Virus genome (UHGV): UHGV-1451962
Reading direction: 5' to 3' (one strand)
Length of the DNA stretch: 64,000 nt
Source: a virus
Shown: positions 1 through 64,000 of the stretch, piece by piece
Position numbering within the stretch: position 1 is the stretch's first letter
How the letters are laid out: each line of letters opens with the position of its first letter
Program-made: the position numbers and the translations under genes
The notes under the pieces: model-generated
The model's input: only the letters and a program-made list of their open reading frames with translations
What the model was told of the DNA's origin: nothing
The model's database searches: none

Positions 1-482
1 TTGATAAACCAAATTTAAGTTTAAATATTTTATTACCTAAAAATGAACAAACTTTATTTGCTTTTGATAGATATTCAGAATTTTTATTTGCTGGAAAATG
101 CTGGCAAGTACAAGCCCCAGATTCGATTTCAATGAAGAATATTATTGAAGTTAATGCCGAAGAATATTATATTAATAAGGAAACAGATGATAAAATAGAA
201 GAAATTAAAAATGGTTTAGTTATAGAGCCTGTTGATCCTTCTCCTGATACAACTATAAAGGGAGAAACTTTTATTAAGCCTAATATTGCTGAAATATATG
301 AAGCCCCAGATGTGGGAGGAAAATGGAAAGTTGTTGAAAATTATCCAGTTTGTTTAATTCCTATTGATGATTTGCGGGTTAAAGTGATTTGGCAAAAATC
401 GGTTAGTGGACAATTTACTTTAGAATGGTATAAAGACCATATTGTAGAAACAAAAACAATAGTGGTAGAATCATTATTCTAA
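1..482 (+). CDS. hypothetical virion-module protein; 5' end lies outside the window
   Basis: Frame 3 is open from base 3 to the stop at 480-482. I translated 3..131 as DKPNLSLNILLPKNEQTLFAFDRYSEFLFAGKCWQVQAPDSIS with no stop, so track entry 132..482 is only the distal part of a longer gene. Confidence 0.5.
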   Translation, partial: DKPNLSLNILLPKNEQTLFAFDRYSEFLFAGKCWQVQAPDSISMKNIIEVNAEEYYINKETDDKIEEIKNGLVIEPVDPSPDTTIKGETFIKPNIAEIYEAPDVGGKWKVVENYPVCLIPIDDLRVKVIWQKSVSGQFTLEWYKDHIVETKTIVVESLF

Positions 483-501
483 AGTTAAAGGAGAAAAAGG
501 A

Positions 502-1038
502 ATGAAAAAAAATTTATATGAATTTCCAAAGTCTAGTTTTTTGGGTATGGCCAAAGATACAGCTTTGATTATAAATAAAATTTTAACCAATAAAAATATT
601 TTAAAATTAATTTATTATACTTCTAAAGATTGGAAAGATAAACCTGATTTAAATAGTCAACAAATAAAAGAATTATTTGAAAATAAACAAATATCTAATA
701 TACCTAAGATTACTGTTTTTCCAGATAAAGCTACTTATCTGAGAATTAGTTATGATGATTTTGTTCCGAATGATACTAATCCTTATTATAGAAATCATAT
801 GATAGATATTAAAATTATTTGCCATTATGATTCATGGGATTTAGGAGATTTTGAGTTAAGACCTTATCGCATAGCTGGGGAGTTAGATTCTATTTTAGAT
901 GGACAACATTTAACTGGAATTGGAGAATTACAGTTTCTTAGTGCAGAACAAATTCTCATAGATAATGAATTTGCAGGAATTAATTTAAGATATTGGGCCG
1001 TTAGAGGTAATGAAGATAAGGTTAATCCTTTGAATTAA
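502..1038 (+). CDS. hypothetical virion-module protein
   Basis: 178-aa ORF. The ATG is preceded by the AAAGGAGAAAAAGG SD. It is tightly packed with its + strand neighbours. No motif recognised. Confidence 0.55.
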   Translation: MKKNLYEFPKSSFLGMAKDTALIINKILTNKNILKLIYYTSKDWKDKPDLNSQQIKELFENKQISNIPKITVFPDKATYLRISYDDFVPNDTNPYYRNHMIDIKIICHYDSWDLGDFELRPYRIAGELDSILDGQHLTGIGELQFLSAEQILIDNEFAGINLRYWAVRGNEDKVNPLN

Positions 1039-1039
1039 T

Positions 1040-1774
1040 ATGGATATTAAATTAGCATTAATGGCAGGTGTAGATATTCCTATACCTGAGTTACAAGCAA
1101 TTATTCATCAACCGCAATTAAAAGAAATTGCGAGGATGGGTGAACAAAATTTTTTTATGGCAATTCATTATTTATGTTTAAATAAAGAAGCTTTGTTAGA
1201 GGACGAAAGTCTTTTACAGAGTTTAACAAATTTTCAAGTATTGATGAAAGTTATTGAACAATCAGAAGATGCTGAGAAGAAAATAGCTTTAATAACTTTA
1301 CTTTCTCTTTTGTTTCCAGGATTTAAACCAATAATTACTCCAAAGAGCATTATTCTTAATAATTTGCAAACAAAACAAAGCATTTTGATAGATGATAATA
1401 ATTATGTTTTTTTACAAGAAATATTAAAACAAATGTTTTGTATAAGTAGTATTTTTCAGGGAGATAATGTTGTTTATAATCCTGCGAATGAAGCTGCAAA
1501 AAAAATTGCCGATAAATTAATGAAAGGCAGAAAAAGAGTTGCAGAATTAAAGGGAAAAAATCAAGAAAGCGTGTTAAGCAGATATGTTTCTATTTTAACG
1601 ATAGGGATTTCCTCTATGTCTTTAGAAAATTGTCTGGCTTTAACAATATATCAACTATTTGATTTAGTTGAAAGATATAATCTGTTTATTGAATGGGATT
1701 TAAATTTGCGGGTTAAACTTGCAGGTGGAGACCCCAAGCAAGATGCGGAAAATTGGATGAAAAACATTCATTAA
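1040..1774 (+). CDS. hypothetical virion-module protein
   Basis: 244-aa ORF whose ATG abuts the previous stop (TAATATG), suggesting translational coupling. No motif recognised. Confidence 0.55.
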   Translation: MDIKLALMAGVDIPIPELQAIIHQPQLKEIARMGEQNFFMAIHYLCLNKEALLEDESLLQSLTNFQVLMKVIEQSEDAEKKIALITLLSLLFPGFKPIITPKSIILNNLQTKQSILIDDNNYVFLQEILKQMFCISSIFQGDNVVYNPANEAAKKIADKLMKGRKRVAELKGKNQESVLSRYVSILTIGISSMSLENCLALTIYQLFDLVERYNLFIEWDLNLRVKLAGGDPKQDAENWMKNIH

Positions 1775-1795
1775 TTTATAAGGAGGAAATTAAAC

Positions 1796-2737
1796 ATGAG
1801 ATTTGGTGTACGCGAAATCTGTGATGTTGTGTTGCGTGCTAAAGCAAGACAAACTCTAGGTACTCGTACTTTTTATAAGAATGAGCCTGTTCTTTATTTT
1901 GATACTTTAAAGACTTCTAGCCTAGAAGGTCAAGCTACCACAGTTTATGCTCAAGGCGGACGTGGTAACTCTAGATTAATTGCCTGGGAAGGCGAGAAGA
2001 CTCTTACATTTACAATGGAAGATGCACTGCTTTCTCCTGAAAGTTTTGCAATTCTTTCCGGTGCTGGTTTGATGGATGCTTCTGCGGAAGCCCCTATTTA
2101 TGTTCATACTACTTCTCAAGTGCAGGTTGATGCTCAAGGCAAGTTTACTGTGGATGGTAAAATTTGTTGGAATGGCGGTCGTGCACAAGAAGGAAATAAA
2201 GAAGGAACAAATTATGACTACCATAAAGAAGCAGATGTTTTCTGCATGGCTCTTGATGATGCTGGAGAGGTTAAAGTCGAGCCTTGTGTTCCTGCTTCCA
2301 TGACTTATGATGATACTAAGAAGAAAACTACTATTGTTTGTTATGCTGATGCTGAAGGTGTTGAGAAATTAGCTGAAGGTTCTGTTGTTCTTGTTGATTA
2401 TTATGTTAAGAAGATCGGCAATGCTAAGATGATTGAGATTACTCCTGATGAATTTGCTGGTAGTTATTACCTAGAAGGTTCTACTTTATTCCGTAGAGAG
2501 TCCGATGGTGTTGACATGCCTGCTGAGTTCATCATTCCTAATGGTAAGATTCAGTCTAACTTTACTTTCTCTATGGCAAGTTCTGGCGATCCTTCTACCT
2601 TTACCTTTACTATGGATGCTTTCCCTGGATATACTAAGTTTGATCCTACTAAAAAGGTTCTTGCTGCTATTCAGGTAATTGAAGATAGCACTGGTGAAGA
2701 TACCGCTTACCGCGAGAATTGTAAGGCGACTTTTTAA
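1796..2737 (+). CDS. putative major tail (tube) protein
   Basis: 313-aa ORF with a strong SD (AAGGAGGAAATTAAAC-ATG) and locally GC-enriched, biased codon usage typical of abundant virion proteins. A strong terminator closes the unit. It lies upstream of the chaperone-like and tape-measure genes. The N-terminal pattern (..LEGQATTVYAQGGRGNSRLIAWEGEKTLTFTMED..) recalls tail-tube family proteins; this is from memory, not searched. Confidence 0.55.
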   Translation: MRFGVREICDVVLRAKARQTLGTRTFYKNEPVLYFDTLKTSSLEGQATTVYAQGGRGNSRLIAWEGEKTLTFTMEDALLSPESFAILSGAGLMDASAEAPIYVHTTSQVQVDAQGKFTVDGKICWNGGRAQEGNKEGTNYDYHKEADVFCMALDDAGEVKVEPCVPASMTYDDTKKKTTIVCYADAEGVEKLAEGSVVLVDYYVKKIGNAKMIEITPDEFAGSYYLEGSTLFRRESDGVDMPAEFIIPNGKIQSNFTFSMASSGDPSTFTFTMDAFPGYTKFDPTKKVLAAIQVIEDSTGEDTAYRENCKATF

Positions 2738-3126
2738 TTACCCCAAATAGTAACGTTAAAATTAGTCAGCTAGGGAATACCTATTCTTTAGTTGGCACTG
2801 TAGATAAAACTGATATTCCCGTAGAATATCAAGGGCTATTTGGGGATATAGCAACAGAAGATACTTTAAATAAGTATGTGCTTGTTAGATTAAATAATAT
2901 TATTCCTAAAAATGGTGCTACTATTATTCAAAAGAATGAAGCTTTAAAATATTATTATAATAAAGGTGATGTTAATATCACTGAAGTTGGTGGCATTTAT
3001 ACCAAGACTAAGGAATATGATGGAACTGATTCTGATTATGCTTTGTTAATTAAGATTGGTTCTACTGCGGAAGTTACTATTAATGATACTAAATATATTA
3101 TTGATGGTTCTAAATTAACTAATTAA
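2725..3126 (+). CDS. -1-frame ORF continuing from the major tail gene; probable frameshift-generated C-terminal extension (track lists only 2878..3126 from a GTG)
   Basis: Frame 1 is open from 2725 (after the frame-1 stop at 2722-2724) to the stop at 3124-3126. It therefore overlaps the last codons of the frame-2 tail gene (..ACT TTT TAA at 2729-2737). A T5 run lies at 2731-2735. No SD precedes the GTG at 2878, unlike nearly every other gene here. Confidence 0.4.
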   Translation, partial: GDFLITPNSNVKISQLGNTYSLVGTVDKTDIPVEYQGLFGDIATEDTLNKYVLVRLNNIIPKNGATIIQKNEALKYYYNKGDVNITEVGGIYTKTKEYDGTDSDYALLIKIGSTAEVTINDTKYIIDGSKLTN

Positions 3127-3131
3127 TAAAA

Positions 3132-3166
3132 ATAGGGAAGAGTTTTACTCTTCCCTATTTTTTGTT
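3132..3166 (+). terminator. intrinsic terminator after the major-tail unit
   Basis: ATAGGGAAGAG (3132-3142) pairs with CTCTTCCCTAT (3148-3158) around a 5-nt loop, followed by TTTTTTGTTTT. Confidence 0.8.
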
Positions 3167-3179
3167 TTAAGGAGAAAAT

Positions 3180-4586
3180 ATGAGTAGTGATTTTGTTTTT
3201 GAATATGATGGAACTAGTTATCCTAATATTCATAGTAAACCTGAACATTATATAGGAGGAACTTTAATTCCTTATGCTCAAACAACAAATAAAATGGCAG
3301 CTATCAAAACAAGATACTTAAATATGATGAAAGCGCAACTCGCCAGCCAACAAACAGATGCTAAAAAGAAAGCTTTTATAGAAGGTATGGAATTAGCAAA
3401 ATTTGAAAAAATGGAAAAACAAATAGAAAATAAAATTGTTGAAGAATATAATAAAGCTGCGAGCAAATTAGGAGGAAATATTGGTGGATATAATATGGGA
3501 GTTGATGGATATGTTGCAGCTTTAAAATCAGGAGATAAAGATGGAGCAATAAAATCATTAGCTCAAATAATAGCTGTTTTTCACCAAAATAAAGATGCTG
3601 TTGCTTTATATGAAATGTTAAAAGATAATCCTCAACAAATTTATTCTGATATTTCTATAAACGAATTAATTAATGTTCAAGCTTTTATGAAAGTTATTGA
3701 AGCTGCTATGAATGGAGAAAATTATCGGAATACTCTAAATTCAATTTTAACTAAACCTTCAGAAGCTTTAGCAGCTTTAATAGGAACATATGCTGAAGCA
3801 AAAAGTGATACAGAAGTAAAAGATTTATTACTTGGTACTCAATCACAAAATATTAGAGTAAGTTTTAGTGGAGAATTTAAAGAAATTCAATCTAAATCCG
3901 CGGATATTAGTTTAGGAAATTCATATTTTTCTTATAATATGGGTGGTTCACAAGGCAGTCAAGGTATTGAGCTTTATGACACTTTTGATGTAGAAACTTT
4001 TGCTACTGTAAAGACTTATAGAACCGCGGGAGGTTTGTCTTTAACAAGTTATTCTGGAAAAAATTCTTTCTTAATTCCAGCTTTACATCAATTGTATGGT
4101 GGTGGAAACTCAATTGATTATCAAATATATAATACTTTAGCTTTTAGTGCAGGGCAAGAATCAGGAGCATTGGATACTAACTTTAGAATTATTCGGCAGG
4201 ATTTAATTGCTAAATTTGCGGAAAACTTTTTAATTGGTTTTAATACGGCTGAAGCACAAAGAGTATTAGTATATAATTTTAGAGCATATCCAGTATTAAC
4301 TATATTAGCTGATATAGTTAATGATGCTAAAAATGCGGTTAGAGAAGGAAATTTATATGGTTCTTTAAGTAGTGGTGATTTATTTAGTATTTCTTTGACT
4401 AAAAGTGCTGTTGATAATAGTTGGGTTGGTCAAAAAGATATAACAAATAAAGCAAATAAAGCTGTTCGTGTAAAAAGAGCTTATAATCAAATTAATAGTA
4501 TTGCAATGCAAGGTCATATTAGTGGTAGATATGTTAGTTCTAATTTAAGAAAATATTTAACAGCGGCGAATGGAATACCTATTTAA
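3180..4586 (+). CDS. hypothetical structural protein (468 aa)
   Basis: Long ORF with SD AAGGAGAAAATA-ATG, lying between the tail-tube-like gene and the chaperone-like gene. No motif recognised. Confidence 0.55.
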   Translation: MSSDFVFEYDGTSYPNIHSKPEHYIGGTLIPYAQTTNKMAAIKTRYLNMMKAQLASQQTDAKKKAFIEGMELAKFEKMEKQIENKIVEEYNKAASKLGGNIGGYNMGVDGYVAALKSGDKDGAIKSLAQIIAVFHQNKDAVALYEMLKDNPQQIYSDISINELINVQAFMKVIEAAMNGENYRNTLNSILTKPSEALAALIGTYAEAKSDTEVKDLLLGTQSQNIRVSFSGEFKEIQSKSADISLGNSYFSYNMGGSQGSQGIELYDTFDVETFATVKTYRTAGGLSLTSYSGKNSFLIPALHQLYGGGNSIDYQIYNTLAFSAGQESGALDTNFRIIRQDLIAKFAENFLIGFNTAEAQRVLVYNFRAYPVLTILADIVNDAKNAVREGNLYGSLSSGDLFSISLTKSAVDNSWVGQKDITNKANKAVRVKRAYNQINSIAMQGHISGRYVSSNLRKYLTAANGIPI

Positions 4587-4589
4587 AAT

Positions 4590-4618
4590 TTGCTTTTTTG
4601 TTAAATAAGTAGTATAAT
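4590..4618 (+). promoter_or_regulatory. sigma-A/sigma-70-type promoter
   Basis: TTGCTT (4590-4595), a 17-nt spacer, then TATAAT (4613-4618), about 30 nt upstream of the 4651 start. Confidence 0.55.
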
Positions 4619-4650
4619 AAAAATAGAAATGATAAAAAGGAGATTTAAAA

Positions 4651-5199
4651 ATGTCTAAAGTTACTTTTAGTAAAATAAATATGAAAATGAAGATGAAAGA
4701 TGAATATGCGACTATTTATCTTAATCCAGAACTTGATGAGGAATTTAAAGTAGAAGTGCGTCAATATTTACCAATTGAGCAAAAGGCAGCTTTAATTACT
4801 TTTATTGCAGAAAACGCGATTGATGAAAAGACTGGTTGCTTTAGTGAAATTAGAATTGAGACTTATTTTGCTCTTGCTATTGCTAAGTATTATGCAGGAA
4901 TTGCTTTTACTGACAAGCAAATTGAAAATGCTGCTAAAATTTATGATGTATTAGAGAGTAATGGAGTTTTTACTAGAATTATGAGTGCTATTCCTGAATC
5001 TGAGTTTAACTTTTTAACTAATGCCGTTAGTAAAACTATTGCCGATATTGCAAGATTTAATAATTCTTTTGCCGGAATGTTGAATATGATCTCTGATAAT
5101 GCGGGCGGCATGGATGAACAGTTTACTGAAATTTTAGAGAAGATTAAGAATGGTGAAGGTTTAGAGACTCTTTCTGAAATTAAGAATATTGTTGGCTAA
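4651..5199 (+). CDS. putative tail assembly chaperone (by position)
   Basis: 182-aa acidic ORF with SD AAAAGGAGATTTAAAA-ATG, immediately upstream of the tape-measure gene. The assignment is positional only. Confidence 0.35.
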   Translation: MSKVTFSKINMKMKMKDEYATIYLNPELDEEFKVEVRQYLPIEQKAALITFIAENAIDEKTGCFSEIRIETYFALAIAKYYAGIAFTDKQIENAAKIYDVLESNGVFTRIMSAIPESEFNFLTNAVSKTIADIARFNNSFAGMLNMISDNAGGMDEQFTEILEKIKNGEGLETLSEIKNIVG

Positions 5200-5250
5200 A
5201 TTAAGATAATATATTTCTAATAAATATTAAAATTTTATAGAGAATTTTTT

Positions 5251-5286
5251 AAAGCTCTGAGAAATTTCTCAGAGCTTTAATTTTTT
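5251..5286 (+). terminator. intrinsic terminator
   Basis: AAAGCTCTGAGA (5251-5262) pairs with TCTCAGAGCTTT (5267-5278) around a 4-nt loop, then AATTTTTT. Confidence 0.75.
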
Positions 5287-5316
5287 ATATGCACAAAGAG
5301 TGAAAGGAGATTAATT

Positions 5317-8300
5317 ATGGCTAAAAGACTTAATTATGAAGTAGGCTTTACTGGCGATACTTCACAATTAAAAGCGTCTTTAAATGATGCTGTAAAAGCT
5401 TTACAAAAATTAGGTACTTCTTCAACTACTCAAATGACTCAGGGTATGCGGGAAGCATCTAAATCTGCATTAGAATTAGCTAATAATTTAAAAACTGCTA
5501 CTAATCAAGAAACAGGAAAATTAGATTTAGTAACTTTTAATAGAAATTTAGCTAATAGTAAGATGACCATTAGTGATTATGCTAAGCAATTATCTCAATT
5601 AGGCCCTACTGGTCAGCAAGCTTTTATGAAAGTTGCGCAAGCAGTTACTTCTGCGGAATTACCAATGAGACGTACTAATAAAGTATTGGATGAATTGTGG
5701 ACAACAATGAAAAATACTGCTCGTTGGCAATTAACCTCAAGTGCGTTGCATGGATTTATGGGAGCTTTAAATACTTGTGTTGGATATTCTAAAGCTTTAG
5801 ATAAATCTTTAAATTCTATCAGAATTGTTACTGAACAATCAGCTGAACAAATGGCTGATTTTGCAGTTCAAGCTAATAGTGCTGCAAAAAATTTAAGTAC
5901 AACAACAACAGATTATACGGATGCAGCATTGATATATTATCAACAAGGTTTAAATGACAAAGAAGTTCTTGATAGAACTGATATTACTATTAAAATGGCC
6001 AATGCCGCAAATGAAAGTGCTCAAGTAGTTTCTGACCAATTAACTGCGGTTTGGAATAACTTTTATGATGGTTCACAATCATTAGAGCATTATGCTGATG
6101 CGATGGTGGCGTTAGGTGCTGCTACTGCTTCTAGTTCAGATGAAATTGCTGGCGGCTTAGAGAAGTTTGCATCAATCGCAGACATGATTGGGTTAAGCTT
6201 TGATTATGCTGCTTCTGCTTTAGCAACAATTACTGCTACAACTCGTCAAAGCGAAGATGTTGTTGGTACTGCTTTGAAAACTATTTTTGCTCGTATTCAA
6301 GGTTTGAATTTAGGAGAGACCCTTGAAGATGGCACTGATTTAAATAAATATTCAGAAGCTTTGAGCAAAGTTGGTGTTTCAATTAAAGATTCTAATGGCG
6401 ATTTGCGTAATATGGATGCTATCTTAGATGATATAGGCGCAAAATGGGGTACTTTAACAAAAGACCAACAAGTAGCATTAGCGCAAACAGTAGCCGGCGT
6501 TCGTCAATACAACCAGTTAGTTTCTTTAATGGATAATTGGGATTTCTTTGAAGATAATTTAAAGATTGCCCAAAATTCTGAAGGTGAATTAAATAAGCAG
6601 GCTGATATTTATGCAGAATCTTGGGAGGCCGCGAGAAAAAGAGTTAAAGCTGCGGCAGAAGATATTTATGATAGCATTTTGAATCCTGAGAGCATTGTTG
6701 CTATTGATGATGTTTTAACTCCATTTTTAAGTGGAATAGCGCAAGTTGTTAATGCTTTAGGTGGATTAAAAGGTATTGCTTTAGTTGTTGGTTCTGTCCT
6801 TACTTCTGTTTATAGTGGTAAATTGGTAAATGGTTTACAAAATTTTGCTACTAATATTCAGATTATGACTGGACTTCAAGGAAAATTAACAAGAAGCTTA
6901 CAAGAACAAACCGTAACTGAAGCAGAAAATCTTGATATTATAATTGGTGGTAATCGTGCTTTAGAAACTGAAATTTCTTTGATGCGAGAAAAAGTTCAGT
7001 TACAAGGTATGATTAATAAATATACCAAGAATTATGACCAAAGTCAAATGTTACAAGTCAATCAGCGAGTAGGCGTTATTGATGCTTTGCGTCAACAAAT
7101 TATGGCTTCTGCTCAAAAACAAACTGCTTTGTTGGGTGAAGCTGAAGAATTTAAAACAACTATATTGTTAGATATAGAGCCAAAACCTGGTTGGGAAGAA
7201 AGATTTAGACAGAAAATTTTACAATTTAATACTAATATGGTTAATGGGCCATTAAAAAATCTTAATTCTGTCTTTTTATTTGATGAAAAAGATGATATAA
7301 CAAGAACTACTGAAAAAGTTACAGCAAGTATGCAAAAGTTAGCTTCTCAAGCTAGTTCTATAGAAGCAGTAAGACGAGCTTATAGCAATTTAAATATAGA
7401 TCAAAAAGAAAGTGCCGTTGTTTTACAAGAATTAATTCAAAAGACTGGTTTATGGAAAGCAGAAATGCAAAATTGGTCTACTCCTAAATTACAAGAATTT
7501 TTGAATAACTTAGGTACTCAATCAATAGAAGCTTCTAAAGGGATGCAACTTTTAAAACAAGCTTTAATGGAATTAAGTTATTCTCCTGAAGCTATTGATC
7601 AATTTATTAATTCGATAAGAAGATTAGCCGCTGAAGAACATAGTGCCGCAGAATATACAAGATTAATTAATGAAGAAATAAAAAAATTTACGAACAGTTT
7701 GCAAACTGGTAGTATTCAAAGTGAATCGGGTTGGGCAAAAACTGTTGTAAGCATGTCTAATCATCTTATGAATTTCGGAATGACTCTTTCCGCAGTTAGT
7801 AATATGGGTAAAGTTTTCAAAGAATCTATGGAAGGAAATATTACTGCGGGAGAAGCTTTCATTCAAATTATGACTAATTTGGGTATGATTTTGATGAGTG
7901 GCAGTAGCCTTTTCATGGCTTTGTCAAAATCAATGGGTGCTCTTGTTTCAGTTTATACTGGTGTAAATACTTCAGTAGCAGCTCTTACTTTTGTTACAAA
8001 ATTAAATACTGCGGCTGAAGAAGGAAATATAGCTGCAAAAATAGCTAATGTTGCAATTACAAAATTGCTTACTGTTTCAGAAGGTAGTTTAGCTGCTGCT
8101 ATGGGTATAACTATTGGCGTTTTAGCTCTTTTTGCGGCTGGAATTGTGTTTGCTGTAAAAATAATTGATGGTTTAATTGTAACTCAAAAAGAAGCCAGTC
8201 AAGCTATTGCGGATGCTACTCAAAATTATACTGATCAAAAGAGCAAATTAGATGAGTTAAATAGTTCTTTAGAGCAAACTAGACAAAAGATAGAAGAATT

Positions 8301-11300
8301 AGAATCTAAAGATTCTTTATCTCTTGTTGAACAAGATGAGCTAGCTAATTTAAAACAGCAAGAAGCTTCTTTAGAGAGACAAGCTGATCTAAGAGAGCGT
8401 ATAGTTAAAGCTAAACAAGCAGAAATGGCTTATGCTATTGCAGATAATTTTGACAAAAAATATGACAAGACTTATAAGGTAGAGCCAAAAGGTAGAACTG
8501 GTGCTGACACTTCTAATTTTAAAACACAAGAAGATTTAGATAAATGGTATAATAGTTTAAATTCTGACCAACAGGCAAAAGCATTAGACCAATATCAGAA
8601 TTGGACGCAACAGATAGCAGAAGCTACTGCTCAAATGACTTCTGAAGTAGGAGAAGATTTAGCTGAATTAGAACAAGACTATGCTAATTATTTAGGTGCT
8701 GTTGATTCTGGAGCAATTGTGGCCGATCCGTCTAAGATTGCAGATATGCAGGATAAATTAGCAGAATTAAGAAAATTAATATATCCTACTGATAATCAGT
8801 ATTATGAAATGGTTATCCGTCCGGTATTAGATGATGAATCTTTTGATGAAGTAAGAGATAAGATTTTTAGAGCTTTATCTTCTGGAGATATTAAAGGTGC
8901 TGGATTAGCCTTAACAGATGAAATGCGTTCTGCCATTGAAGCTGCTGGAATTTCTGTTGATGATTTATTTAATCAAATTGCAGAAAGAATGTCTCAGGCC
9001 AGAGAGACCATTAAATCTGAAATGGGCGGTACCGAAGAGCAATTAAATAAATTAACTGCCGAAGATTGGGATATTATTCTTACCTTGGATTTAGAAAACA
9101 TTGGTTCTTTTAGAGAATTAATGAAAGCTATTGAAAATGCTAAAAATACAGACCTTAAAGTTAAAGTAGATACTTCTGAGTTAGATGCAGCAAAAGATAA
9201 AATAGAAAGTTTAAATACTAATGAAGAGCCATTGGAAAAAGCCTTGATGTCTTATAAAGAACAAGGTTATCTTACTATGGATCAGACTTATGAATTAATT
9301 AAAGCTAACGAAGAATATGCTCAATATATTAAAAAAGTTGGAGATGAGTATGTTTTAACTACTCAATCTTTAACTGACTTTACTGAAATGGAAAAAGCTG
9401 AGAAATTGGCTTTAGACCAAGCTATTGAAGCTATGCAAAACAAAGGTAAAGTTGATAGAGATTATGCTCAGCAGTATGTTGATCTTTATAGTAGTTTAAT
9501 TGAAAGTAGTAAAAATTGGTCTGACCAAGAACGTGCAGATAGCGGAGAAAATTTTGATAAAAATACTGAAGCACTTAGAAGACAAGCTCAAGCGTTCCAA
9601 GAAGGAAAGATTAGCGCAAGTGAATATTTTGATGCAATAAATCAAAGAGTTAGTGAAACTGGGGATAATTTTGCAAAATTAAGTGATGGTATAGATGGTC
9701 TTAAAGAATCTGATTATGCAAAAACTATGATTTCCTCTACTACTGCTTTGGCTGATGGTTTTAAAGATTTAATCAGTGAAGTTGAAGCTGGCGGTACTAA
9801 TATGCAAGAGTATTATGCTGGTGCAGTTAAAGGTACTAAAGCTTTAATGAATATCACTGCTAAATCTAATAAATATATCACCAAAACAGCAGATGGTTAT
9901 AAAGTTGTTACTGATAATATTGATGATGCAACTAAAGCTACACAAGACTACAAAGATGCTCAGAAAAAAGTTCAAAATTTAAATACTTGGGAAAAACAAG
10001 TTGATCAAGCTGAAGGATTTAAAAAAGCAATAGATGATATTACTTCTTATTATGATTATTTAAAAAATTATTTAAATGATAATAATTGGCTTGAGTTACC
10101 TGATAATTTTGATACAACAACAACCAAATTTAAAAATATGTGCGATACTATGGCTGCTGATATTTGGTCTTTAAAAGATACAAATGCTGAAGCTTTTAGT
10201 GCGATTATGGCTCACATGGAAACTGAAAATGCTGGTTTTGATTCTAGTTTAATTACTTCTCAAAGTCAATTAGCTAGTGCTATGCAAGGAAATGCAACAA
10301 TAGCTTCTTCTGCTATTAATGGTCTAGCTGCTCAAAGTCAGATTAGTATTGGTACTTTATGTCAAATTGGTGGACAGTTATTACAATCTTTGGCAAGTGC
10401 TATTAGCAGTTTTAGTTATACTATTCAGGCGACTGGTGTTGTTGATAATCCTGGTGGTATTGGTTTAGGCGGAGGATTAGTCGATAAAATTGGTGCTTTA
10501 CTTACAACAGGAGGGAAAATTCCTTTTGAATGGGATATGCCTTCTGCCCATATTGATTTAACAGGTTCTGGTTCTGGTGGTTCACCTATGTTTAGCACTA
10601 CTGGTTCTGCAAGAGCGCAAAAAGTTAATGGCTCTGGTAAATCAAATTATATTCGTTCAAAAGACACTGGTGCTGCTAGCAAAGGTGAGTCATCAGGACT
10701 TTTAGAAAATATTTCTAAATTTGGTACTGCATTAGAAGAATATGGTAAACAATCTGTATTGTCTCAAGGTTTAAAAGCATTTGCCCCTTCAGGAGGAGGA
10801 ACTGGTGGTAGAACTCTTAACCCTAGTGGTATTTCTACTGATAACAATCGTCCTTCTGGTGGAGGAGGAGGAAAAGGCAAAGGTGGTAAAGGAAAAGGCG
10901 GAGGTGGTAAAGGAAAGGGAGGAAAAGGAAAAGGCGGAGGTGGTGGCTCCGGCTCAGATGATTCTCCTGAAATCGAAGATGAAGAAATTTTTGATGATAG
11001 ATACCACGATATTAATAATAGACTAGAAGAACAAAGTCAGCTACTAGATAAGATTGATACTGCTAAAGATAGAGCTTTTGGTGTTAAGAAATTAGAAAAA
11101 TATAAAGAAAAAATTGAAGCAATTAATAAAGAACAAGAATTATATAAAGAAAAATTAAAAAAGACTGAGGAATATTTAAAAGAAGATTTAACTGATTTAC
11201 AAAAGAACTTTTCTGGTGTTAAATTAAATATAGACTCTGATAGTAAAGCTTTATTAAATTATGAAGATTTAGAAAAATGGGCAATAGAAGAATATAATAA

Positions 11301-13932
11301 AGTAGTAAGAAAATATAATGCTTTAGGTTCTAAGACCGCGCAGGAATCTTTTAAAGATACTCTTGATGCTGCAAAGAAAACACTTGATTTAAGAAAAGAA
11401 ATTCTAGAGCAGTATGAAAATGATCAAAAGCAAAGAGTTGAACTTTTAGAAAATATTGCTGAAGAGGCTAGAAAGAAATTTAATGAAAAATTAAGTAGTA
11501 TTAATGCTGTTATAGAAGTTAAATTAAAGATTAAAGATTTTAAAGATACTAATAGAGAAATAGGTAAAAATGTTGTTGAAGCTTTTGGCGATGCTGTTAA
11601 TTGGGGCAAAAAACCTGGACAAATTGATTTCTTTGGTATGCAAGATAACTTAGCTAAAGCTAAAGACTTAGAAGAACATATGAATCAAATATTTAATCTT
11701 ATGTCTGAGTCTGAAGATAGTGCTGATTTTGAAAGTGTTATAGATTCTTTAGAAGATTTACATGGTAATATTGCTGATACTGTTTCTGATTTAAAAGATT
11801 GGTTAGAAAATCTTAGAGAGTATTTAACTGATGTTATTGATGCAGCAGCTGACAGATTTGCACAATTTACTGATCAATTAGACCATAATGGTACTGTATT
11901 AGATTCAGTAAAAGAATTATTAGATTTACAAGGAATAACTTATAAAACTGGTAAGAATTTTGAACTTTTACAGAAAACTATTCAAGGAAGATTGGAAACA
12001 GCTACTTCTACTGCCAAATTACAAAAGCAATGGATGGAAAAAGCTGCGGAACAATTAGCGGAAGCAGAAAAAGCTTTGGCAGGAGTTACTGAAGAAGATG
12101 CAGCTTATGATACTCTTAAAAATAATCGTGATGCTTTATTAAAACAATTTAATGAATCTCAAGAAGCTATGTTAGATGCAGCTAAAGAAGCTATGGAAAC
12201 GGCAAGAGAGTATTATACTAATGCTATTGAGAAAGCTGCTTATGATTTTGAGCAAGCTATTAGTGGCGGAATGGGTTTAGAATTATTGCAGCAAAAATAT
12301 GATAATTTAATTAGTAAAGAAGAAAGATATTTAGATAAAGTTAATGAAACATATGAAGTAAGTAAATGGAATAGACAACTTCAAAAAGCAATAGATGAAG
12401 AAACTAATGAAGCTTCTAAGAATAGATTAAAAACATTACAAAAAGAAATTGAAGTAAGACGTGAAGGTAATAAATTATCTAAATATGATTTGGATATTTT
12501 AGAAGCAAAATATCAAATGACTCTTGCTCAAAATGCTTTGGATGAAGCTCAAAATGCTAAAAATTCAGTGCGGTTAGTCCGCAATGAATCCGGCAACTGG
12601 GATTATCAATTTACAGCTGATCAGTCTAAAATTGATGAAGCTACACAAAAGTATGAAGATGCGGCAAATAACTATTACAATATAGCAAAAGACCAAGTTA
12701 AAAATATGATGGATGAAATTCTGCGATTAAAACAAGATACTTTAGACCAAATTAAAGATGTTTATGAAGATGAAAGTTTAACTGAGGAAGAACGTGGAGA
12801 AAAGATTGCAGAAATTCGTAGAAATGCAAATGATAAAATCCTTTATATTCAGCAAGAATATCAAGTATCTTTAGAAGATATGACAGATGCAGGTGGAGAG
12901 ATAATTACAGAATATGGAAATACTTATAATGATGTAATGAAAATTATGGAAATGGGTACTTCTGACTTTACTGCATATTTTGAAACTGCTCTTGATGAAA
13001 TGGAAAATGCTGCTGATAATTACAATAGCACTATGGAAGAAGTCACTGGGACTACTGGTTCAAATGTAGATGCTTTAAAACAAATTATTGATGATACTAC
13101 CAAATCTACTCAAGATTTAACTACTGCGGGTACTCAAGCCGCAGATGCTGTTTGGAAGAAAATTGAAGAAGTTCGCCAAGCTTCAGAGCAATGGTCTAAT
13201 TATGCAGCGTGTGTACGTCAAGCATTAGATACTTTGTATGAAATGTCTAACTTTGTAACTACTAGAACAGTTGCCGCTTCTGTTGGTGATATGAAAGGGT
13301 ATAATTCTAATATTGACTATTCTTCTGTTATGAATGATTATTTAAGCCAAGGTGGACAAGTTGGAGATGAAATATTTAAGAGTTTAGAATATCAAAGATA
13401 TTTGAAAATTCTTGGAGAAAATTTTGAACAAGGTAAACAGTATATTTATTCTAATGAAGATTATTATAATAAGCAAAATGATCCAGAGTTTCAGAAATGG
13501 CTAAAAGATAATGGCGGAACTGGCAAATATGAGGATTTTGTTAAGAGTCATACAATAGGTTACGCAACAGGAGGCTATACTGGTTCTTTTGATAATGAAG
13601 ATGGTAAATTAGCATTTTTACATGAGAAAGAATTAGTTTTAAATCAAGAGGATACTGAAAATATTCTTTCTGCGGTTTCCGCGGTTAGAACATTAGGGCC
13701 TAATTTGTTTAAACAAATAGAAAGAATTTTGGATAATAATATAATGGCAGGGCAAAATTTATTAAATGCTCGTATGGCTAGTTCTACTACTGTTTCTAGT
13801 GATGGGCAAATAGTTGAACAGATAGTGCATATTCAAGCTGATTTCCCTGGTGTATCCAGTGCAGCAGAAATCGAAGCAGCTCTTAATAATATTGTTAATG
13901 ATGCGGCTCAATATGCTAGTATTAGAAAATAA
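5317..13932 (+). CDS. tail tape-measure protein (2871 aa)
   Basis: Giant ORF. The N-terminal third shows the TP901-type tape-measure core pattern (..TTDYTDAALIYYQQGL.., ..GTALKTIFARIQGL..). There is a central hydrophobic stretch (..FMALSKSMGALVSVYTG..GITIGVLALFAAGIVFAVKII..) and long E/K/Q-rich helical segments. It lies between the chaperone-like gene and the distal tail genes. Confidence 0.9.
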   Translation: MAKRLNYEVGFTGDTSQLKASLNDAVKALQKLGTSSTTQMTQGMREASKSALELANNLKTATNQETGKLDLVTFNRNLANSKMTISDYAKQLSQLGPTGQQAFMKVAQAVTSAELPMRRTNKVLDELWTTMKNTARWQLTSSALHGFMGALNTCVGYSKALDKSLNSIRIVTEQSAEQMADFAVQANSAAKNLSTTTTDYTDAALIYYQQGLNDKEVLDRTDITIKMANAANESAQVVSDQLTAVWNNFYDGSQSLEHYADAMVALGAATASSSDEIAGGLEKFASIADMIGLSFDYAASALATITATTRQSEDVVGTALKTIFARIQGLNLGETLEDGTDLNKYSEALSKVGVSIKDSNGDLRNMDAILDDIGAKWGTLTKDQQVALAQTVAGVRQYNQLVSLMDNWDFFEDNLKIAQNSEGELNKQADIYAESWEAARKRVKAAAEDIYDSILNPESIVAIDDVLTPFLSGIAQVVNALGGLKGIALVVGSVLTSVYSGKLVNGLQNFATNIQIMTGLQGKLTRSLQEQTVTEAENLDIIIGGNRALETEISLMREKVQLQGMINKYTKNYDQSQMLQVNQRVGVIDALRQQIMASAQKQTALLGEAEEFKTTILLDIEPKPGWEERFRQKILQFNTNMVNGPLKNLNSVFLFDEKDDITRTTEKVTASMQKLASQASSIEAVRRAYSNLNIDQKESAVVLQELIQKTGLWKAEMQNWSTPKLQEFLNNLGTQSIEASKGMQLLKQALMELSYSPEAIDQFINSIRRLAAEEHSAAEYTRLINEEIKKFTNSLQTGSIQSESGWAKTVVSMSNHLMNFGMTLSAVSNMGKVFKESMEGNITAGEAFIQIMTNLGMILMSGSSLFMALSKSMGALVSVYTGVNTSVAALTFVTKLNTAAEEGNIAAKIANVAITKLLTVSEGSLAAAMGITIGVLALFAAGIVFAVKIIDGLIVTQKEASQAIADATQNYTDQKSKLDELNSSLEQTRQKIEELESKDSLSLVEQDELANLKQQEASLERQADLRERIVKAKQAEMAYAIADNFDKKYDKTYKVEPKGRTGADTSNFKTQEDLDKWYNSLNSDQQAKALDQYQNWTQQIAEATAQMTSEVGEDLAELEQDYANYLGAVDSGAIVADPSKIADMQDKLAELRKLIYPTDNQYYEMVIRPVLDDESFDEVRDKIFRALSSGDIKGAGLALTDEMRSAIEAAGISVDDLFNQIAERMSQARETIKSEMGGTEEQLNKLTAEDWDIILTLDLENIGSFRELMKAIENAKNTDLKVKVDTSELDAAKDKIESLNTNEEPLEKALMSYKEQGYLTMDQTYELIKANEEYAQYIKKVGDEYVLTTQSLTDFTEMEKAEKLALDQAIEAMQNKGKVDRDYAQQYVDLYSSLIESSKNWSDQERADSGENFDKNTEALRRQAQAFQEGKISASEYFDAINQRVSETGDNFAKLSDGIDGLKESDYAKTMISSTTALADGFKDLISEVEAGGTNMQEYYAGAVKGTKALMNITAKSNKYITKTADGYKVVTDNIDDATKATQDYKDAQKKVQNLNTWEKQVDQAEGFKKAIDDITSYYDYLKNYLNDNNWLELPDNFDTTTTKFKNMCDTMAADIWSLKDTNAEAFSAIMAHMETENAGFDSSLITSQSQLASAMQGNATIASSAINGLAAQSQISIGTLCQIGGQLLQSLASAISSFSYTIQATGVVDNPGGIGLGGGLVDKIGALLTTGGKIPFEWDMPSAHIDLTGSGSGGSPMFSTTGSARAQKVNGSGKSNYIRSKDTGAASKGESSGLLENISKFGTALEEYGKQSVLSQGLKAFAPSGGGTGGRTLNPSGISTDNNRPSGGGGGKGKGGKGKGGGGKGKGGKGKGGGGGSGSDDSPEIEDEEIFDDRYHDINNRLEEQSQLLDKIDTAKDRAFGVKKLEKYKEKIEAINKEQELYKEKLKKTEEYLKEDLTDLQKNFSGVKLNIDSDSKALLNYEDLEKWAIEEYNKVVRKYNALGSKTAQESFKDTLDAAKKTLDLRKEILEQYENDQKQRVELLENIAEEARKKFNEKLSSINAVIEVKLKIKDFKDTNREIGKNVVEAFGDAVNWGKKPGQIDFFGMQDNLAKAKDLEEHMNQIFNLMSESEDSADFESVIDSLEDLHGNIADTVSDLKDWLENLREYLTDVIDAAADRFAQFTDQLDHNGTVLDSVKELLDLQGITYKTGKNFELLQKTIQGRLETATSTAKLQKQWMEKAAEQLAEAEKALAGVTEEDAAYDTLKNNRDALLKQFNESQEAMLDAAKEAMETAREYYTNAIEKAAYDFEQAISGGMGLELLQQKYDNLISKEERYLDKVNETYEVSKWNRQLQKAIDEETNEASKNRLKTLQKEIEVRREGNKLSKYDLDILEAKYQMTLAQNALDEAQNAKNSVRLVRNESGNWDYQFTADQSKIDEATQKYEDAANNYYNIAKDQVKNMMDEILRLKQDTLDQIKDVYEDESLTEEERGEKIAEIRRNANDKILYIQQEYQVSLEDMTDAGGEIITEYGNTYNDVMKIMEMGTSDFTAYFETALDEMENAADNYNSTMEEVTGTTGSNVDALKQIIDDTTKSTQDLTTAGTQAADAVWKKIEEVRQASEQWSNYAACVRQALDTLYEMSNFVTTRTVAASVGDMKGYNSNIDYSSVMNDYLSQGGQVGDEIFKSLEYQRYLKILGENFEQGKQYIYSNEDYYNKQNDPEFQKWLKDNGGTGKYEDFVKSHTIGYATGGYTGSFDNEDGKLAFLHEKELVLNQEDTENILSAVSAVRTLGPNLFKQIERILDNNIMAGQNLLNARMASSTTVSSDGQIVEQIVHIQADFPGVSSAAEIEAALNNIVNDAAQYASIRK
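10858..10956 (+). repeat. Gly/Lys low-complexity tandem repeat inside the tape measure
   Basis: Encodes GGGGGKGKGGKGKGGGGKGKGGKGKGGGGGSGS, which is two imperfect 36-nt units (GGGGKGKGGKGK). It is followed by an acidic run (DDSPEIEDEEIFDD). Confidence 0.9.
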
Positions 13933-13935
13933 TTT

Positions 13936-13968
13936 AAAGGGGAGAATTTTTCTCCCCTTTATTTTTTT
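13936..13968 (+). terminator. intrinsic terminator after the tape-measure gene
   Basis: AAAGGGGAGA (13936-13945) pairs with TCTCCCCTTT (13951-13960), then ATTTTTTT. The next gene starts only 19 nt later. Confidence 0.8.
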
Positions 13969-13986
13969 GAGAGAAAGGAGTTTATA

Positions 13987-16900
13987 ATGAATAATATATC
14001 AGAGCAAATTCTTCAAGCAGCTGATATTTTAGCGCAAAAAAGATTATCCGAATTAAAATATGATATAACAGTTCAAGGCACTGTTGAGTCTTTAGTTAAT
14101 TTAAATACTGGTGAATATAAAGTTAAATATAATGGTAATATATTTTCTGCTTTTAGTAATGATTTAAAAACTACTTATAGAATTGGAGATAATATTTATA
14201 TAAAAATTCCAGAAGGAGATTTTTCTAATAAAAAATTAATTGAAAATAAAGTTACTGATAAGTCTTTAACTGAAAATAATTTAAATGAGCTAGAAAATTC
14301 TGTTTCTCCTGTTGGGCCTACTTTTGATGTTTTTTATAATTATGACAAAATAAAAGAATATGGGGTAGTTGCAGGAGCACCCAAAGATGATAAATTGTCT
14401 ATTACAGAGATTTTCAACAGAGAAACTGTAAGTAATTTTTCCGATATTCCTTTTTTACAATATGCTAATAAATATGAATATATTAAAATTCAGGCCGATT
14501 TTTTAACACTCTTTAGTGATATTCATTCTGAGGGAAATTATGGCTTAGAATTGGCATTTTCATCTAATGGAGAAGATGTTTTTTATAGACTTGATGTTTC
14601 AAATTTTAATGGTAGTCCTTATTCTTTTAATACTTATAGCACGCAATCAGTTACTGTAAAAATACAAACAAAATTTTTAACTGGTTTAAAAAGTATTAAG
14701 TTATTTGAAGAAGGATTTCAATACGATAAATATTTATCTAATGGTGAATATATTTATTTAGATAAAGCAACAGGCAAAGAATTAATACATGATAATGAAA
14801 CCAATGAATATTATTATTTAAATGATAATAATGAAAAAATAATTGTAAATCAAGAGAATAGAATAGAAAAAATAAATGATAAATCACCGAATATTTTTGT
14901 TAAAAATATTCAAGTACAGTATGTAGAAGTAAAAAATTTAATAGACAATCTATATTATTTAAGAATTAAAACACCTAATGGTCAAATGTTTACAGACCAA
15001 ATAGATGAAATTACTTTACAAGGACAATTAATTTACAATGGCAATTCAGTTTTAACAGAAAAGAATAGTACCTGTTATTGGTATGAAAGAGATTATTCTG
15101 TGATGATAGGTGATGAGGCCTATGATAAAAATGTTGGTTTTGGATGGCGACCAATTTCCGCAAATTTTGATACTCTTGTTTTAAAAGATGAAGATGTGGT
15201 ATATAAAAAAGTATTAAAATTAATGGTAGTTTATTCTGATAATGTTGTAATGTCTGAAGAGATAGTTATTAGTAATTATAATACTGATTATAATTGTTGG
15301 CTAGAGCAATTAACTGTTGGAGATACTATTGATTTACATATTAAAAATAATAGAGATGAAGATGAATTAGTCGGTGATTGGTATTTATCTTTACCTGATG
15401 GAAGTTATCAAGAGGTACCTAATGGTAAACAAAAATCTGAAATAGAAGTTAAGCAATATCTTTTATATTCTGCTGTAACTTTTTATTGTAGTATTTATGA
15501 TAAAGATAGAAAAAATATTATTGCCACTGAAGAATATACAATCACTAATACTGAATCACAAGAAGATTTAAGTATAAAGTATATTGGAGAAGATTCTTTT
15601 AGATATGATTCTAATGGTGATATTACTATTGAGGATTCTGAAAAAGAACGTACTATTGAATGTCAATTTGCCTGGAAAGATGGAGTCGGCACTTCTTATG
15701 ATATGACATGGTATAGTCCAGATGGGAGTTTATTAACAACAGGTGAAAGAGTTAATCCTGTTGATTCAATGATAGAAAATCTCTGGGTTGACAAATATAA
15801 TATTTTGCATTATACTATTAAACAGAAGTATAAAATAAATTTTAACAATAATACTATTCAAATTAAAGTTACTACTTTAGACCAAAAGGAATATATTTTT
15901 AATAAAGAAATTCTTTTTGTTAAAGATGGTGATCAAGGTACTAATGGTACTACTTATATCGCAGCTATTCGTCCTTGTGATGATAATGGTATTAAATTAA
16001 GTGGTTTACAGCCTTTGGTTTTTAATCCTTTAACCAAAGAGCTTTTAGATGAACAAGAAAGGATTAGAAATGATAATACTCTTTCTAATGAAGAAAAAAT
16101 AAAACAAATTTTAGAAGTTAGAAAAAGAGGATGGAATACTTTAAAGTTAAGAGTGTATGTTTATAAAGATGGAGAATTAATCAATAATTTAAATGGTAAT
16201 AAATATACTATTAAATATGAATGGTCTGGGACAAATATAAAATTACCTGAAGCAGAAACTGATGATGAATATATTAGCATTTCCGGCAATAGTGATCCAG
16301 TTATAAACTTTTATTCTACTTCTGATAAATATGAATTTTATATAAAAATTAAAATAACTGTTAGAGAAAAAGCAGGAGATTCTACTGTTTATCTTTATTC
16401 TATTTATCCTATTGATGTTGCAGTTAATGGTTTTGAATATAATAGAGTTGACATAAATGAAATTCCTTCTTATATTAAATATAATTCTTCTGGTTTAAAT
16501 CCTTCTTTTTATAGTAATGCTTTAAAATATACTTTTGATGAAATAGATCAAACTAAATTAGTAGAATCATTAAATAAAGATATTTTAGTAATTGAAGATA
16601 AACAACAAAAGGAATCTGAAATTATAGATAGATATTTAGTACCTTCTTCTAATTTTATTTTTGAAAGAGATTCAGATAAAAATAATAGTAGTATTGGTAT
16701 TTTAAAATGCCCCGACCCGCAATATAATACTAGATATTTATTACACTCTATTGTTATGTATCTTGATACATATGGCAATGAAGCTATTAATGGCTGGGAT
16801 GGAACACAGTTAGATATAGATAACAAAGGCCAATATGTTTTTGCCCCGCAGGTTGGTGCAGGTACTAAAAATGAACAAAATCAATTTACCGGCGTTGTTA

Positions 16901-18306
16901 TGGGTAAAGATAGCGGGCAGAAAAAAATTGGTTTATATGGTTATCAAAATGGTATTACTACTTTTGGTTTAATGCAAGATGGTTCTGCATTTTTTGGTGC
17001 TTCTACTAGCGGAAGAATTAATATTGATGGAACAAAAGCAAATATTTATGGCGGTTTAACAGAAAATGGCGCAAATAGTATGAAATTAACTTTATCTGAT
17101 ATGCGGATGACTGGTAGTACAAAAGCTATTAATATTAATGATTCAAAAGGTGAATCTGCTTTTTATGTAACTTATAATGGTTATATGTATGCTAATAATG
17201 TTAAAATAAAAGGTAATGTTGAAGCAACCACTTTAACAGCAACTAAAAGCGGCAAGATAGCTGATTTTACTATTGATTCAACTGGATTAAGAGGAGGTTC
17301 AATTACTTGTAGAAATTTAGTTGCTAACACTGATGGAGAAATTGCTGGTTGGAAAATTACTGGGCAAAGTTTAAAAAGTCCTAACGCTTCAGTAAATCAG
17401 CCTTCTGAGGCGGGAGGAGTGCCAACTTGGACAGGCACTACTTTAAATAGTAGTGGACAAATTTATACTCAGAAATTATATGCAAGTGGTGGAGATATTG
17501 GTGGCTGGCAGATTAATTCTACTAATTTATACGGAAGTGCTGAAGGAAAATTTCAAAGTATTACTTATGATGATGAAGGTAATATGAGTGTATCTGAAAT
17601 AACAGGTATTAAATTTACTGAATTACAAAAAGGCGGCCAGATTAAAACCAATACAGTACAAATTTTTAGTGATCCACAAGCTGAAGGACAAATAGGGAAT
17701 TATATTGGATATATGGGTCTTGTCTACGGAAGCACTACCAGTAAAGATACTACATATAACATAGGTATATATAGTCTTACTGGTGCTCGTCTTGAAGCTA
17801 AAGGAGATATAGCAATAGCCGCAGGAAAAGGTAGTATTTGGATGCATGGTAATATAATGGCGAGAAAAGGTTTTTATTGTGGAAATAGTTCTAATATTGA
17901 TAATTTAGATAAAAAATTTCTTGTTGAAAATAGAATTATTAGACTGGGTGCAGAGACAGATGCTGACCAATTGTATATTAGAAGTTCTTGGTTAGTTTTA
18001 AAAGATGATGGAATGTCTATTAAAAAGCCTACAACAATTACAAAAGATGTAACAATTTCTGCTAATCAAAAATTAAGTTTGTCTGGAAATGGTTATATTT
18101 CAACTCCAACTATACAGACTGATAAAATTCAACCAGTGGGTAAAGAGACTGGTACAATAACAGTGAGTGGAACTATGAGCGGTAGTTTTAAGGGTAGTCT
18201 TTCTACATCAAGTGGTTATTATTATAATAGTAGTGGAGCTTACACAAAACTTTTAGCAGGTAGTATAATAGATGATAGTATTAAAGTTTTTGCTAAATTT
18301 TCGTGA
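13987..18306 (+). CDS. large tail-tip / central-fibre structural protein (1439 aa)
   Basis: SD AAAGGAGTTTATA-ATG, directly downstream of the tape measure. The C-terminal region has repeated ..GEIAGWKITGQSL.. / ..GDIGGWQINSTNLYG.. motifs of the kind seen in phage fibre and tail proteins (from memory). Confidence 0.6.
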   Translation: MNNISEQILQAADILAQKRLSELKYDITVQGTVESLVNLNTGEYKVKYNGNIFSAFSNDLKTTYRIGDNIYIKIPEGDFSNKKLIENKVTDKSLTENNLNELENSVSPVGPTFDVFYNYDKIKEYGVVAGAPKDDKLSITEIFNRETVSNFSDIPFLQYANKYEYIKIQADFLTLFSDIHSEGNYGLELAFSSNGEDVFYRLDVSNFNGSPYSFNTYSTQSVTVKIQTKFLTGLKSIKLFEEGFQYDKYLSNGEYIYLDKATGKELIHDNETNEYYYLNDNNEKIIVNQENRIEKINDKSPNIFVKNIQVQYVEVKNLIDNLYYLRIKTPNGQMFTDQIDEITLQGQLIYNGNSVLTEKNSTCYWYERDYSVMIGDEAYDKNVGFGWRPISANFDTLVLKDEDVVYKKVLKLMVVYSDNVVMSEEIVISNYNTDYNCWLEQLTVGDTIDLHIKNNRDEDELVGDWYLSLPDGSYQEVPNGKQKSEIEVKQYLLYSAVTFYCSIYDKDRKNIIATEEYTITNTESQEDLSIKYIGEDSFRYDSNGDITIEDSEKERTIECQFAWKDGVGTSYDMTWYSPDGSLLTTGERVNPVDSMIENLWVDKYNILHYTIKQKYKINFNNNTIQIKVTTLDQKEYIFNKEILFVKDGDQGTNGTTYIAAIRPCDDNGIKLSGLQPLVFNPLTKELLDEQERIRNDNTLSNEEKIKQILEVRKRGWNTLKLRVYVYKDGELINNLNGNKYTIKYEWSGTNIKLPEAETDDEYISISGNSDPVINFYSTSDKYEFYIKIKITVREKAGDSTVYLYSIYPIDVAVNGFEYNRVDINEIPSYIKYNSSGLNPSFYSNALKYTFDEIDQTKLVESLNKDILVIEDKQQKESEIIDRYLVPSSNFIFERDSDKNNSSIGILKCPDPQYNTRYLLHSIVMYLDTYGNEAINGWDGTQLDIDNKGQYVFAPQVGAGTKNEQNQFTGVVMGKDSGQKKIGLYGYQNGITTFGLMQDGSAFFGASTSGRINIDGTKANIYGGLTENGANSMKLTLSDMRMTGSTKAININDSKGESAFYVTYNGYMYANNVKIKGNVEATTLTATKSGKIADFTIDSTGLRGGSITCRNLVANTDGEIAGWKITGQSLKSPNASVNQPSEAGGVPTWTGTTLNSSGQIYTQKLYASGGDIGGWQINSTNLYGSAEGKFQSITYDDEGNMSVSEITGIKFTELQKGGQIKTNTVQIFSDPQAEGQIGNYIGYMGLVYGSTTSKDTTYNIGIYSLTGARLEAKGDIAIAAGKGSIWMHGNIMARKGFYCGNSSNIDNLDKKFLVENRIIRLGAETDADQLYIRSSWLVLKDDGMSIKKPTTITKDVTISANQKLSLSGNGYISTPTIQTDKIQPVGKETGTITVSGTMSGSFKGSLSTSSGYYYNSSGAYTKLLAGSIIDDSIKVFAKFS

Positions 18307-18324
18307 GAAAAAGGAGATAATAAA

Positions 18325-18684
18325 ATGACATTATTAAATGATGAAATTTATGGTTTATATGAAGCATTATATGAATTAAAAGAAAAAAATGAAATTTCTT
18401 TACCAGTTACTTTAGCTTATCAATTAGTTAGAAATATGCAAAAGTTAGAACCTTTGTATATGGCTATTGAAGAAGCTAGAAGAAATTTATTTAAAGTTTA
18501 TGTAGATGAAAATGATATTATACCAACTAATAAAATGAATGAAGTAAATCAAAAGCTTAGAGAATTAGGAATGATAAAAGAAGAGCTTGATTTATATATG
18601 GTTAGATTAAAGGATATATCATATATTAATTTACCTATTGATATTGTAAGAAAATTAATGCCAATTATTAAAGAGGACGATTAA
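18325..18684 (+). CDS. hypothetical protein (119 aa)
   Basis: SD AAAAGGAGATAATAAA-ATG. The stop lies inside the terminator hairpin loop. Confidence 0.55.
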   Translation: MTLLNDEIYGLYEALYELKEKNEISLPVTLAYQLVRNMQKLEPLYMAIEEARRNLFKVYVDENDIIPTNKMNEVNQKLRELGMIKEELDLYMVRLKDISYINLPIDIVRKLMPIIKEDD

Positions 18685-18706
18685 TCGTCCTCTTTTTCTT
18701 TTTATT
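18671..18706 (+). terminator. intrinsic terminator
   Basis: AAGAGGACGA (18671-18680) pairs with TCGTCCTCTT (18685-18694) around a TTAA loop, then TTTCTTTTTATT. Confidence 0.8.
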
Positions 18707-18779
18707 GGACAAGGATAGTTCATATTTTAAATTAAAAAATTAAAATAAATAGATAAATGAGATAAAGGAGTGTGATTTT

Positions 18780-21506
18780 TTGGCAACTGGTATTTTTCCT
18801 CCATTGATAAATAGTTCGCAGCCTGCTTTTACTTATGATGTTTCTGACTATATTATTTATTTTACATTACCTGATTTGATGTCTTTAAGTAGTATAAAAC
18901 ATATTCAAATTAGATTAGTAAAACAAACTAATAACAGAACAATAGTAAATACTTCTATTTATCCAGATGGAATTATTTATAAATCGAAAGATGAAATTGG
19001 TCAAAAAGGCTCACAATATACTATTTCTATAAATTTACAAGATTTAGAATCTGGGTGGAGTGCTGGAGAATTATATAAGGTACAATTACGTTTTGGAATA
19101 AATACACTTTATAATTCAATATCAGATTTTGCTAATTGGAAAAAACAGCAAATAGAAAAAAGTGCATTTTCTGAATGGTCAACAGTTATGGCAATAAAGG
19201 CTATTAATGAACCAGTAATTGAAATAAAAAATGCTACTTCTGTGAAAGAAAGCGTTCAATCAGCAAAAAATCTTGAAACTTCTTTAACGCCACTGATTAT
19301 AGGAGCTTGCAATTTTGTTACAAGTAATAGAGAATCAGTAGATAAATATAAATTTATTTTATATAATTCACATGGTAATAAAATTGAAGATAGTGGTTGG
19401 TTACAACATAATGCTTCCGCAGATAATACAGATTCACATCGTTTTTCTACTGTTTTAGAAAATGGACAAGATTATAGTGTTATTTATCAAATTGTTTCAA
19501 TAAATGGCTATGAAATTAGTTCTGCACGATATAATTTTCAGGTAAGAGAGACATATTTAAGTCAATTAGTTGGAGTAACCCTTAATGTTGATGATTCAGA
19601 TATTTCATGTATAGAAAATGCTTGTTTAAAGATATATATAAATTCTGATTCTCCTTTAAGTGGTAACTATGTATTAATTAGAACTTCTGAAAAAAGTAAT
19701 TATACAATATGGGAAGATTTAAGTTATTTCTTATATTCTAACCATACTTTTGTTAATGAATTAATTTATACTGATTATACTATTGAAAATGGCATTAAAT
19801 ATAAATATGCTTTTCAACAAGAAAATAGTGCAAGATTGCGGACTTCTCCTTTATTTGAAATTGATAAGCCTGCCAGAGGAATTAATTTTGAACATAGTTA
19901 TTTATATAAAGATGGAGTTCAATTAAAATTAGAATATAACTTTGAGTTATCTAGTTTTAAACATAGTGTCTTAGAGTCAAAGAGTGATACATTGGGTTCT
20001 AAATATCCTACTATTTTCCGCAATGGTCATGCTTATTATGCAGAATTTCCTGTTTCAGGATTAATTTCTTTTCACATGGATGATGATAATACTTTTTTTG
20101 AACTTAAAAGAGATGGGTATTATTATAAAAATAAGTTGATTATTCCTTTTGATAATATTGAAGATACAAAAATAGATACTAATCTAACACATAGTAATAT
20201 TTTTATTGAAAAAATTTTTAGAGATAAAGTAGAAGAATTTTTAAATGATGGAAGTAGTAAATTATATAAATCTGCGACAGAAGGAAATATTATTATAAAT
20301 TTAATGAATATTTCTTTAAGTCCTGAAAAAACATTAAGTAGAATGATTTACAAATTTTCTGCTACTGCTTATGAAGTTGCGGATTTTAATTTAAGTAATT
20401 TAAATAATTTAAATATTATTGATATAGGTAATTTTGAAGAATTTTCTGCTGAAGAAACTGTAGATTTATTTGGTCAATTAAGTGGAATGTATATTGGCAC
20501 TTTAAGTTTAAATAATAACTTAAATACTGATAGACCCACAAGTATTATAAATAACAATACTAAAGAAAATCTTTTAGAAAAAATAAAAGAACAAGTTGAA
20601 TATAATGTTGGCGGTGGTTATAGATATAAATTTAATAATTTAACTTCAATTTGGGTAGAACAATATCCTGTATTAACTTTTGAAGCTGAATTAAGAGAAT
20701 TAAATGCGGAACGCGCAGATTTGGCGCATCAAGGATTATCAACAAAAGAAGTTGATGAAAAAATCGCTGAATATAATAAGTTAATTAATTTTATAACTAC
20801 TGAACAAACTTATCCTTTAATTACATTAGTTATTAATGGTAAAGATTTTTCTTTAGGCAAGAATAAAGTTTTTGTTTTACAAGATGTTTTTGATAATTTA
20901 TCTAATATCTATTTAAAATACAGTGGCCCTATTATTATAAATTATACTTGTAAAGTTACACAAGTGGAAGATATTTCTAAAACAGTTCAAGCTATTGAAA
21001 CTTCTTTAGTATGGGGTCAATTAGCTGGAATTTTTACTTCTACTGATAAAACTTTATTGAGTTATAACTTTAGATATAATGATATAAAGCAATATCAAAT
21101 TCCTGATATAAATGGGGATTATGATAATATTAATTTTGATTTATTTAAATCTGAGAATATTTTTGATATTGTTAAAGAAAAAAGTAGATTCCAAATAGAA
21201 GAAATTTATGATATAGAAAATGGTTTTTCTAATTATGATAAAGATACTGATACTTGGGATAATGGAACTATTTTTTATAATTTTACTGATATATTATCTA
21301 TGGAAATTGAAGCAGACCAAGGTAGTGTATTATTACTTGATAATAATGATGGTTCAACTACTCAAATTACGATTGGTACAACTGAAAAATATGTTTTGAA
21401 CCCTTCTGATACTTTAATAAAAGGTATTCGCTTTGAAAAACCTACTTATGCAATTATAAATTATAAATGTGCTACAATGCAAACTACTAAAAATGTTGGT
21501 GGATAA
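18780..21506 (+). CDS. virion structural protein, tail-tip/baseplate region (908 aa)
   Basis: TTG start preceded by the AAAGGAGTG SD. Large ORF in the tail module. No motif recognised. Confidence 0.55.
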   Translation: MATGIFPPLINSSQPAFTYDVSDYIIYFTLPDLMSLSSIKHIQIRLVKQTNNRTIVNTSIYPDGIIYKSKDEIGQKGSQYTISINLQDLESGWSAGELYKVQLRFGINTLYNSISDFANWKKQQIEKSAFSEWSTVMAIKAINEPVIEIKNATSVKESVQSAKNLETSLTPLIIGACNFVTSNRESVDKYKFILYNSHGNKIEDSGWLQHNASADNTDSHRFSTVLENGQDYSVIYQIVSINGYEISSARYNFQVRETYLSQLVGVTLNVDDSDISCIENACLKIYINSDSPLSGNYVLIRTSEKSNYTIWEDLSYFLYSNHTFVNELIYTDYTIENGIKYKYAFQQENSARLRTSPLFEIDKPARGINFEHSYLYKDGVQLKLEYNFELSSFKHSVLESKSDTLGSKYPTIFRNGHAYYAEFPVSGLISFHMDDDNTFFELKRDGYYYKNKLIIPFDNIEDTKIDTNLTHSNIFIEKIFRDKVEEFLNDGSSKLYKSATEGNIIINLMNISLSPEKTLSRMIYKFSATAYEVADFNLSNLNNLNIIDIGNFEEFSAEETVDLFGQLSGMYIGTLSLNNNLNTDRPTSIINNNTKENLLEKIKEQVEYNVGGGYRYKFNNLTSIWVEQYPVLTFEAELRELNAERADLAHQGLSTKEVDEKIAEYNKLINFITTEQTYPLITLVINGKDFSLGKNKVFVLQDVFDNLSNIYLKYSGPIIINYTCKVTQVEDISKTVQAIETSLVWGQLAGIFTSTDKTLLSYNFRYNDIKQYQIPDINGDYDNINFDLFKSENIFDIVKEKSRFQIEEIYDIENGFSNYDKDTDTWDNGTIFYNFTDILSMEIEADQGSVLLLDNNDGSTTQITIGTTEKYVLNPSDTLIKGIRFEKPTYAIINYKCATMQTTKNVGG

Positions 21507-21520
21507 AGAGGAGGAAGAAT

Positions 21521-23416
21521 ATGTTTGAATATCTTAAAGACTATGATTTTTTAAACAAGTTAGATAAATTGCGAGTTCGCGTTCAATATGCGAAACTTAT
21601 TCTTCTTTCTTTTGATGAAAAACCTATTAAAGAAATTCAAGGTAATATTACTGCCGGTTCATTGTCAATTAATGGTTCTTCCGCAATTAGAAGAACTATT
21701 AGCTTAACTATGTTAGCTAATTTAAATAATAATGATTTAACAAATTTAGATAATGATATTTCTTTAAATAAAAAAATTAAAATTTTAATTGGATATAATA
21801 ATCCTTTAAGAGAATATCAAAAATATGGAGAAATTATTTGGTTTCCTTGCGGGGTTTTTTTGGTTTCTACTGCTAGTATTACTAGAGCAACTGGTGGTTG
21901 GACTATCAGTATTTCTGGTAAAGATAAAATGGTAATGTTAGATGGCAGTGTAGGTGGAATGCTACCTGCTTCTGTTACTTTCCATGAATCATATGTGTAT
22001 AATAAGGATAAAACAGAAGCAGTAGTTAATTATCCTACTATTTACCAAATTATTCAAGAAACAGTTAATCATTGGGGAGAAGAGCCAATAAATAATATTT
22101 TTATTACAGATTTAGAGGAAACCGCAAAACTTTTAGTAAAATATATTGGAGAGCAACCTATATATCTAAGTAATAATTATTCTAGTTTAAGTTATACTCC
22201 TGGAGATACTTATCCTTATATGTTTATAAATGGGCAAGATATTGGATATAAAGAAACAGATTTTACTTATCCTGGAGAATTGATTTTAAAAGCTGGCGAT
22301 AGTGTAGTTACTTTATTAAATAAGATTTGCGATACTTTAGGTAATTTTGAATTTTTTTATGATATAGATGGACGTTTTATTTTTCAAGAAAAGAAAAATT
22401 ATTTAAATACTGGAAGTCCGCTATTAGATTTAAATATTGAAGATTATGTACAGAATTATTCAAATACAAAATATGCTTATAGTTTAACTGATTTAGATAA
22501 TATTACTTCTCTTGCTATTGCTCCAAAATATGATGAAATTAAAAATGATTTTATTGTATGGGGAAAAAGAAAAACAACAGATGGTGCAGAAATAGATATT
22601 CGTTATCATTTAGCTATTGATGCTAAACCAATTCTTAATTATTGTTTACAATATATGTGGGCTATTTATGAAAATGAAGTTTTATTAAGATACGAATTTA
22701 CTTATATAAATAATCCTCCTGTTAATGGTAAATTAATAGCTAGTCCTTGTAAAGAATGGCGAGAAGAATTATATAGACAAGCTTTAATTGCTTCCTTAAA
22801 TAATTTAACAAATAGTAATTATGATATGGAACTATTAGCTGAATGGCGTAATTTATATGACCCTGAAAATGCAGATTGGAAAGTAACAGATAATTGGAAT
22901 CCAAAAGTTTATTCTGACCCTAGAAATTTAAATTATTGGCTAGATTTTATAGATACTGGTACAGCAATTGGTAAATACTCAGTCAATATGATTGGACGTC
23001 GCACAAAAGTTATTAATAGTTCTGAAGTAACTTGTATATATAATACAGAAGTTCCTGATGTTATTTTTATGACCCAAGAACAATGGGAAAATGTAGAAAA
23101 AAGAAAATATTATGATTCTATTGGTCAAAAATATTTTAGAATTACTGATAATTATAAATCTATTTTTGCTAGTAGTTCTACTGGTTCTAGTGCTTTTGAT
23201 CAAATTCGAGAATTATTATATCAAAATTTAAGTTATAATACTCAAGTCACTATACAAGGAGTACCCAAGTATTATTTAGAACCAAATAATATTATTTATA
23301 TAGAAGATATGGAAAGTAATATTATAGGAAATTATGCGATTTCTCAAATTACTTTACCTTTAACTTATTCAGGCACAATGTCAATTACAGCTACAGAAGT
23401 GCTAACTAGAGTATAA
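21521..23416 (+). CDS. virion structural protein, tail-tip/baseplate region (631 aa)
   Basis: SD AGAGGAGGAAGAAT-ATG. The N-terminal ..GNITAGSLSINGSSAIRRTISLTM.. pattern recalls phage tail or baseplate component families (from memory). Confidence 0.55.
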   Translation: MFEYLKDYDFLNKLDKLRVRVQYAKLILLSFDEKPIKEIQGNITAGSLSINGSSAIRRTISLTMLANLNNNDLTNLDNDISLNKKIKILIGYNNPLREYQKYGEIIWFPCGVFLVSTASITRATGGWTISISGKDKMVMLDGSVGGMLPASVTFHESYVYNKDKTEAVVNYPTIYQIIQETVNHWGEEPINNIFITDLEETAKLLVKYIGEQPIYLSNNYSSLSYTPGDTYPYMFINGQDIGYKETDFTYPGELILKAGDSVVTLLNKICDTLGNFEFFYDIDGRFIFQEKKNYLNTGSPLLDLNIEDYVQNYSNTKYAYSLTDLDNITSLAIAPKYDEIKNDFIVWGKRKTTDGAEIDIRYHLAIDAKPILNYCLQYMWAIYENEVLLRYEFTYINNPPVNGKLIASPCKEWREELYRQALIASLNNLTNSNYDMELLAEWRNLYDPENADWKVTDNWNPKVYSDPRNLNYWLDFIDTGTAIGKYSVNMIGRRTKVINSSEVTCIYNTEVPDVIFMTQEQWENVEKRKYYDSIGQKYFRITDNYKSIFASSSTGSSAFDQIRELLYQNLSYNTQVTIQGVPKYYLEPNNIIYIEDMESNIIGNYAISQITLPLTYSGTMSITATEVLTRV

Positions 23417-23431
23417 GGAGGAATAAATTAA

Positions 23432-24040
23432 ATGGCGAATGTTGGTCAGATAATTTATAATTTAGAAGATTATAATTCTAGTGGCGGATATATTTCTACA
23501 GCTAATGGCAATACTACTCAAACTATTACTTCTGCTACTGATCCAGATTATGAAACTAATAAAATAGATATTTTTACTCGTAATCTAGTAGAAATTTATG
23601 CAAGTAAACAATTTTCTAAAGTAGGAATACAGGCTCCTCCTGGTACTAAATTAGTAATGAATACTAATAAAAATATTATGATAGGCCGCACAGGAGTTTA
23701 TGAGTTGGATGAAGATATTGCTATTACTGGATTATATTTTCTTCGCCCTAAAAATTACATATTAGATACTGAAACAACAGAAAAAAATCTTTCAGATGGT
23801 AAGAAAAAATTAGAAGCTGCGGAAACAGCTCGAAAAGTTTCTATGGCAGAGCTTGAAAAAAAATATCCTGAACATAATAATGCTTATTGGGCTGAATATA
23901 ATCAGATTCAGGCTGTGTATGATGAAGCTTACCGAGTGGCATTAGCGCAATATAATACTGGTATTAATGGTGTGTATAAACTTGACGCAGAAAATCCATA
24001 TAAAGATTTATATAATGTAATTATAGATTTTATTTATTAA
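23432..24040 (+). CDS. hypothetical tail-module protein (202 aa)
   Basis: SD AAGGAGGAATAAATTAA-ATG, tightly packed between tail genes. Confidence 0.55.
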   Translation: MANVGQIIYNLEDYNSSGGYISTANGNTTQTITSATDPDYETNKIDIFTRNLVEIYASKQFSKVGIQAPPGTKLVMNTNKNIMIGRTGVYELDEDIAITGLYFLRPKNYILDTETTEKNLSDGKKKLEAAETARKVSMAELEKKYPEHNNAYWAEYNQIQAVYDEAYRVALAQYNTGINGVYKLDAENPYKDLYNVIIDFIY

Positions 24041-24053
24041 GGAGGTGCTATAA

Positions 24054-26243
24054 TTGTTTAGTTTTTATGGTGGACAGCAAGGAAAAAACTTTGAGATAAA
24101 ACAAATATTTAAAAATAAAGTTGCTATGGTAGCCGATTTAGACAAAAGATGGCAATCTCCTATTGGAGTTGGAGAAATTGTAATGATTTCTTATGGCCTA
24201 CCTGGTGGAACTCCTGAACAACGAGCAATTTATGATGCTAATAAAAATGTAGATACCGCAAAATATAAAAGAGCTTATAACTCTACTCTTTGGCAAAAAA
24301 TTTTTACTGAAGAAGAACATGCGGGAGAAGAACCAATTAGAGGGATAGAAATTTTATATTTGTCAGACAAAAATTATGGTCTTGGTTATAAATTAATTAC
24401 TTCTTTAACTGGTGAAACTCCTAGAATTAAAATTATTTTGCCATCTACTGTTCTTAATGCAGACCAAGAACCAACAGTAGATGTAGATAATAACGATACA
24501 GATTTCCCTTCGGTTTTATTCAGTTTGCCACAAAGTCAAGTAATGGTTATGGCAGATTTAATTACCAAAAAACCTGGCGAAACTGTTATTCCTACATTAA
24601 ATTATAATGAAGATGATATTAATCATCCTATTATTACTTTTACTTTACCAGAGATGTGGGAATTTGAAATTGGAAATATTGAATATATTTCTGCGGATTC
24701 TGAGCCAAGGGCAACGATTACTTTGGACGAAGATAAACAAACAAAAAAATTGAATATGTGGTTGCCTAAAGGTTATGATTTTGCTCCTATTGATTTTAGC
24801 ACTTTAGAACCAGGTCAAACACCTGAATGTTCTTTGACCTATGATAATGACCACATAGTAACAATTCATTTAAAGATTCCACGCTCACAAAAATTCCGCA
24901 CTGATGTTATTACTAATCATTTAGCTCCTGCGGAATTACCAACAGTTGAAATCTCTGCTGATCCCGATAATCCGCAGTTTACTTTTAATTTGCCAGAATC
25001 AGCAGAATTTTTTTATGGAGATTTATTAGGACAATCAAAAGATATAACTTATTCTTTAGGTACTATTGTTCCTAACGCGAAGGTAGGAGATTATTATATA
25101 AATAAAGATACTGGTTTTATTTATTATATTAGTCAGATTACTGAAACTTCTACTACTTTTGTTTATTGTGCTTGTTTGGCTGGTAAAACTCCTGAAGTAC
25201 AAACTGATATAAAAGATCCGTTTACTGAATCAGGAGAAAGAGTAGACGTTAGTGTTGAGTCTAGTTATAAAGACCCTATTGAAAAAACTGGCCCTATTCA
25301 TAAATTTATTTTTCCAACAATTCCAAATATTACTTCTACTTATGAAGATGTTGGTTCCGCGGATCAAGGAACAGTAGAAAAAAGTATTGTTGGTACTGAT
25401 ACTATTAATTTTAAATTTATACTACCTAGCGGCGCACGTTGGTTTGTCGGCGATGAAGTGAATGATAATAAATTAAATACTGTTATTGAAGGCGCTCAAA
25501 ATGGAGACTATTACCTTTATTCTGTTGATGATATGACAGATGATTTTAGAGGTAATATATATTTATTTAATGGTACAGCTTGGACTAAAACCGATAAAAA
25601 CATAGAAGGCCCAGTTGGTAAAGCTCTTAATATTAAAAATTCATATACTTTCACTGAAGCAGATGGTGTTGATACACTTGAAAATATTGGAAATAAATTA
25701 AAAGCTTATTATCCTAATGGTATAAGTTCAGATGAAATTTTACAAGTGACTTATTCTTCTGTTGAAAATGGTGATACTGCATATTGGTATTATTATACAA
25801 ATAATACTTGGGGAAGAGCGCAATTAACTGGTGGTGTAGCCAGCTTATTACAAGATAAGTATGATATAGATAATAGCACTAATAAAACATATACAGCTAA
25901 TTATATTAATAATTTAATTGTTAATGAAATTTTAGCCGCGGATTTAGAGCGAAAAACCTATACCGCAAAAGCTATTAATGAGAAAAATGAAGCATTACAA
26001 ACAAAAATAAATGAAGTTGCAGCTTTAATCAGTGATGAACCTGCTGATAAAACAAAAGGTACTTACACTGCTAAAGTAATAGATAATTTAATTACTACTG
26101 TCGGCAATAGAATTAATTCCAATCCAGTAGATAAAGATAAAGAAACATATAATGCTAAAACTTTGGATACAAAAATAGAAGAAATTATTACCCAAATTAA
26201 TAGTATTAATACATGGGGTAGAATTTCAGATTTATTAAACTAA
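24054..26243 (+). CDS. tail fibre/spike-like protein (729 aa)
   Basis: TTG start with SD AAGGAGGTGCTATAA. The C-terminal 120 aa carry four spaced copies of a (K/G/E)TY(T/N)A(K/N) motif in helical context. A terminator follows. Confidence 0.5.
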   Translation: MFSFYGGQQGKNFEIKQIFKNKVAMVADLDKRWQSPIGVGEIVMISYGLPGGTPEQRAIYDANKNVDTAKYKRAYNSTLWQKIFTEEEHAGEEPIRGIEILYLSDKNYGLGYKLITSLTGETPRIKIILPSTVLNADQEPTVDVDNNDTDFPSVLFSLPQSQVMVMADLITKKPGETVIPTLNYNEDDINHPIITFTLPEMWEFEIGNIEYISADSEPRATITLDEDKQTKKLNMWLPKGYDFAPIDFSTLEPGQTPECSLTYDNDHIVTIHLKIPRSQKFRTDVITNHLAPAELPTVEISADPDNPQFTFNLPESAEFFYGDLLGQSKDITYSLGTIVPNAKVGDYYINKDTGFIYYISQITETSTTFVYCACLAGKTPEVQTDIKDPFTESGERVDVSVESSYKDPIEKTGPIHKFIFPTIPNITSTYEDVGSADQGTVEKSIVGTDTINFKFILPSGARWFVGDEVNDNKLNTVIEGAQNGDYYLYSVDDMTDDFRGNIYLFNGTAWTKTDKNIEGPVGKALNIKNSYTFTEADGVDTLENIGNKLKAYYPNGISSDEILQVTYSSVENGDTAYWYYYTNNTWGRAQLTGGVASLLQDKYDIDNSTNKTYTANYINNLIVNEILAADLERKTYTAKAINEKNEALQTKINEVAALISDEPADKTKGTYTAKVIDNLITTVGNRINSNPVDKDKETYNAKTLDTKIEEIITQINSINTWGRISDLLN

Positions 26244-26262
26244 AGAATAAGATATTCTTTTC

Positions 26263-26298
26263 TAAGGGGAAGATTTTATTCTTCCCCTTATGTTTTAT
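26263..26298 (+). terminator. intrinsic terminator
   Basis: TAAGGGGAAG (26263-26272) pairs with CTTCCCCTTA (26281-26290), then TGTTTTAT. Confidence 0.7.
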
Positions 26299-26313
26299 AT
26301 AAGGAGGAAAATT

Positions 26314-26916
26314 ATGGCTTTATTTAAAGTTTTTTATGGAACAGAAGCTGAGATGAATCAAGTCGCAGTAAAAGAGTCTTATGCTTATATCCTAGAAGAG
26401 AATGATTGTATGTATGTCGATTTTAATAATGCTAGACATAAATTAAATGCGGGATATGCAGAAAAACTTCGGAAATTTAATGCGGCTGGAGCAGTTGAAA
26501 TAGAAATTGATCCAGAAGAATTGGTTTTAAATTCTGATATTATTGATATAGAACATGGTGGCACTGGTGGCAAAACTGCGGCTGAAGCAAGAACTAATTT
26601 AGATGTTTATAGTAAAACAGAAGTAAGCGATAATATTAAAACTGCTACTGATAAGGTCACTTCTAAGGCTTATCCTGCTACATTGTCCGTAGGAGCTTGG
26701 ACATTAGATGGAGAAGTTTATAAAATGTCTTATTTAATTGAAACTTTGAAGTGTGGTGCTGATGGTACGGTTCCGCCAATTATTACTTACACCAACAATT
26801 TAGAAGAATATTCTAAAATTGAAAAGGCTACTGCTACTCCTGGTTTTGGAGTTACTTTCGAGATAAAAGAAAAACCTACTGATAGTATAGGTATTATTAT
26901 TGTAGATAATTGTTAA
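26314..26916 (+). CDS. short tail-fibre-like protein (start revised to the SD-proximal ATG)
   Basis: AAGGAGGAAAATT-ATG at 26314; the track start at 26290 has no SD. It contains ..IEHGGTGGKTAAEARTNLDVYSK.., a motif common near the N-termini of phage tail-fibre proteins (from memory). Confidence 0.55.
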   Translation: MALFKVFYGTEAEMNQVAVKESYAYILEENDCMYVDFNNARHKLNAGYAEKLRKFNAAGAVEIEIDPEELVLNSDIIDIEHGGTGGKTAAEARTNLDVYSKTEVSDNIKTATDKVTSKAYPATLSVGAWTLDGEVYKMSYLIETLKCGADGTVPPIITYTNNLEEYSKIEKATATPGFGVTFEIKEKPTDSIGIIIVDNC

Positions 26917-26926
26917 TAAAAATAAA

Positions 26927-26962
26927 ATGGGTAAGAGCTAAATGCTCTTACCCATTTTTTTG
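26927..26962. terminator. bidirectional intrinsic terminator between convergent units
   Basis: ATGGGTAAGAGC (26927-26938) pairs with GCTCTTACCCAT (26944-26955). It is flanked by an A-run on the left and a T-run on the right, so it can terminate both the + strand fibre gene and the - strand DGR-side operon. Confidence 0.8.
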
Positions 26963-26964
26963 TT

Positions 26965-27402
26965 TTATATAATATGATAATAAGGTTTTTCTTCATCAAA
27001 GATTTTCCATCTAAGAAAATCATCTAAAATAATTCCTATTAGACCTAGAATAAACCAAAGACAACTAAAAGATAAACATATTTGTCCTTTATAATTAAAA
27101 GGTAAATGTGAATAATCCCAAATATTAAGTTGTAATTGAATGTTTAAAATATATCCAAATAAAAATTCTAAACTTGTTATAATTGCGGTTCCAATTAATC
27201 CTTGAGCCAATAAAGACCAATTCCAAGGAATATTTTCATTTAAGCTACCTAAAATTAAAAAAGATAAACCGCCTAAGATAAACATTGACCAATGAGTATT
27301 TCCTGAATGTATATATGTTTTGTAAACAAATTCAATTAACCAGTAAATACTTCCGCCAATCAAAAATAATATAGAATTTCTAAAAAAAGAATTAATTTTC
27401 AT
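26965..27402 (-). CDS. polytopic membrane protein (about 4 TM helices), last gene of the DGR-side operon
   Basis: 145 aa with four long hydrophobic stretches: SILFLIGGSIYWLIEFVY, WSMFILGGLSFLILGSL, LLAQGLIGTAIITSLEFLFGYIL and ICLSFSCLWFILGLIGIIL. Its start overlaps the end of the upstream gene by 11 nt. Confidence 0.6.
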   Translation of the reverse strand: MKINSFFRNSILFLIGGSIYWLIEFVYKTYIHSGNTHWSMFILGGLSFLILGSLNENIPWNWSLLAQGLIGTAIITSLEFLFGYILNIQLQLNIWDYSHLPFNYKGQICLSFSCLWFILGLIGIILDDFLRWKIFDEEKPYYHII

Positions 27403-28051
27403 ATTTTAATTCTATGGCTTTAATTTCCTTATAATTTTTAGCAGTATAAATTTGTGTTTTATATTGTTGCATTTTTTTATAATAAGGATAAACAAAATCA
27501 GAAATAGCTAAAGCTAAAGCAGTCAAATTTTCAACTGTCCAAGATGTACATTCTTCTTGGCGAGCATGCCATTCTAATCTAGGATTCTCTGCTCCAGCCT
27601 GAACTGCCATAGAATATTGATTCATATTTAGGCTAATTTCTGATTGATCTTCTTCTGTAACTCCATATTGCTTTCCATCAATCCAAGTCAAAGGATTATT
27701 AATGAGGAAATTAGCGAAAGCTTTTTTATTTTCTTCTTGTTTCATTTTTTGATATTCTTCTAAAGAATAGTAATATGTTAATTCATTTTTTTCATTATCA
27801 TATTTATAAAAATTAGGTTCATAATCTTCTGGAATATTACCATCAAAAGATAAGATTCTTACTGCATCAATAGAACCTGTCATATCTGAATTAGCCAAAA
27901 TGAAATGGCTATTGCAATCTGAGCCTATTACTCCTGTAGCTTCACCTTCCGAGCAAGCAATGACAATACTTGGGTTGGATTGTAATTTGATGTAGCGGAT
28001 TTCCGCAAGGATATCGACTACTATATTTTCTCTATTGATTAATAAATACAT
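27392..28051 (-). CDS. hypothetical protein; C-terminus resembles DUF4376-type phage (fibre-associated) domains
   Basis: 219 aa. Its ATG overlaps the RT stop (TAATG). The C-terminal ..TWIDGKQYGVTEEDQSEISLNMNQYS..WTVENLTALALAISDFVYPYYKKMQQYKTQIYTAKNYKEIKAIEL pattern recalls DUF4376 (from memory). Confidence 0.4.
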   Translation of the reverse strand: MYLLINRENIVVDILAEIRYIKLQSNPSIVIACSEGEATGVIGSDCNSHFILANSDMTGSIDAVRILSFDGNIPEDYEPNFYKYDNEKNELTYYYSLEEYQKMKQEENKKAFANFLINNPLTWIDGKQYGVTEEDQSEISLNMNQYSMAVQAGAENPRLEWHARQEECTSWTVENLTALALAISDFVYPYYKKMQQYKTQIYTAKNYKEIKAIELKYEN

Positions 28052-29307
28052 TATAATATTTCAACTCCTTTAAATAATGAATGGAAATAATTATCAAGAT
28101 TTTGTATAATATAAAAAGTAGTACCTTTATTTATATGTTCTCTAAAACCTCGATATGATTCTTGAATTTCTATATCAGTTATTTTACCTTGTAGCCAAAG
28201 TTGGTGCATTTTTCTCATTTTTCTATATTGTCGCTTTATTTTCTTTTTAAATGGAGTTTGAATAATTTTATTCGTATTAGTTAAATAAAAATCCCATTTT
28301 AAATATTTAAATGGATTATGTTTATCCGAACGTCTTTTATGAGGATAATTATTTTTATCTAGTTTTATTGGACTAATTTTAATTATTTTAGTTTTTCTTT
28401 TGTTACATTTTAAATGTATTTTATTTAATTCATTTTCAATTTTATTAAGACATTCTTTTAAATAATCTTTGTCATTATGCAAAATATAAATATCGTCCAT
28501 ATAACGTCCATAATATTTTAAATGCAAATGCTCTTTTGCATAATGGTCAATTCCATTTAATGCCAATAAAGCTAATAATTGAGATGCTTGACTACCTAAA
28601 CCTAAACTTTTATGATTAAATTCATAATAAGTACAATTTTTATAAAATTGTTTAGGATAAATTATCTTATATTTTTGTTTTTTGATGATATAGTATTGTT
28701 TATTAGGAATAGGAACTGTATCTTTTGTGACTGAAAAACAAAAGGTATCAATAATATAATCAATTAATTTAAATACTCGTTTTTCTTTAATATAATGTTT
28801 TGCCATTTGCTTTAAAGAATTATGGTCTATTGAATCAAAAAATTTTTGAATATCAATTCTTAAACCATAAAAAGATTTTCCTAAACCATATGTTCTGTGC
28901 GCTGCTTGTAAATGTTTACGCACTTCTAGCAAAGCAAAATCAATTCCTTTTCCTTTTAATGTAGCACAATTATCATAAATAAATTTTGGAGTTAGTTCTG
29001 GAATAAGAACTTGCGAACATAATGTATTTTGTGCCAATCTGTCATAAATATGGCACGCTCTTATATCTCTGGGTTTGCCCCGCTCAATTATACTAAAACT
29101 GTTAAAAACTAATTGTTCATAACTGTCATTTTCTAATTGTTCTTTAAGCGTTAAGATGTTATTTAATCTATTTTCTTCAAAATTAACTGTACTATCTTTC
29201 CATCTTACGTTTCGGCAAATAGAATAAGAAGAATCATAAAAAGCGTCAAAATTACAAAAACGCTGGAAAAGATTTTCTTCTATAAAAAATTCTCCTTTTT
29301 TTATCAT
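28051..29307 (-). CDS. DGR-type reverse transcriptase
   Basis: 418 aa with the YMDD catalytic box (..YGRYMDDIYILHND..) and the SLGLGSQASQLL segment matching the G-x-x-x-S-Q signature of DGR RTs. RT motifs 1-2 are present (..ERGKPRDIRACHIYDRLAQ..). It lies 282 nt downstream of a TR that matches a VR. Confidence 0.9.
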   Translation of the reverse strand: MIKKGEFFIEENLFQRFCNFDAFYDSSYSICRNVRWKDSTVNFEENRLNNILTLKEQLENDSYEQLVFNSFSIIERGKPRDIRACHIYDRLAQNTLCSQVLIPELTPKFIYDNCATLKGKGIDFALLEVRKHLQAAHRTYGLGKSFYGLRIDIQKFFDSIDHNSLKQMAKHYIKEKRVFKLIDYIIDTFCFSVTKDTVPIPNKQYYIIKKQKYKIIYPKQFYKNCTYYEFNHKSLGLGSQASQLLALLALNGIDHYAKEHLHLKYYGRYMDDIYILHNDKDYLKECLNKIENELNKIHLKCNKRKTKIIKISPIKLDKNNYPHKRRSDKHNPFKYLKWDFYLTNTNKIIQTPFKKKIKRQYRKMRKMHQLWLQGKITDIEIQESYRGFREHINKGTTFYIIQNLDNYFHSLFKGVEIL

Positions 29308-29589
29308 GCGGTGCTAGATTGTGTGCTCTGACACGCACATCCGCAATCTTAATTAATTATCTGTATAGATAAAAGGTTAAATTCTCCTTAAATGAAAGCT
29401 ATCTATTATAATCTAAGTCTTTTATTTAATATTTCCTCTCCTTCTTGGTTTTAAAACCAATGCGTCCAGAAAATACCAAAATAGATGAGTTATAACATAG
29501 GTTATAATTTTCTGGGGTAACACTTAGTCGTCTCAGTCGATGTCGCCTGCGGCTCCATCACCAGAGACAGTTAGAGTTCTCATCTAATC
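29308..29589 (-). ncRNA. TR-RT spacer; probable structured part of the DGR RNA
   Basis: No ORF. It contains a GC-rich segment next to the TR with GTCTC(29530-34)/GAGAC(29564-68) and GATG/CATC pairings. It also contains nested stems CCAGAAAAT(29466-74)/ATTTTCTGG(29507-15) and TTATAAC(29490-96)/GTTATAA(29501-07), a 16-nt perfect palindrome at 29445-60, and a GC-rich element (29308-29345) abutting the RT ATG. Confidence 0.5.
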
Positions 29590-29693
29590 GGGCGCGAGGT
29601 AATTGTTGTTGTTGTAGTTGGTATTGTTCGCATTACCATCAGAGTTGACATTGCACACATTGTTCGTGTTGTTCGAGTTGTAGTAGCGAGACC
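29590..29693 (-). repeat. DGR template repeat (TR)
   Basis: 104-nt match to 30388..30491 with 83 identities. On the coding (-) strand it reads as about 15 AAY codons (..TAC AAC TCG AAC AAC ACG AAC AAT GTG TGC AAT GTC AAC..). It is non-coding and lies between the Avd-like ORF and the RT. Confidence 0.9.
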
Positions 29694-29726
29694 CGCGATA
29701 TTTTAGAATTTAACCAAATAAAAAAA

Positions 29727-30191
29727 TTATTTGTATCGCTGAGAATAAATTAGATTATCTCTATTTATTCTATCAAGAAGATTTTGTTTTAATTTGTAAG
29801 TAAGTTTAGCAACATATTTGAAAGATTTATTTTTCTTTTTATTATTTAACCCATATTCATAAATACATAAATCTAATTGCCTTAAAATTGAATCACAATA
29901 TCTTATTGATTTATTAAAGTAATCTGCTCTTTCAACTAAAGTTTTTTTATTTTTTAGATTGATTAAACTAGCAGAGAAAGCATATCCATGTGCGTTTTTG
30001 GCACATTTTAAAATATCTGCACCAAAAGCTGAATAATAGTATGGATTACCAAGAATACCTGGTTTAATATGAGAACCATCATCTAATTCTTGATATGGAC
30101 GAACTAAAATTAATACTTGATGGACTAACTTTCTTGCATCATTTAAATAATCATTTTTAGATTGATGCCTATCTTTTTTTCTTACTGACAA
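29727..30191 (-). CDS. avd: Avd-like DGR accessory protein (by position, size and basic helical composition)
   Basis: 154-aa K/R-rich ORF with a TTG start 7 nt after AAAGGAGG. It occupies the canonical slot between target gene and TR. No sequence motif verified. Confidence 0.5.
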   Translation of the reverse strand: MSVRKKDRHQSKNDYLNDARKLVHQVLILVRPYQELDDGSHIKPGILGNPYYYSAFGADILKCAKNAHGYAFSASLINLKNKKTLVERADYFNKSIRYCDSILRQLDLCIYEYGLNNKKKNKSFKYVAKLTYKLKQNLLDRINRDNLIYSQRYK

Positions 30192-30225
30192 ATTAAAAAC
30201 CTCCTTTAAATAACGTACAAGAAAT

Positions 30226-30254
30226 ATTATACCAGAAAATTTTTAAAAAGTCAA
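30226..30254 (-). promoter_or_regulatory. consensus promoter for avd-TR-RT
   Basis: On the - strand: TTGACT (30254-30249), a 17-nt spacer ending in TGG, then TATAAT (30231-30226), about 35 nt upstream of the avd start. Confidence 0.65.
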
Positions 30255-30315
30255 AGAAAAAAAATTTTTAGAAAAAATTTTTTTCCCAGAAAAGGTGAAA
30301 GCATTTTTATACTAT

Positions 30316-30341
30316 GGCATTGGCCCTTTTGGGCCAATGCC
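30316..30341. promoter_or_regulatory. perfect GC-rich hairpin/cruciform just 3' of the VR
   Basis: GGCATTGGCCC (30316-30326), TTTT loop, GGGCCAATGCC (30331-30341). It lies 29 nt beyond the target stop codon. No U-tract follows on either strand. Confidence 0.6.
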
Positions 30342-30369
30342 AATATAACCTTACTGTATAACTTTACAG

Positions 30370-32133
30370 TTATCCAATAACGAAAGCGGGCGCGAGGTAA
30401 CGGTAGTTGGCGTAGTAGGTAAAGTCCGCACCACCATCAGAGTCGACACGGCACACATAGCCCGTGTAGTCCGAGTAGTAGTTGCGAGACCGCTCCCAAT
30501 ACCATTTGGAATCTCCTGAACTGTTACCATTAGCATCTTGAATGTTTTTTATACGGGAGCTGTCACTTGTGTAATAATCATAAGCAGCATTATATCCTTT
30601 AGTACATTCTGCATTGGAAACAGTAGAATTAGCAGTGCTGATTGGAGAATAACTATCTAATCCCATTTCTCTCTCAGAAGGAATCCAAACAGTTTCGTTA
30701 TTATAACTAACATTAGCACTTCTATTATCATCCCAATTATCGCAAGTACCTTTAGATACTGTTTTTATAGATGCTTTAGCAGCACAAGCATTATAAAAAT
30801 TTTGACAATAACTTCTAGCATTAGAACCAATCCATTGTGCGCTATTATCACCAAAAGTAGTCATATTCGGCAAGAGATAAACACTATGAAAAGCTAAAGT
30901 TTTATCTCCATCTTTGTCATAGCCAATACAACGCATTGTAACAGCATTTGCTCCTAAAACATTAGTAGATAAATTCATCTTTTTAGTTTTACCAACTAAA
31001 GCTTGACGTTCTGAAGCAGAAGAATTGTTAAGCCAAGACTTTAAGCCAGCCCACCAAGAAGCATCTCCCGCAGCACTCTCATTTCCCCAAGTCCAATATG
31101 TAGCAGTAGCAGTAATTTTTTTATTCGCGGGAGTTGTATAATTGGTACTGGCTGCTATTGATACAGTAATAGTAGCAGTTCCCGCGGTTGTACCATTGCC
31201 TTTAATGGTAATTGTTTTACCGCTTACTGTTGCTGAAGCCACATTAGAATTAGTAGAAGTTACAGAAATTGTACCAGTAGAATTAGTGGTCACAGTAACT
31301 TTTACACCAGTAGAATAATTAGATGCGTCAATAGAAACAGTAGAAGTGCTTAGACTTAATGTTCCTGTTGCTTTTTGAATAGACCAATCAACATTTTTCG
31401 CGGTTGTTGTCTTATCAGGCCATCTGTAATTATTTTTAGGAGTAAAAGTAGCTGTATATTTTCCTGCATTAATTCCCGATGTAGTTCCTCCAATAGTCAT
31501 GTAACTTGTATTATAATTTGACCAATTTGGACTTTGCGAATTGGCGTTATAAGTTAAAGTTCCAGTTTGAGAAGGAATAGGAACTGTTTTTCTTTCTACT
31601 GTTACAGAAAAAGTAGTAGTTTTAGTAATACTATTTTCTGTATAAGAAACAGTAATTGTTTGAGTACCAACTGTATTTAAAACAGAAGGTGAAGTTGTCC
31701 AACCAGAAACAGTAGCGGTTTTACCATCAGAATAAGTGGCAGTAACAGACATTCCGGCAGATTCAAATGTCTCGCCATATTCATAAATTGTCTTAGTTGG
31801 TTTTGTGCTTGTGATGCTGGTTAGTGCATGGATAACAGTAACTGCTTGCTCGGCGGTACAAGTAACTCCTCCTTCAGAGTAAGTAATAGTAACTTTAGTT
31901 ACTCCATCAGTTAAAGGAGAAGGTGTTACAGTATATCCAGTTACCGCAGTAGAAGAAACAACAATATTATCAATGGCATAATTGGCAGTTATAACCATTC
32001 CTGTTGTTTCAAATTCTTGTCCAGCAACGTAAGATGTACGGTTTGGTGGAGTAGTAACTTCAATAGAGTGGAGTGCTATTGAGCTTCCGCCACCTTTTCC
32101 GCCTTGTTCAGTTAAAATGCATTTAACAGGCAA
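30370..32133 (-). CDS. DGR target protein: Ig-like repeats plus a C-terminal lectin-fold-like variable domain (putative receptor-binding or fibre protein)
   Basis: The track ORF 30370..32154 begins inside its own SD (TTG ATA AGG AGG). The more likely start is the TTG at 32133, 9 nt after GGAGG. There are repeated ~90-aa segments (..VTGYTVTPSPLTDGVTKVTITYSEGGVTCTAEQAVTV.. / ..VSGWTTSPSVLNTVGTQTITVSYTENSITKTTTFSVTV..). The C-terminus ..WYWERSRNYYSDYTGYVCRVDSDGGADFTYYANYRYLAPAFVIG is the VR. Confidence 0.85.
   Translation of the reverse strand: MPVKCILTEQGGKGGGSSIALHSIEVTTPPNRTSYVAGQEFETTGMVITANYAIDNIVVSSTAVTGYTVTPSPLTDGVTKVTITYSEGGVTCTAEQAVTVIHALTSITSTKPTKTIYEYGETFESAGMSVTATYSDGKTATVSGWTTSPSVLNTVGTQTITVSYTENSITKTTTFSVTVERKTVPIPSQTGTLTYNANSQSPNWSNYNTSYMTIGGTTSGINAGKYTATFTPKNNYRWPDKTTTAKNVDWSIQKATGTLSLSTSTVSIDASNYSTGVKVTVTTNSTGTISVTSTNSNVASATVSGKTITIKGNGTTAGTATITVSIAASTNYTTPANKKITATATYWTWGNESAAGDASWWAGLKSWLNNSSASERQALVGKTKKMNLSTNVLGANAVTMRCIGYDKDGDKTLAFHSVYLLPNMTTFGDNSAQWIGSNARSYCQNFYNACAAKASIKTVSKGTCDNWDDNRSANVSYNNETVWIPSEREMGLDSYSPISTANSTVSNAECTKGYNAAYDYYTSDSSRIKNIQDANGNSSGDSKWYWERSRNYYSDYTGYVCRVDSDGGADFTYYANYRYLAPAFVIG
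30388..30491 (-). repeat. DGR variable repeat (VR), encoding the last ~35 codons of the target protein
   Basis: Pairs with the TR. There are 21 differences; 20 are at positions where the TR coding strand has A, and 14 of 15 TR AAY codons differ. The shared GC-rich 3' end CCTCGCGCCCG is IMH-like. Confidence 0.9.
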
Positions 32134-32199
32134 GGTATAAGACCTCCTTATCAAGAATTATTATTAGAGTTTTAAAACTCCATCATTATTTATAGAATA

Positions 32200-32211
32200 A
32201 AGTACACCTTT
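32200..32211. repeat. left arm of a perfect 12-bp inverted repeat (AAAGTACACCTT)
   Basis: Reverse complement of 32384..32395. Together the arms bound a 196-bp segment in the divergent intergenic region. Confidence 0.9.
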
Positions 32212-32239
32212 TAGATTAATTGGGAACGTACTTTCCATA

Positions 32240-32287
32240 AAAAATGTAAAATTGGGAAAAGGATATAAAAATATCCTTTTCCCAATA
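32240..32287 (-). terminator. perfect 16-bp-stem hairpin that acts as a terminator only for leftward transcription
   Basis: ATTGGGAAAAGGATAT (32252-32267), AAAA loop, ATATCCTTTTCCCAAT (32272-32287). Read on the - strand it is followed by TTTACATTTTTT. Read on the + strand it is followed by ATAAAAATAT, with no U-tract. Confidence 0.5.
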
Positions 32288-32308
32288 TAAAAATATATTC
32301 TAAAAGTT

Positions 32309-32337
32309 TGGATATCTTATCCTTTTCATCTATACTT
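32309..32337 (+). promoter_or_regulatory. promoter directed at the 32425 fibre gene
   Basis: TTGGAT (32309-32314), a 17-nt spacer, then TATACT (32332-32337). It lies inside the IR-bounded segment. Confidence 0.5.
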
Positions 32338-32383
32338 AAAGATTATTTTAATTAATTTTCCTTAGATTGACCAATGTTTCATA

Positions 32384-32395
32384 AGGTGTACTTTT
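32384..32395. repeat. right arm of the 12-bp inverted repeat (AAGGTGTACTTT)
   Basis: Perfect reverse complement of 32200..32211. Confidence 0.9.
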
Positions 32396-32424
32396 TAAAC
32401 TTATATTTTGAAAGGAGTTTTTAA

Positions 32425-34170
32425 ATGGCTGTTCAATGTGTACTTGTCGGAAAAGGCAAGGATGATGTATTTACTGCTGTTTATGGCGAAACTACATTTG
32501 ATAAAGTGTTAAAAGCTTATAATGAAAATAAAGTAGTTCAAGTGATTTATCAAAATCGTATTTATTATTTAGATAATACTACTGTTGTAGATTCTCCTGA
32601 AGCATTTTCTTTTATTTCTGCTTTTAGTAATCAAAATGATGAAGCTGGTGAAATAAAGCATTATGTAATAAGTTTAATGACAGGAGATAGTTGGTCTGGG
32701 CCTTTCTTACAGAAATCTACTCCAGCAACTCACGCGAATACTCATAGTAAAAATGGTGATGATCCACTTACCCCCGCAGATATTGGAGCTATGGAATTAT
32801 CAGAAAATGTTCTTAAACAATCAAATGAAGATATTACTTCTCAAGTAGCGCAAGCTTTATTTGGGGATTTAGTTCCTTTTAGCGGTGGAACCATGACTGG
32901 TTTGTTAAATGTTCTTACTCCTGTTAGAGATAGTAATGCTACTACTAAAAAGTATGTAGATGATGCTTTGAGTGAGAAAATTGGAATGGATGGCATTGGC
33001 GATTTGCATGTATGGAAGAAGACTATAATAACAAAACAGGAGATTCCAGCAAGTTTTACTTTAGGTGATGTACACTCTGGTTCGTTTCGTTTTGTTAGTG
33101 GTGAAACTAATGTGTTGTTAGTAGGTACTCCTAAAGTTAATGAGAGTGGTGTCGTTACCTTAACAAACTCTGCGCAGTATAATTTTAATTATAATTCTTC
33201 ATCTCCTAGTATATCTGATCTGCGAGGACAGTATTGCATGTTTACCATGATAGCCGATCAATTTTCTAGTTTTACTGCCAATAAAGTTTTTTATATACCC
33301 ACTGATGCAAACTATATTTCTTTATCAAGTTCTAAAAATATTACTAAATATCAAGATGTTAATGGTACACCTAAAATTCCTGCCGAAGTAACTACTACCT
33401 ATCCCGCATCTACTAATCCCAATGCGTATCAAGAGGGGAGCGATGCAAAACCAGCAGGATATGTACTTGGTAATGTGATAACAGGTTCATTTTGTATTGG
33501 TAATACAACAGCACCTACGAGAGCTGCTTATTATGTCGCATCTGATATTTCTGTATCTGATAATGGTGTTTTATCTATTTCAACACAAACAAATATAACT
33601 ATTGGTGGTAATTTTTTTGTATCTAGCCGTGATTTAATTGCTGGTAAATTTATACAAATTTATAATAAAGGGTCTATGTCTTCTGTTTTATCTGAACCAT
33701 TCACAACAGTACCAGGCCCAATTATTTATATTCCGAATGATGTAAACTTAACGTCTGGCGGTGATGGAAATTTAAATTTATATATTGATCGCTACCAACC
33801 TATTACTGGCTACGCTGCTATCCCCGCAGGCACCACTATTGAATATCTGGGGAAGTTGGGAGATAAGACTAGGGTAATAATTGGCTCGTATATTGGGACA
33901 GGGGTCTGCGGGGCAGAGAATCCGACCAAAATAAAAACGAGTTTTTTACCGAAACTTGTAGCAATAAATGGAGTAGGAAATACCGGCAGTACGGGCATTA
34001 TTCTGTTTTTTCGAGATATGAACTATGCGTTCTCAGAAATCGGCTCAAGTACCAACTTTAACTTTACTAATATAACCTGGTTATCAGACGGAGTACATTG
34101 GTATTCTAGCAAAGTCCTTATGCAGGGGAATAAGCAGGGGGCAATTTATAAATACATTGTTATCGGTTAA
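32425..34170 (+). CDS. tail fibre protein (581 aa)
   Basis: SD GAAAGGAGTTTTTAA-ATG. It contains ..THANTHSKNGDDPLTPADIGA.. and ..FSGGTMTGLLNVLTPVRDSNATTKKYVDDAL.., motifs typical of phage tail fibres (from memory). The C-terminal ~125 aa have a distinct, GC-richer composition. Confidence 0.7.
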   Translation: MAVQCVLVGKGKDDVFTAVYGETTFDKVLKAYNENKVVQVIYQNRIYYLDNTTVVDSPEAFSFISAFSNQNDEAGEIKHYVISLMTGDSWSGPFLQKSTPATHANTHSKNGDDPLTPADIGAMELSENVLKQSNEDITSQVAQALFGDLVPFSGGTMTGLLNVLTPVRDSNATTKKYVDDALSEKIGMDGIGDLHVWKKTIITKQEIPASFTLGDVHSGSFRFVSGETNVLLVGTPKVNESGVVTLTNSAQYNFNYNSSSPSISDLRGQYCMFTMIADQFSSFTANKVFYIPTDANYISLSSSKNITKYQDVNGTPKIPAEVTTTYPASTNPNAYQEGSDAKPAGYVLGNVITGSFCIGNTTAPTRAAYYVASDISVSDNGVLSISTQTNITIGGNFFVSSRDLIAGKFIQIYNKGSMSSVLSEPFTTVPGPIIYIPNDVNLTSGGDGNLNLYIDRYQPITGYAAIPAGTTIEYLGKLGDKTRVIIGSYIGTGVCGAENPTKIKTSFLPKLVAINGVGNTGSTGIILFFRDMNYAFSEIGSSTNFNFTNITWLSDGVHWYSSKVLMQGNKQGAIYKYIVIG

Positions 34171-34222
34171 AAAAAGAATTTTAATGTACTACATCAACAA
34201 CCAAAAGGAGGAAATAAATTAA

Positions 34223-34534
34223 ATGTTTTATATTAATTCAATAAAACAAAATAATAATTATGGTAATCCTATGGGTCAATATTTTAAAGACTCAATACAA
34301 TTACCAGATGAATTATTAAACAATTATCTTGAAACAAAAGGATTTTGTAATTTTGAAATTCAAGATAATATTATTACAAAAATAATTGTAAATCAAAATG
34401 ATTTAGATGATTATAATAATAACCATCTAGAGGTTAAACCAGAACCATCAGCAGAGCAAGATATAAATGCAATGTTAGTAGACCAAGAATATAGAATAAC
34501 ATTACTAGAATTAGGTATGAAAGGAGATTCCTAA
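34223..34534 (+). CDS. XkdW-like small fibre-associated protein
   Basis: 103 aa with SD AAAAGGAGGAAATAAATTAA-ATG. The size and the C-terminal ..DINAMLVDQEYRITLLELG.. resemble PBSX XkdW-type proteins that follow fibre genes (from memory). Confidence 0.35.
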   Translation: MFYINSIKQNNNYGNPMGQYFKDSIQLPDELLNNYLETKGFCNFEIQDNIITKIIVNQNDLDDYNNNHLEVKPEPSAEQDINAMLVDQEYRITLLELGMKGDS

Positions 34535-34668
34535 TGTTATATAGAGTTTTAAAAAGAATGATTGAAGCAGGTCAAACAGAAGGCCTGCAAGAAAAAATAG
34601 ATATTTTCTTTGCGGCTGGCCGCATTACCGCAGACCAATACACTGAACTCACTAAATTATTATCATAA
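34534..34668 (+). CDS. XkdX-like small protein (44 aa; absent from the ORF track)
   Basis: The ATG overlaps the previous stop (TAATG). My translation is MLYRVLKRMIEAGQTEGLQEKIDIFFAAGRITADQYTELTKLLS. The ..G.IT..QY.ELT.. pattern and the position after the fibre and XkdW-like genes match XkdX-family proteins (from memory). Confidence 0.45.
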   Translation: MLYRVLKRMIEAGQTEGLQEKIDIFFAAGRITADQYTELTKLLS

Positions 34669-34689
34669 TTCCCAAAATTTTTGGGAATT
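34667..34689 (+). terminator. hairpin at the end of the fibre operon, just upstream of the recombinase gene
   Basis: AATTCCCAAAA (34667-34677), T, TTTTGGGAATT (34679-34689): perfect 11-bp arms. The stem is AT-rich and the U-tract is weak (TTTAG), so it could equally be an operator. Confidence 0.35.
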
Positions 34690-34730
34690 TTAGATTAATC
34701 GTCTACTAATAATTTTCTTATATAGTAGAG

Positions 34731-35357
34731 GTGAAAAAGGTGTTATATGGTTATGCAAGAGTTTCTTCCCGCGACCAAAATATAGATAGACAAATAATTG
34801 CATTAAAAGAGGTCGGCGTAGAAGAAGAAAATATCTTCATAGATAAACAATCAGGTAAAGATTTTAATAGACCTTCTTATCAAGAATTATTAGAAACAAT
34901 TAAAACAGGAGATATGGTAATTATAAAATCCATAGATAGATTAGGTCGAAATTATTCAGAAATTTTAGAACAGTGGAGAATTATTACTAAAGTTCTGAAT
35001 GTAGATATTAAAGTTATTGATATGCCGTTACTCGATACCTCCTACGGGGATGGTACATTAAATAACTTTATAGCTGATTTAGTTTTACAAATTCTCTCTT
35101 TTCAGGCAGAACAAGAGAGAATTTGTATTAAACAGCGACAAGCAGAAGGAATAGCTGCTGCAAAACAAAAAGGAGTTAAATTTGGCCGACCCCGCAAACA
35201 GCTTCCTTCTAATTTTGAAGATTTATATTATAGATATTTAAATAATGAACCAGTGGATAGATTATCAAAAGATTGTAAAGGATTATCTAAATCTACTTTG
35301 CGGTTGCGACTACAAGAACGTCATTCTAAAGATAAAGCATTGGGTGTAATTATTTAA
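34731..35357 (+). CDS. small serine recombinase (resolvase/invertase family)
   Basis: 208 aa with a GTG start after SD GAGGTGAAAAAG. The N-terminal catalytic region is VLYGYARVSSRDQNIDRQ...DRLGRN, and there is a C-terminal HTH-like region after ..GVKFGRPRK... The size and layout match the Hin/Gin/resolvase type, not a large serine integrase. Confidence 0.85.
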   Translation: MKKVLYGYARVSSRDQNIDRQIIALKEVGVEEENIFIDKQSGKDFNRPSYQELLETIKTGDMVIIKSIDRLGRNYSEILEQWRIITKVLNVDIKVIDMPLLDTSYGDGTLNNFIADLVLQILSFQAEQERICIKQRQAEGIAAAKQKGVKFGRPRKQLPSNFEDLYYRYLNNEPVDRLSKDCKGLSKSTLRLRLQERHSKDKALGVII

Positions 35358-35414
35358 TCTTTCTATTGTTTATTTTAATTATAATGAAACTAATATAGAA
35401 AGTAGGTCTATAAT

Positions 35415-35819
35415 ATGAATTATTATGAATTATGGACACAAATTTGGCAGATTTGTTTAGTCCCCTTATTTGCGGCTTTAACTGCTTTTGTTGTTAAATA
35501 TTTAAATGCTAAAAGTCAAGAAGTTTCTAAAAATATAAATAATGCAACTGCTGAAAAATATATAGAAATGATTAATAATACTGTTACAAAATGTGTTATT
35601 GCTACAAATCAAACTTATGTTAATAGTCTTAAAGAGCAAGGTAAGTTTGATGTAGAAGCTCAAAAGAAAGCTTTTAAACAAACTTATGAAGCAGTTATAA
35701 GTATTTTAAGTGAAGATGCAAAACAATATATTAAAGAAACAACCAATGATTTAAATACGTATTTAACACAGTTAATAGAAGCAGAGGTAAATAAACGTAG
35801 ATTAGAACCAGAAAAATAA
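35415..35819 (+). CDS. putative holin (LL-H-like: one N-terminal TM plus a long helical tail)
   Basis: 134 aa. N-terminal hydrophobic helix ICLVPLFAALTAFVVKYL followed by a charged helical region. It sits in the canonical position after the fibre genes. The family assignment is from memory. Confidence 0.45.
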   Translation: MNYYELWTQIWQICLVPLFAALTAFVVKYLNAKSQEVSKNINNATAEKYIEMINNTVTKCVIATNQTYVNSLKEQGKFDVEAQKKAFKQTYEAVISILSEDAKQYIKETTNDLNTYLTQLIEAEVNKRRLEPEK

Positions 35820-35822
35820 TTA

Positions 35823-35862
35823 AAGGCTCCCTTAGTTTTTCGCTAAGGGAGCCTTTTTTTTT
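35823..35862 (+). terminator. intrinsic terminator
   Basis: AAGGCTCCCTTAG (35823-35835) pairs with CTAAGGGAGCCTT (35843-35855), then a T-run. Confidence 0.85.
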
Positions 35863-35972
35863 GTCAAAATTTTTTCCAAATTTTTTGACAAAATTGGGAA
35901 ATCGTATGGGAATAAAATTTATATATGTATGGAAGGTAAAGGAAATAAAAAAATTTTTAGAAAGGAAAAATT

Positions 35973-36410
35973 ATGTATCCATACAATAACAATAATTATT
36001 ACCCACAGCAAACAATGCGTCAGCCGCAAACATATATCAATCCAACTCCGCAGATAATGGCGCCTCCGGGGTTGAAAGGACGTATGGTTTCTTCATTAGA
36101 AGAAGCAAGGGCAACAAGTATTGATTTTGATGGCTCTGTTTTTTATTTTCCAGATTTAGCGAATAAGAAAATTTATACAAAGCAAATTAATATGGATGGT
36201 ACTGCTACATTAAATATGTATGAGTTAAAAGAAGGCCCAACTTCTAATAATTCTACTTATGTAACAAGAGAAGAATTTAATAATGCTTTGAATAAAATTC
36301 AAATGAACTTTAATTTGTTAAATAATCAGCAAGAACCACCTGTGGCGCAAGTTCCTCCTCCTGAACCTGCTCCAGAAGAAACGCAAAATGCGCCTACATA
36401 TAAATTTTAA
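35973..36410 (+). CDS. hypothetical N/Q/P-rich protein (145 aa)
   Basis: SD AAAGGAAAAATT-ATG. The termini are low-complexity (MYPYNNNNYYPQQTMRQPQ.. and ..EPPVAQVPPPEPAPEE..) and flank a conserved-looking core (..KGRMVSSLEEARATSIDFDGSVFYFPDLANKKIYTKQINMDGTATL..). Confidence 0.55.
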   Translation: MYPYNNNNYYPQQTMRQPQTYINPTPQIMAPPGLKGRMVSSLEEARATSIDFDGSVFYFPDLANKKIYTKQINMDGTATLNMYELKEGPTSNNSTYVTREEFNNALNKIQMNFNLLNNQQEPPVAQVPPPEPAPEETQNAPTYKF

Positions 36411-36421
36411 GGAGGAAAATA

Positions 36422-36664
36422 ATGCAAGCAAATCCAATGCAAATTTTATCAATGATTAAAGGAGGTAAAAATCCTCAACAATTAGTGATGAATATTTTAG
36501 AGCAGCAAGCACAAAATAATCCTATGGGTGCTAACTTATTACAGCTAGTTAAAGATAATAAGACTGCGGATATTGAACAAATTGTTAGAAATTATGCCAA
36601 AGGTCAAGGCATAGATTTCGACAAAGAATTTAATGCTTTTAAACAAATGTTAGGCATTAAATAA
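36422..36664 (+). CDS. hypothetical protein (80 aa)
   Basis: SD AAGGAGGAAAATA-ATG. No motif recognised. Confidence 0.5.
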   Translation: MQANPMQILSMIKGGKNPQQLVMNILEQQAQNNPMGANLLQLVKDNKTADIEQIVRNYAKGQGIDFDKEFNAFKQMLGIK

Positions 36665-36692
36665 TTTTATAAAACAAAAGGAGAATAAAAAA

Positions 36693-37529
36693 ATGTTTAA
36701 TACTGCAAATTCTAGCTATTCTTTAGCTGATATCGCCGCAGCTACCGGCGGTAATCGTTGTAATGATGATGGTTTTGGTGGAGGCAATGGCTGGTGGGTC
36801 ATCCTTCTGTTCTTATTCATGATGAATGGATGGGGCTGGGGTGAAAACGGCTATGGTCGTAGCGTGTCACCAATGGGAGGTACAACTACCCGTGAAGAAA
36901 TTGCATATGGCTTTGATATGAATGGCTTGGAGAACTCTGTTCGTGGTATTCAAAATGGCCTATGTGATGGTTTTTATGCTCTTAACAATAGTCTTTTAAC
37001 CGGTTTTGGCAATCAAGCTTTGAATACTCAGCAAGGTTTTGCTAGTACCGATAATGCTATTTGTACTCTTGGTTATCAGACTGCTCAGTTGGCTAATGGT
37101 ATCACTTCTGATATGAACCAGAATACTAATACTATTACTCTTGGTATGAATAATGGTTTTAATGGTGTTACTGCTGGTTTAACTGCTTTGGGTACACAGT
37201 TACAGTCTTGTTGCTGTGAAACCGGGCGTGCTATTGAGCGTGGTTTTAGTGACTTAAACTATAACTTAGCTACTCAGTCTTGCGACACTCGTAGAGCTGT
37301 TCAAGATAGCACTCGTGAAATCTTAGATTTCTTAACTCAGGATAAGATTGCTTCCTTACAGTCCGAGAATCAGACTTTGAAATTTGCGGCTTCTCAGCAA
37401 GCCCAAAATGCTTATCTGGTTAGCGAACTTGGTCAGAAAGCTCCTATCCCCGCTTATGTAGTGGCTAATCCTTATTGCAACTGCGGTTCCGCAAATTCTT
37501 GCAATAGCTGCTGCTCTAGCATTTATTAA
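36693..37529 (+). CDS. hypothetical membrane-anchored, Cys-rich protein (278 aa)
   Basis: SD AAAAGGAGAATAAAAAA-ATG. It has a Trp/Gly-flanked hydrophobic helix (GNGWWVILLFLFMMNGWGWG), an internal CCC, and a C-terminal CNCGSANSCNSCCSSIY. GC is markedly elevated relative to its neighbours. Confidence 0.55.
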   Translation: MFNTANSSYSLADIAAATGGNRCNDDGFGGGNGWWVILLFLFMMNGWGWGENGYGRSVSPMGGTTTREEIAYGFDMNGLENSVRGIQNGLCDGFYALNNSLLTGFGNQALNTQQGFASTDNAICTLGYQTAQLANGITSDMNQNTNTITLGMNNGFNGVTAGLTALGTQLQSCCCETGRAIERGFSDLNYNLATQSCDTRRAVQDSTREILDFLTQDKIASLQSENQTLKFAASQQAQNAYLVSELGQKAPIPAYVVANPYCNCGSANSCNSCCSSIY

Positions 37530-37553
37530 TTAAATTTGGAGGATAACTAATTT

Positions 37554-37976
37554 ATGGAAATTACAGCCAATGCTGCTCAATCAGTTGCAGCCAATCAAAA
37601 TGTTCTTATGACTGATACAGTAGTTGGTGGAAGTTGTTCAATGGTTCATCGTAATGGTAGTGGATTAGTTACTTTGCGCGGCCTGGCTAGCACCCAGTGC
37701 CGCGCTCGTTTTAGAGTAACTTTTGGCGCTAATATAGCTGTTCCTACTGGTGGAACCGCAGGTGCTATTTCTTTAGCTATTGCTATTAACGGCGAACCTG
37801 TTGCTACAACAACCATGACAACTACTCCAGCCGCAGTCGATCAGTACAATAACGTGTTTAGTAGTATCTTTTTAGATGTTCCTAAAGGTTGTTGTTCTCA
37901 GATTAGTATAAAAAATATTAGCACTCAAACAGTTAGCGTTCAAAATGCTAATCTAATTGTTGAACGTGTTGCTTAA
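37554..37976 (+). CDS. hypothetical beta-rich protein; ending resembles the BclA C-terminal (TNF/C1q-like) domain
   Basis: 140 aa with SD TTGGAGGATAACTAATTT-ATG. The ending ..SVQNANLIVERVA resembles my recollection of the Bacillus BclA C-terminal domain ending ..SASIIIEKVA. One line (37681-37740) has 53% GC by hand count. Confidence 0.35.
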   Translation: MEITANAAQSVAANQNVLMTDTVVGGSCSMVHRNGSGLVTLRGLASTQCRARFRVTFGANIAVPTGGTAGAISLAIAINGEPVATTTMTTTPAAVDQYNNVFSSIFLDVPKGCCSQISIKNISTQTVSVQNANLIVERVA

Positions 37977-37990
37977 TTTGGAGGTACAGT

Positions 37991-38545
37991 ATGGAAAGAC
38001 TAAAAAATATGAGAAATTGTTTAATGGCTTGTGTTGAAGGGGAATTGGCCCATCTTGATACTGTTGATGCTCATGAATTAGGTGAAGCAGTAGATATGAT
38101 AAAAGATTGTGAAGAAGCGATGTATTATCATACTATTAGAAAAGCTATGGAAGAGTCTGATTATAATATTAATAATAGAGATATGGATAAACATCATGGT
38201 AGAATGTATTATCCTACTCCTAGAATGTATTATACGATTGATCCTAAAATGAAGAAACATATAAAAGATGAGGATGATTATGTATATTATGATGATATGT
38301 ACATGATGCCTTATAAGCCTTTAGAAAAAATGCGGGATAAGCGTGAAGGTCGTAGTCCTATAAGCCGCAAAACTTATATGGAATCAAAAGAAATGCACAA
38401 AGATAAGCCCACTCAGCTAAAAGAGTTAGAACACTATATGCAGGAATTAGCTAGTGATATAGTGGAAATGATAGAAGGTGCATCTCCCGAAGAAAAACAA
38501 ATGATACAACAACGCATTAATTCTATTTCCGCTAAAATACAATAA
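37991..38545 (+). CDS. hypothetical protein (184 aa), Y/M/D/K-rich middle
   Basis: SD TTTGGAGGTACAGT-ATG. No motif recognised. Confidence 0.5.
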   Translation: MERLKNMRNCLMACVEGELAHLDTVDAHELGEAVDMIKDCEEAMYYHTIRKAMEESDYNINNRDMDKHHGRMYYPTPRMYYTIDPKMKKHIKDEDDYVYYDDMYMMPYKPLEKMRDKREGRSPISRKTYMESKEMHKDKPTQLKELEHYMQELASDIVEMIEGASPEEKQMIQQRINSISAKIQ

Positions 38546-38877
38546 TGTATACAGTAAATGTAAATGGTGAAACATGGACAATAGAATTTGTTTCTTCTTC
38601 TAATTATAATTTAATGAGAAGTGATGGAACTTATACTATTGGAGTTTGTGATGATGAAACTAAAACCATTTATATAGATAAAAATTTAAATAATAGTTAT
38701 TTGCAAAAAGTTTTGTGCCATGAGATAACCCATGCTGCAATGTTTAGCTATGATATAAATTTATCCCTTGAACAAGAAGAATTATTAGCTGATTTATTAG
38801 CAACATATGGAGAAGAAGTAGTACAAAAAGCAAATATATTATTTAAACGTATAAAAGAAAATAGGGGAAGCTATTAA
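38545..38877 (+). CDS. small HExxH metallopeptidase-like protein (SprT-like size class)
   Basis: 110 aa. The ATG overlaps the previous stop (TAATG). It contains ..VLCHEITHAAMF.. (an HExxH motif). Confidence 0.45.
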   Translation: MYTVNVNGETWTIEFVSSSNYNLMRSDGTYTIGVCDDETKTIYIDKNLNNSYLQKVLCHEITHAAMFSYDINLSLEQEELLADLLATYGEEVVQKANILFKRIKENRGSY

Positions 38878-38898
38878 ATTAGCTTCCCCTATTTTTTA
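38861..38898. terminator. shared bidirectional terminator at the convergence of the late (+) and replication (-) arms
   Basis: ATAGGGGAAGCT (38861-38872) pairs with AGCTTCCCCTAT (38881-38892). It is A-rich to the left and T-rich to the right. Confidence 0.75.
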
Positions 38899-39308
38899 CT
38901 TTCTATATCACGAATCGGCAATTCACAAACTCGTTCATAAAAATCCTGTCCTCGACCATTGCCTTTTAATCCTTCATGGTAAGTTTTCCACATAGCAGTA
39001 AGTGCAGAAAATTCATCAGACGTCAAATAACCTCTTTCTAAGTATTCTCGACAAAGATTTATTAGTCTTTCACTATAATCTTCTTTTAACGCTTCAAATT
39101 TCTTATTCTCTATATCAATCTGTTCTTGAAGAGGATTCAATTTTTCTTCTATTGTTTCATCTAATTTATTTTCATTTAATTTTTCAAATGCTTCTTTATA
39201 CTGCTGAAATTTTTTATCTAAATTTCTAAAATAAGCTAATAAACCAGCAGAAATCAAACCAAAAATAATTTCAAACCAATGTTCGACAAAGAAGGCGCCT
39301 GTTATCAT
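38889..39308 (-). CDS. hypothetical membrane protein (N-terminal TM plus coiled coil); start revised
   Basis: TTAAGGAGGTTGAAAAATCTT-ATG at 39308; the track start at 39395 lacks an SD and overlaps ruvC. It has the hydrophobic helix WFEIIFGLISAGLLAYF followed by an E/K-rich coiled region. Confidence 0.5.
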   Translation of the reverse strand: MITGAFFVEHWFEIIFGLISAGLLAYFRNLDKKFQQYKEAFEKLNENKLDETIEEKLNPLQEQIDIENKKFEALKEDYSERLINLCREYLERGYLTSDEFSALTAMWKTYHEGLKGNGRGQDFYERVCELPIRDIESKK

Positions 39309-39381
39309 AAGATTTTTCAACCTCCTTAAATTGTTCATTACATTTAAAAATAGTTTGAAATTAATTAATATATTTTGTCCT

Positions 39382-39891
39382 TTAAGACCAATCAAATCCT
39401 CTATTTAAAGCATGATAACCAATACAAATTGCATCAGCTTCATCTTGCGTAGGTTTTATTTTGTATTTATTAATTACAAAAGCCTGCGCGTTTTTTTTCT
39501 GCTCATTTCTAATTTTCCCAGTTACACCGCAAGTTTTTTTCCAAGCAGAAGAAGAAACAACATCATATTTAATGTTTTCTTTTTCCAATAAACTTAATAA
39601 TGCTCCTTGTACATGGGCAAGTTTTTTATAAGTAACTACTCCAAAATCTTTCGCTTTTATCTTTTTGCCATTTGGTTCATATTCTTGTAGTTGTATATCT
39701 TCAATAATAACTTCTACATCCCCATTTAGAGTATCAATTATATTCTCTAACCAATCTCTTAATTTAGAAATTCTTAGCATATATTCTCCTTCTGGATGAA
39801 TATGACCATAAGTAATTAACTCTTGGCCTTTAAATACAGCATATCCAGTAATGGCTGTACTTTGATCTAAGGCCAAGAGAAATTTAGACAT
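39382..39891 (-). CDS. ruvC: RuvC-like Holliday junction resolvase
   Basis: N-terminal ..LALDQSTAITGYAVF.. and C-terminal ..TQDEADAICIGYHAL.. acidic catalytic motifs. 169 aa. Confidence 0.75.
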   Translation of the reverse strand: MSKFLLALDQSTAITGYAVFKGQELITYGHIHPEGEYMLRISKLRDWLENIIDTLNGDVEVIIEDIQLQEYEPNGKKIKAKDFGVVTYKKLAHVQGALLSLLEKENIKYDVVSSSAWKKTCGVTGKIRNEQKKNAQAFVINKYKIKPTQDEADAICIGYHALNRGFDWS

Positions 39892-40433
39892 TATCTACCA
39901 GTTGAACCGTATCCACCAATGCGTTCATTTTCACTTTTATCATCATCTGTTACAGAATAATTATGAATTACACCTTGGCCAATACGATCACCTTTTTTTA
40001 ATTCAATAGCAAAAGGACTTAAATTAATCATTTGAAAGAAAATTTCTCCATCATTTTCAGGATTACCTGCGTAGTCAGCATCTACAATACCCGGCGCATT
40101 GCCTTGAATCAACCAGTATTTAAGAGGAGTTGAGCTACGAACCGCCAACTGCAAATACTGATTAGGTTCCATATAACATTTTACACCAGTAGAAACAAGA
40201 GTAGGTTTAGCTTTCGTGGCTTTTGTAATCTTTTCCATCTGTTCTAAAGTAATAATATTATCATCAGAAACTTGAACAGAATTCTTCAAAAGATTCATTG
40301 TATGAGTTTCAAGTGGTGGAATTATAATATTTTCCGCAACATACATATCATAACCTGCGGAATACTTGGTACCTCTCTTCGGCATTTGAATATCTACATT
40401 TTCAAAACGCTTTACTTTTTCAAACTTAATCAA
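39891..40433 (-). CDS. dut: trimeric dUTPase with a ~30-aa insertion
   Basis: Motifs AGYD, RSS, GIVDADY, GDRIGQ and C-terminal RIGGYGSTGR. The spacing between motifs I and II is about 70 aa versus about 40 in E. coli Dut (hand count). Confidence 0.85.
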   Translation of the reverse strand: MIKFEKVKRFENVDIQMPKRGTKYSAGYDMYVAENIIIPPLETHTMNLLKNSVQVSDDNIITLEQMEKITKATKAKPTLVSTGVKCYMEPNQYLQLAVRSSTPLKYWLIQGNAPGIVDADYAGNPENDGEIFFQMINLSPFAIELKKGDRIGQGVIHNYSVTDDDKSENERIGGYGSTGR

Positions 40434-40683
40434 TATCTACATCCTCCTTATAGCCATAAAAAGCATCAACATTACTTTCAGGATTCTTTTCATCATTAAA
40501 ACTTATTGTAGCTTTAACAACTTGATATTCTTCATCTGTTGCTTTAACGTATTTAGTAGTATAGCTAAAGCTAGTTAATTCACCATAATTATTTTTAGAA
40601 AGCTCCTCACGCAAAGCAAGAGCATCATAAACAGTAGGAACTCTATAAACATTAGTGACTTTAATTAAATTTTTATTAATCAT
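40426..40683 (-). CDS. hypothetical protein (85 aa)
   Basis: ORF in an operon-like array with overlapping start and stop. No motif recognised. Confidence 0.45.
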   Translation of the reverse strand: MINKNLIKVTNVYRVPTVYDALALREELSKNNYGELTSFSYTTKYVKATDEEYQVVKATISFNDEKNPESNVDAFYGYKEDVDID

Positions 40684-40685
40684 TT

Positions 40686-40946
40686 TTAAACATCCTCAAT
40701 CACAATATTTTTATTCATATATTCATTATTTGAATTAATATAATTTTTTACCTCTGAAGCAATAGCGTAAGGAGCATGAATTTTAACATTATAAATCTGC
40801 TCTGCTTCAACAATGCTCATAATTTGATCTGCCATATCTTTAGGGTTAGAACTCACTCTAAATTTTTTGCTAGTATTAGTAATAAAAACTTCAGAATTAA
40901 TTACGCCAGGATCATAAACAACAAAAATATCTTTTTTAATACTCAA
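40686..40946 (-). CDS. hypothetical protein (86 aa)
   Basis: ORF in the array. No motif recognised. Confidence 0.45.
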   Translation of the reverse strand: MSIKKDIFVVYDPGVINSEVFITNTSKKFRVSSNPKDMADQIMSIVEAEQIYNVKIHAPYAIASEVKNYINSNNEYMNKNIVIEDV

Positions 40947-41293
40947 ATTTCAACTACTCCTTTCGCATAATCAAAGAAATAAAAAACTTTAATACCATTA
41001 TAATCAATCCAAAATTCTAGTGCATTTCCATCTTCTGCTGTTTCAATAGATTTAACTGGGCCTAAAGCCTTTACAATATCAATAATTTCATCTGTCATTG
41101 TCTTAAACAAATAACTATCTGTAAAAGTATACAAAGTATAGTATCGAGATTCATTATTTAACATCATATAATAAGAAGAAGGATGGGTTTTTAAAAAATT
41201 ACAAATAAACTTTTTAGAGTTTTCAAGCTCTTCATCTGTCATATTAGGAAGAGAGTTATATCCCATTTTTTCAAAATCATATTTATCAATCAT
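40943..41293 (-). CDS. hypothetical protein (116 aa)
   Basis: ORF in the array with a 4-nt overlap with the next gene. No motif recognised. Confidence 0.45.
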   Translation of the reverse strand: MIDKYDFEKMGYNSLPNMTDEELENSKKFICNFLKTHPSSYYMMLNNESRYYTLYTFTDSYLFKTMTDEIIDIVKALGPVKSIETAEDGNALEFWIDYNGIKVFYFFDYAKGVVEI

Positions 41294-41341
41294 TTAAGAA
41301 CTCCTTAATTTATTTCTTTAAATAATTATAACATATATTAT

Positions 41342-41815
41342 TTATTTTTTCAAGTAAATAATATTTTGATTGCGGGAACCTCGCCATTTTAAAGTAATAT
41401 CTCTTTGCGAATTAATGTAAGGCCCATCCACCAATATATCTAAATAAGGAAAAATTTCTTCTTTTATTTCCTTATTTTTAACTAATTCATCATAATAATA
41501 ACCAGACCATAAATAAATTTTAGTTTCTGGATATTTTTCTTTTACTTGTTGAATAATATATTTAGTAATAGGAATATTTTCTGGACAGAGCGGTTCTCCG
41601 CCCAGAATACTTAAATTTCTATTTATTCCATTTGCTTTTAATGCTTTAAAAAGATTATTTAATGTATCTTTTGTAAATTCTTTACCGCCAGTAAATGACC
41701 AAGTTTCAGGATTTTGACAATCTTTACAATGATTTTTACAACCTTGTACCCAAAAAGAAACATTTACTCCTGGGCCATTTGCAATGTCATTTTCTTTTAT
41801 AGCTGCATATCTCAT
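41342..41815 (-). CDS. nrdG: anaerobic ribonucleotide reductase activating enzyme (radical SAM); start revised
   Basis: GGGAGATAATGAA-ATG at 41815. It has ..DIANGPGVNVSFWVQGCKNHCKDCQNPETW.. (a CxxxCxxC cluster). Confidence 0.85.
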   Translation of the reverse strand: MRYAAIKENDIANGPGVNVSFWVQGCKNHCKDCQNPETWSFTGGKEFTKDTLNNLFKALKANGINRNLSILGGEPLCPENIPITKYIIQQVKEKYPETKIYLWSGYYYDELVKNKEIKEEIFPYLDILVDGPYINSQRDITLKWRGSRNQNIIYLKK

Positions 41816-42159
41816 TTCATTATCTCCCAAGAACAACAATAATTAGCACAGCAAGGAAGTATTATTATTTTTAAAACTTCATAATTGTTATAGTTTTTAG
41901 ATATTTTAACTTTATAAAATCTATAACCTCTAAAACCTTCTGACATTGGATGCCATATCCAATGTTCATTATTTTCTTGCCATTCTATAAAATTTTTTTG
42001 CATTTTAGCAATAGAAAGATTATTTTTATTTAAATAATTAATTACTTCTTGCTTATCTTCTGTAATATATACACATGTAACAATTTGGTTACTAACTGGA
42101 TATCTTCGGCCTTCTTGTTTATTAAAATAACAAGCATATTTTTTTAATAAATTGTTCAT
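41812..42159 (-). CDS. hypothetical protein (115 aa)
   Basis: ORF between nrdD-side genes and nrdG. No motif recognised. Confidence 0.45.
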   Translation of the reverse strand: MNNLLKKYACYFNKQEGRRYPVSNQIVTCVYITEDKQEVINYLNKNNLSIAKMQKNFIEWQENNEHWIWHPMSEGFRGYRFYKVKISKNYNNYEVLKIIILPCCANYCCSWEIMK

Positions 42160-42172
42160 ACTCTTCTAACCT

Positions 42173-42523
42173 TTATACTGTGATTGTATGCTCATTGAAC
42201 TCAAGTATAATATTTTTAGAAAAATAGTCTTGTAAATGTTCCATCTCATTTTCTTTCACAATGATACAATCAGCATTATCAGATGCATGTCCCCAAATAT
42301 AGTTACAATTTTTTCCATGTATAGTATAGTAAGCAGAACTAATATTATCTAATTTAACTAAGTAATTGAAAGCATCACTACTTTCTTTATTAGAATCACT
42401 GCCTTCTTTAGTAAGAGCGTAGCCACCCCTTGCTCTTACTTTACCAACAACAGTACCGCATGCCCTATCTACAACATATGTATTTGAAATGCGAACTCTG
42501 TCTCCATAATAAAACTTAGACAT
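42173..42523 (-). CDS. hypothetical protein; start revised to the SD-proximal ATG
   Basis: CAAAAGGAGAAAATAT-ATG at 42523 (protein begins MSKFYYGD..). No motif recognised. Confidence 0.45.
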   Translation of the reverse strand: MSKFYYGDRVRISNTYVVDRACGTVVGKVRARGGYALTKEGSDSNKESSDAFNYLVKLDNISSAYYTIHGKNCNYIWGHASDNADCIIVKENEMEHLQDYFSKNIILEFNEHTITV

Positions 42524-42717
42524 ATATTTTCTCCTTTTGCTACTGATTATCAAATATTTTTGTCTTATTTGCCATTTTAGAAATCTATTCTTCTCCAGTA
42601 CAAACTTTTGCCTCAGCAGTTAAGCGCTTTGTGCTCGCATCAACTAAAATTTGCTTAAATCTTTTAATCAAAAAAACATACCACACATTTTCCACATAAA
42701 TGTTTGCCTTATATAGT

Positions 42718-44973
42718 TTATAAATGTTTTACTCTCATAGAGACTTCTTGCTGTTTACCTAGATTAAATGCAGTTTTATAATCTCCTGTTAAATAACCGG
42801 TTACTCTTCTTAATTGTTGAATATGACTACTGCCACATTCAGGACAATTATCATTAAATTCATCACAATATCCGCACTCTAAACAAGTATCATTAGGTAC
42901 ATTAATTGCAAAATAAGGGATATCTTTATCCATAGCATAATTTACTATAATTTCTAATGCTTCTAAATTATTTTTTACTGTTGAATCTAATTCAATATAT
43001 GTAATACAACCAGCACTTGAATATCCTGTTAATTGAGATTCTATATCAATTTTTTCAAAAGGAGACATTTCCTTCCAAACAGGAACATGTATGCTATTTG
43101 TAAAGAAATCTTTATCTGAAACATTAGGAATAATACCATATTTTTCTTTAAATTTTTCCATTGCTGTATAAGCTAAATTTTCTGCGGGAGTGTAGTAAAC
43201 ACCAAAATTTAACTTATAATATTCTTTAAATTCTGCACAACGCTTTTTAAATAAAGATTCAATTTTTTTTGCTAATTCCATTCCTTCTGGAGTGGTGTGA
43301 TCCTGCCCAATTAGAATTTGAAGAGTTTCAGCAAGACCAATTTGACCCAAAGCTAAAGTCCCATGCTTCAGAGCACTACGGATACCTTCTTCTGGAATAT
43401 ATCCTGCCATAACATTATTTTCATACATGAATTTAGCTGACTCAGGAGATTGAGAACAAATCCATTCAAAGCGTTCAATTAACATATCTTTTGCTTCATT
43501 AATTTTTTGATCTAATTTATAAATAAATCTATCAATTAAAATTTGATTGCTATCGAAAGAATGATGATTTCTTACATCTTCCTCAAAATTAATTTTACAT
43601 TCCATCGCCAAAGTAGGCATAATAATAGTTACAGGACAAATATTTCCACGTCCATCTTTACGTTGTCCTAGGCCATTAATGTCCCATCCATTAGCCGTTC
43701 TACACCCCATCGTCGAGAAATATGTACACGGATCGTCTGGATTATAACCTTCATTTCCACTCCAATCAACATTTGCGTAATTAGGATATAATCTTTGAGC
43801 GGTTGATTTCAATGCTAATTGATATAAATCATAATTTGGATCTCCAGGTTTACGATTTATATTTTTCATCATTTGGAAAATTCCGCAAGGGAAAATACTT
43901 GTTTTATGTAATTTTCCAATTCCTTTTATTGAAACATCAAGAAGAGCTTTAGTTACTAAACGTCCTTCTGGCAGTACACAAGTGCCATAGTTAATTGATG
44001 TAAAAGGTAATTGATTCCCAGAGCGTGATTGTAGTGTATTAAGATTGTGGTACATTCCTTCAACAGCTTGATAGATTTCTTTTATTGTCATATCCATAGC
44101 ATATTTATATGGTCTATTTCCAATTCCTATCTGTGTTAAAAATTCAATATTATTTATAGAACAATTTTCTTTTAAAAGATTTATTTTCATTTCTGCGCAG
44201 CTACTATCAGACCAATCGCAAAAATATTTTAATCCATCACAATAATGTTTATAAAAACTTTTTCTTACATAAGGTACCATTGTCCAATCTAAGTGAGTTG
44301 CGCTCACGCCGCCAAACTGCTGCAAAGATTGTAGCTGAAAAATAACTGCGACAAGTTGAAAGGCGGTATTAACACTTTGAGCTGGTCTTACATCTGTTTG
44401 GCGTGTATTAAAACCATTAGCAAGCAAATCGTCAAAAGGAATAGATAAACAATTATGACTACCTACATAATAACTACCCAAATCATGAATATAAATTTCA
44501 TTATTTAAATGATTTTTTCTTGCCATAGGCGAAACAATATAATCCAAAGCTAATTGTTTTGTAACTATATCACTTGCTTCTCCAGTTCTTCCACCAAAAG
44601 AAGATTCATCAACATTTGCATTTTGATTTTGAATATTGGAAGCATCAAGTTTTTCTCTAATAGCATTAATAAAATCATTTTTCTTTTCTCTTGCTACTTC
44701 TTTTTTATATCTAAAACGAATATAAGCTCTAGCTACATCTCTTCGATAAGATTGCATTAAAAAATCTTCAACCCAATCTTGAATATCTTCAACGCCAATA
44801 CTACCATCAGGATAATGCTGCATTTTTTTTTCAATTTCATTTGCTATATCTTTTGCGGTATCATCCTCATATAATTGTCCATCTACTTCAATGAAAGCTT
44901 TATTAATTGCATTAATAATTTTATTTTTATTAAAAACCGCGATTGAACCATCGCGTTTAATTAAGTCAAACAT
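42718..44973 (-). CDS. nrdD: anaerobic (class III) ribonucleoside-triphosphate reductase
   Basis: 751 aa with an N-terminal ATP-cone-like segment (..IKRDGSIAVFNKNKIINAINKAF..), a C-terminal Zn ribbon (CLECGYCDEFNDNCPECGS) and the glycyl-radical motif ..RRVTGYL... Confidence 0.9.
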   Translation of the reverse strand: MFDLIKRDGSIAVFNKNKIINAINKAFIEVDGQLYEDDTAKDIANEIEKKMQHYPDGSIGVEDIQDWVEDFLMQSYRRDVARAYIRFRYKKEVAREKKNDFINAIREKLDASNIQNQNANVDESSFGGRTGEASDIVTKQLALDYIVSPMARKNHLNNEIYIHDLGSYYVGSHNCLSIPFDDLLANGFNTRQTDVRPAQSVNTAFQLVAVIFQLQSLQQFGGVSATHLDWTMVPYVRKSFYKHYCDGLKYFCDWSDSSCAEMKINLLKENCSINNIEFLTQIGIGNRPYKYAMDMTIKEIYQAVEGMYHNLNTLQSRSGNQLPFTSINYGTCVLPEGRLVTKALLDVSIKGIGKLHKTSIFPCGIFQMMKNINRKPGDPNYDLYQLALKSTAQRLYPNYANVDWSGNEGYNPDDPCTYFSTMGCRTANGWDINGLGQRKDGRGNICPVTIIMPTLAMECKINFEEDVRNHHSFDSNQILIDRFIYKLDQKINEAKDMLIERFEWICSQSPESAKFMYENNVMAGYIPEEGIRSALKHGTLALGQIGLAETLQILIGQDHTTPEGMELAKKIESLFKKRCAEFKEYYKLNFGVYYTPAENLAYTAMEKFKEKYGIIPNVSDKDFFTNSIHVPVWKEMSPFEKIDIESQLTGYSSAGCITYIELDSTVKNNLEALEIIVNYAMDKDIPYFAINVPNDTCLECGYCDEFNDNCPECGSSHIQQLRRVTGYLTGDYKTAFNLGKQQEVSMRVKHL

Positions 44974-45035
44974 TATTACACCTCTATATATATTTTATTG
45001 ATACATATTATATATACAAATTGTAGTATTTTTAT

Positions 45036-45596
45036 TTAAAAGATTTGTCCAGCAATACGTTGCACGCTAGTTGTAAAATCTTTTCTAGTTAAATTTTTTA
45101 AAACTTCACAATTAAATTCTGAAACAAAACTTCTAAAATCTTTTTCATCTGTCTCATATCTACGGATAATTTCTTCAATATTAGGTTCTTTTTCTCTATT
45201 GAGTTGTCTTATCAATCTCTCCTTATTTGATACATCTATATAAAAAATCTTTAAAATAATATTTGGATTATCTTTCAAAATTTCTAAACCTTCTGGATTA
45301 AAAACCCCAATATTAATTTTATCTGTATCAAGAGTAGAATAAGAAGTTCCATAACACCACCCGTTAAATGAAGTAGCTTCTAGCATGTCTCCATTTAAAA
45401 GTTTAACCGCAAATTCTTCATTGGTAAGATAATGATAATCTTTTCCTTCTGTTTCATTATCTCTTTTAGGTCTAGTAGTACAAGAAATAATTGGATTTAA
45501 TTGCGGATTAAGCTTAATGGCGGAGGAAAGAATAGAATCTTTCCCCGCACCACTTTTTCCTGCAATTGCAATAATTTTAATCTTCTTCATCTTCAA
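45036..45596 (-). CDS. guanylate-kinase-like (d)NMP kinase
   Basis: P-loop AIAGKSGAGKDS and ..SCTTRPKRDNETEGKDYHYLTNEEF.. (guanylate kinase signature region). Confidence 0.7.
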   Translation of the reverse strand: MKMKKIKIIAIAGKSGAGKDSILSSAIKLNPQLNPIISCTTRPKRDNETEGKDYHYLTNEEFAVKLLNGDMLEATSFNGWCYGTSYSTLDTDKINIGVFNPEGLEILKDNPNIILKIFYIDVSNKERLIRQLNREKEPNIEEIIRRYETDEKDFRSFVSEFNCEVLKNLTRKDFTTSVQRIAGQIF

Positions 45597-48500
45597 TATC
45601 TCCCTGAAGTCTTGTATGTCTTAAAATTAAATCTCCATGTTCATCAATATTATCAATATGATATAATCGATGAGAAATACTAGAAGCATATTTTTTACTA
45701 ACAAATTCGTCCCCCCGACGAATACCCTGAATTAAAATCATATTACCTCTATTAAACCAACTCTTTTCAATCACTTTCTTAGTTCCATCTGATTGACGTT
45801 CAGAAATTTGTTTATCAAAAACAGCGAAATGTTCCTTTCTTAACTTTACTGGTACTACTCCAGTAGTAGTTAAAAGATAAACAATTCCTTTTGGTTTATT
45901 TTTTGCAATACAAGTTCCGCAAATTTTATGCAGTTTATAAATAGGAATTTGAATAGCACCTTTTTTGAAAAACTTTTCTACTTCTGGTTCAGCAGGTAAT
46001 TGCTCAAAATCAACAATACCATATTTGTTCTTATTAACATTAATCAATTCATGCGGATGATAATAAAAACATAAAGCTTCCATTTCCCAAGAAGATAAAT
46101 TACCAGAAGCATATTTTTCCCAATCTTTCATAAAAATACTTGTATTTAACTTATTTAAAATATTTTGTTTATCTTGATTAATCCAATTTCTAAAAACATC
46201 CATCCAAGTTTGATAAATGTTTTTATCCCAAATTTTCTTATTTAAGAAATAATTATTTTCAATCCAATGTCCATAATCCATTTCATAAATAAAATTTAAA
46301 GCTCTTTCATCAAGTTTATAATATTCATTGTCATATTTACATTCATTTTTTAAATATCTGTTAAATTCATAAATTTTTCTTGCGGTTATTTGTTCTTCTG
46401 TTTCTTCTGGCAAAATTTTATGTCTAATTAATCCTGGAAGATTCTGTAAAGTTAATCTTGATTTTTTATCACAAGTAAGCCACAAATAAGTAATCATTGT
46501 GTCATATCTAGGAGACAAATTATCAAAAGCACCGCCTTTAATCAAAGTAATCATTGCTTGTTTATTAGGTCTAACTCGATTGTAAAAATCTATCATAGAA
46601 TTATAAGGACGTTTAGCAATAATATCTTTAATTAAATCATCTCCGACATTAAGCAAACTTTTTAAACCCATCCAAATTAAATTCTGTTTTTCATCAGGAA
46701 CAAAATTATATTGTGAATTATTAATATCTACAAGAGAAATTTTAATATTTGCTTTTTGCATTTTTCCTAAAGCAGTAGCAATTTTGTTATAATCAGTGCT
46801 TCCATCTTCTCCACCTGCATCATTAATAAGACAAGCGCAATTCCAATAAACAATAGGAAATTTAAAAGCTAAATTCATTTCTTGAACAGCAATGATAGAA
46901 TAGGCAAGCGTATGAGATAGATTAAATCCATATCCTCGACTAGTTGCAATTAACACATTCCAAACATAATTACAAAGATTTTGACTTAAACTTTTTTCTT
47001 TTACTTCTGTAAAATACTTTTTAGTAAGTTCATCATATGCAGCAGGATTTTTCTTTGCAATAGCTTTTCGCAAACTATCAGCAAAAGTCAAATCAAAACC
47101 ACCGCACTCTGGAATTTGAACTAATTGCATAAATCCTTCCTGACTCTCACATATACCATAACTACCAGAAAGATATGGTTTAAGTAATTCTTGCTCTTGT
47201 TGAGTTAATCCATAGTTTTCCATTTCTTGATACCACAAATTAATATTTGCTTTAAAGCGAGCATATTTATTTAAAGGTTGTTCTCCACCTTTTTCCTGAG
47301 CCATTAATCGAATAATTGAATTTAAGTGGGCTAAATCTTCAACTGATTTAGGGTGAGTTAATGCAATGCCTTGTATTCCACTTTGTTTTTCCATTTGGAA
47401 TAAAGATTGAATTTCATGGTTATTAACCATTTTCCACATTTCAGAATCATTGCGTTCAATATTATATACACCTAAAATTTCTTCATAAGTTTCTCTTAAA
47501 GAACCTTTATCTTGAATTTTATTTGCTGCAAGTAAAAGATCGAGACAATTATGCATTTTATCCATAGCTTCAACGGATAATAGATCATACTTGATAAGAC
47601 TTACATCTTCAGCCCGATGTAGATCATAACCTGTTACTATTGTTCCATCAGGAGCACGCATTAAAGAAGCGGACTCAGTAAAAGGTTCATCCACAAAAAT
47701 AACTCCGCCTGCATGAATACCAGAACGACAAATCAAACCTTCAATTTTATGAGCTACATCCCACAATTCAGGATATTCTTTCATTTTATCAACAAAAGGT
47801 CTAATGATAGGATAACCATTTTCTTTATCACCATAATAACATTGAGATAAAGTGCGAATTAATCCTCTATCTGCGGGAATAAGAGACGCAATATATTGAG
47901 CTTCATCTACATCAATACCTAAACCTCTACAAGCTGTTAAAATAGCACTTTTAGAAGTTTCTTTACCAAAAGTGATAACATTTGCAACTCTATCTTCACC
48001 ATAAACTTCTCTTAGGTGAGAAAGAACTTGCGCTCTTTTAGATCCTTCAATATCTACATCTACATCCAAAACAGAAACTCGACTAGGGTTAAGAAATCTC
48101 CAACTAAAAGTTTGAACAGTTTCTCGCAAAGGATTAATTTGCGTTATATCTAAAAGATATAACAAAATAAAACCAACACCTGAACCACGACCTGGGCCAA
48201 CTAAACTGCCAGCCTCCCAACAGCAATCAATAATTTTTTGAAGATTTAAATAATAAGCACTCCAATGAGTTTTATTTACTATTGATGATTCCCAAGTTTT
48301 ATCCAAACAATCATTAATTGCTTCATAAGTCTTTTGATTTCTTAAAGTTTCATCTTTTTCTAATCGTTCAATAATAGCTTTAGCCAATTCTACATCACCA
48401 ATATAATCAGATTCAATAAATTCCTTCAAAAGAGGAATATCATTTACCCAATCATATAAATTACTTTTTGGATTAAAAATTTTCCAAGGCAATTGTGGAA

Positions 48501-49416
48501 TTTTTAGAGATTTCCGCAAATCATAATCTTCACATTGCGAAGCAATATAATTAATATTTTTATATGCTTCATCAAGAGAAAAATCAAAATGAGATTCAAG
48601 TTCTTCAGTAGTCATCATATAAGTTGTAGCATAAAAAGCATCAACTTCTCTCTCACCATCTTGAGAATTAAGATATGCTTTATGAATTGGTCGATCTTCT
48701 AATCGAGCATAATGTGAATCTGTAGTTACAATCCAAGGAATATTTAATTCTTTTGCAATTTTTAATAGCTGTTGATTAGCTAAGTATTGTTCATTATCTT
48801 TTTTCTCAGGTGGCTGCAATTCAATATAAAAATTACCTTCTCCAAATAATTTTACCATTGATTTACACCATTTAATAAGATGATTTTTTCTTTCTTCATC
48901 TGGATTTTCAACTAACTTTAAACATTCTGAGGACAAAAAACCACCCAAACAAGCGCTTGATGCAATAAGATGACCTTTATTATTATCAATAATATCAATT
49001 AAATCTTGATAATAAGTGGGGACTCTTCGCATTTTACCTGTTTTATAACTTCTTAACCATGCGCGAGTAGAAATTTCTCTAAGTTGTTTATGACCTTCTT
49101 TATCTTTTGCTAATAAGATAAAATGATAATAACTATCTTCTCCTGAAATAAAATTATCTTGATTTAATCCATTTCGACAAAGATAAATCTCATTACCTAA
49201 AATTAGTTTAAAATCAGGATTATCTTTTTTAATCTTTTCATAATAAGATAAGGCAGATAAATGTCCTGATAAACAATCATGGTCAGTAATAGCTAATACT
49301 TTATGCCCCAAAGAAACAGCTGTATCAATTAAATTTTCTACTTTTATGATACAATCGCGTAGACGAATATTACTGAACTCCGAGTGATTATGTACACTAC
49401 CTGGAAATTTCAACAA
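45577..49416 (-). CDS. dnaE: DNA polymerase III alpha subunit (DnaE-type) with N-terminal PHP domain
   Basis: 1279 aa with a TTG start. PHP motifs are present (..GSVHNHSEFSNIRLRD.., ..AITDHDCLSGH..), along with the polymerase core (..GRGSGVGFILLYLLDITQINPL.., ..SVLDVDVDIEG.., ..GIHAGGVIF..). Confidence 0.9.
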   Translation of the reverse strand: MLKFPGSVHNHSEFSNIRLRDCIIKVENLIDTAVSLGHKVLAITDHDCLSGHLSALSYYEKIKKDNPDFKLILGNEIYLCRNGLNQDNFISGEDSYYHFILLAKDKEGHKQLREISTRAWLRSYKTGKMRRVPTYYQDLIDIIDNNKGHLIASSACLGGFLSSECLKLVENPDEERKNHLIKWCKSMVKLFGEGNFYIELQPPEKKDNEQYLANQQLLKIAKELNIPWIVTTDSHYARLEDRPIHKAYLNSQDGEREVDAFYATTYMMTTEELESHFDFSLDEAYKNINYIASQCEDYDLRKSLKIPQLPWKIFNPKSNLYDWVNDIPLLKEFIESDYIGDVELAKAIIERLEKDETLRNQKTYEAINDCLDKTWESSIVNKTHWSAYYLNLQKIIDCCWEAGSLVGPGRGSGVGFILLYLLDITQINPLRETVQTFSWRFLNPSRVSVLDVDVDIEGSKRAQVLSHLREVYGEDRVANVITFGKETSKSAILTACRGLGIDVDEAQYIASLIPADRGLIRTLSQCYYGDKENGYPIIRPFVDKMKEYPELWDVAHKIEGLICRSGIHAGGVIFVDEPFTESASLMRAPDGTIVTGYDLHRAEDVSLIKYDLLSVEAMDKMHNCLDLLLAANKIQDKGSLRETYEEILGVYNIERNDSEMWKMVNNHEIQSLFQMEKQSGIQGIALTHPKSVEDLAHLNSIIRLMAQEKGGEQPLNKYARFKANINLWYQEMENYGLTQQEQELLKPYLSGSYGICESQEGFMQLVQIPECGGFDLTFADSLRKAIAKKNPAAYDELTKKYFTEVKEKSLSQNLCNYVWNVLIATSRGYGFNLSHTLAYSIIAVQEMNLAFKFPIVYWNCACLINDAGGEDGSTDYNKIATALGKMQKANIKISLVDINNSQYNFVPDEKQNLIWMGLKSLLNVGDDLIKDIIAKRPYNSMIDFYNRVRPNKQAMITLIKGGAFDNLSPRYDTMITYLWLTCDKKSRLTLQNLPGLIRHKILPEETEEQITARKIYEFNRYLKNECKYDNEYYKLDERALNFIYEMDYGHWIENNYFLNKKIWDKNIYQTWMDVFRNWINQDKQNILNKLNTSIFMKDWEKYASGNLSSWEMEALCFYYHPHELINVNKNKYGIVDFEQLPAEPEVEKFFKKGAIQIPIYKLHKICGTCIAKNKPKGIVYLLTTTGVVPVKLRKEHFAVFDKQISERQSDGTKKVIEKSWFNRGNMILIQGIRRGDEFVSKKYASSISHRLYHIDNIDEHGDLILRHTRLQGDIEDEED

Positions 49417-49454
49417 ATTATCACACCTTTCTTATTATATTATATCATATTTTT

Positions 49455-50624
49455 TTAATTTTTTAAAACAAGAGTAAGTTTTTCAGATGCACGAGTCACT
49501 AAAGTATATAAATATCTTTTATGTTCTTCTTGTTTAAAAGGAAAGTTTTCTTCAATACCTAATACCTTTTGATATTCGCTGCCTTGTGCTTTCCAACAAG
49601 TAATTGCATAACCATAGTCAAAACTTTGAAGTTTGTAATTTTTAGGTAAAAGATAATAATTATCTTGAGTAACACTTGGCGTATGATTTACTAATTGATT
49701 ATAATCTACATTATTCATAGAAAATAATCCTAAAAGATTTTCATCATCGTATTCTTCTGGCATAAAATCTAATTTAAGAATATTATCTTTTAAATTTTTA
49801 TCATATAAAACCTTATAATTTTTGATAGTTCCAATTGCACCATTAATAAGTGGGTCTTCCAAAGAATTTAATTTTTTCCAATCATTATGCAGACAAATAA
49901 TTTTATCTCCAACAACAGGAAGAGCACCTGAATCAACGCCCCAGAATAATTTGCGGCAAACATCATTTAAGTAATATCTAGTATCATTTTTAGCACAGAT
50001 AATCTGATCTGCCCAAGCTAGCATACCTTGATTTAAATCAGAAGCACAAACTACATTTACCTCTTTTCCTTTAAAAGGTTTAATAAGTTTGCCATTTCTA
50101 ATATCCATGCTTAACCTAATAATTTCACTTTCTTGCGCTTGTCGCATAATTTCATCAAGAAAAACATGTGGATTATTTAGAATATCTGTTCCTTCTGTTA
50201 AAGCAGGTAACTGACCAGGGTCACCAGTTGCTAGAACAGGAATGTGATGGGAGAGAAGAAGTTCCCACATTTTTTTAGGTAACATGGAAATTTCATCTAC
50301 CACAATAAGTTTATAATCATCAATAGTCAATTTAGGATAAAATCTATATGTTCCATTAGGATTTTTTACAGCTTTATAAAGTAACTTATGAGCAGTCATT
50401 GCATTTTTATTACCTTTTGATTTTAAAACTTTAGCGGCTTTACCTGTATAAGCAATAAAAGCTACATCATTTTCTTTATCTAAATTTAAAGCATCAATAA
50501 TAAAACCTACTAATGTGCTTTTGCCAGCTCCAGCGTATCCCGAAATTACAGTATATGGTTCTTTAGATCTATATCTTTGTACTGCAATCTGCAATCCTTG
50601 GTATTGTTTATCAGTTAGAGTCAT
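49455..50624 (-). CDS. SF1 helicase, RecD/Dda-like; start revised
   Basis: TTGGAGGATAAAA-ATG at 50624. Walker A GYAGAGKST, Walker B VVDEISML, and C-terminal ..YAITCWKAQGSEY.. / ..LVTRASEKLTLV... Confidence 0.8.
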   Translation of the reverse strand: MTLTDKQYQGLQIAVQRYRSKEPYTVISGYAGAGKSTLVGFIIDALNLDKENDVAFIAYTGKAAKVLKSKGNKNAMTAHKLLYKAVKNPNGTYRFYPKLTIDDYKLIVVDEISMLPKKMWELLLSHHIPVLATGDPGQLPALTEGTDILNNPHVFLDEIMRQAQESEIIRLSMDIRNGKLIKPFKGKEVNVVCASDLNQGMLAWADQIICAKNDTRYYLNDVCRKLFWGVDSGALPVVGDKIICLHNDWKKLNSLEDPLINGAIGTIKNYKVLYDKNLKDNILKLDFMPEEYDDENLLGLFSMNNVDYNQLVNHTPSVTQDNYYLLPKNYKLQSFDYGYAITCWKAQGSEYQKVLGIEENFPFKQEEHKRYLYTLVTRASEKLTLVLKN

Positions 50625-50847
50625 TTTTATCCTCCAAAAGGTTTTCTCTAAGAATATCAAAGAAACGTAAACAATCTCTTCTCGCTAAATTCATTCGTGT
50701 TTCAAATTCTTGGCCATTTTTAACTTCATAAATAGCTAACATCATTCTTGCGTATTTATATCTTAAACACAAACTGTCAAAAACATATTCTTTAATTTTC
50801 ATATCTTTTTCTTCAAAAACTTCTTGCAACTTATAAATATCATCCAT
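50611..50847 (-). CDS. hypothetical protein (78 aa)
   Basis: SD AATAGGAGAAAAATTAAA-ATG. No motif recognised. Confidence 0.45.
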   Translation of the reverse strand: MDDIYKLQEVFEEKDMKIKEYVFDSLCLRYKYARMMLAIYEVKNGQEFETRMNLARRDCLRFFDILRENLLEDKNDSN

Positions 50848-50941
50848 TTTAATTTTTCTCCTATTTACTTTAAAAATTACTAAACTCCATTTTAATTCAT
50901 CGTCTCCGCGCCGATGAGCTTCCAGCTAAAACTTTCAAAAA

Positions 50942-52678
50942 TCAAAAGAAATAATCTTGATGAGATACAATTTCATAATCTTGAATAATTAATTGCGGAT
51001 TAATGTTCCCGCAATATTCATTTATCTCACACTTACAAAGAATATCTATAATTACACAACCTTGTTCAGTATATAAGTTATTATATTCTTCTTCTCCTGA
51101 TTTAAACTTAATTGCTTTTATATTATCTTTTAAATCAATTTTTAATGTAGGATTTCTATCTTTTGCCATAAGGTGAAGATTATTTGCAGTTACTCGAATT
51201 CCTTTTATAACTATCAAAGCTTCTTCTACGTCTTTTCCCCAAAGATGTTTTAAATTACCAATATCTAAAATGTTTTTAGCCAAAATATCAGAATATTGCC
51301 ATATAAAATCTACTCTATAATCAGGAGTAAATTCCACATTTTTTAATTCTTGATTGCAATAATCTATAAATTTCGATAAATTTTCATCTGAAATAGATAA
51401 ACCATGAGCATTAGCATGTCCTTGCGCCCAATTAATTAAATTAGATTTTTGTTCAAAGGTTTGTAAATCTTTTAATTGAGATTTTTCATACCCTCTTGCT
51501 GAACCTTCCCAAATTATTTTATTGTCTATATTATATTCATTTAAAATAATAACAGGACGCTGGTACTCTGAAACCAGTCGATTTGCAATTAATCCAGAAA
51601 TAGATCTATTAATTGGCTCTTCTGGAGTTGATTGAATTATTAAAATTTTATTTTTTAATAAATCTTTTTCTTCAATTTGATTACTAATAATCTCAATGTT
51701 TTCATCTCTAATTTTATTTTGATGATTTTTAATATTATTACTCATTCTAACCGCTTGAGTAACAATTGCTTCCATTTGTCCTTTGCATCCTCGTTTAGTA
51801 GAAGGAATTTGATTTAAAGCTTTCCAATTAAGCATTGCTTCAAATAATATTTTCTTTTCTTCTTTTGTCCCCAATCTAGCAACTGCATTAATATAAGGTA
51901 CAATATAAAAAGCAACTCCTATGGATGTAATATTGGTACCTAATTGATAACTATTTTTTTCTACCATTTCTCGCATAAAAGGATTTTGAATATTTTCTAA
52001 TCCTTTTCTAGTTAAATAAGATGTTTCTAAATCTCTTAAACTCATAACGTCTCCTGTTAAACCAAGAGACACTAAATCAAGAAAATTATCTGCGTAATCG
52101 AAGTTAAGTAAATTATCAATATACTTACAAAATTTATATACCATACCTGCACCGGATAATGATTTAGTTGGATAATCACAGAGTTGATTGTTTATCACAC
52201 AGGCGAAAGGACTAACTTTATCTGCTTTATGATGGTCAATTACTAAAACATCAATTCCTTTATTGGATAATTGTTCATGTATATCATACTCATTACTACT
52301 AGAGTCTAAAGCTATAACCAATTTAGTTTCTTGCGGAATTTGGTCTAACCAAATACCATGAGCTTTATGCGGGTGAAAATCATAAATAATATTTGCTTCT
52401 ACTATTGATGGAACAATTTTATATAAATAATTTAAAAAAATAGCAGCAGAAGTAAATCCATCATCATCATCATCTACAATTAAATAAATTAAATCTTTTC
52501 CTAAGTGACGAAAAAGCATTTCTACTCCTTGCTGCATATTATTTATTAAATTTGGATTATAAATAACAGAATCATTTGGATTCAAATAAGTTTGTATATC
52601 TTGAATCCCTCTGTTATTTAAAATTTGTTCCACTATTGATTTATTTGAATCAATAGGATTAATTAATTTATAGTTCAT
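50942..52678 (-). CDS. DHH/DHHA1 phosphoesterase (RecJ-like)
   Basis: Motifs ..LIVDDDDDGFTSAAI.., ..VLVIDHHKAD.. (DHH) and ..AQGHANAHG.. (DHHA1). Confidence 0.8.
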   Translation of the reverse strand: MNYKLINPIDSNKSIVEQILNNRGIQDIQTYLNPNDSVIYNPNLINNMQQGVEMLFRHLGKDLIYLIVDDDDDGFTSAAIFLNYLYKIVPSIVEANIIYDFHPHKAHGIWLDQIPQETKLVIALDSSSNEYDIHEQLSNKGIDVLVIDHHKADKVSPFACVINNQLCDYPTKSLSGAGMVYKFCKYIDNLLNFDYADNFLDLVSLGLTGDVMSLRDLETSYLTRKGLENIQNPFMREMVEKNSYQLGTNITSIGVAFYIVPYINAVARLGTKEEKKILFEAMLNWKALNQIPSTKRGCKGQMEAIVTQAVRMSNNIKNHQNKIRDENIEIISNQIEEKDLLKNKILIIQSTPEEPINRSISGLIANRLVSEYQRPVIILNEYNIDNKIIWEGSARGYEKSQLKDLQTFEQKSNLINWAQGHANAHGLSISDENLSKFIDYCNQELKNVEFTPDYRVDFIWQYSDILAKNILDIGNLKHLWGKDVEEALIVIKGIRVTANNLHLMAKDRNPTLKIDLKDNIKAIKFKSGEEEYNNLYTEQGCVIIDILCKCEINEYCGNINPQLIIQDYEIVSHQDYFF

Positions 52679-52715
52679 AGTGTTAATCTCCTTTCATGCG
52701 GAGATCACCACTACT

Positions 52716-53813
52716 TTATTTTGGAATAATTCTTTCAGATAATAATTTTTCAAATATGTCCCTCCCCATATCACTTGGACTAGATTTATAAGGAGTAATC
52801 ATATTTTTATCAAAAATTGCTGTTATCTGAATTAAATTTCCATATTTTCTATTTAAATTAATTAATTTATTCTTTAATCTTTGAAATTCATTATCACCTA
52901 TTTCTTTAAACTGCCTATCAAAAGCAATGATAATTTCCTTTACCCCTAATTTTTCTAATAAATATATTTGGTAGCTTGAAATATTACTACCACAACACGC
53001 TACTGAAATATTATTTTCAAAGCCATAAAAAGTTTGTAATTGAAGAGTGCTTTTTTCAGATTCAAAAATAATTGCGGTCTTACTAGCTTTAATATTTTCT
53101 TTACTATTGTTTAAATTATATAAATTCATACTTAAAGGATGACTATATATAATATTATTAATTTGCAGAGGTCTGTATTTGCCAAATCTCTCTGCATTTT
53201 CTTGAATTAAAGCTCTACCTCTAATTCCAATTAATCTATTGTTTATATCGAAATGCGGAATTGTTATTTGTTCTCCTGCTGGAAAATAACCAATTAAATT
53301 TTTTAAATTAATTTGATGTGAAATTCCTTCTTGCTCCCAATCAAAAATTCTTGGATAAGAAAAATTCTCTAAAATTTTTGGATTATATTCTTTTAAAATT
53401 GGATTTTGTTTTAAAGAAGGTAATGAAAAATCATGTCTCTTAAAAACTACCCATTGTTCAGAATTGTTATTTTGGTTTGGGCGTTCCGCTTCTCCCAAAC
53501 CAAAATAACTAGCAATATAAACCATTGCATCATATAATTCCCATTCATAACCTTTTTGAATTTTCATAGCTTTAATTACTAATTCAAAAACATCAAAAGT
53601 AGAATCACAATCTGTGAAACATTTAAACAAATGAGAATTTTGATAATAGTATAATTTTCTGGAACCTTCACCTGGATAATTATGACAAATAGTCTGCGAA
53701 ATAAGTCCAGTCTCTACATATTCTGGTTCTCCTCCTAGTTCTGCGACTAAATCATAAATATTTTCTAAATCTAGCTGTTCTTTTAGAGAATCTTTATTGT
53801 AATAACCGGCCAT
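52716..53813 (-). CDS. dnaG: DnaG-like primase
   Basis: CHC2-type zinc finger region (..TICHNYPGEGSRKLYYYQNSHLFKCFTDC..) and a TOPRIM-like region (..AIIFESEKST.., ..IIIAFDRQ..). Confidence 0.65.
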   Translation of the reverse strand: MAGYYNKDSLKEQLDLENIYDLVAELGGEPEYVETGLISQTICHNYPGEGSRKLYYYQNSHLFKCFTDCDSTFDVFELVIKAMKIQKGYEWELYDAMVYIASYFGLGEAERPNQNNNSEQWVVFKRHDFSLPSLKQNPILKEYNPKILENFSYPRIFDWEQEGISHQINLKNLIGYFPAGEQITIPHFDINNRLIGIRGRALIQENAERFGKYRPLQINNIIYSHPLSMNLYNLNNSKENIKASKTAIIFESEKSTLQLQTFYGFENNISVACCGSNISSYQIYLLEKLGVKEIIIAFDRQFKEIGDNEFQRLKNKLINLNRKYGNLIQITAIFDKNMITPYKSSPSDMGRDIFEKLLSERIIPK

Positions 53814-53815
53814 AA

Positions 53816-54022
53816 TTAATATGTAATTACATTAACAACTTTACCTCTCAGACCAAATTCATTATTAACAATTTTAGTAACATATTCATAAGGATTCATT
53901 CGCTTCTCTTCCTTATTGCGAGTCTTCAATAAACCCTCAAACATAGAGATAGGCATCTTATAATCAATTTTCTTTTCATTCTTCACCGCGGGCATATGAG
54001 AGTTAGCATAATAAATAGTCAT
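53816..54022 (-). CDS. hypothetical protein (68 aa)
   Basis: SD AAAAGGAGAATATTA-ATG. No motif recognised. Confidence 0.45.
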   Translation of the reverse strand: MTIYYANSHMPAVKNEKKIDYKMPISMFEGLLKTRNKEEKRMNPYEYVTKIVNNEFGLRGKVVNVITY

Positions 54023-54036
54023 TAATATTCTCCTTT

Positions 54037-55566
54037 TTAAAATGCGGAAGGTTCATCTTCCATAATAATTTTTATATCTTCAATAGGAACTAAATCGTAG
54101 TTCCATTTTGTAACAAATTGTGGTTGAATTCTACAAATACCTAAATCAGAAGCACACCATAAATAAACCCCTTTATAAGAACCTCTTCTGTTTTTATAAA
54201 CTGAAATCTTTTTATCAGGAATTTGAAAATTATTTGTAGACAAAATTGGCTTTAATGTTTCTAAATCCTCTTCTGTTACATCCAAAATAATTTCACCTAT
54301 ATCCACCTTATCTGCTAAGCTTTTTGCACCTCTTAGCAAACTTTGGTCAGGAGTATCAGTATTGCGGAAATCACCTGAAAGCTGTGTTGCAGTAATAAGA
54401 AAAATGCCATACTCATTACAAATATCTTTAAGTCTAACGCTTAACATAAAAAGAATATTGTCTTCTCTTAATCTTACTCCACCACTTCGTCTTGTAACTT
54501 CCTCAAGAATCTTCATTGTACTTTGAATGTAGTCGAAACAAACATAAGCTATATCATGTTCTCTGATATTTCTTTTAACAGTATTCTCTACATCCATTAA
54601 AGAATAATCAGGCAATAATTCTACCCAAATAGGTGATTCAGATAAAATCTTTCCTGCTTCAATAACTCGTTCTTCTTCTCCTGCTTTGTATTCACCTCTA
54701 AGAATATGGTCTTCATTTACCGCAGAAAGAAAAGCCAGCATCATAGTTTGAATTTCTTCTTTATCTTGTTCAGTACCAATAAATAAAGTTGGTAAAGAAG
54801 CTCCATTTTTAATCCACATACCAAAATTAGTATCATAAATTTTATTACAAGCAAAATTACAAGCATCTGCAATTAAAGCTCTAGTTTTACCTGCACCAGT
54901 AGCAGCGGATCTAAGATATAATTTTCTAAGTCTTGCACCTCTAGTAACGGTATTAACCAGTCTCCCATAAAGTGGAGCACCAACTTCAGGATTCTTTTTA
55001 AAATTTTCAATTAATTCTAAAATTCCTTCTCCTGCTTGATATCCTCCAATAACATTATTATCAATATATTTGACTTTAATATCATCAATTCGTTTGTCAA
55101 TAATATCAGCTATTTCAATAAGAGAAGTAGAATCCAGCCAGTCTTCTTGCTTTTGTTTCTTTTTTAAATCTAAAATATTATTAGTATCATATAGAAAAGA
55201 AACATCTACTCCAAATTTATCATAAGCTCTTAATAAAGTAAATTTTTTTAATCGACTATAATAATATTTAAAAGTATCTCTAGTGGCTAATTCTGCGGCT
55301 TTAGTTACATACTCTAAACCACCATTTGCTTTAAACACAGCTTCATATTTGGGTCTAACTGCCAAATAATCAACAATAGTATCTAAAGTAATTGCTGATT
55401 TTGCTTCATGTATATTGTACATAGACCCAAAAATAATTTTGTGAACTTCTTCTGTAAAATCTTCTTCAAAAATAGGAAATTCATCAGGTGCATCTAAAAT
55501 TGAATTATCATTAAAAACACAACCAATAACTTGGGCTACTGCCGTTAAATCTATATATTTACTCAT
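54037..55566 (-). CDS. dnaB: DnaB-like replicative helicase
   Basis: N-terminal DnaB-like region (..AVAQVIGCVFNDNSIL..), Walker A AATGAGKT, ..VCFDYIQS.., and a RecA-like C-terminal half. Confidence 0.8.
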   Translation of the reverse strand: MSKYIDLTAVAQVIGCVFNDNSILDAPDEFPIFEEDFTEEVHKIIFGSMYNIHEAKSAITLDTIVDYLAVRPKYEAVFKANGGLEYVTKAAELATRDTFKYYYSRLKKFTLLRAYDKFGVDVSFLYDTNNILDLKKKQKQEDWLDSTSLIEIADIIDKRIDDIKVKYIDNNVIGGYQAGEGILELIENFKKNPEVGAPLYGRLVNTVTRGARLRKLYLRSAATGAGKTRALIADACNFACNKIYDTNFGMWIKNGASLPTLFIGTEQDKEEIQTMMLAFLSAVNEDHILRGEYKAGEEERVIEAGKILSESPIWVELLPDYSLMDVENTVKRNIREHDIAYVCFDYIQSTMKILEEVTRRSGGVRLREDNILFMLSVRLKDICNEYGIFLITATQLSGDFRNTDTPDQSLLRGAKSLADKVDIGEIILDVTEEDLETLKPILSTNNFQIPDKKISVYKNRRGSYKGVYLWCASDLGICRIQPQFVTKWNYDLVPIEDIKIIMEDEPSAF

Positions 55567-56098
55567 TCATATCTTCCTCCAAAAAAGTAAAAAATCTTTT
55601 CCTTTTTCTCATTGGCTCTCTTGTTTTAGGGGGAGTGATATGAATTTCTTCTGTAGGCAGAATAAAATTTTCTATTTCTTTATTTTCATTTCTTTGCTGA
55701 TTTTCCCAAATTGTATAATAATAATTTCTAGCATTTTCATACTGATAAGGGACAATTCCAATTCTGCCTTGAGCCTTTCCTAAATCTCCACCTTTTACTT
55801 CAAAATGATATTTTAAAGTTTTTAAAATACCAGAATAAGTATAATGATTTTCATTTACATAGTCTTTAATTTGTTTATAAACTACTTTAGGAATTATATC
55901 ATAATTAAAAAGTTGTTTAATATATTCTTCTAAAGCAATCCGGTTTTTTTCTTCTTCTGCAATATTTTGACTATATCTTTCATAACATAACTTATGTGCA
56001 TATCTTCTTTTATTAGGAATTGGTATACATTCTTCTTTGTCTCGGTCAAATGTACTTCCGCACACAAAACATTTTACTTTATGTGCAATTTTTATCAC
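55559..56098 (-). CDS. Zn-ribbon protein of unknown function (replication module); start uncertain
   Basis: ..KCFVCGSTF..AHKLCYERY.. The track ATG at 56140 lies upstream of the -10 box of the promoter mapped here. In-frame candidates downstream are a GTG at 56098 or an ATT 9 nt later, after AGGAAGTGA. Confidence 0.45.
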   Translation of the reverse strand: MIKIAHKVKCFVCGSTFDRDKEECIPIPNKRRYAHKLCYERYSQNIAEEEKNRIALEEYIKQLFNYDIIPKVVYKQIKDYVNENHYTYSGILKTLKYHFEVKGGDLGKAQGRIGIVPYQYENARNYYYTIWENQQRNENKEIENFILPTEEIHITPPKTREPMRKRKRFFTFLEEDMNE

Positions 56099-56111
56099 TT
56101 CCTTTTTTAAT

Positions 56112-56140
56112 ATTATAACATATATTTGAACAAAAGTCAA
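56112..56140 (-). promoter_or_regulatory. consensus promoter overlapping the preceding terminator
   Basis: On the - strand: TTGACT (56140-56135), 17 nt, TATAAT (56117-56112). Confidence 0.6.
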
Positions 56141-56162
56141 GAGGATTATCCTCTTGACTTTT
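56132..56162 (-). terminator. intrinsic terminator after the AAA_24-like gene
   Basis: Perfect stem AAGTCAAGAGGA / TCCTCTTGACTT around a 4-nt loop (56134-56160), followed on the - strand by TTGTTC. The stem's 3' arm supplies the -35 box of the next promoter. Confidence 0.6.
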
Positions 56163-56178
56163 GTTATTATTGCTATAA

Positions 56179-57150
56179 TTAATTCATTAAATCTTTCAAA
56201 TCATGTACAATCAAATCCAACTGTTCAGACTGATCAGGAGTACATTCACCGACTTTCTTACCCTTACCCAAATACTTATCAGTAATTGCGGTAATCTTAA
56301 CTGCATTTGTTTGATTGCTAGACATCAACTGTCCAACCAAATCCTGAAACTCATTCATCAAACCATCAAAATCATATTCAGTATCCTTAGAAACAACCTG
56401 TGTAGGTTTATCTGTAATATATTGACCATTTGTTTGCTGAGACTGCTTATCAATAGCTTCAGCAATAGCATTTACTAGATTATCATAACTGAAATTAATA
56501 TAATCAGGAATATAAGCAAATCGACTACCTGCAACAAATCTAGGAGTACCTCTCATATACAAACGAGTTTTAACTCCATCTTCTGTATTCACAGCAGTAG
56601 AATAACCAATAATATCACAAGTTCTTTCACAAATCAAGCGGCCTCTCTTATCAAGAGTAGGAACAATCTGATTAAATTCTGCTCCCGATTCATCCTTAAA
56701 GACTTTATCTGTGGCATGAGAAATAAGGACAAGACCATAATTTAGCTGTAAAATCTTTCTAATAGACTCATCAAATTCATTGCCAACCATTGCATATCCC
56801 TTGCCGTATGCAAGATCAGCAATTGTATCTACACCTTCACGACTACAGATATAACGCTCACAATAACTATAAGCAATATCCGCTGTATCAATTACAATAG
56901 TTGAAAACTTTTCCTGCACTTCAGAATTTTTTAATTCCTGCAAAGTTTTCTTAAACTCACCCCAAGAATTAATGGGCTGGGCGTAAACACCAGGCAATGC
57001 ATTATAACCTTTCTCGAAAGCTAACAAAAGTGAACCTGGGAATCTAGAAGCGACAGTCGTTTTACCACTCTTAGGTGCTCCGTAGAAAAGAACTGAATAT
57101 CCCCGCAGATCTCTCGAAACTTCATGCGGCTTAATATCAAGCAAACCCAT
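56179..57150 (-). CDS. AAA_24 / Sak4-like RecA-fold ATPase
   Basis: Walker A ..LFYGAPKSGKTT.., ..STIVIDTADIAY.., ..LVLISHATDK... The pattern matches the phage Sak4-type recombination ATPase (from memory). Confidence 0.65.
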   Translation of the reverse strand: MGLLDIKPHEVSRDLRGYSVLFYGAPKSGKTTVASRFPGSLLLAFEKGYNALPGVYAQPINSWGEFKKTLQELKNSEVQEKFSTIVIDTADIAYSYCERYICSREGVDTIADLAYGKGYAMVGNEFDESIRKILQLNYGLVLISHATDKVFKDESGAEFNQIVPTLDKRGRLICERTCDIIGYSTAVNTEDGVKTRLYMRGTPRFVAGSRFAYIPDYINFSYDNLVNAIAEAIDKQSQQTNGQYITDKPTQVVSKDTEYDFDGLMNEFQDLVGQLMSSNQTNAVKITAITDKYLGKGKKVGECTPDQSEQLDLIVHDLKDLMN

Positions 57151-57232
57151 AAAACAATCTCCTTTTTAAATAAAATAATTTTAAAGAAAAATATGAATGA
57201 GCTTTTTAAAGCTCATTCATATAAAATTTTAA

Positions 57233-58189
57233 TTAAAAATCATAATCATTCTTACTAGAATTAACTGTAACTCCAGTTCCGCCACTAATAGCATTATTAT
57301 TTGCTTTATTCTGATAATCAAGCTGATTCTTCTTAATAGTTGCAAGAGCAATCTCTCGTGCTGCAACATAATCCTGAAGCTCAGAAGCAAGAATAGTATC
57401 TTCACTATCCCATTCATAAGGAGTTTGCTGCGCCCAATTAACTACATAATCCTTATAAGACTGAGGGGTTTCTCTTACAATTGCTTCGCCAAAAGCAGAC
57501 TCTTCCTCAATCTTCTTTACCACAGTCTGAGAAATAATCTTACCCTGAATACGAGTAAAAACTGGATTCTTAGGACTTGCTTCCAGTCCCTCAAAATAAT
57601 CCATCGCCGCAGGATTTACAGCAGTAAATTCAACAGGAAGCAATGCCTTACGGAAATCAAAAACTGCGCCCTTAATAACAACACGCTCAGGCTTACCTCT
57701 CTCATCATCTGCCTCATAATGCACACAATTATTAATCACAATATCTTCATTGAAGGTTGCACTCTTAGATTCATCAATTCCCTCTTCGGGACAAACCTCA
57801 AGATGAATAAAACCACCTTCAAGACGTCGATTACTTACCAGCTTTTCCATATCATTCTTATCATAAAATTCATTCAAAGCAATAGCAGTATCAATTCTTA
57901 CATACGCTGCATTGTCCTTGCCATTATCCATGACATTACCCAGATCATTATTCAAAATTCGCTCAAGAATATTATAAGTATCATTAGTACCACGAGCAGT
58001 AACCGCAGTCACATATCTAAAATGAACAGTAACAACATTCAAACACTTATTATCTGTTGCAATATTAACGTCACCGCGAATATACTCAGTACCAGGATTC
58101 TTAGAAGCACTGCCAGAAACCTTCTTTTCAAGCTTGTGACTATGAACAAAACCATTCAAATGTACTGCATTAATAAACTTCTTACTCAT
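57233..58189 (-). CDS. putative single-stranded DNA-binding protein
   Basis: 318 aa next to the Sak4-like gene, with GC-enriched codon usage suggesting an abundant protein. The C-terminal tail ..SSKNDYDF ends acidic then Phe, as in SSB and T7 gp2.5-type tails. Confidence 0.4.
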   Translation of the reverse strand: MSKKFINAVHLNGFVHSHKLEKKVSGSASKNPGTEYIRGDVNIATDNKCLNVVTVHFRYVTAVTARGTNDTYNILERILNNDLGNVMDNGKDNAAYVRIDTAIALNEFYDKNDMEKLVSNRRLEGGFIHLEVCPEEGIDESKSATFNEDIVINNCVHYEADDERGKPERVVIKGAVFDFRKALLPVEFTAVNPAAMDYFEGLEASPKNPVFTRIQGKIISQTVVKKIEEESAFGEAIVRETPQSYKDYVVNWAQQTPYEWDSEDTILASELQDYVAAREIALATIKKNQLDYQNKANNNAISGGTGVTVNSSKNDYDF

Positions 58190-58281
58190 TATTTTCTCCT
58201 TTTGATTTAATTATTTTTTATTGCCACTTCTGAAAAGAGGCTTTTCTTTTTATTTTCTATAAATATTGTATAATATTTTTT

Positions 58282-58941
58282 TTAATTTTTCAATTTACCG
58301 CAAGAATGCTTCTCGGTACATTTGCCGAAATATTGACATTTAGGAATAAATAAGTGATCTACCAAATATTTCCATTCTTCTGAGTAAATAGCAAGTGCTT
58401 TTTTTATATCCTGCATAACATTTTGATATTCCCAATAAGCACGTTTACACATTCTTTGATGGGACATATCAACTAAATTCCGCAAATTAGTTCTTACTAC
58501 TACTTTTGTTTCCATACCAAGAGGAAGTAAAAGACTAGCATCTTCAATTGGCATCCCCATATCAACTAATACTTTATAATTCTGAGCAATCGACTGCATA
58601 CTTTCTTCATATTTTTGTTTCATTTCTTTAGAAGTAAAAGAAGGAGAAACAAAAGAAAAAGAATCATAGTTGATATAGCGAGTTGATGCCTGTAGTCGTG
58701 TGGGGCCACCTGAAATATGAGTATAAAATTCTCTTAAAGTTTTTGCGCTATATCCTTCAAGGATCATATAAACTTGTGGAAATTCCATAACTCTTCCATG
58801 CCCAGATTCAATACATTCTTTAGCTCTTTTGATATTATTATATTTATTTGTGATTTTTGCGTTCCAACATACTCCAGCTTCAACGCCGATAAGATGAAGA
58901 GGATTCTTAGTAGTTGCAGATTGGATAATAACTTTGCCCAA
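58282..58941 (-). CDS. thyX: ThyX-like (flavin-dependent thymidylate synthase fold) protein with non-canonical substrate motif
   Basis: TTG start after AAAGAGGTG. ..SGHGRVMEFPQ.., ..REFYTHISGGPTRLQASTRY.. and ..EDASLLLPLGMETKVVVRTNLRNLVDMSHQRMCKRAYWEYQ.. align to my recollection of ThyX blocks, but the RHR triad reads THI. Confidence 0.55.
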   Translation of the reverse strand: MGKVIIQSATTKNPLHLIGVEAGVCWNAKITNKYNNIKRAKECIESGHGRVMEFPQVYMILEGYSAKTLREFYTHISGGPTRLQASTRYINYDSFSFVSPSFTSKEMKQKYEESMQSIAQNYKVLVDMGMPIEDASLLLPLGMETKVVVRTNLRNLVDMSHQRMCKRAYWEYQNVMQDIKKALAIYSEEWKYLVDHLFIPKCQYFGKCTEKHSCGKLKN

Positions 58942-58960
58942 TTTTATTACACCTCTTTAA

Positions 58961-58992
58961 GAGAAATAAAAGGAGGACAAAAGCCCTCCTTT
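58961..58992 (-). terminator. intrinsic terminator after the 88-aa gene
   Basis: On the + strand, AAAGGAGG (58969-58976) pairs with CCTCCTTT (58985-58992). On the - strand the hairpin is followed by TTTATTTCTC. Confidence 0.6.
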
Positions 58993-59003
58993 TACATTAA
59001 TTA

Positions 59004-59270
59004 TCAATCATCAATATCGTCAGGGGTAAAGTTCATACCTTCCTCGGTCAACTGAAGCAGTTTAATAGCCTTATGAGTACCATCAGGTAGCTCAACCTCA
59101 GCGGGAACACGAATGCCATAACCCTTACGCTGAATAGCGGAAGTAAAAATACCATCGACCTGACGCTTCTCCAAACCTAGTGCGCCAGCCACATCAGCAC
59201 TTGTCATATCAGTACCAGCGTTATTCTTCAAATACTCAAAAACCTTCTTAGAATTGTCGGACATTGCCAT
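59004..59270 (-). CDS. small winged-helix-like DNA-binding protein (88 aa), probably abundant
   Basis: ..DMTSADVAGALGLEKRQVDGIFTSAIQRKGYG.. looks HTH-like. It has GC-enriched codons, its own consensus promoter and its own terminator. Confidence 0.4.
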   Translation of the reverse strand: MAMSDNSKKVFEYLKNNAGTDMTSADVAGALGLEKRQVDGIFTSAIQRKGYGIRVPAEVELPDGTHKAIKLLQLTEEGMNFTPDDIDD

Positions 59271-59367
59271 AATTAATTATCTCCTTTTATTTAAATATTT
59301 TTTTTAATTTATATAATAATCTATGAGTATTATTTCTTTCATAGTTATTAACTTAATTTATGTATAT

Positions 59368-59396
59368 ATTATATCAAAAAAATTTTAATTTTTCAA
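59368..59396 (-). promoter_or_regulatory. promoter with extended -10
   Basis: On the - strand: TTGAAA (59396-59391), a 17-nt spacer ending in TGA, then TATAAT (59373-59368). Confidence 0.6.
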
Positions 59397-59594
59397 ATTC
59401 TTTTGAATAATTTCATCAATTTCTGCCATAACTTCAAAGCCTTGACCATGCGGCAACCGCATAATCATTTCTGTTAATTGCATAATACGCTTTTCAGCCT
59501 TAGCAATTTGATCTTGACTACTGTCTCCATCATTATGGATTTTTTCTAATGCAGTCATTTCAGATGCAATTTTTTTAATTTGTTTTTTTGTCAT
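59385..59594 (-). CDS. hypothetical helical protein (69 aa)
   Basis: SD AAGGAAAAAATA-ATG. No motif recognised. Confidence 0.45.
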   Translation of the reverse strand: MTKKQIKKIASEMTALEKIHNDGDSSQDQIAKAEKRIMQLTEMIMRLPHGQGFEVMAEIDEIIQKNLKN

Positions 59595-59649
59595 TATTTT
59601 TTCCTTAACCTTTATTGTATTTATATTATATTATATTTTTTTAAAAAAA

Positions 59650-60747
59650 TCAAGAAAAAATTTCTTCTATTAAACAATCTTTTGCTGGTTTATCTTCTCT
59701 GATTTTAATAAAATGAGGATGCCGCAGAGTGTGTTCATTTTTATCAATTTGCATACAATCAATACTGACAACATGATTTAAAAATTCTTCTGGATTTTTA
59801 AGAATTAGATTTTTATCTTCATCTGTTAAGCCAGAAGAAACTGTTCCAATTTTAACTAATTTTCCTGTATTGTCATAGGCTCCTACCTCTAGTGCAGTTT
59901 TCCAACCAAAAAAATAAGGTTTAGTAATAGGAGTATAGTTGTCTTTATCTTTAATCCAGTTTATATAATAACGTCCTTCTTGCAAACCATCAGGAGTTTC
60001 CCAATACTCCCATGTCTCTAAATCTTTTCCTGTATATTTTTTGGTAGCAGGACAAAAACCAATACAGACTAAATCCACACTATCTGTACGTTTAATTTTA
60101 ATAGTAGACCAAGCAGGACGTTTATCAGGATAATACGGCAAATTTTTCTTTTTTAAAACAAGTCCTTCTCCGCCCACTTTTAAAATAATATCAAGACGTT
60201 CTTGAATTTTTGTATCAAAAGCAAAAGCCAATTTAAGAAAATTAAACTGACCTAAATAATGTTTATCCCAAATTGCTTTTAAAATTTTATACCTATCCCA
60301 AGCAGGACAATTAACTAAATTACATCCATCATATTGAATAATATCATGGATATAATAATGAATAAGGTTATTCTTTTGTCTTTTGATTGCGGTAGCTGGT
60401 AAACACCCCATAATAGTTGTTACTTCTTTTGAAGTTTTTCCTGGATAAAAAATTTCTCCAATTAAAGTAGTGTTAGGAGGAAGACAACTATCTAAAGCCT
60501 TCATAATATGAGGTACATTTTCACCCTTTTCAGAATAATATCCAGTTGTTTTAGAAATATTTCTACTAAAAAGATAGGAATAATGTTCTGTTTTTTCATA
60601 CTGATACCAATAACCATCAATTTTTTCTTCAGCAAAATACTCTTTAGAATTTAAAATTTCTGGAAGTTTATATGCTTCCATATCAGAAGGAATTTTCCAG
60701 ATTTTCATTGGCGGAATCATTTTAGCTTCTGGATACAATAATATCAC
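59650..60747 (-). CDS. ATP-dependent DNA ligase
   Basis: Adenylation motif I ..AEEKIDGYW.., ..LIGEIFY.., ..GEGLVLKK.. and ..WSTIKIKR... The start overlaps the upstream gene by 4 nt. Confidence 0.85.
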   Translation of the reverse strand: MILLYPEAKMIPPMKIWKIPSDMEAYKLPEILNSKEYFAEEKIDGYWYQYEKTEHYSYLFSRNISKTTGYYSEKGENVPHIMKALDSCLPPNTTLIGEIFYPGKTSKEVTTIMGCLPATAIKRQKNNLIHYYIHDIIQYDGCNLVNCPAWDRYKILKAIWDKHYLGQFNFLKLAFAFDTKIQERLDIILKVGGEGLVLKKKNLPYYPDKRPAWSTIKIKRTDSVDLVCIGFCPATKKYTGKDLETWEYWETPDGLQEGRYYINWIKDKDNYTPITKPYFFGWKTALEVGAYDNTGKLVKIGTVSSGLTDEDKNLILKNPEEFLNHVVSIDCMQIDKNEHTLRHPHFIKIREDKPAKDCLIEEIFS

Positions 60748-63119
60748 TCCTCAATTTTAGATACCGAATTTATTTTATTATTATTCTTAATAATTTTTAC
60801 CCCTTGTGCAACTTTACTTCCTAATGTCAATTCTTTTGCTGAAATTTTAATAGTAGATTTATCTCCCACAATCAATAAATTATTACTATTATTAATTAAA
60901 CAACAGCCCGCAATAATTCCTCGATAGCCATAAGTACCTCTTCCACCTCTTTTTTGCAATACAAATTCTTTTAATAAAACTTGTTTGCCATTGCCATCTT
61001 CGCTAATAAAAGCTAGATTATTTTTATTATTTGTAACTGGTAAACAGGTAAATACACTATCTCCTTCGCGCAAATTAATTCCTTTTACTCCTTGCGCAAT
61101 CCGAGAAGAAATTGGCATATCTTTTGAATCAAAATGTAAAACAGTACCATTCTTGGTAATTAATAGCATTGTCTCTTCTTCAATAAAAGTTACAGCTCTA
61201 AGTGCATCATTTTCTTTTAAAGAGATTGCTACAACGCCCGTATTTCTTTTAGTATTATTAAATTCCTCTAAAGCAACCTTTTTAATAATACCATTCTTAG
61301 TTACAAAAAAAACATACTTTGCATTTGTTCCTTGATGTAAAGAAGCAAAAGCCATAGGAAATTCATTTTTATCAAACTTAATTAAAGTATTTAAATTACT
61401 TCCTTTGGAAGAGTTAGTCCCTTCTGGGATATTGTTCACCAGCAAACGATACATTTTCCCCTTAGAAGAAAAAACCATTAAAGTATCAATAGTATTAGTA
61501 TCACAAATATAAGAAATAATATCATCATTATTTTTAATACCTACACCATTGCGCTTTTGTGTTTTATAATTTTTGTTAGGAATGCGTTTAATATTACCAG
61601 ATTTAGTAATAGATACAACGCAATTTTCAGGAACAATATCAGGAACTATTGCTTCAATATTATTATCTTCTAAATTTAATAGTTTAGTTCTTCTCTTATC
61701 TCCATATTTATCTTTTAATTCAGTAATAATATTAATTAAAGTATTATCGCGAATTTCTTTATTGGTTAAAATACCAATACAATATTCAATAAACTTCTTT
61801 TTATCTTCCAATTCTTGAATTAATTCATTTTTGTTAATTTTACTTAATTTGCCGAGTTTCATGTCTAAAACTGCATTTGCCTGAACTTCATCAATAGAAA
61901 GAAAAGCCATCAAACTTTCTTTTGCCATTTGATTATTTTCAGATTGCTTAATAATTTTAATTACTTCATCAATTTTATCTACCGCGGTAATAAGACCTTC
62001 CAAAATATGAACTCTAGCTTCTGCTTTCTCTTTGTCAAAAGTAGTAGAATTAATTAACATGTTTTCTTGATGTAAAACATAATTCTTAATTAAATCTAAC
62101 ATAGAACAAAGTTTAGGAGTACCATTAACAATAAAGTTCATATTATAAGAAAGGGTAGTCTGCAAATCAGTTAATTTAAATAATCTATTTAAAGCAATTT
62201 GTGGATTTACATTTTTCTTAACGTAAAAGATTAACTTATTTTGTCCAACATTGGATTCATCATCAAAATCCTCAATTACTTCTGCCAAAACATCTACATT
62301 TTTTTCAATCTGTTCTTTAATTTTATTTCGATAGGTTCTATAAGGAATGGTCGTAAAGATAATTTTATTATCTTTAATCTCATAATCTCCTTGAATCTTT
62401 AAAGAAACAGAGGAATGACCAGTATTAAAAGCAGTATAAATATCTTTGATATTAATAATAGTACCGCCTAATGGAAAATCTGGCCCAGGTAAATATTTAA
62501 GCAGATCGTTAGTATTGGAAATTTTTTTCTGAATAAACGCGATTACAGTTTCACATACTTCTGTTAGATTATGTGGGCTACTATTATGGCTCATAGATAC
62601 ACCAATAGCCTGTCTACCATTGCAAATTGCGTTAGGAAAAAGTGAAGGAAGAATAACTGGTTCCATAAATTCACCATTATATGTCTCTTTTGTTGGGACA
62701 ATATTCTTTTTAAAATCCTTCATCATCAAATCTGCATAAATACTAGGTTTAGCTTCTGTATATCTAGCAGAAGCCACCATATCATTATTCTCTTGCGTAC
62801 CCAATGAACCCTGTCCCGCAATTAGAGGATACCGCATAAGATAATCCTGAGACATTTTACATAAAACTCCATAGCAACTAACATCACCATGAAAATAGCT
62901 AGTTGCTAATGTACTTCCCACAATAGCGTTACACTTTTTTGTTTTACTTTTGTTATTCATTTTAAGATAATCTTCCATAGTCCAAAGAATTTTTCTTTGT
63001 GCGGAAAGAAGACCATCTTCAATTGAAGGAATAGCTCTATCTGTCAAAACTTCCGAACTGTAAGTTAAAAAGTTTTCTTTGGCTTCATCAAGAATATCAA
63101 CTTCTGTAATTAAACTCAT
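60744..63119 (-). CDS. type IIA topoisomerase subunit A (GyrA/ParC-like)
   Basis: ..RAIPSIEDGLLSAQRKILWTM.. and the catalytic Tyr region ..MVASARYTEAK... 791 aa. Confidence 0.9.
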   Translation of the reverse strand: MSLITEVDILDEAKENFLTYSSEVLTDRAIPSIEDGLLSAQRKILWTMEDYLKMNNKSKTKKCNAIVGSTLATSYFHGDVSCYGVLCKMSQDYLMRYPLIAGQGSLGTQENNDMVASARYTEAKPSIYADLMMKDFKKNIVPTKETYNGEFMEPVILPSLFPNAICNGRQAIGVSMSHNSSPHNLTEVCETVIAFIQKKISNTNDLLKYLPGPDFPLGGTIINIKDIYTAFNTGHSSVSLKIQGDYEIKDNKIIFTTIPYRTYRNKIKEQIEKNVDVLAEVIEDFDDESNVGQNKLIFYVKKNVNPQIALNRLFKLTDLQTTLSYNMNFIVNGTPKLCSMLDLIKNYVLHQENMLINSTTFDKEKAEARVHILEGLITAVDKIDEVIKIIKQSENNQMAKESLMAFLSIDEVQANAVLDMKLGKLSKINKNELIQELEDKKKFIEYCIGILTNKEIRDNTLINIITELKDKYGDKRRTKLLNLEDNNIEAIVPDIVPENCVVSITKSGNIKRIPNKNYKTQKRNGVGIKNNDDIISYICDTNTIDTLMVFSSKGKMYRLLVNNIPEGTNSSKGSNLNTLIKFDKNEFPMAFASLHQGTNAKYVFFVTKNGIIKKVALEEFNNTKRNTGVVAISLKENDALRAVTFIEEETMLLITKNGTVLHFDSKDMPISSRIAQGVKGINLREGDSVFTCLPVTNNKNNLAFISEDGNGKQVLLKEFVLQKRGGRGTYGYRGIIAGCCLINNSNNLLIVGDKSTIKISAKELTLGSKVAQGVKIIKNNNKINSVSKIEE

Positions 63120-63131
63120 TCTTTTCCTCCT

Positions 63132-64000
63132 TTAATCAAAAGTAAAACCAAGCTCGGTAGCATTTTCATAAATATATTGTTTGCGGGGTTCTACTTTAAC
63201 TCCCATTAAAATTTCAAGTAATTCATCTGCTTTTTCTGCATCACTAATAGTAATTCTTTTATAGCGTTCTTGCTCAAAACAAACTTTCTGAAGATCACGT
63301 GCGTTTAACTCGCCCAAACCTTTCGCTCTCACTAGCTCATAAGTGCCTTGATGCTGAGTTTTCCACTCTTCAAGTTCTTCATCAGTATAAGCATAGTATT
63401 CATTATTCTTCTGACGAATAATGTACAAAGGAGTAACTGCTCTATAAAGTTTTCCTGCTTCGACTAAAGGCCGCATATAAGTAAAAAAGAATGTAGTTAA
63501 AAGTAATTCAATACTAGCTCCATCAGAATCTGCATCCGAAGTAATTACGATTTTATCAAATTGCATTTTATCTACATCAAAAGTTTTATCAAAACCTCCA
63601 CCAATTACTTTAATAATATCAGAAATTTCTTGATTAGCAAGAATTTTTTCAACAGATTGTTTTCTAGGGCTAATAGTTTTACCTTTTAACATATAAATAC
63701 AATCTGTTTTGGGATTCCGTGCTTCAACGGCAGATGATCCTGCGCTTAAACCCTCGACTAGCAGTAGATTACGCTGGCTTGGATTCTTATTTGTGCAATC
63801 AATAAATTTATTACTTAGGGCGATTTTGGCTTTAAGACCAGTTTCTTTTTTACCCTTATCCCTAACAGCTTCTCTAGCTTTTCGAGCTGCTTCTCTAGCT
63901 TTTCGAGCATTGATCGCCTTATCTGCGATTTTCTTTATTTCTTTTTCATTTGCTTCAAACCAATATTGTAATTCTTGTGCAATGATTCCTGCAAAAGGGT
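63132..64000 (-). CDS. type IIA topoisomerase subunit B (GyrB/ParE-like), 5' end outside the window
   Basis: The track lists only 63132..63692 from an internal Met. The same frame stays open to base 64000. My upstream translation reads ..FAGIIAQELQYWFEANEKEIKKIADKAINARKAREAARKAREAVRDKGKKETGLKAKIALSNKFIDCTNKNPSQRNLLLVEGLSAGSSAVEARNPKTDCIYMLKGK.., which includes the TOPRIM E-G-x-S-A-G block. ..TSDADSDGASIELLLTTFF.. lies downstream. Confidence 0.85.
   Translation of the reverse strand, partial: PFAGIIAQELQYWFEANEKEIKKIADKAINARKAREAARKAREAVRDKGKKETGLKAKIALSNKFIDCTNKNPSQRNLLLVEGLSAGSSAVEARNPKTDCIYMLKGKTISPRKQSVEKILANQEISDIIKVIGGGFDKTFDVDKMQFDKIVITSDADSDGASIELLLTTFFFTYMRPLVEAGKLYRAVTPLYIIRQKNNEYYAYTDEELEEWKTQHQGTYELVRAKGLGELNARDLQKVCFEQERYKRITISDAEKADELLEILMGVKVEPRKQYIYENATELGFTFD

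Follow-up and report, generated by a model that had tools for sequence, protein, structure and literature searches.

Evidence for a complete DGR in a large SPbeta-like gut phage

Results

Organization of the locus

The window, which is the whole 64-kb stretch of DNA that was analysed, belongs to a large uncultivated SPbeta-like gut phage of about 137 kb, of anaerobic gut Firmicutes. We have identified on its minus strand a target gene with a variable region (VR) near its 3′ end, a small accessory gene, a non-coding template region (TR), a spacer, and a reverse transcriptase (RT) gene, in this order (Table 1). As is characteristic of DGRs, the VR is located inside an ORF and the TR is non-coding and close to the RT gene, within the 419-nt gap between the accessory and RT genes. 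The locus lies at the end of the tail-gene block. Around a neighbouring serine recombinase, no convincing invertase crossover sites (inverted repeats) were found.

Table 1. Positions of the features of the locus within the window
Feature	Positions	Strand	Remarks
DGR target gene	30370..32133	-	587 aa from TTG at 32133; mechanical ORF extends to 32154
Variable region (VR)	30387..30491	-	Codons 548-582 of the 587-aa target; 35 codons, ending 5 codons short of the gene end
Hairpin	30315..30342		Perfect 12-bp stem with 8 G-C pairs, 4-nt loop; candidate DGR target-site hairpin/cruciform
Promoter-like site	30226..30254	-	TTGACT-17-TGnTATAAT, upstream of the accessory gene
Accessory gene, Avd-like	29727..30191	-	154 aa; TTG start 8 nt after AAGGAGG
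Template region (TR)	29589..29693	-	Non-coding; 37 adenines; 15 AAY codons when read in the VR frame
TR-RT spacer	29308..29588	-	About 280 nt; predicted structured 3′ part of the DGR RNA
A-tract	29296..29302	-	Between the RT ATG (29307-29305) and the Shine-Dalgarno GGAG (29295-29292)
DGR reverse transcriptase (RT)	28051..29307	-	418 aa from ATG at 29307

The template and variable regions

An earlier note on this DNA had aligned the two regions by hand over 104 nt with no gaps and placed 20 of 21 differences at TR adenines. Our programmed ungapped comparison of the minus strands reproduced these counts (21 mismatches between 29590-29693 and 30388-30491, 20 of which were at an A of the TR coding strand). 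The position and the gapless match therefore stood, but the extent was 1 nt too short at the 3′ end, the true length being 105 nt. Independently, a repeat finder returned a direct repeat of 108 nt with 80% identity (29586-29693 and 30384-30491). It contained 22 mismatches, 21 of them at A, while the TR has 38 A per 108 nt (hypergeometric p = 4 × 10^-11). The substitutions from TR to VR over this repeat were A>G (10), A>T (7), and A>C (4), which is an A-to-N pattern and is unlike deamination. The extra mismatch, at 29588, has A in the TR and C in the VR of all strains examined. This indicates that the position is just outside the VR and that the repeat proper covers 105 nt and 37 TR adenines.

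The single exception described earlier, TAC in the TR against AAC in the VR, was confirmed to be the sole non-adenine difference, and we can add that the change is private to the VR of this strain and did not arise in the TR. Nine other strains differ from the window in their VR; seven of them share the 5′ end of the window's TR, and all seven have T in their VRs, so a mutated TR was rejected as the cause. One private non-adenine mismatch is consistent with a background SNP rate of about 1%.

At the 3′ boundary, VR and TR have a GC-rich block in common, CTCGCGCCCG (30396-30387 in the VR), beyond which the VR continues with CTTTCGTTATTGGATAA and the TR with the unrelated ATTAGATGAGAACTCTA. In all strains, strain-to-strain variation of the VR ends at this block. 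From its sequence, CTCGCGCCCG is a putative IMH-like boundary, in keeping with the IMH and non-identical IMH* of DGRs. No second VR was found in the 64-kb window by a scan with the TR masked at A, to which the known pair was the sole match. A TR/VR pair of about 100 nt with nearly all differences at TR adenines, as expected of DGRs, was also present in the 10 sister strains and in about 20 relatives.

Variation among natural strains

Sister strains were found by exact look-up of the accessory protein, and wider relatives by means of the RT protein. The strain set consisted of 10 independent metagenome contigs coding for an identical accessory protein, which together with the window gave 11 sequences. 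The TR of the window was unchanged in 7 of the 10 contigs (8 of the 11 sequences, window included). Six of these seven contigs had a VR different from that of the window, while the VR of the other one (L025) was exactly the same, and the 8 sequences with identical TR thus carried 7 distinct VRs. Across strains, variation was found at 31 of the 37 TR-adenine positions versus 2 of about 70 other positions (Fisher p about 10^-17, computed conservatively). Likewise, in a sister clade (24 IMG/VR contigs; about 20 at 60% RT identity) the TR was near-invariant and the VR was unique to each contig. The earlier note had proposed, as a check, that the VR should be polymorphic at positions of TR adenines while the TR stays fixed; independent assemblies of the same phage, and the sister clade in addition, bore this out. 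This evidence covers the lineage by way of assembled contigs, rather than this individual genome or the diversity within a sample. Scans with exact A-masked TR/VR patterns gave no match in IMG/VR or JGI metagenome contigs.

In two contigs (L026 and L030) the TR was 6 nt shorter, and the VR was 6 nt shorter to match. In another (L031), private non-A changes of the TR recurred in the VR of the same contig. Since both an indel and private non-A changes of the TR turn up again in the corresponding VR, the flow of information is directional, from TR to VR, and it was observed directly across natural strains whose TR is otherwise invariant.

These data bear on two explanations that do without a mutagenic template. 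An ordinary diverged duplication, or gene conversion between two copies in the absence of reverse transcription, might leave a direct repeat of this identity. However, plain divergence would hit all four bases and favour third codon positions, whereas the mismatches here are adenine-specific and fall only at positions 1 and 2 of AAY codons. Furthermore, it is the non-coding copy that is invariant and the coding copy that is hypervariable, and a DGR-type RT lies 280 nt away. The adenine-specific mismatches, and strain variation concentrated at TR-adenine positions, refute this explanation, to which we give practically no chance. Enzymatic editing or deamination of adenines in the VR DNA, instead of template-directed mutagenesis, would also be adenine-specific. 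But it yields A>G only, while half of the changes are A>T or A>C, and the transfer of non-adenine TR variants and of a TR indel into the VR requires a template. Deamination was refuted on these grounds, and its probability is negligible.

Codons and size of the repertoire

On recount, it was correct that 14 of the 15 AAY codons differ between TR and VR, and only at their first two positions. In the window, 20 of the 30 adenines in AAY codons were changed versus none of the 7 in other A-containing codons (Fisher p = 0.002), and 6 of these 7 non-AAY adenines were invariant across strains. No TR codon can be mutated at A to a stop. The repertoire had been put at 15^15, about 10^17. This is right for the AAY codons alone (4 × 10^17) but leaves out the 7 other A-containing codons, with which the theoretical ceiling is 7 × 10^21. 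Since the non-AAY adenines were unchanged in the window and nearly all fixed across strains, a realistic repertoire is about 10^17-10^18 variants.

The reverse transcriptase and the spacer

The RT matched the profiles RVT_1 (E = 7 × 10^-15) and phrog_1423 (E = 3 × 10^-75), and it scored far under the cut-offs of the group II intron, retron, and Drt models. Both LGLGSQASQ, corresponding to [LIV]GxxxSQ, and YMDD were present. Its motifs and profile matches thus comprise the RT domain, the [LIV]GxxxSQ of motif 4, and the YxDD by which the DGR clade of RTs is recognized. The best solved relative was the 328-aa reverse transcriptase in PDB 8ub7 (E = 4 × 10^-13, with the SQ motif aligned), which we take to be the Bordetella bRT. 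The closest RTs of GenBank phages, those of gut phages nd12 and Shimadzu and of Faecalibacterium phages, had 25-32% identity.

The A-tract beside the ATG is 7 nt long in the window and 5, 8, or 9 nt long in other strains. In 8 of the 11 strains this ATG is out of the RT frame, but none of the 11 has a broken RT ORF or lacks its conserved N-terminus, which suggests that the A-tract is probably untranslated and that RT initiation takes place downstream of the Shine-Dalgarno sequence. The true start is probably ATA at 29283-29281, which would make the RT 410 aa long. Stop-codon recoding or RT decay was rejected as the reason for the variable RT gene lengths in sister contigs; these are caused by the A-tract by the ATG, the ORF being intact in all strains.

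In the spacer, GAUUAGAUGAG, which immediately follows the TR (29589-29579), base-pairs with CUCAUCUA some 100 nt further downstream (29489-29480), enclosing a GC-rich hairpin. A second hairpin was found at about 29308-29345, just ahead of the RT ribosome-binding site. RNAalifold predicted 44 pairs, 14 of them with compensatory changes, from 6 sequences of 3 lineages; the single-sequence fold had a z of -2.9, and the GC content was 40% versus 30% for the window. No matches were obtained for the whole window with Rfam at gathering thresholds, spacer included, or with a tRNA scan. By analogy with the BPP-1 spacer RNA, the spacer may have a role in cDNA priming.

The accessory protein

The accessory gene is placed between VR and TR, which is the position of avd; Avd itself is a small, basic four-helix-bundle protein that forms a pentamer and binds the RT. 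Its product, conserved in all relatives, has a pI of 9.76, and the average pI of Avd proteins is 9.5 (PMC5758913). No sequence or profile match was found for it in Pfam, NCBIfam, or PHROG, or among PDB profiles up to an E of 10. The AF2 model (pLDDT 92) showed a four-helix bundle with a beta-hairpin insert, and the top Foldseek matches were 2rld and 2gsc (TM 0.8 on target, with a weak E of 0.03), both presumably members of the Avd family PF05635. We therefore call the protein Avd-like by predicted fold only. It supplies a divergent Avd-like family, which sequence-based DGR finders would score as no accessory gene.

The target protein

The target protein is composed of a short N-terminal peptide, a Gly-rich linker, Ig-like beta-sandwich repeats (with a Big_3 domain at residues 117-186), and, at the C-terminus, a domain of DUF6273 / C-type-lectin fold, whose last 40 residues the VR encodes. 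This places it among the C-type-lectin-fold variable proteins of DGRs, in the DUF6273 subgroup, which have the VR at the C-terminal end of the domain. By analogy, it may serve as a receptor-binding or adhesion protein of the virion.

DGRs that target DUF6273 are known in phages of human-gut Firmicutes, namely Faecalibacterium phages Lelie, Roos, Pioen, Toutatis, and Mushu, and phages nd4/nd12 with their 'tentaclins' (PMC11792537, PMC10743442, bioRxiv 10.1101/2024.10.15.618418). The present system resembles these in the VR at the C-terminus of a DUF6273 / C-lectin domain, the combination of Ig-like domains with the lectin domain, and the gut habitat, and the closest GenBank RTs are found there. 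It differs in that RT identity to them is 25-32% only, in having a single target within the 64-kb window, and in its SPbeta-like phage of about 137 kb, while those phages are temperate and of 30-55 kb. In tentaclins, by definition, the lectin domain is N-terminal and the Ig domains come after it (Baykov et al. 2023, PMC10743442). The target has the same building blocks the other way round, with the Ig-like repeats first and the lectin domain C-terminal, and so is no tentaclin in the strict sense. Treponema denticola TvpA and the Legionella Lcl / DUF1566-type variable proteins, in contrast, are chromosomal bacterial lipoproteins with different N-terminal parts and no detectable sequence similarity to the target.

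The hairpin and the promoter-like site

The hairpin is 44 nt downstream of the VR and 27 nt past the stop codon of the target gene, and the DNA fold of 30290-30400 had a z of -5.0 versus shuffles. Its stem was identical in 11 of 11 strains, while the neighbouring intergenic sequence was variable. The loop was AAAA in 7 strains and TTTT, the flipped form, in the other 4, as would be expected if the palindrome extrudes in vivo.

GC-rich hairpins with 4-nt loops downstream of the VR are a recurrent feature of DGRs (Guo et al. 2011, PMC3240598). In phage DGRs they are found 4-34 bp 3′ of the VR and carry a GRNA loop, and homing in BPP-1 depends critically on the sequence of the loop (PMC3240598). 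The present hairpin falls outside this published set in its distance, and its loop is off the GRNA consensus. These differences, the location past the stop codon, and a different, AT-rich hairpin at the same place in the sister clade would all suit a structure that merely terminates transcription of the target gene, or a palindrome linked to replication, with no role in retrohoming. However, no T-run was found on either strand and the terminator scan gave no call. The recurrence of such hairpins 3′ of VRs and the perfect conservation of the stem amid variable sequence also speak for a DGR hairpin, and we consider the terminator or palindrome explanation rather unlikely, though with a real share of the probability.

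The promoter-like site was the best match in a 4.6-kb region (11 of 12 positions, with an extended -10) and was kept in all strains. Judged from its sequence, it is likely the start of an avd-TR-spacer-RT transcript.

Activity of the DGR

It is conceivable, although we give it little credence, that DGR activity is gated at the population level by two fast-flipping switches, the hypermutable A-tract (5, 7, 8, or 9 nt) that separates an upstream ATG from the RT ribosome-binding site, and the inversion of the hairpin loop (AAAA/TTTT). If this were true, strains would toggle between diversifying and frozen states. To our knowledge, no DGR has been described that is controlled by built-in phase variation of this kind.

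Another explanation is that the locus descends from a real DGR but has been switched off or has decayed in this particular genome, the VR being the frozen product of past homing. The population evidence is at the lineage level. The RT ATG has an odd context, with the adjacent A-tract varying in length among strains; the hairpin loop also varies, and loop sequence matters in BPP-1 (PMC3240598). In addition, L025 has the same VR as the window, but this contig could simply represent one phage recovered twice, from a single sample or from related ones. Against a decayed system, the RT ORF is unbroken and retains every catalytic motif, and the accessory gene, TR, IMH-like block, promoter, and hairpin are intact as well. 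All other near-identical strains have a different VR on the same TR, which indicates that VR turnover is faster than the 1-3% background divergence of the genomes. We regard a switched-off state as improbable.

Discussion

Our analysis points, with a probability of about 95%, to a complete DGR in the arrangement of Bordetella phage BPP-1, target-avd-TR-RT, all on the minus strand. The earlier attribution of the TR/VR pair to mutagenic retrohoming is supported by the finding that every DGR-defining component adjoins the pair. All parts and their folds were found, the accessory protein as Avd-like by predicted fold and the hairpin as a candidate, and the adenine-specific pattern was observed directly. 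The DGR is real and recently active, one more member of a well-known and common kind of system.

The BPP-1 DGR (mtd-avd-TR-brt) is the prototype, corresponding to architecture B of Wu et al. 2018 (PMC5758913). The present system has the same order and orientation: a target with a 3′-terminal VR, then an accessory gene for a small basic protein, the non-coding TR, the spacer, and the RT. In both, A-to-N changes cluster in AAY codons, the VR ends in a GC-rich IMH-like stretch beyond which it no longer resembles the TR, a GC-rich hairpin with a loop of 4 nt (here a candidate) lies 3′ of the VR, and the variable domain has the C-type-lectin fold. The best solved relative of the present RT is, on our reading of 8ub7, bRT, but this match is weak, with two aligned stretches over about half of the protein. 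Further differences from BPP-1 concern the accessory protein, which has a beta-hairpin insert and cannot be recognized as Avd from its sequence, and the target, which combines Ig repeats with DUF6273 where BPP-1 has the Mtd trimer. The hairpin is longer (12 bp), has a non-GRNA loop, and lies farther away from the VR (44 nt). The phage itself is SPbeta-like, low in GC, and about 137 kb in size, compared with a 42-kb Bordetella podovirus.

On this model, a transcript from the putative promoter at 30254-30226 would carry the accessory gene, the TR, and the structured spacer. The RT and the basic Avd-like protein, which by analogy may form an Avd-RT complex in this phage, would copy the TR to cDNA, with random bases opposite template adenines. 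The cDNA would then take the place of the VR, at the target gene's 3′ end, with the GC-rich CTCGCGCCCG fixing the 3′ limit, and the downstream hairpin would, by analogy, probably raise the efficiency of homing. In this way about 15-16 codons on the ligand-binding face of the DUF6273 domain, held out on the Ig-like repeats, would be rewritten, with about 10^17 or more variants as the outcome and never a stop codon.

The understanding of DGRs is unchanged by this case. Megablast of the 8.5-kb cassette against GenBank phages gave no match. The practical value lies in annotation, the proteins being deposited as hypothetical. As a clean natural example of a DGR, it has all parts, a visibly directional flow of information, and ready-made population data, and it is a candidate system for questions on the hairpin and the RT start site. 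With it, the known range of DGRs that have DUF6273 / C-lectin targets comes to include very large SPbeta-like gut phages, together with their TAG-recoded relatives.

Adenine-specific divergence of the TR/VR pair

The repeat finder returned a 108-nt direct repeat with 80% identity (29586-29693 and 30384-30491). When the two copies were compared by script without gaps, on the coding minus strand, 22 mismatches were counted over these 108 nt, 21 of them at an A of the template region (TR). Given the A content of the TR (38 of 108 nt), the hypergeometric p is 4e-11. Within the 104 nt aligned by hand in the earlier note, the scripted count was 21 mismatches, 20 of them at TR adenines, exactly as had been stated there. 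The substitutions from TR to the variable region (VR) were A>G (10), A>T (7), and A>C (4). The base at the mismatch at 29588 is a fixed C in every strain, so it is the first base beyond the repeat, and this gives the TR and VR limits listed in the table. The codon table was also reproduced: of the 15 AAY codons of the TR, 14 were changed, at positions 1 and 2 only. No TR codon can be turned into a stop codon. The theoretical repertoire is 4e17 when AAY codons alone are counted, in keeping with the order of 10^17 proposed before, and 7e21 if all 22 A-containing codons are counted.

Features of the DGR locus
Feature	Position	Strand	Description
Target gene	TTG start 32133	minus	ORF of 587-594 aa; AAGGAGG 9 nt before TTG
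VR	30387-30491	minus	ends five codons before target-gene stop
Hairpin	30315-30342		44 nt after VR; perfect 12-bp GC-rich stem, 4-nt loop
Promoter-like site, TTGACT-17-TGnTATAAT	30254-30226		upstream of accessory gene; best sigma-70-like site in region
Accessory gene	downstream of target gene	minus	154-aa ORF, TTG start, strong RBS
TR	29589-29693	minus	non-coding; precedes 280-nt spacer, then RT
RT	28051-29307, after TR and 280-nt spacer	minus	418-aa ORF; RVT_1, phrog_1423, LGSQASQ, YMDD

VR polymorphism in sister strains and the sister clade

The accessory protein was found at 100% identity on 67 contigs, including a TPA record at NCBI ('Caudoviricetes sp.'). The window was aligned with ten of these loci, which come from independent metagenomes, on contigs of up to 140 kb. 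The flanks diverge by just 1-3% per column, and the local diversity peak is the VR. The earlier note had asked whether polymorphism is confined to VR positions corresponding to TR adenines; on these independent assemblies the VR did vary at TR adenines, while the TR was nearly invariant. The window TR was present exactly in 8 of the 11 sequences, and among these there were 7 distinct VRs, that of the sister-strain contig L025 being identical to that of the window. In these eight sequences, 31 of 37 TR-adenine positions were polymorphic in the VR, against 2 of ~70 other positions (Fisher p about 1e-17, from a slightly conservative count). The six TR adenines that never vary are all in non-AAY codons (four TAC, ACG, and ACC), which suggests that scaffold residues are under purifying selection.

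The direction of transfer, from TR to VR, is directly visible in three strains. In L026 and L030, the TR is 6 nt shorter with a different 5' end, and the same 6-nt deletion is present in their VRs. In L031, private non-adenine changes of the TR (AAT ACC to AAC AAC, and AAC AAC to AAT GAC) recur in the VR. Non-adenine TR/VR mismatches amount to 8 of 221, or ~1% per site, which equals the background SNP rate. The one exception in the window, a T of the TR that is A in the VR (29685/30483), was found only in the window and L025, and the other strains sharing the TR 5' end have T at this VR position. This VR has therefore acquired a private point change there.

An RT about 60% identical is encoded by 24 IMG/VR contigs of 50-148 kb. 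A TR/VR pair occupies the same place in about 20 of them, and all or nearly all of its mismatches are at TR adenines; in ~15 the TR is almost identical and every VR is different. Conserved across the clades are the GC-rich repeat-end boundary, CTCGCGCC(C/G)G, and the sequences after the VR, CTTTCGTnATTGG, and after the TR, ATTAGATG. The RT genes of this sister clade (L001, L002, and L006-L024; e.g. L007:5962-7188; contigs of 75-148 kb) contain 8-9 in-frame TAG codons where other relatives have Gln, and their ORFs fragment under the standard code. TAG is apparently translated as Gln in these phages (genetic code 15). The window phage uses the standard code, with TAA, TGA, and TAG as stops in 42, 6, and 1 cases, respectively.

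Target gene, hairpin, and accessory gene

All the relevant DGR genes are on the minus strand. Besides a Pfam Big_3 domain, the target protein contains further Ig-like repeats; over its C-terminal 239 aa it scores above the Pfam threshold for DUF6273, so a canonical DGR scaffold is in use. Tentaclins consist of the same building blocks in the reverse order, which places this target outside the strict tentaclin definition.

The hairpin has no T-tail and was not called by the terminator scan. In published phage DGR hairpins, a GC-rich stem of 7-10 bp carries a GRNA loop, at a distance of 4-34 bp from the VR; in BPP-1, a phage of Bordetella, the loop sequence is critical (PMC3240598). The present one is similar to them, yet off consensus. 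Its stem is invariant in the 11 strains; the loop (30327-30330, coding strand) is AAAA in seven and TTTT in four. As the four changed bases give the exact complement, inversion through the palindrome is the best explanation, and this suggests that the putative DGR hairpin or cruciform forms in vivo.

No match to the accessory protein was found in Pfam, NCBIfam, PHROGs, or the PDB profile search. However, the protein is very basic (pI 9.8), its model is a four-helix bundle with a beta-hairpin insert (pLDDT 92), and the best structural matches of this model are 2rld and 2gsc (TM about 0.8 on target). We take both to belong to the 23S-rRNA-IVS family (PF05635), as does Avd, the BPP-1 accessory protein. 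For these reasons the protein is probably Avd-like, by fold only. Alternating poly-A and poly-T tracts of variable length lie directly upstream of the -35 box of this gene (30255-30300, intergenic), with a 20-nt deletion in one strain; their variation may be promoter modulation (UP-element region) or plain neutral homopolymer instability.

Reverse transcriptase and spacer

Among solved structures, the best relative of the RT is the bRT of Bordetella (8ub7, E 4e-13), and the SQ motifs of the two align; scores against group II intron, retron, and Drt models were far under the cut-offs. Alignment of the spacer from three lineages gave a conserved two-part predicted fold, in which GAUUAGAUGAG, right after the TR, is paired with sequence some 100 nt downstream so as to enclose a GC-rich hairpin, and a second hairpin lies before the RT ribosome-binding site. 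Compensatory changes were found in 14 of 44 predicted pairs. As there are few independent lineages, this covariation is only suggestive of a conserved RNA structure. In BPP-1, a structured spacer RNA primes cDNA synthesis, and the predicted fold is, by analogy, consistent with a spacer RNA of this type.

The ATG of the RT (29305-29307) is followed by an A-tract (29296-29302) of 7 nt in the window and 5, 8, or 9 nt elsewhere, among strains otherwise 97-99% identical. Consequently, 8 of 11 strains have the annotated ATG at 29307 out of frame. All 11 nevertheless keep an intact RT ORF together with its N-terminal segment, a stretch that the 60% relatives conserve and that can be aligned with bRT; a start at the first canonical in-frame codon would remove 47 conserved residues of it. 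After the A-tract there is a GGAG, with an in-frame ATA 8 nt later, and the sister clade has an in-frame TTG after the same SD. The likeliest reading is that the A-tract is untranslated and RT initiation is at the ATA (29283-29281). Alternatively, the A-tract may be a slippage or phase-variation site.

Two small genes on the same strand follow the RT (26965-28051, minus), with overlapping or abutting stops and starts, and are kept in all sister strains. Their products are of 219 aa, with a weak DUF4376 match, and 145 aa, with matches to a CmpB-like membrane protein and phrog_20274.

Host phage and a neighbouring variable gene

Gene blocks were identified by PHROG matches. The plus-strand block contains a tape-measure protein of 2871 aa (5317-13932) and other tail and virion genes. 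The minus-strand replication block encodes a PolIII-alpha-like polymerase, Dda-like and DnaB-like helicases, primase, RecJ, ligase, topoisomerase II, and an anaerobic NrdD. Over its full length, the polymerase (45577-49416, minus) shares 39% identity with YorL of Bacillus phage SPbeta and relatives. This match, together with contigs of 134-140 kb, 30% GC, and strong AGGAGG ribosome-binding sites, indicates a distant SPbeta-like siphovirus of an anaerobic low-GC Firmicute, for which we infer a gut origin. In NCBI the phage is present only as the TPA record, with hypothetical proteins.

Adjoining the target gene is a 581-aa gene (32425-34170, plus), whose sole PHROG match is weak and virion-structural. 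Across the sister strains its first ~200 codons are several-fold more variable than the flanks, no DNA similarity is detectable past ~33030, and lengths range from 581 to 625 aa. It looks like a mosaic tail-fibre gene whose C-terminal modules have been swapped, and, if so read, it would add a second source of diversity, by recombination, to the DGR. Two genes from it lies a serine recombinase/DNA invertase gene (34731-35357, plus; phrog_125, E 8e-51), for which no convincing inverted-repeat crossover sites were found. L031 lacks 2.9 kb here (32395-35293), a deletion that takes out most of the invertase gene as well as the mosaic gene and a 103-aa ORF.

Comparison with known DGRs

Among GenBank phages, the closest RTs (25-32% identity) are those of nd12, Roseburia phage Shimadzu, and several Faecalibacterium phages, which are gut phages with DGRs targeting DUF6273 proteins, as here. 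Mechanism and architecture match those of a standard architecture-B DGR as defined in PMC5758913. Judged on sequence, the locus has every defining DGR feature testable at that level, with two soft points, the accessory protein and the atypical hairpin. Only the A-tract, the loop flip, and the cryptic Avd are possibly worth more work. DUF6273-targeting DGRs of gut phages are already well described, and the present finding of one is correct and well supported.

Follow-up and report, generated by a model that had tools for sequence, protein, structure and literature searches.

The window, i.e. the whole 64-kb stretch of DNA that was analysed, has a GC content of ~30% and a GC skew that tracks gene orientation. 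According to the metagenome sources, it originates from an uncultured human-gut phage; a DNA similarity search against catalogued phages gave no match. The DGR found in it is a standard cassette. All parts of the cassette are encoded on the minus strand, in the order target ORF with VR, hairpin, promoter, accessory ORF, TR and RT:

30370-32154, minus strand: DGR target gene, an ORF of 594 aa with a TTG start (true start uncertain) and the stop codon TAA at 30372-30370
30384-30491, minus strand: VR, whose 105-nt block 30387-30491 aligns gap-free to TR
30387-30397, minus strand: GC-rich IMH-like block CCTCGCGCCCG at the 3' end of VR, identical in TR
30373-30386, minus strand: tail CTTTCGTTATTGGA specific to VR, at the divergence from TR, coding for the conserved C-terminus ...AFVIG
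30315-30342, minus strand: hairpin, characterized by sequence, folds and shuffles, and the same in 10 related contigs
30226-30254, minus strand: near-consensus sigma-70 promoter, TTGACT-17-TATAAT with a TG extension, 11/12 matches
29727-30191, minus strand: accessory ORF of 154 aa, in the position of Avd in BPP-1
29586-29693, minus strand: TR, with the 105-nt repeat 29589-29693 (37 adenines in 105 nt)
29308-29585, minus strand: spacer from TR to the RT gene, described by sequence only
28051-29307, minus strand: DGR-type reverse transcriptase (RT) of 418 aa, with YMDD and an LGSQASQ (LGxxxSQ) motif

The RT was recognized by its profile matches (RVT_1, 7e-15; PHROG reverse transcriptase, 3e-75) and by the LGxxxSQ motif, which we take to be diagnostic of DGR RTs. 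The target gene encodes an Ig-like Big_3 domain, with its C-terminal end encoded by VR, and its orthologues had Big_3 and DUF6273 matches. By analogy with the system described in PMC12875486, the structured 3' portion of the DGR RNA is presumably encoded by the spacer that separates TR from the RT gene. For the accessory ORF, no match was found in Pfam, PHROG or PDB. Its hhalign comparison with the BPP-1 Avd gave a probability of 0.2%, and a single-sequence structure model was all-helical, at low confidence (pLDDT 46). The ORF belongs to a conserved family (MSVKxKDRH...YCDSIxRQxDLCI...), for which no similarity to Avd was detected by sequence, and it may represent either a divergent or a distinct DGR accessory protein.

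Some of the accessory ORFs in related lineages are interrupted by TAG codons in frame (L185, 2067-2561; L189, 1778-2272; L192, 2053-2544; L028, ~3052-3560). The TAG positions correspond to Gln in the orthologues (CIY*YAQ vs CIFQYAQ, LR*LD vs LRQLD), which suggests a TAG-to-Gln recoding in these phages. The accessory ORF of the window had no in-frame TAG, and no tRNA gene was found in the window.

Located downstream of the hairpin at a distance of 61 nt, the promoter is directed towards the accessory ORF, TR and RT; the same promoter is present in the relative L187. Just upstream of its -35 hexamer there is an A/T-only palindrome (30258-30284, AAAAAAATTTTTAGAAAAAATTTTTTT), the length of which differs between strains through a 17-nt indel. 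This tract may modulate the expression of the DGR operon, being either UP-element-like or prone to slippage. At the other end of the target gene, a hairpin of 14-16 bp, whose tail on the minus strand is T-rich, was found at 32251-32286. It stands between the target start (32154) and a plus-strand ORF at 32425, which are oriented divergently, and this is an unusual site for a terminator-like structure.

VR and TR of the window differ at 21 positions, 20 of which are TR adenines. The sole exception is found at ~30483 (position 9 of the 105-nt VR), with T in TR and A in VR; in L178-L180, which are of the same species, both repeats have T at this position. The preliminary description of this DNA had reported a GC-rich block common to both repeats, followed by a divergence in the manner of IMH and IMH*, and both observations held. 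The block TTACCTCGCGCCCG is identical at 30400-30387 in VR and 29602-29589 in TR. Past it, VR reads CTTTCGTTATTGG (its continuation also written CTTTCGTTATTGGATAA) and TR reads ATTAGATGAGAAC, an IMH*-like tail. Both tails are kept throughout the family, with GCGCCSG followed by CTTTCGTYAT... in VR and by ATTAGATR in TR, independently of the presence or absence of a hairpin. A gapped similarity between TR and VR beyond the GC block (GATAACTGTAA vs GAGAACTCTAA) was judged to be due to chance, because it is absent from other lineages.

In L025, VR (1720-1821) and TR (2512-2613) have a common 6-nt deletion compared with the window repeats (30387-30491 and 29589-29693). Both also carry a G-to-A change within the GC block (CCTCGCACCCG), so that the transfer of information from TR to VR reaches into this block. 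In the more distant L188, the spacer past the VR stop (1824-1995) contains the IMH-like block CCTCGCGCCCG another three times within ~150 nt. These copies could be remnants of aberrant homing, or decoy or initiation sites.

The hairpin itself, as first noted from the sequence, is an inverted repeat of 11 bp without mismatches, closed by a loop of 4 nt. On the plus strand, its arms are GGCATTGGCCC (30316-30326) and GGGCCAATGCC (30331-30341), separated by the loop TTTT (30327-30330); a T30315:A30342 pair extends the stem to 12 bp. Eight of the 11 stem pairs are G:C. The coding strand is the minus strand here, and the loop on the sense strand is thus AAAA. Since the stop codon of the target ORF occupies 30372-30370, the stem begins 27-28 nt past it, essentially the 29 nt given previously. 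A prediction of the folding energy, which had been proposed as a check, gave -15.6 kcal/mol for the 28-mer as DNA (z = -5.1). In its 80-nt context, the folds reached -20.4 kcal/mol as DNA and -33.7 kcal/mol as RNA (z ~ -6.7), and none of 200 shuffles folded as well.

In the window, we counted 14 perfect stems that had 11 bp or more and a loop of 3-8 nt, against an expectation of 0.49. When at least 8 G:C pairs were required in addition, the hairpin stood alone in the 64 kb, and the 200 dinucleotide shuffles yielded none. A chance palindrome or an assembly artefact was refuted by these shuffles and by the recovery of the identical sequence in 10 contigs, independently assembled from different samples; we give this explanation practically no weight. 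The arm, as an 11-mer, never recurs as a hairpin within the window, and a REP/MITE-like repeated element was rejected on this ground. The exact hairpin sequence had no match in IMG/VR, and an Rfam search gave nothing close to any gathering score. Downstream of TR there is no equivalent hairpin, nor does the window contain a second VR or a remote target with a hairpin of its own. The hairpin is real and exceptionally stable, and it is found on the VR side only.

With intrinsic (Rho-independent) terminators, the hairpin shares a stable GC-rich stem-loop at a gene end, soon after the stop codon and before the next promoter. It differs from them by having no U-tract on either strand. Both strands lack a T-rich tail (sense ATAGTATAAAAATG, plus strand ATATAACCTTAC): the sense tail AUAGUAUAAAAAUG has only 3 U in its first 8 nt, the antisense tail is AUAUAACCUUAC, and neither of the terminator scans called the hairpin. 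The preliminary description had considered it a poor intrinsic terminator for want of a U-tract, and a canonical terminator it is not. The long hairpins in the window that were called terminator-like by the scan are framed by A-runs and T-runs (e.g. AAAATGGGTAAGAGC...GCTCTTACCCATTTT). In an AT-rich genome that frames its other terminators in this way, a terminator under selection without a T-run would be odd.

These features bear on the main competing explanation, in which the hairpin would act at the RNA level only, by terminating transcription weakly or with the aid of a factor, by insulating, or by protecting the 3' end. It would then separate the transcription of the late structural gene from that of the accessory-ORF/TR/RT operon and take no part in retrohoming. 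We consider this explanation possible but rather doubtful. Its location between a stop codon and a near-consensus promoter is what one would expect of such an element, the RNA fold of the 80-nt context is strong, and the 12-bp stem resembles those of the other terminators in the window (10-15 bp). Against it stand the missing U-tract, the negative terminator scans and the place of the hairpin: the sole T-less GC-rich hairpin in 64 kb falls at the VR gene. The same coincidence, with a 4-nt loop and next to the only VR-bearing gene, speaks for a role in the DGR, as does the lack of a T-run in a 30%-GC genome that builds A-run/T-run terminators elsewhere. Conversely, the strong promoter 61 nt downstream argues against a DGR role, because this is a natural site for a transcriptional insulator.

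For a comparison within the species, we used the contigs of a 66-member cluster, to which the window RT belongs at an identity of at least 90%. The hairpin region was covered by 10 independently assembled contigs from different samples (L025, L178-L180, L184 and L193-L197). Their RTs were 96-100% identical to that of the window, and the DNA of L025 was 96% identical to the window over 8 kb. All 10 contigs had the identical 28-nt hairpin. In the flanking spacer, three bases were substituted close to the hairpin and another three around the promoter, and the A/T run differed in length by 17 nt. An unchanged hairpin between varying flanks, in 10 independent contigs, is in favor of a DGR role; with ~8 variable sites in ~150 nt of flanking spacer, the absence of changes in 28 nt is not significant. 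The invariance also leaves no covariation signal and makes a compensatory change impossible to score, and this counts against the DGR role.

VR was compared with TR in five contigs, namely the window, L025 and L178-L180. Each contig had a different VR, and in the four relatives 19-23 differences between VR and TR were located at adenines, with none elsewhere. Distinct VRs with adenine-only differences in contigs of one species indicate that the DGR is active in nature. The hairpin lies in an active DGR, within 28 nt of the stop codon of the VR gene and without a counterpart after TR, another argument for its involvement.

Beyond the species there is a gap in identity, with the next RTs being only 58-67% identical. 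We sampled 13 of these lineages from IMG/VR, public metagenomes and Logan assemblies, and folded the 90 nt after the target stop. The spacers of these next relatives (RT at most 67% identical) were non-homologous to that of the window, and most of the lineages had no GC-rich stem-loop after VR. In the major group (~40 loci), only an AT-rich stem was found (TTTCTCAT...ATGAGAAA). No outstanding fold was detected in the 90 nt after the stop in L004, L040 and L188, and in L058, L185 and L186 the sole structure was an AT-rich stem of 8 bp closed by a 7-nt loop. L189, L191 and L192 had small GC hairpins, each with a loop of 4 nt (in the order listed, TCGA; CTAA and TCAA; TTTA). Lineages with a short spacer between target and accessory ORF had no strong hairpin. 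A scan of IMG/VR with a degenerate VR-end pattern gave 120 matches, 35 of them with an in-frame stop within two codons; these 35 were mostly lineages already sampled, plus one new lineage without hairpin (L058-type).

The AT-rich hairpin of the major group, TTTCTCAT-ATAAATA-ATGAGAAA, is conserved and located directly before the ribosome-binding site of the accessory gene (L012, ~4010-4035). A variant of it, CTTTCTCA...TGAGAAAG, was found in the L001/L002 lineage.

In two lineages, the place of the window hairpin is occupied by unrelated hairpins, both of which run into T's. In the L028 group, a 14-15-bp stem precedes AATCTCTTTTT and was called terminator-like by the scan. In L187, an interrupted GC-rich stem with a 3-nt apex, GCA, is followed by TTTTAAT. 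The L187 spacer is collinear with that of the window, both hairpins are at the same position, and they have a GGCCC...GGG apex in common, with differing lower stems and loops. Among the hairpin-bearing lineages of the family, neither the sequence of the hairpin nor its loop is conserved. The occurrence of differing hairpins at a homologous position, in L187 and the L028 group, points to a gene-end element defined by structure only and not to a sequence-specific loop.

These lineages strengthen the case for an element acting solely on RNA. L187 has the same promoter architecture and, at the aligned position, another GC-rich hairpin that runs into T's; the L028-group hairpin at this place was called terminator-like; the window and L187 have different loops; and a strong hairpin is missing where the spacer is short. 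They also raise the explanation that both functions are combined, a terminator-derived stem-loop being used by the DGR as well. Sister lineages with T-run hairpins (L028 group, L187) or a T-less one (window) at the same place would fit it, and the authors of PMC3240598 bring up the idea in their discussion. Neither structure exists in most lineages, and we regard this combination as unlikely.

A further explanation, very unlikely in our opinion, is that a dimeric DNA-binding protein recognizes the palindrome, for instance as an operator of the downstream promoter. The perfect symmetry and the strong promoter that follows after 61 nt would be compatible with it. The palindrome is present in a single copy in 64 kb, lies well upstream of the -35 hexamer, and is missing in L187, which has the same promoter. 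Moreover, with its uninterrupted 12-bp arms, 4-nt spacer and 70% GC, it looks like a typical hairpin and not like an operator.

The major group is informative for the DGR role. It contains one identical TR together with 24 different VRs, each with 13-29 differences at adenine positions. This group diversifies without a GC-rich hairpin, so the latter is not required for mutagenic homing in this DGR family. That most related lineages do the same is an argument against a DGR role of the hairpin, and, to judge from these comparisons, it is not a required recognition element in the family. Conservation in related phages, suggested in the preliminary description as a check, was found within the species (10 contigs) and was missing in most relatives with RTs at most 67% identical. 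Homologous DGRs without a stem-loop at this position had been named there as the finding that would speak against the proposal: the outcome is divided, since most relatives have indeed no GC-rich one and are clearly active, and L187 and the L028 group carry other hairpins there.

The best studied DGR hairpin is that of BPP-1, which is needed for efficient homing and consists of an 8-bp GC stem and a GAAA loop, with a 4-bp spacer (Guo et al. 2011, PMC3240598). In its stem, the structure counts and the sequence does not; in its loop, both size and sequence count, and the complementary CTTT loop is inactive (PMC3240598). Activity falls gradually with longer stems or spacers, a 2-bp insertion in the stem being tolerated (PMC3240598). 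The phage DGRs illustrated in the same paper have stems of 7-10 bp, GRNA loops and spacers of 4-34 bp, and exactly these rules for stem, loop and spacer are applied by MyDGR (PMC6602519). In the catalogue of Wu et al. (2018, PMC5758913), only 34% of DGRs have a GC-rich inverted repeat following IMH, mostly without terminator features. A reconstitution from 2026 found the stem-loop important, and not strictly required (PMC12875486). Lineage-specific loop variants are known from Nanoarchaeota, whose DGR hairpins have GRA tri-loops (Paul et al. 2015, PMC4372165).

Like that of BPP-1, the window hairpin is a perfect GC-rich repeat without T-tract and with a 4-nt, purine-rich loop on the sense strand. 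It is likewise situated 3' of VR and a GC-rich IMH, upstream of the accessory gene, with none after TR, and the order of target, hairpin, accessory ORF, TR and RT is the same. The cassette has the RT motifs, the adenine differences between TR and VR, and a VR at the 3' end of the target ORF, as expected of a DGR. The BPP-1 sequence, which we retrieved (GCGGGGCC-GAAA-GGCCCCGC), folds at -12.2 kcal/mol, compared with -15.6 kcal/mol for the window hairpin, whose stability is thus comparable to or above that of BPP-1. The resemblance of the purine-rich sense loop to GAAA is a point for the DGR role.

There are also differences. The BPP-1 stem has 8 bp and starts inside the stop codon, whereas that of the window has 11-12 bp, outside the range of 7-10 bp, and starts 27-28 nt past it. 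The loop is AAAA instead of GRNA, its first position being A and not G. The spacer is 4 bp in BPP-1; in the window, the stem is located 41-45 nt past the end of TR/VR identity (30384/30387), which exceeds the 4-34 bp, and the value of 27-28 nt is obtained solely when counting from the stop codon. Loop, stem length and spacer outside the published ranges are evidence against the DGR role, and the length of the stem and its distance agree more with terminators than with the BPP-1 rules, in line with a function restricted to RNA. In the window, a strong promoter is located between hairpin and accessory gene, for which the BPP-1 spacer (13 nt to the avd start) is too short. Of the proposal that this is a DGR target cruciform, the DGR context, the VR-side position, the GC-rich stem and the 4-nt loop were borne out; the loop sequence, stem length and distance did not agree.

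Other systems offer partial parallels. The repeats catalogued in PMC5758913 occur in some DGRs, are missing from close relatives and mostly have no terminator features, a patchy pattern also found in this family. The patchy distribution in our lineages agrees with the literature, and patchiness alone does not refute a DGR role. The nanoarchaeal hairpins (PMC4372165) also depart from the GRNA tetraloop, but their loops have 3 nt and their place is inside the target ORF. Group IIC introns, discussed in PMC3240598, are retroelements that use gene-end stem-loops, with stem stability mattering more than sequence; their case is the insertion of an intron, unlike the replacement of a repeat by DGR cDNA.

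Taken together, we tentatively prefer, at somewhat less than an even chance, the reading that the hairpin is a DGR efficiency element, a target-side stem-loop located 3' of VR and the GC-rich IMH-like block. The inverted repeat would form a hairpin, or a cruciform, past VR when the DNA is supercoiled or transiently single-stranded. The stem-loop might keep the target region open, or recruit the cDNA/RT complex or a host nuclease. In this way, it would raise the efficiency with which adenine-mutagenised cDNA is integrated into VR, the site of integration being set otherwise. Such an enhancer would be dispensable and lineage-specific, its AAAA loop being non-canonical, and it may additionally mark the 3' end of the target-gene transcript. 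Both the action at the DNA level and the enhancement of homing are inferred from BPP-1. A more specific scenario, which we consider somewhat unlikely, is a lineage-specific gain of a homing enhancer that was derived from, or still doubles as, a terminator-like stem-loop at the gene end.

It is plausible that the hairpin is an ordinary accessory signal. Plausibly too, and with partial support, it is an off-consensus addition to the known VR-proximal inverted repeats of DGRs, with a function that is not novel in kind. If it were only a structure at a transcript end, the finding would be ordinary. If it enhances homing, the accepted range of DGR hairpins would widen to include AAAA as loop, stems of 12 bp and spacers of >40 nt, and annotation rules such as those of MyDGR would miss it. 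The hairpin and its active relatives without one provide a natural comparison for how a stem-loop aids cDNA integration. Should the gain of an enhancer be true, the collinear, active cassettes of this family, with T-run hairpins (L028 group, L187), a T-less hairpin with a 4-nt loop (window) or none (major group), would be a natural series for the contribution of the stem-loop to retrohoming and for its origin.

Follow-up and report, generated by a model that had tools for sequence, protein, structure and literature searches.

The gene at 30370-32133 is the single target of a DGR that lies on the same strand. We favour, with a probability of about 75%, the reading that its product is the protein diversified by an active phage DGR, a lectin-tipped arm that a short N-terminal peptide would dock on the virion. 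The first-pass annotation of this DNA had already proposed a DGR target with a variable C-terminus, and this proposal was borne out: in the window (the whole 64-kb stretch of DNA that was analysed), a 108-nt repeat pairs a VR at the end of the gene with a TR, so that the C-terminus is a genuine VR.

The VR/TR pair and the surrounding cassette

The target gene and the elements of the DGR cassette are arranged as follows.

30370-32133, minus strand: DGR target gene, 587 aa from the TTG at 32133, with its stop codon at 30370-30372
30384-30491, minus strand: VR, covering the codons of the last ~36 residues; these make up the C-terminal beta-strands of the predicted lectin fold
30316-30341, minus strand: GC-rich hairpin with an 11-12 bp stem and an AAAA loop, about 40 nt downstream of the VR
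29727-30191, minus strand: Avd-sized accessory ORF, 154 aa, between the target and the TR, assigned by position and size only
29586-29693, minus strand: TR, with 15 AAY codons and 38 adenines, none of them at codon position 3
28051-29307, minus strand: DGR reverse transcriptase (RT), 418 aa (RVT_1, 7e-15; phrog_1423, 3.4e-75)
27392-28051, minus strand: DUF4376 protein (Pfam), the next gene downstream of the RT, with overlapping stop/start
26965-27402, minus strand: small CmpB-like membrane protein (Pfam), downstream of the DUF4376 gene with overlapping stop/start

The VR and TR differ at 22 of 108 positions, all of them at codon position 1 or 2. Mismatches are directed at TR adenines in 21 of the 22 cases (hypergeometric p = 4e-11 for at least 21 of 22 mismatches on 38 TR adenines), the single exception being position 30483, where the TR has T and the VR has A. 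The TR has the potential to yield 2.9e22 peptides, with no possible stop codon. The whole 64-kb window was searched for a second VR matching the TR and none was found. A sister contig (L001) that is 97% identical to the window has an identical TR (0/108 differences), whereas its VR differs from that of the window at 18 of 108 positions, 17 of which are at TR adenines, compared with 2.9% divergence elsewhere. An identical TR paired with a VR that has diverged mostly at TR adenines indicates that the element is active. Column entropy among homologues of the target is also highest at the codons that contain TR adenines.

The RT translation, read directly, contains LGSQASQ ([I/L]GxxxSQ-type) and YMDD motifs, and the TR sits about 280 nt upstream of the RT start. 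The RT, TR, VR and VR-proximal hairpin are all on one strand. The region around the hairpin (30300-30384) has a DNA folding energy of -22.8 kcal/mol (z -7.7), and there is no T-run 3' of the stem; the hairpin is a candidate DGR target-recognition hairpin/cruciform or terminator-like stem. The Avd-sized ORF gave no match in sequence searches against Pfam, NCBIfam and the PDB, and has no detectable similarity to known Avd proteins. At its position a gene of 154-164 aa was called in L001 and in a second related contig (L004), and no gene was called in the ~1-kb gap found there in two others (L002 and L003). The order of the DUF4376 and CmpB-like genes is kept in L001, L002 and L004. By analogy with the established biology of the BPP-1 DGR (Mtd/Brt/Avd), the TR would be transcribed and then copied, with adenine-specific misincorporation, by the RT together with the Avd-sized protein; the resulting cDNA would replace the VR, giving up to about 3e22 tip variants and never a stop codon.

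Domain architecture and base composition of the target

The target ORF is present at 30370-32154 on the minus strand and its C-terminus reads exactly as first quoted (...KWYWERSRNYYSDYTGYVCRVDSDGGADFTYYANYRYLAPAFVIG). The suggestion that translation starts at the TTG at 32133 proved sound. AAGGAGG precedes this codon with a 9-nt spacer, GAAGGAGGT and the TTG are both kept in six diverged relatives, and close homologues of the target are called at 587 aa. The following features were annotated along the gene.

32143-32149, minus strand: Shine-Dalgarno sequence AAGGAGG for the TTG 32133 start, read directly
32080-32133, minus strand: N-terminal peptide M-PVKCILTEQ and Gly-rich linker GGKGGGSS, residues 1-18, a candidate virion-docking tag
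31828-32079, minus strand: Big_3 Ig-like domain 1, residues 19-102 (Pfam E 0.0026 on the fragment; AF2 beta-sandwich, pLDDT about 90)
31588-31827, minus strand: Big_3 Ig-like domain 2, residues 103-182 (PF07523, 3.1e-11)
31369-31587, minus strand: third small beta-sandwich, residues 183-255 (no Pfam family; AF2 strands, pLDDT 93-96)
31099-31368, minus strand: fourth beta-sandwich, residues 256-345 (Big_2-like by eye; no Pfam match)
30373-31098, minus strand: C-terminal DUF6273 domain with a C-type-lectin fold, residues 346-587

Homologues of the target gene number about 3,000. A sequence search of the whole protein against the PDB returned marginal Big_3-like matches only, and an NCBIfam scan of the target and its 581-aa neighbour (see below) returned nothing meaningful. 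A megablast search of the 8.5-kb region against GenBank phages found no match, and a tRNA scan of the window found no suppressor tRNA.

The stalk is Ig-like, as anticipated, and is made up of the two Big_3 domains and two other beta-sandwiches. The first-pass annotation had described it as repeated segments of ~90 aa rich in beta structure. This is correct for residues 19-102 and 103-182 (587-aa numbering), which are true repeats (39% identical, E 2e-12), but the two further domains are not detectably similar. Big_3 domain 2 scores 43.8 bits against a GA of 21.2 and is modelled by AF2 with a pLDDT of 94-96. The third beta-sandwich has homologues among the repeated modules of two other DGR targets, Taranis gp68 and Pioen orf24. 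The full-length AF2 model (pLDDT 90.4, pTM 0.53) is an elongated chain of separate domains.

The tip had been likened to DUF1566/DUF6273-type domains, and only the second of these names was retained. DUF6273 (PF19789) scores 35.4 bits on the isolated C-terminal 242 aa, above the gathering threshold of 23.5, but DUF1566 gives no match on the isolated domain even at E up to 10. The full-length Pfam scan did not report DUF6273; PF19789 is precomputed on most homologues. A lectin-like fold at the VR had also been expected, and structure prediction finds such a fold (C-terminal domain model, pLDDT 91, pTM 0.90). The tip resembles CTLD, TvpA or FGE-type domains in structure and has its VR in the C-terminal strands, which places it in the C-type-lectin (CLec) class of DGR targets. 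Publications on gut phages describe DUF6273 as a C-lectin domain of DGR targets (PMC10743442, PMC11792537, bioRxiv 10.1101/2024.10.15.618418). The tip might bind either a structure on the bacterial surface or a glycan of host or mucus origin.

The base composition of the gene had been called unlike that of the rest of the cassette, with hand counts of G+C given for two 60-nt lines. Both counts were too high by two (26 rather than 28 at 31681-31740, and 14 rather than 16 at 28321-28380 in the RT), but the trend is real, with a GC content of 37.6% in the target, 24.2% in the RT, 24.9% in the Avd-like ORF and 30.3% in the whole window. The contrast between 37.6% and 24-25% could be taken to mean that the target came in recently as a foreign module and had the DGR grafted onto it, as could the clear shuffling of stalk and tip domains among phages (some loci match only residues 14-346, others only residues 340-587). 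We consider such an acquisition highly improbable, because the contrast is mostly an effect of amino acid composition and does not point to a separate origin. Most of the excess falls on codon position 2 (GC2 of 0.536, compared with 0.25-0.28 in the RT and Avd-like ORF) in a protein that is 16% Thr, 12% Ser, 9% Ala and 8% Gly. GC3 of the target, 0.21, falls among the values of other structural genes and differs from that of the RT and Avd-like ORF; outside the VR it is 0.165-0.198, inside the 0.12-0.32 spanned by structural genes elsewhere in the window. Replacement of its adenines accounts for the high GC of the VR (57%), three further genes of the window exceed the target in GC, and synteny of the whole cassette is kept down to 54% protein identity.

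The N-terminal peptide and the divergent fibre-like gene

The region upstream of the target contains a second gene and an intergenic region with the following features.

32425-34170, plus strand: fibre-like neighbour, 581 aa, starting MAVQCVL, divergently transcribed, with a weak match to the virion structural protein phrog_2824
32199-32394, no strand assigned: intergenic control region, with AAGGTGTACTTT once upstream of each divergent gene

The first-pass annotation saw no obvious anchoring N-terminus in the target. This overlooked a conserved peptide of seven residues followed by a Gly linker, which the target has in common with the fibre-like neighbour. Residues 1-16 of the target are modelled as disordered (AF2, pLDDT below 50). 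The motif M-P-V-K-C-I-L with its Gly linker is present in all 30 of 30 related loci from IMG/VR, and in a six-frame translation of the window a KCIL-type motif occurs in the target and the divergent neighbour only. Relatives of the neighbour begin M/V-S-[LI]-KCILQGQ or MECILTGQ in 26 of 30 loci, and the bodies that follow the peptide are of at least five unrelated kinds. We considered whether these bodies might be invertible cassettes within one genome and found no support for this: each of 11 loci, inspected over about 5 kb on either side of the target where the contig reached that far, contains a single body type, its own. The pattern of the neighbour is therefore one of module exchange between genomes.

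The two copies of AAGGTGTACTTT follow the orientation of their own genes (32199-32210 on the minus strand and 32383-32394 on the plus strand). Between them, at about 32251-32286, is a perfect 15/16-bp palindrome. The palindrome is kept in two related loci, and an equivalent inverted 13-mer, AAGTGTACTTTTT, is kept in five others. The possibility that the N-terminal motif common to the two genes is really a DNA inverted repeat, part of an invertible switch operated by the adjacent serine invertase, was rejected: the stretches that encode the motif match at only about 10/15 positions and differ synonymously, and no convincing inverted repeat bracketing the intergenic region was found.

The target comes after a run of large structural genes, among them those for a phrog_1887 tail protein and a phrog_2729 virion structural protein. 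The window also encodes Pol III alpha, DnaB, gyrase and NrdD, and the phage appears to be large and replication-autonomous. We propose that the N-terminal peptide is a candidate virion docking tag common to the target and its neighbour, because the target gene ends the tail-gene block, because the same peptide heads a divergent neighbour that swaps modules, and because both divergent genes carry the same upstream DNA motif. In our best guess it would attach the protein to the virion, with the tail or baseplate as the most likely site. Indirect pointers to a virion location are also the GC3 of the target, which matches that of structural genes, and the place of its closest annotated relatives after baseplate genes. 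The protein would consist of a 7-10-residue peptide, a flexible Gly-rich linker, a rigid stalk of four beta-sandwiches and a variable lectin tip and, docked in this way, may act as an auxiliary, rapidly re-targetable receptor-binding or adhesion arm.

The same architecture might instead belong to a Hoc-like decoration protein, whose Ig stalk would project from the capsid and whose tip would adhere to mucus or host glycans rather than to a bacterial receptor. Hoc-type decoration proteins typically carry arrays of Ig-like domains, and a comparison with Hoc has been drawn for two related DGR targets, tentaclin and Mushu (PMC10743442, PMC11792537). Both the elongated model of separate domains and a predicted secondary structure that shows no fibre shaft of coiled-coil or beta-helix type fit this location. 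Foldseek matches in BFVD do not separate a tail from a capsid location: the viral matches include, among many, 'Highly immunogenic outer capsid protein' and Ig-inserted major capsid proteins, but the best are tail-collar and long tail fibre proteins. Capsid decoration is unlikely, however, given that the gene is at the distal end of the tail-gene block, beside a fibre-like gene with the same N-terminal peptide and upstream motif, that its nearest annotated relatives are in a tail-fibre position after baseplate genes, and that it has no similarity to the Hoc capsid-binding domain.

A location off the virion is more doubtful still. The protein would then be a soluble, secreted or cell-associated variable binder that acts during infection or lysogeny, for the host or against competitors. 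Prophage DUF6273/tentaclin proteins are reported from the Faecalibacterium secretome without visible particles (2026 preprint, bioRxiv 10.64898/2026.05.08.723808), and an IgA peptidase that bacteria anchor in their cell wall likewise contains DUF6273 (PMC12402451). On the other hand, direct reading of the N-terminus shows no signal peptide, lipobox or transmembrane segment, the N-terminal peptide is shared with a modular fibre-like gene, and the target gene is embedded among structural genes of an apparently large, replication-autonomous phage.

If docking on the virion is correct, the short peptide and glycine linker are a candidate attachment for DGR targets without a recognisable anchoring domain. 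Such a tag would help to annotate the attachment of DGR targets across gut viromes and could be exploited for displaying engineered binding domains on phage. More tentatively, M-x-x-[KQ]-C-[IV]-L plus a Gly linker might be a portable plug-in tag by which two arms use the same virion socket. One arm would be a fibre whose body is exchanged horizontally and the other a lectin-tipped arm rewritten by the DGR, with both co-regulated from the shared bidirectional control region. A tag of this kind would point to a general and undescribed attachment mode for DGR targets.

In other gut-phage clades, related DGR targets begin with analogous tags that combine a short peptide with a Gly run (LVFNMVGG, VYNMVGG, KVFNLSGG and WGPFYAGG).

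Comparison with known DGR targets

Gut-phage DGR targets that join a DUF6273/C-lectin domain to an Ig stalk have been published before. Judged as a DGR target, the gene is unremarkable: it is one more well-supported and demonstrably active case, from a large, uncultured clade of low-GC gut phages, and it confirms DUF6273 as a C-type-lectin variable scaffold. What is new here is the conserved N-terminal peptide and Gly linker, common to the target and its fibre-like neighbour.

The C-type-lectin scaffold lets TvpA and Mtd tolerate massive variation on the ligand-binding face. TvpA (Treponema denticola, PDB 2Y3C) and Mtd (Bordetella phage BPP-1, PDB 1YU0) resemble the target in having a C-type-lectin fold with the VR in its C-terminal strands, and follow the same mutagenesis logic of AAY codons and adenine-specific changes. 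The target has no detectable sequence similarity to either protein. It has neither the sequence or profile similarity nor the trimeric beta-prism/beta-sandwich N-terminus that characterise the Mtd family; Mtd has a beta-prism and beta-sandwich trimerisation region where the target has a stalk of four beta-sandwiches. TvpA, unlike the target, is a bacterial lipoprotein with an FGE-type subfold. A DUF6273 domain is also found at the N-terminus of ThomasA, the Thomasclavelia ramosa IgA peptidase (PDB 9QA6), but this is a cell-wall-anchored protease and the domain is not reported as a DGR target (PMC12402451).

Tentaclins (Baykov et al. 2023, PMC10743442) are gut-phage DGR targets with a VR-bearing DUF6273 C-lectin and Ig-like domains. 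They begin with the C-lectin at the N-terminus, continue with Ig domains and end in an Ig domain that serves as the anchor (PMC10743442). The target reverses this order, with the stalk at residues 19-345, the lectin at residues 346-587 and the N-terminal peptide as the candidate anchor, and so lacks the domain order of the tentaclin family.

The DUF6273 DGR targets of the Faecalibacterium phages FP_Taranis (gp68), Roos and Pioen (orf24) resemble the target in that a series of small beta-sandwich modules leads up to a DUF6273 domain at the C-terminus, in having a VR at the extreme C-terminus and in a cassette order of target, small ORF(s) and RT. Taranis gp68 and Pioen orf24 are the closest annotated relatives (31-33% identity over residues 178-586), and their genes sit right after the baseplate J/I genes. 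The targets of these phages are without the two N-terminal Big_3 domains and the KCIL peptide. The phages are also smaller (~52-54 kb, with P2/T4-type baseplate genes in FP_Taranis), whereas the phage studied here belongs to a clade of ~100-150 kb with its own replication machinery. The design of a short N-terminal peptide and a Gly-rich linker is found in the Taranis target (MAWGPFYAGGGGGSSGG). Pioen orf24 has the same kind of Gly linker, with an N-terminal domain of ~200 aa in place of the short peptide, and this domain is reported to be similar to the A511 gp105 tail-fibre protein (PMC11792537).

The retroelement and its variable repeat

The variable protein is encoded at the 5' end of a minus-strand cassette with the following parts.

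Features of the diversity-generating retroelement (DGR) cassette
32154 to 30370, minus strand: target ORF, 594 aa as called
30384-30491, minus strand: VR (variable repeat), 108-nt direct-repeat copy at the 3' end of the target ORF
30316-30341: GC-rich hairpin with an AAAA loop (z = -7.7), ~40 nt past the VR, without a T-run after the stem
30191..29727, minus strand: small ORF (154 aa, Avd-sized) downstream of the target ORF
Between the 154-aa ORF and the reverse transcriptase (RT), same strand: 420-nt non-coding stretch
29586-29693, minus strand: TR (template repeat), 108-nt direct-repeat copy inside the non-coding stretch
29307..28051, minus strand: RT, 418 aa (RVT_1, 7e-15; phrog_1423 'Reverse transcriptase', 3.4e-75)
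Within 26965-28051, minus strand: DUF4376 protein, 219 aa
Within 26965-28051, minus strand: small multi-pass membrane protein (PF06541 CmpB-like, phrog_20274)

The two repeat copies are 80% identical over 108 nt. On the coding strand the TR base is an adenine at 21 of the 22 mismatches (p = 4e-11 for at least 21 of 22 falling on the 38 TR adenines by chance), and all 22 lie at codon position 1 or 2 of the target ORF. This bias towards TR adenines and the first two codon positions indicates that 29586-29693 and 30384-30491 are the TR and VR of a DGR and, with the linked RT, bears out the first-pass annotation of the protein as a DGR target. The TR has 15 AAY codons and no adenine at third codon positions, and adenine mutagenesis is therefore computed to allow ~3e22 peptides without ever creating a stop codon. 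A search across the 64-kb window found no second VR. The hairpin past the VR resembles a DGR target-recognition hairpin and is a candidate for that role.

A close sister contig (L001; Logan ERR1136729) is ~97% identical to the window across the 4.1-kb cassette. Between the two, the TR is unchanged (0/108 differences) while the VR differs at 18 of 108 positions, 17 of them at TR adenines, which argues that the element is active; divergence in the remainder of the cassette is 2.9%. The sole VR/TR mismatch away from a TR adenine, at position 30483 (A in the window VR, T in the TR and in the sister contig), reflects either an ordinary substitution or a rare event outside adenines. In an alignment of 59 homologues, the final 40 residues show their highest column entropy at the TR-adenine codons, and the WERSR and LAPAF motifs flanking these codons are invariant.

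Overlapping stop and start codons couple translation of the DUF4376 and CmpB-like genes to that of the RT. Both genes accompany the cassette in all relatives examined; to our knowledge, neither is a recognised DGR component.

Start, stalk and tip of the target protein

The target almost certainly starts at TTG 32133, as had been proposed, since AAGGAGG (32143-32149) lies 9 nt upstream, the same layout is kept in six diverged relatives and close homologues are called at 587 aa. An AlphaFold2 model from a 59-sequence alignment (mean pLDDT 90.4) gave the following architecture.

Predicted architecture of the target protein (587-aa numbering)
Residues 1-16: disordered segment
Residues 19-102: beta-sandwich 1, Big_3
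Residues 103-182: beta-sandwich 2, Big_3
Residues 183-255: beta-sandwich 3, no Pfam family
Residues 256-345: beta-sandwich 4, no Pfam family
Residues 346-587: alpha/beta C-terminal domain

The tandem Ig-like repeats suggested at first pass hold for sandwiches 1 and 2, which match Big_3 (3e-11 and 0.0026) and, at 39% identity to each other (E 2e-12), are a genuine tandem duplication; sandwiches 3 and 4 have no detectable similarity to them. The C-terminal domain scanned alone matches DUF6273 at 35.4 bits (Pfam threshold 23.5), a match missed by the full-length scan, and PF19789 is precomputed on most homologues. Modelled alone, it reaches pLDDT 91 and pTM 0.90. The DUF6273 match and this confident model together support the expected lectin-like tip, with a predicted C-type-lectin fold whose last four strands are encoded by the VR.

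Hand counts of G+C in 31681-31740 and 28321-28380 (28 and 16) were each two too high (26 and 14 per 60 nt), but the contrast is real: GC content is 37.6% in the target, 24.2% in the RT, 24.9% in the 154-aa ORF and 30.3% in the window. Codon position 2 accounts for most of the excess (0.536 versus 0.25-0.28), because the protein is rich in Thr (16%), Ser (12%), Ala (9%) and Gly (8%). GC3 outside the VR (0.165-0.198) falls within the 0.12-0.32 range of the window's other structural genes, the RT and 154-aa ORF forming the low extreme; replacement of adenines brings the VR itself to 57% GC. The target's composition thus looks like a structural-gene profile, with no evidence of foreign origin. Short ORFs overlapping it in other frames (30351-30536, minus strand; 31142-31318, plus strand) look like side effects of its skewed composition rather than supported genes.

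An N-terminal peptide shared with the divergent neighbour

The first-pass annotation saw no obvious anchor, yet a conserved peptide occupies the N-terminus (residues 1-18, M-PVKCILTEQ-GGKGGGSS). Across the window's six frames, the pattern [PAVIT]-[KQR]-C-[IVL]-L has just two matches, both at residues 2-7: in the target and in the 581-aa divergent fibre-like neighbour (32425-34170, plus strand; MAVQCVL...). The two DNA stretches differ synonymously, which places the conservation at the protein level. All 30 full-length IMG/VR relatives have a target that begins (TTG)-PKCIL-[AT]EQ and continues into a Gly run, and in 26/30 the neighbour begins M/V-S-[LI]-KCILQGQ or MECILTGQ.

The neighbour's N-terminal nonapeptide is constant (S-[LI]-KCILQGQ in the equivalents from related contigs L007-L034, MAVQCVLVG in the window). 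Downstream of it the different genomes carry at least five unrelated sequences, one per genome, which looks like between-genome exchange of receptor-binding modules. An unchanging N-terminal peptide in front of swapped fibre-like bodies is a classic attachment-module signature. The body is sometimes split into several ORFs or trailed by a DUF4376 protein. We infer, as a candidate reading, that the peptide docks the target on the virion, probably on the tail, and that target and neighbour are co-regulated.

Features between and beyond the divergent genes
32199-32210, minus strand: AAGGTGTACTTT copy 1, upstream of the target in its orientation
~32251-32286: perfect palindrome ATTGGGAAAAGGATAT/ATATCCTTTTCCCAAT, between the two AAGGTGTACTTT copies
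32383-32394, plus strand: AAGGTGTACTTT copy 2, upstream of the neighbour in its orientation
34731-35357, plus strand: serine recombinase/DNA invertase (Resolvase, 3e-30; phrog_125 'DNA invertase', 7.5e-51)

The window contains no further copy of AAGGTGTACTTT beyond these two. Relatives retain a matching inverted 13-mer, the motif and the palindrome being kept in different subsets, and 32199-32394 is a candidate bidirectional control region. The invertase lies just downstream of the neighbour, as in sister contigs L001, L002 and L004; a search for inverted repeats or alternative cassettes that it might act on gave nothing convincing.

Relatives, recoding and known DGR targets

The phage is large and low in GC, with Pol III alpha, DnaB, RecJ, ligase, gyrase A and NrdD, and carries a run of large plus-strand structural genes upstream of the cassette, some of which match virion structural and tail PHROGs. 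The target family comprises ~3,000 proteins at E < 1e-3, many from contigs of 75-148 kb; among GenBank phages the cassette region has no DNA-level match. The order target, TR, RT, ~220-aa ORF (the one matching DUF4376 in the window) and CmpB-like membrane protein is kept down to 54% protein identity, as are the divergent neighbour and serine invertase. The small ORF between target and TR is called in L001 and L004 and not in L002 or L003.

Multiple in-frame TAG codons occur in the target, RT and neighbour genes of sister contigs L002, L003 and L004 and many of L007-L034. TAG is the only in-frame stop inside sister genes (e.g. L004:9869-11638, L002:12795-14027), and the glutamine of KCILTEQGG in the window is TAG in L004 and L008 (KCILAE-TAG-GG). 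The pattern points to recoding of TAG to Gln in relatives, which accounts for the many 'truncated' 545-aa homologue calls. Window genes are open in code 11, with TAG ending 1 of 49 long ORFs (38889..39395) and no tRNA genes present.

A full HMMER search of 1.84 billion cluster representatives placed the tip domain in 166 clusters, C-terminal, internal or N-terminal; the proteins that carry it reach ~1,035 aa, and many are fragments. Some IMG/VR loci share only the stalk with the target and others only the tip; this and the varying tip position show that the domains are shuffled. Related loci L059/L061 and L079-L084 have the same peptide, Gly linker and Big_3 stalk, but their hypervariable C-terminal tip is of another kind (ending ...GSRLQKLPSAA or ...GCRLQERPPKAA) and visibly differs between near-identical contigs; they thus combine the same stalk with another class of DGR tip.

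Relatives at 43-51% identity, from smaller phages, carry other short peptides before the Gly run (MNGLVFNMVGGGGGG, MGNVYNMVGGGGG and MSNVGKVFNLSGGGG). The closest annotated relatives come from Faecalibacterium phages Taranis, Roos and Pioen, whose DGR targets (31-33% identity, residues 178-586) are positioned just after baseplate J/I genes. Taranis gp68 begins MAWGPFYAGGGGGSSGG, whereas the Pioen target has an N-terminal domain of ~200 aa, reportedly A511 gp105-like (PMC11792537), joined through the same kind of Gly linker.

Overall, the original observation is confirmed and its interpretation supported with minor corrections: the protein is the target of an active DGR, belongs to the DUF6273 C-lectin class and has a stalk of four beta-sandwich domains. 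This class, combined with Ig-like domains, is already known from gut phages (PMC10743442; PMC11792537; bioRxiv 10.1101/2024.10.15.618418), the tentaclins having the opposite domain order (PMC10743442). The conserved N-terminal peptide and Gly linker, shared with a modular fibre gene, seem to be the one feature so far undescribed, and are open to direct testing.

Follow-up and report, generated by a model that had tools for sequence, protein, structure and literature searches.

The locus described here lies in a window of 64,000 nucleotides, which is the whole stretch of the virus genome UHGV-1451962 that was analyzed; the phage belongs to a 137-kb gut siphophage lineage. Two divergent genes are separated by a 291-bp spacer. 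To its left is the target gene of a DGR (30370-32133, minus strand), encoding a 587-aa protein with Big_3 domains and a C-terminal VR; its start at 32133 is a TTG codon with AAGGAGG ahead of it. To the right is a fibre gene (32425-34170, plus strand, 581 aa), the C-terminal two-thirds of whose product is a cassette swapped among relatives. Beyond it a small serine recombinase of 205 aa is encoded from a GTG codon (34740-35357, plus strand); the reading frame opens at 34731, with 34740 being the start called in public assemblies. The DGR is genuine: its RT (28051-29307) matches RVT_1 and phrog_1423, while its TR (29586-29693) and VR (30384-30491), each of 108 nt, are 80% identical with the differences in the repeat core falling at TR adenines, and the target gene carries the VR at its 3' end. 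An Avd-sized ORF is also present. The target and fibre proteins show no homology beyond a short N-terminal motif, which weakens the case for their being alternatives at a single docking site.

The spacer contains a perfect 12-bp inverted repeat, with the left arm AAAGTACACCTT at 32199-32210 and the right arm AAGGTGTACTTT at 32383-32394 (both read on the plus strand), enclosing an interior of 172 bp (32211-32382). Each 12-mer occurs only once in the window. The first-pass annotation had recognized the repeat but placed it at 32200-32211 and 32384-32395, one base to the right of the true positions. It had also put the chance of finding such a pair at about 1%, whereas the figure is 3.8% when the 291-bp spacer is dinucleotide-shuffled 5000 times. 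Across the entire window there are 11 such pairs versus 7.4 +/- 2.6 in shuffled sequences, and 13 of 100 shuffles reach 11. The repeat is thus not significant by statistics alone; its weight comes from the comparative evidence.

That evidence begins with assemblies in which the segment is inverted. The native interior is seen in 19 related contigs of the same lineage from public assemblies. In an 11.7-kb contig (L026), by contrast to these native forms, the sequence between the two 12-bp arms is the exact reverse complement, with unchanged flanks, namely an intact 587-aa target gene to the left and the fibre and recombinase genes to the right. A further contig (L025) is mixed, with one junction native and the other inverted: its first 262 positions, when reverse-complemented, match that allele's native interior, right arm and fibre flank exactly, and an inverted right junction comes after them. 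As it was assembled at k = 141, reads of both orientations are needed to account for it. The first base of a Logan contig (L027) corresponds to 32383, the first base of the right arm, which is the point at which coexisting orientations would make a de Bruijn graph branch. One more contig (L028) has just the native right junction. An inverted consensus is rare, the tally for this lineage being one inverted, one mixed and one broken at the arm versus 19 native, in addition to L028, with the inverted forms occurring in two fibre-allele backgrounds (P0006 and P0019). The 172-bp segment, at the level of assemblies, occurs in both orientations in nature, as a search for the two forms suggested in the first-pass annotation was meant to reveal. 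Among distant relatives, all 29 loci recovered via the recombinase are native; an IMG/VR scan with the outer flank in the pattern yielded no inverted left junction, and no inverted contig was seen in the group of relatives termed clade 2 (L009-L013).

The left arm is unchanged in 19 close relatives. Of 32 loci in distant relatives with 63-70% nucleotide identity, 29 still have a repeat of 12-14 bp built around AAAGTACAC, enclosing interiors of 147-152 bp. The core of this element (AAAGT-AC-AC) is invariant across the 29, while the arms around it co-vary. For instance, position 10 of the arm is C:G in the window and T:A in the distant relatives, a compensatory change present in both arms, and is mismatched in clade 2, where the right arm reads AAAGTGTACTTT with one mismatch to the left arm; hence a one-mismatch intermediate exists. 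Conservation of the arms in relatives had been named in the first-pass annotation as a further check, and they indeed persist as an inverted repeat with compensatory change at this divergence. Variable alignment columns amount to 3.8% over the 291-bp spacer (4.1% for 32199-32394) versus 20% and 36% in the flanking genes.

Each arm is central in a longer imperfect palindrome of 26 bp with a 12 + 2 + 12 layout. The predicted left crossover site, ATAGAATAAAGT-AC-ACCTTTTAGATT, spans 32192-32217 on the plus strand with the proposed 2-bp crossover core AC at 32204-32205, and the predicted right site, GTTTCATAAGGT-GT-ACTTTTTAAACT, spans 32376-32401 on the same strand with the core GT at 32388-32389. 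These have the form of small-serine-recombinase sites: half-sites of about 12 bp, with a consensus of an A-tract followed by (A/G)GT, a dyad, and a 2-bp core (AC/GT) that is the same in both arms. In the window itself the two sites are modestly symmetrical (dyad scores of 6/12 for the left and 7/12 for the right), but at the same centre the left site scores 9-10/12 in distant relatives, and the right site scores 8/12 in two lineages (L009, L033) and 5-6/12 in three others (L031, L037, L040). Overall, with the centre fixed in advance, both arms of six lineages score between 5/12 and 10/12, against a background with a mean of 3.3 and a probability of 0.1-0.2% for at least 9. A scan of the window for the motif AAAGT-NN-AC(C/T)TT with the right cores found only the two arms.

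The recombinase combines an N-terminal catalytic domain bearing the Ser motif with a C-terminal DNA-binding domain, as is typical of small serine recombinases. It matches PF00239 (E = 3e-30, residues 6-149) and phrog_125, whose label, 'DNA invertase', is generic. Its closest solved relative is Sin/Bin3 (E = 7e-36, residues 5-187, with the YARVSS catalytic motif included), and the sequence GYARVSSRDQ aligns with GYARVSSLDQ of Sin. The sole Hin/Gin-family invertase among the solved-structure matches is Gin (E = 2.5e-14), and the Mpi family model scores 52 bits versus a cut-off of 272. Thus, a Hin/Gin/resolvase-type enzyme had been correctly anticipated 2.3 kb from the segment as far as the small serine recombinase is concerned, while the likeness to Gin gives way to a closer one to Sin/Bin3, and its closest matches among solved structures are not Hin-family invertases. 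No other recombinase was found among the approximately 40 of the 51 window genes that were scanned. Neither a Fis-type enhancer nor, in or around the arms, head-to-tail site II repeats or other Sin-type accessory sites could be recognized. A 24-nt sequence in the recombinase ORF recurs beside the left arm and is not conserved in distant relatives.

The link between enzyme and site comes from synteny and from homologues elsewhere. The recombinase gene is syntenic with the segment in all relatives, and in group B (L031, L032) the segment lies about 120 bp upstream of it. Homologues with 51-59% identity are encoded in unrelated phage contigs (L061, L068/69, L072/76, L075, L084), where they lie 13-324 bp from AAAGT-NN-AC(C/T)TT dyads bounding segments of 108-145 bp; one of these contigs (L061) even has the identical 12-mer AAAGTACACCTT. 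Near the recombinase gene, up to a distance of 700 bp, the motif has a density of 0.154 per kb, versus 0.035 per kb elsewhere. Hence, on the question of whether the recombinase acts on some other site, which had been raised at the outset, its homologues in unrelated phages point to the same dyad motif. The upstream regions of the recombinase homologues from INPHARED (L016-L018) share no common motif.

Within the segment, the best-supported element is a predicted strong intrinsic terminator, picked up in a scan, that reads leftward (32241-32286, minus strand). Its hairpin pairs 32251-32266 with 32271-32286 in 16 perfect pairs around a 4-nt loop, and on the minus strand the stem (32286-32251) is followed by TTTTACATTTT; the T-rich tail is present on this strand alone, just as had been claimed. 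The lower stem and T-tract are kept in all lineages, with one-sided changes yielding G.U pairs solely on the terminator strand. In the inverted contig L026 the terminator is reversed along with the segment and faces the fibre gene. Two candidate promoters point outward to the right. One (P1, 32308-32336, plus strand) is TTGGAT-17-TATACT with a -35 at 32308-32313 and a -10 at 32331-32336; its sequence had been called correctly, although one base off in position. Every lineage has the TATA of the -10 (which reads TATACC in L026), whereas the -35 TTGGAT is not conserved in distant relatives. This -35 overlaps a small palindrome, GGATA-TCT-TATCC (32310-32322), whose arms co-vary, being AGGTA/TACCT in L037 and L040 and GAGTA/TACTC in L031 and L033. 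In P1's position an unrelated contig with the same recombinase family (L075) has TTGACG-16-TATACA. The other candidate (P2, 32367-32394, plus strand) comprises a -35 TTGACC at 32367-32372, 16 nt, and a -10-like TACTTT inside the right arm. Although the sequence of the spacer diverges, every lineage has a TTG[A/G/C]CC motif 15-16 nt from TACTTT, and P2 may act as a promoter, albeit one with a poor -10. The weak leftward promoter proposed earlier, TTGGTC-18-TAAAAT, is there as a sequence one base from where it had been placed (32345-32374, minus strand; -35 at 32374-32369, -10 at 32350-32345), but its -10 is not conserved in distant relatives; hence it is probably not a functional part. With the promoter calls being weak, the terminator stands as the sole robustly supported regulatory element of the segment.

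Taken together, we favor as the probable reading that the 172-bp segment is a site-specifically invertible control cassette, flipped by the neighboring Sin-like recombinase and toggling between the fibre and the DGR target. The two predicted crossover sites, in inverted orientation and each centred on a 12-bp arm, would bound the cassette, and the recombinase would invert it by cleavage at the 2-bp cores. At one end of the cassette, outward promoter elements (the -10 at 32331-32336 and/or TTGACC with TACTTT) would be opposed by the terminator. In the orientation seen in the window, which is the majority form, the promoter would drive the fibre operon across the right arm, with the terminator blocking leftward transcription into the DGR-target operon. 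Upon inversion, transcription from the promoter would cross the left arm and enter the DGR target, and the terminator would come to lie ahead of the fibre gene. The action of the neighboring recombinase is suggested by its association with the motif, and the identity of the promoter is a tentative assignment. We infer the effect of inversion on expression from the placement of these elements, and the two proteins may be alternative receptor-binding proteins whose expression is toggled.

One objection to such a switch was that of a chance repeat in a static, conserved divergent promoter region. It drew on 13 assemblies of the same orientation, the mismatch in clade 2 and the frequency of 12-bp repeats across the window, which is that expected by chance; it was overturned by L025-L027. 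In its remaining form, with one orientation in nearly all assemblies and the inverted contigs taken as assembly or library artefacts, we consider it very improbable: a 12-bp repeat cannot yield k-mers of inverted junctions at k = 119 and k = 141 without spanning reads, three independent samples give the same 12-bp boundaries, and the arms persist with compensatory changes in diverged lineages. If the inversion is real, its catalyst could still be something other than the neighboring enzyme, such as host recombination, replication template switching at the short repeat or a recombinase from elsewhere in the genome, leaving the Sin-like protein as a multimer resolvase. The resemblance to the resolvase Sin, the 2.3 kb separating gene and segment, and the size of the genome (137 kb) relative to the genes scanned in the 64-kb window speak for this. 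However, the recurrence of the inversion in two allele backgrounds, the co-variation of the arms over a large divergence, the 12 + 2 + 12 palindrome around each arm, and the homologues in unrelated contigs that adjoin the same dyad motif make it an unlikely account.

A reading that deserves greater weight, though we still regard it as the less plausible one, accepts a recombinase-driven inversion but assigns it the ON/OFF control or tuning of one gene instead of a two-way toggle. It could take the form of a terminator moved before the fibre-recombinase-lysis operon, or of a target that has its own promoter or is on in both states. This would fit the predominance of the terminator over the weak promoter calls. 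Likewise, in group B the right-hand gene is the recombinase itself with no fibre, and the segment precedes a single downstream gene in other members of the recombinase family. Moreover, the VR is diverse in all relatives, showing that the target is in use even with the fibre orientation prevailing in nearly all genomes. Against it, every lineage has a homologue of the DGR target left of the segment, and the 66 bp between the left arm and the target start codon have no conserved promoter-like element. Further, given the leftward terminator and the conserved outward promoter elements inside the segment, inversion would by geometry move the promoter to face the DGR-target operon. These features tilt us toward the two-way toggle.

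Several well-studied systems offer partial parallels to the proposed toggle. Salmonella Hin inverts the promoter-bearing H segment at dyad sites of about 26 bp that have a 2-bp core and about 14 bp identical between the sites; the present locus resembles it in its small serine recombinase, the predicted promoter-bearing nature of the segment and the 26-bp dyad sites with a 2-bp core. However, hin lies within its own 1-kb segment, needs Fis and an enhancer, and switches one operon on or off, whereas here a 172-bp non-coding segment that includes a terminator lies between two divergent operons, and the recombinase, nearer Sin than Gin, is encoded 2.3 kb outside. In Mu (Gin) and P1 (Cin), a phage invertase picks the tail-fibre set and thereby alters host range (cited in PMC12823448). 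The Mu G and P1 C segments are inversions of coding DNA, exchanging C-terminal fibre exons behind a fixed promoter, unlike the purely non-coding promoter/terminator cassette predicted here, which fits between two start codons and contains no fibre coding sequence. Sin itself is a resolvase whose substrates are directly repeated resH sites of 86 bp and which depends on site II and HU (PMC2764113, PMC2428073). In contrast to such composite direct-repeat sites, those at this locus are inverted. The related situation of a resolvase-type enzyme inverting DNA is known from the beta recombinase of pSM19035, which can invert given inverted sites. In the sap system of Campylobacter fetus, one invertible promoter serves two opposed flanking surface-protein genes in turn, and the geometry proposed here is alike in having a single promoter element between two oppositely oriented genes; yet the sap element is bacterial, at least 6.2 kb long and RecA-dependent, with neither a dedicated serine recombinase nor a terminator.

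With its flanking inverted repeats, its two orientations at assembly level and a recombinase encoded nearby, the segment is a probable inverton. Bacterial invertons are short promoter or terminator cassettes in intergenic DNA, bounded by inverted repeats of 9-30 bp, and metagenomes reveal them in two orientations (PMC13501310). The switches fimS (FimB/FimE), the Bacteroides PS promoters (Mpi) and those of C. difficile RecV are all bacterially encoded, and fimS and RecV use tyrosine recombinases. In viruses, invertons are so far no more than 'suggested' (PMC13501310). The DGR is of the same kind as that of the Bordetella phage BPP-1 (Mtd), with a bona fide target, adenine-specific TR-to-VR differences and an RT. 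To our knowledge, no control of the BPP-1 target gene by DNA inversion has been described, nor did we find any in the literature, where a search for a published precedent for a fibre/DGR promoter switch also came up empty.

Host-range variation is known from inversion of fibre coding segments (Mu, P1) and from DGR hypermutation (BPP-1). If the toggle is true, a promoter flip choosing between the DGR protein and the conventional fibre would constitute a third layer regulating the other two, and a single locus would unite three mechanisms of host-range diversification, i.e., inversion, DGR and exchange of the fibre cassette. It would also show that invertons are used by abundant gut phages. We further propose a wider class, a Sin-like invertase clade flipping 110-170-bp promoter/terminator cassettes at AAAGT-NN-AC(C/T)TT dyads, of which the present locus, a bet-hedging DGR/fibre toggle, would be the founding example; we consider this generalization about equally likely to hold or to fail. 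In other phages the same module stands ahead of other genes, such as a C5 DNA methyltransferase in L061, which it may control. As a compact 172-bp element with a site motif, a candidate cognate recombinase and a prediction for PhaseFinder-type virome surveys, the switch lends itself to practical use, and the recombinase with its sites could serve Gram-positive synthetic biology as a small orthogonal invertase.

Searches of other collections returned little. A blastn search of INPHARED over 5.1 kb gave no close relative, GTDB genomes had none, and neither the fibre nor the hairpin was found in IMG/VR. In JGI metagenome contigs the degenerate junction pattern had no match, and a protein search retrieved one short native contig only. 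An exact-protein look-up with the recombinase and a 103-aa protein returned just the source contigs, and an Rfam search over 29300-35000 gave nothing above chance.

Some other candidate features were also considered. A longer inverted repeat (30507-30539 and 33016-33048) was rejected as a Mu-like coding inversion because the reading frames are one base apart. The sequences TTTTAGATTAAT and TTGGGAA were set aside as regulator sites; they are common to the recombinase upstream region and are not enriched in the window. For the 12-bp repeat, a long-range RNA helix was also considered, and both strands of the region give stable folds (z-scores of -4.7 and -5.2); however, the inversion seen in the DNA accounts for it better.

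The window belongs to a large siphophage that encodes a 2871-aa tape-measure protein, a DnaE-type polymerase, NrdD, DnaB, gyrase A and a ligase, with a genome of about 137 kb as judged from public contigs. A 291-bp divergent spacer (32134-32424) lies between the starts of a minus-strand gene (30370-32133; 587 aa, TTG start at 32133 after AAGGAGG) and a plus-strand fibre gene (32425-34170; 581 aa, ATG start at 32425). The left-hand gene qualifies as the genuine target of a DGR, of which an RT (RVT_1, phrog_1423; 28051-29307) and a 108-nt TR (29586-29693) are present; the VR (30384-30491) is 80% identical to the TR, with the differences at TR adenines within the repeat core. Three assemblies (L005, L010 and L014) end inside the VR (window ~30413-30481), as is expected if the DGR creates within-sample heterogeneity. 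A G+C-rich 28-bp palindrome just downstream of the VR (30315-30342) is a possible DGR target-recognition hairpin or terminator.

Within the spacer, 12-bp inverted arms (AAAGTACACCTT at 32199-32210 and AAGGTGTACTTT at 32383-32394) bound a 172-bp interior (32211-32382), which the first-pass annotation had proposed to be an invertible promoter/terminator segment toggling between the DGR fibre and the conventional fibre. The arms it described are present, as are a large hairpin with a 16-bp stem (32251-32286; T-tract on the minus strand only), a rightward promoter-like site, TTGGAT-17-TATACT (P1; 32308-32336), and a leftward one on the minus strand, TTGGTC-18-TAAAAT (32374 to 32345), although the coordinates of these short elements had been one base off. 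Judged by statistics alone, the arm repeat does not stand out: counting perfect repeats of at least 12 bp whose gaps span 20-400 bp gives 11 distinct ones in the window against 7.4 +/- 2.6 in dinucleotide shuffles (13 of 100 reach 11), and 3.8% of shuffles of the spacer alone hold such a pair.

The fibre protein has hundreds of homologues, and looking up exact protein matches yielded syntenic contigs, 94-99.9% identical to the window, in about 20 samples. The spacer has the same orientation in all of the first 14 of these close relatives, and one clade (L009-L013) carries a right-arm G-to-A change that the left arm does not mirror. Together with the Sin-like character of the neighbouring recombinase, these observations favoured a static regulatory region, a reading that was overturned by contigs L025-L027. 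Contig L026 (ERZ27289073; 11.7 kb) runs from an intact target gene on its left side to the fibre, two small ORFs and the recombinase on its right, and between these flanks the 171-bp interior stands as its precise reverse complement up to the inner edges of both arms. In L025 (ERZ27287344, assembled at k = 141), nucleotides 1-262 match base for base the reverse-complemented native interior, right arm and fibre flank of the same fibre allele, and an inverted right junction comes next; since no such path could come from the 12-bp repeat itself, the assembly must have drawn on reads of both orientations. L027 (Logan, SRR7658621) opens exactly with base 1 of the right arm, the point at which a de Bruijn graph forks when a sample contains both orientations. 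Thus, the segment does exist in both orientations in these assemblies, as had been proposed. In the window lineage, 19 contigs are native at both junctions, while one is inverted, one mixed and one broken at the arm; another (L028) is native at the right junction, the only one it covers. The inverted forms are associated with two different fibre alleles, which indicates that inversion happened more than once.

The spacer (32134-32424) is an island of conservation among these relatives, with 3.8% of its columns variable, compared with 20% for the non-VR target gene and 36% for the fibre N-terminus, and could also serve as a homologous anchor for fibre-cassette exchange. Judging from the alleles, the receptor-binding part of the fibre beside the switch evidently undergoes cassette-type exchange: its C-terminal two-thirds (33016-34201, codons ~198-581) are unrelated or 50-60% identical between genomes that are otherwise 94-99% identical, and a homologue search returned about 40 alleles.

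A recombinase query against IMG/VR returned 80 loci, and we analysed the 32 closest, which come from contigs of 75-148 kb at 68-74% protein and 63-70% nucleotide identity, belong to the same phage group and keep the DGR-target homologue on the left. An inverted repeat occurs at the homologous place in 29 of the 32, in three variants: 14-bp arms AAAAAGTACACTTT / AAAGTGTACTTTTT around a 147-bp interior (L029, L033-L036), 12-bp arms GAAAAAGTACAC / GTGTACTTTTTC around 152 bp (L031, L032), and 13-bp arms AAAAAGTACACTT / AAGTGTACTTTTT around 150-151 bp (L037, L040-L060). The arm core AAAGT-AC-AC is invariant across the window and these loci, while the window has C:G at position 10 and the distant relatives have T:A, with the L009-L013 clade as a one-sided intermediate; hence, the repeats are conserved with a compensatory change. 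All 29 loci have the window's orientation, and a flank-specific pattern scan of IMG/VR for an inverted junction gave no match, so the inverted state is a minority one everywhere. The 146-kb contig L029 (IMGVR_UViG_3300045988_084596) ends 55 bp from the inner edge of its left arm (L029 1-55); its fit to a k = 55 graph branch at the switch is suggestive only. In the L033-L060 loci, in-frame TAG codons stand exactly at the Gln positions of the window recombinase (e.g. L040 5001-5597), and several more lie in the gene downstream of the switch (e.g. L040 2977), a pattern indicative of TAG-to-Gln recoding there; the window lineage keeps to the standard code.

From the cross-lineage alignment, the conserved elements are the arms, a small hairpin adjoining the left arm, an A-run that precedes AAAATTGGGAAA and the large hairpin, a 5-bp palindrome with co-varying arms (GGATA/TATCC, AGGTA/TACCT, GAGTA/TACTC), an invariant TATA in the P1 -10, and TTG[A/G/C]CC 15-16 nt from the TACTTT of the right arm. 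The large hairpin keeps its lower stem and following T-tract, and every one-sided change stays a G.U pair on the U-tract strand only; this pattern is consistent with an RNA terminator that is read leftward when the segment is native. A terminator scan of the inverted contig L026 places the same terminator on the plus strand before the fibre gene, so that the annotated leftward termination and its swap on inversion hold at the level of prediction. The promoters fared less evenly: the leftward site drops out, its -10 not being conserved across lineages, and P1 retains its invariant -10 TATA but not a conserved -35. The two surviving candidates, P1 and P2, both point outward through the right arm. 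P1 has a parallel at the equivalent place in the unrelated contig L075 (TTGACG-16-TATACA), and P2, formed by TTG[A/G/C]CC and TACTTT, would be a hybrid with its -35 inside the segment and its -10 inside the arm; both are weak calls. Whichever is real, we predict that in the native state the promoter would drive the fibre operon while the terminator would shield the DGR-target operon from leftward transcription, and that after inversion the promoter would drive the DGR target while the terminator would block rightward transcription into the fibre.

The recombinase gene (34740-35357, plus strand) had been annotated as Hin/Gin/resolvase-type; the resolvase likeness stands, with Sin/Bin3 closest (E = 7e-36), but Gin is more remote (E = 2.5e-14). 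The arms show the 12 + 2 + 12 dyad layout of the hix, gix and res site I crossover sites. Dyad matches counted over that span, about a pre-specified centre in the middle of the 12-bp arm (AC; GT on the right), came to 6 (left) and 7 (right) in the window, 6 and 8 in L009, 9 and 8 in L033, 10 and 6 in L031, 9 and 6 in L037, and 9 and 5 in L040, against a background mean of 3.3 and a 0.1-0.2% probability of at least 9. In unrelated contigs of higher G+C, the same motif is found 13-324 bp from recombinase homologues (51-59% identity), where it bounds segments of 108-145 bp; its density is 0.154 per kb within 700 bp of the recombinase gene versus 0.035 per kb elsewhere. Its copies read AATGTGTACTTT and AAAGTACACCTT in L061 (the second being the window's own 12-mer), TTACAAAAAAGT-GT-ACCTTTTTGTAA in L068 and (G)CAAAAAGT-AT-ACTTTTTG(C) in L072/76 and L084; L075 has a 16-bp repeat, AGTGTACCTTTTGACA. 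With the right cores, the motif occurs in the window only at the two arms, and a scan of roughly 40 of the 51 window genes turned up no second recombinase. In the distant loci L031 (1801-2700) and L032, the fibre gene and two small ORFs are missing, the switch lies ~120 bp upstream of the recombinase, and a fibre-start remnant (MAVKC...) is fused in frame to it. From the dyad layout, the motif adjoining the homologues, this placement of the switch, the restriction of the motif to the arms and the lack of another recombinase in the scan, we infer that the neighbouring protein catalyses the inversion, and would thus be Sin-like by sequence and invertase-like in behaviour. The beta recombinase, which can invert, is a precedent for such a Sin-like enzyme. 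No accessory sites or enhancer were identified for it; a 14-bp perfect palindrome (ACAAATTCTCTCTT ... AAGAGAGAATTTGT) lies at 35086-35127, in the helix-E region of its ORF.

In the unrelated IMG/VR contigs the module consists of a recombinase homologue and then two AAAGT-NN-AC(C/T)TT dyad sites around the 108-145-bp segment (L061 5619-5767; L068 753-890; L072 5595-5730; L075 5906-6084; L084 4278-4436). The downstream genes differ: by its motifs (FSGCGG, PCQDFS, ENV, QIGNAVPP) that of L061 is a C5 DNA methyltransferase, that of L075 encodes a 465-aa protein with repeated CxxC (zinc-ribbon-like) motifs at its end, and that of L084 a small protein that has CxxC motifs near its N-terminus and is hydrophobic in its C-terminal half. 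A wider family probably lies behind the switch.

Serine recombinases are known to invert promoters in the Hin and Mpi systems, and in C. fetus sap a single promoter toggles between two divergent genes. Mu Gin and P1 Cin control phage fibre choice by inverting coding DNA, whereas in the window switch the inverted DNA is a predicted promoter/terminator cassette. Full-text literature searches turned up no phage promoter inverton reported to control receptor-binding genes or a DGR target. A 2026 paper only "suggests potential viral invertons" (PMC13501310).

The target and fibre proteins are unrelated overall. Both start with M-x-V/L-K/Q-C-I/V-L (MPVKCILTEQGGKG and MAVQCVLVGKGK; 32133-32090 and 32425-32460), as do the corresponding genes in distant relatives, and both end in VIG (30370-30381 and 34159-34170). 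The shared N-terminal motif may be a docking or processing signal, though it is only a hint of a common docking peptide. A 24-nt direct repeat, 23/24 identical, has one copy (32140-32163) in the DGR target's 5'UTR/RBS, 36 bp from the outer edge of the left arm, and the other (34869-34892) inside the recombinase ORF (codons RPSYQELL). Its score was reached by 0 of 500 shuffles and 0 of 211 other window chunks; both copies are invariant in close relatives, and the spacer copy is absent from distant ones. The DGR-target and recombinase mRNAs would be complementary over these 24 nt, with one G.U pair.
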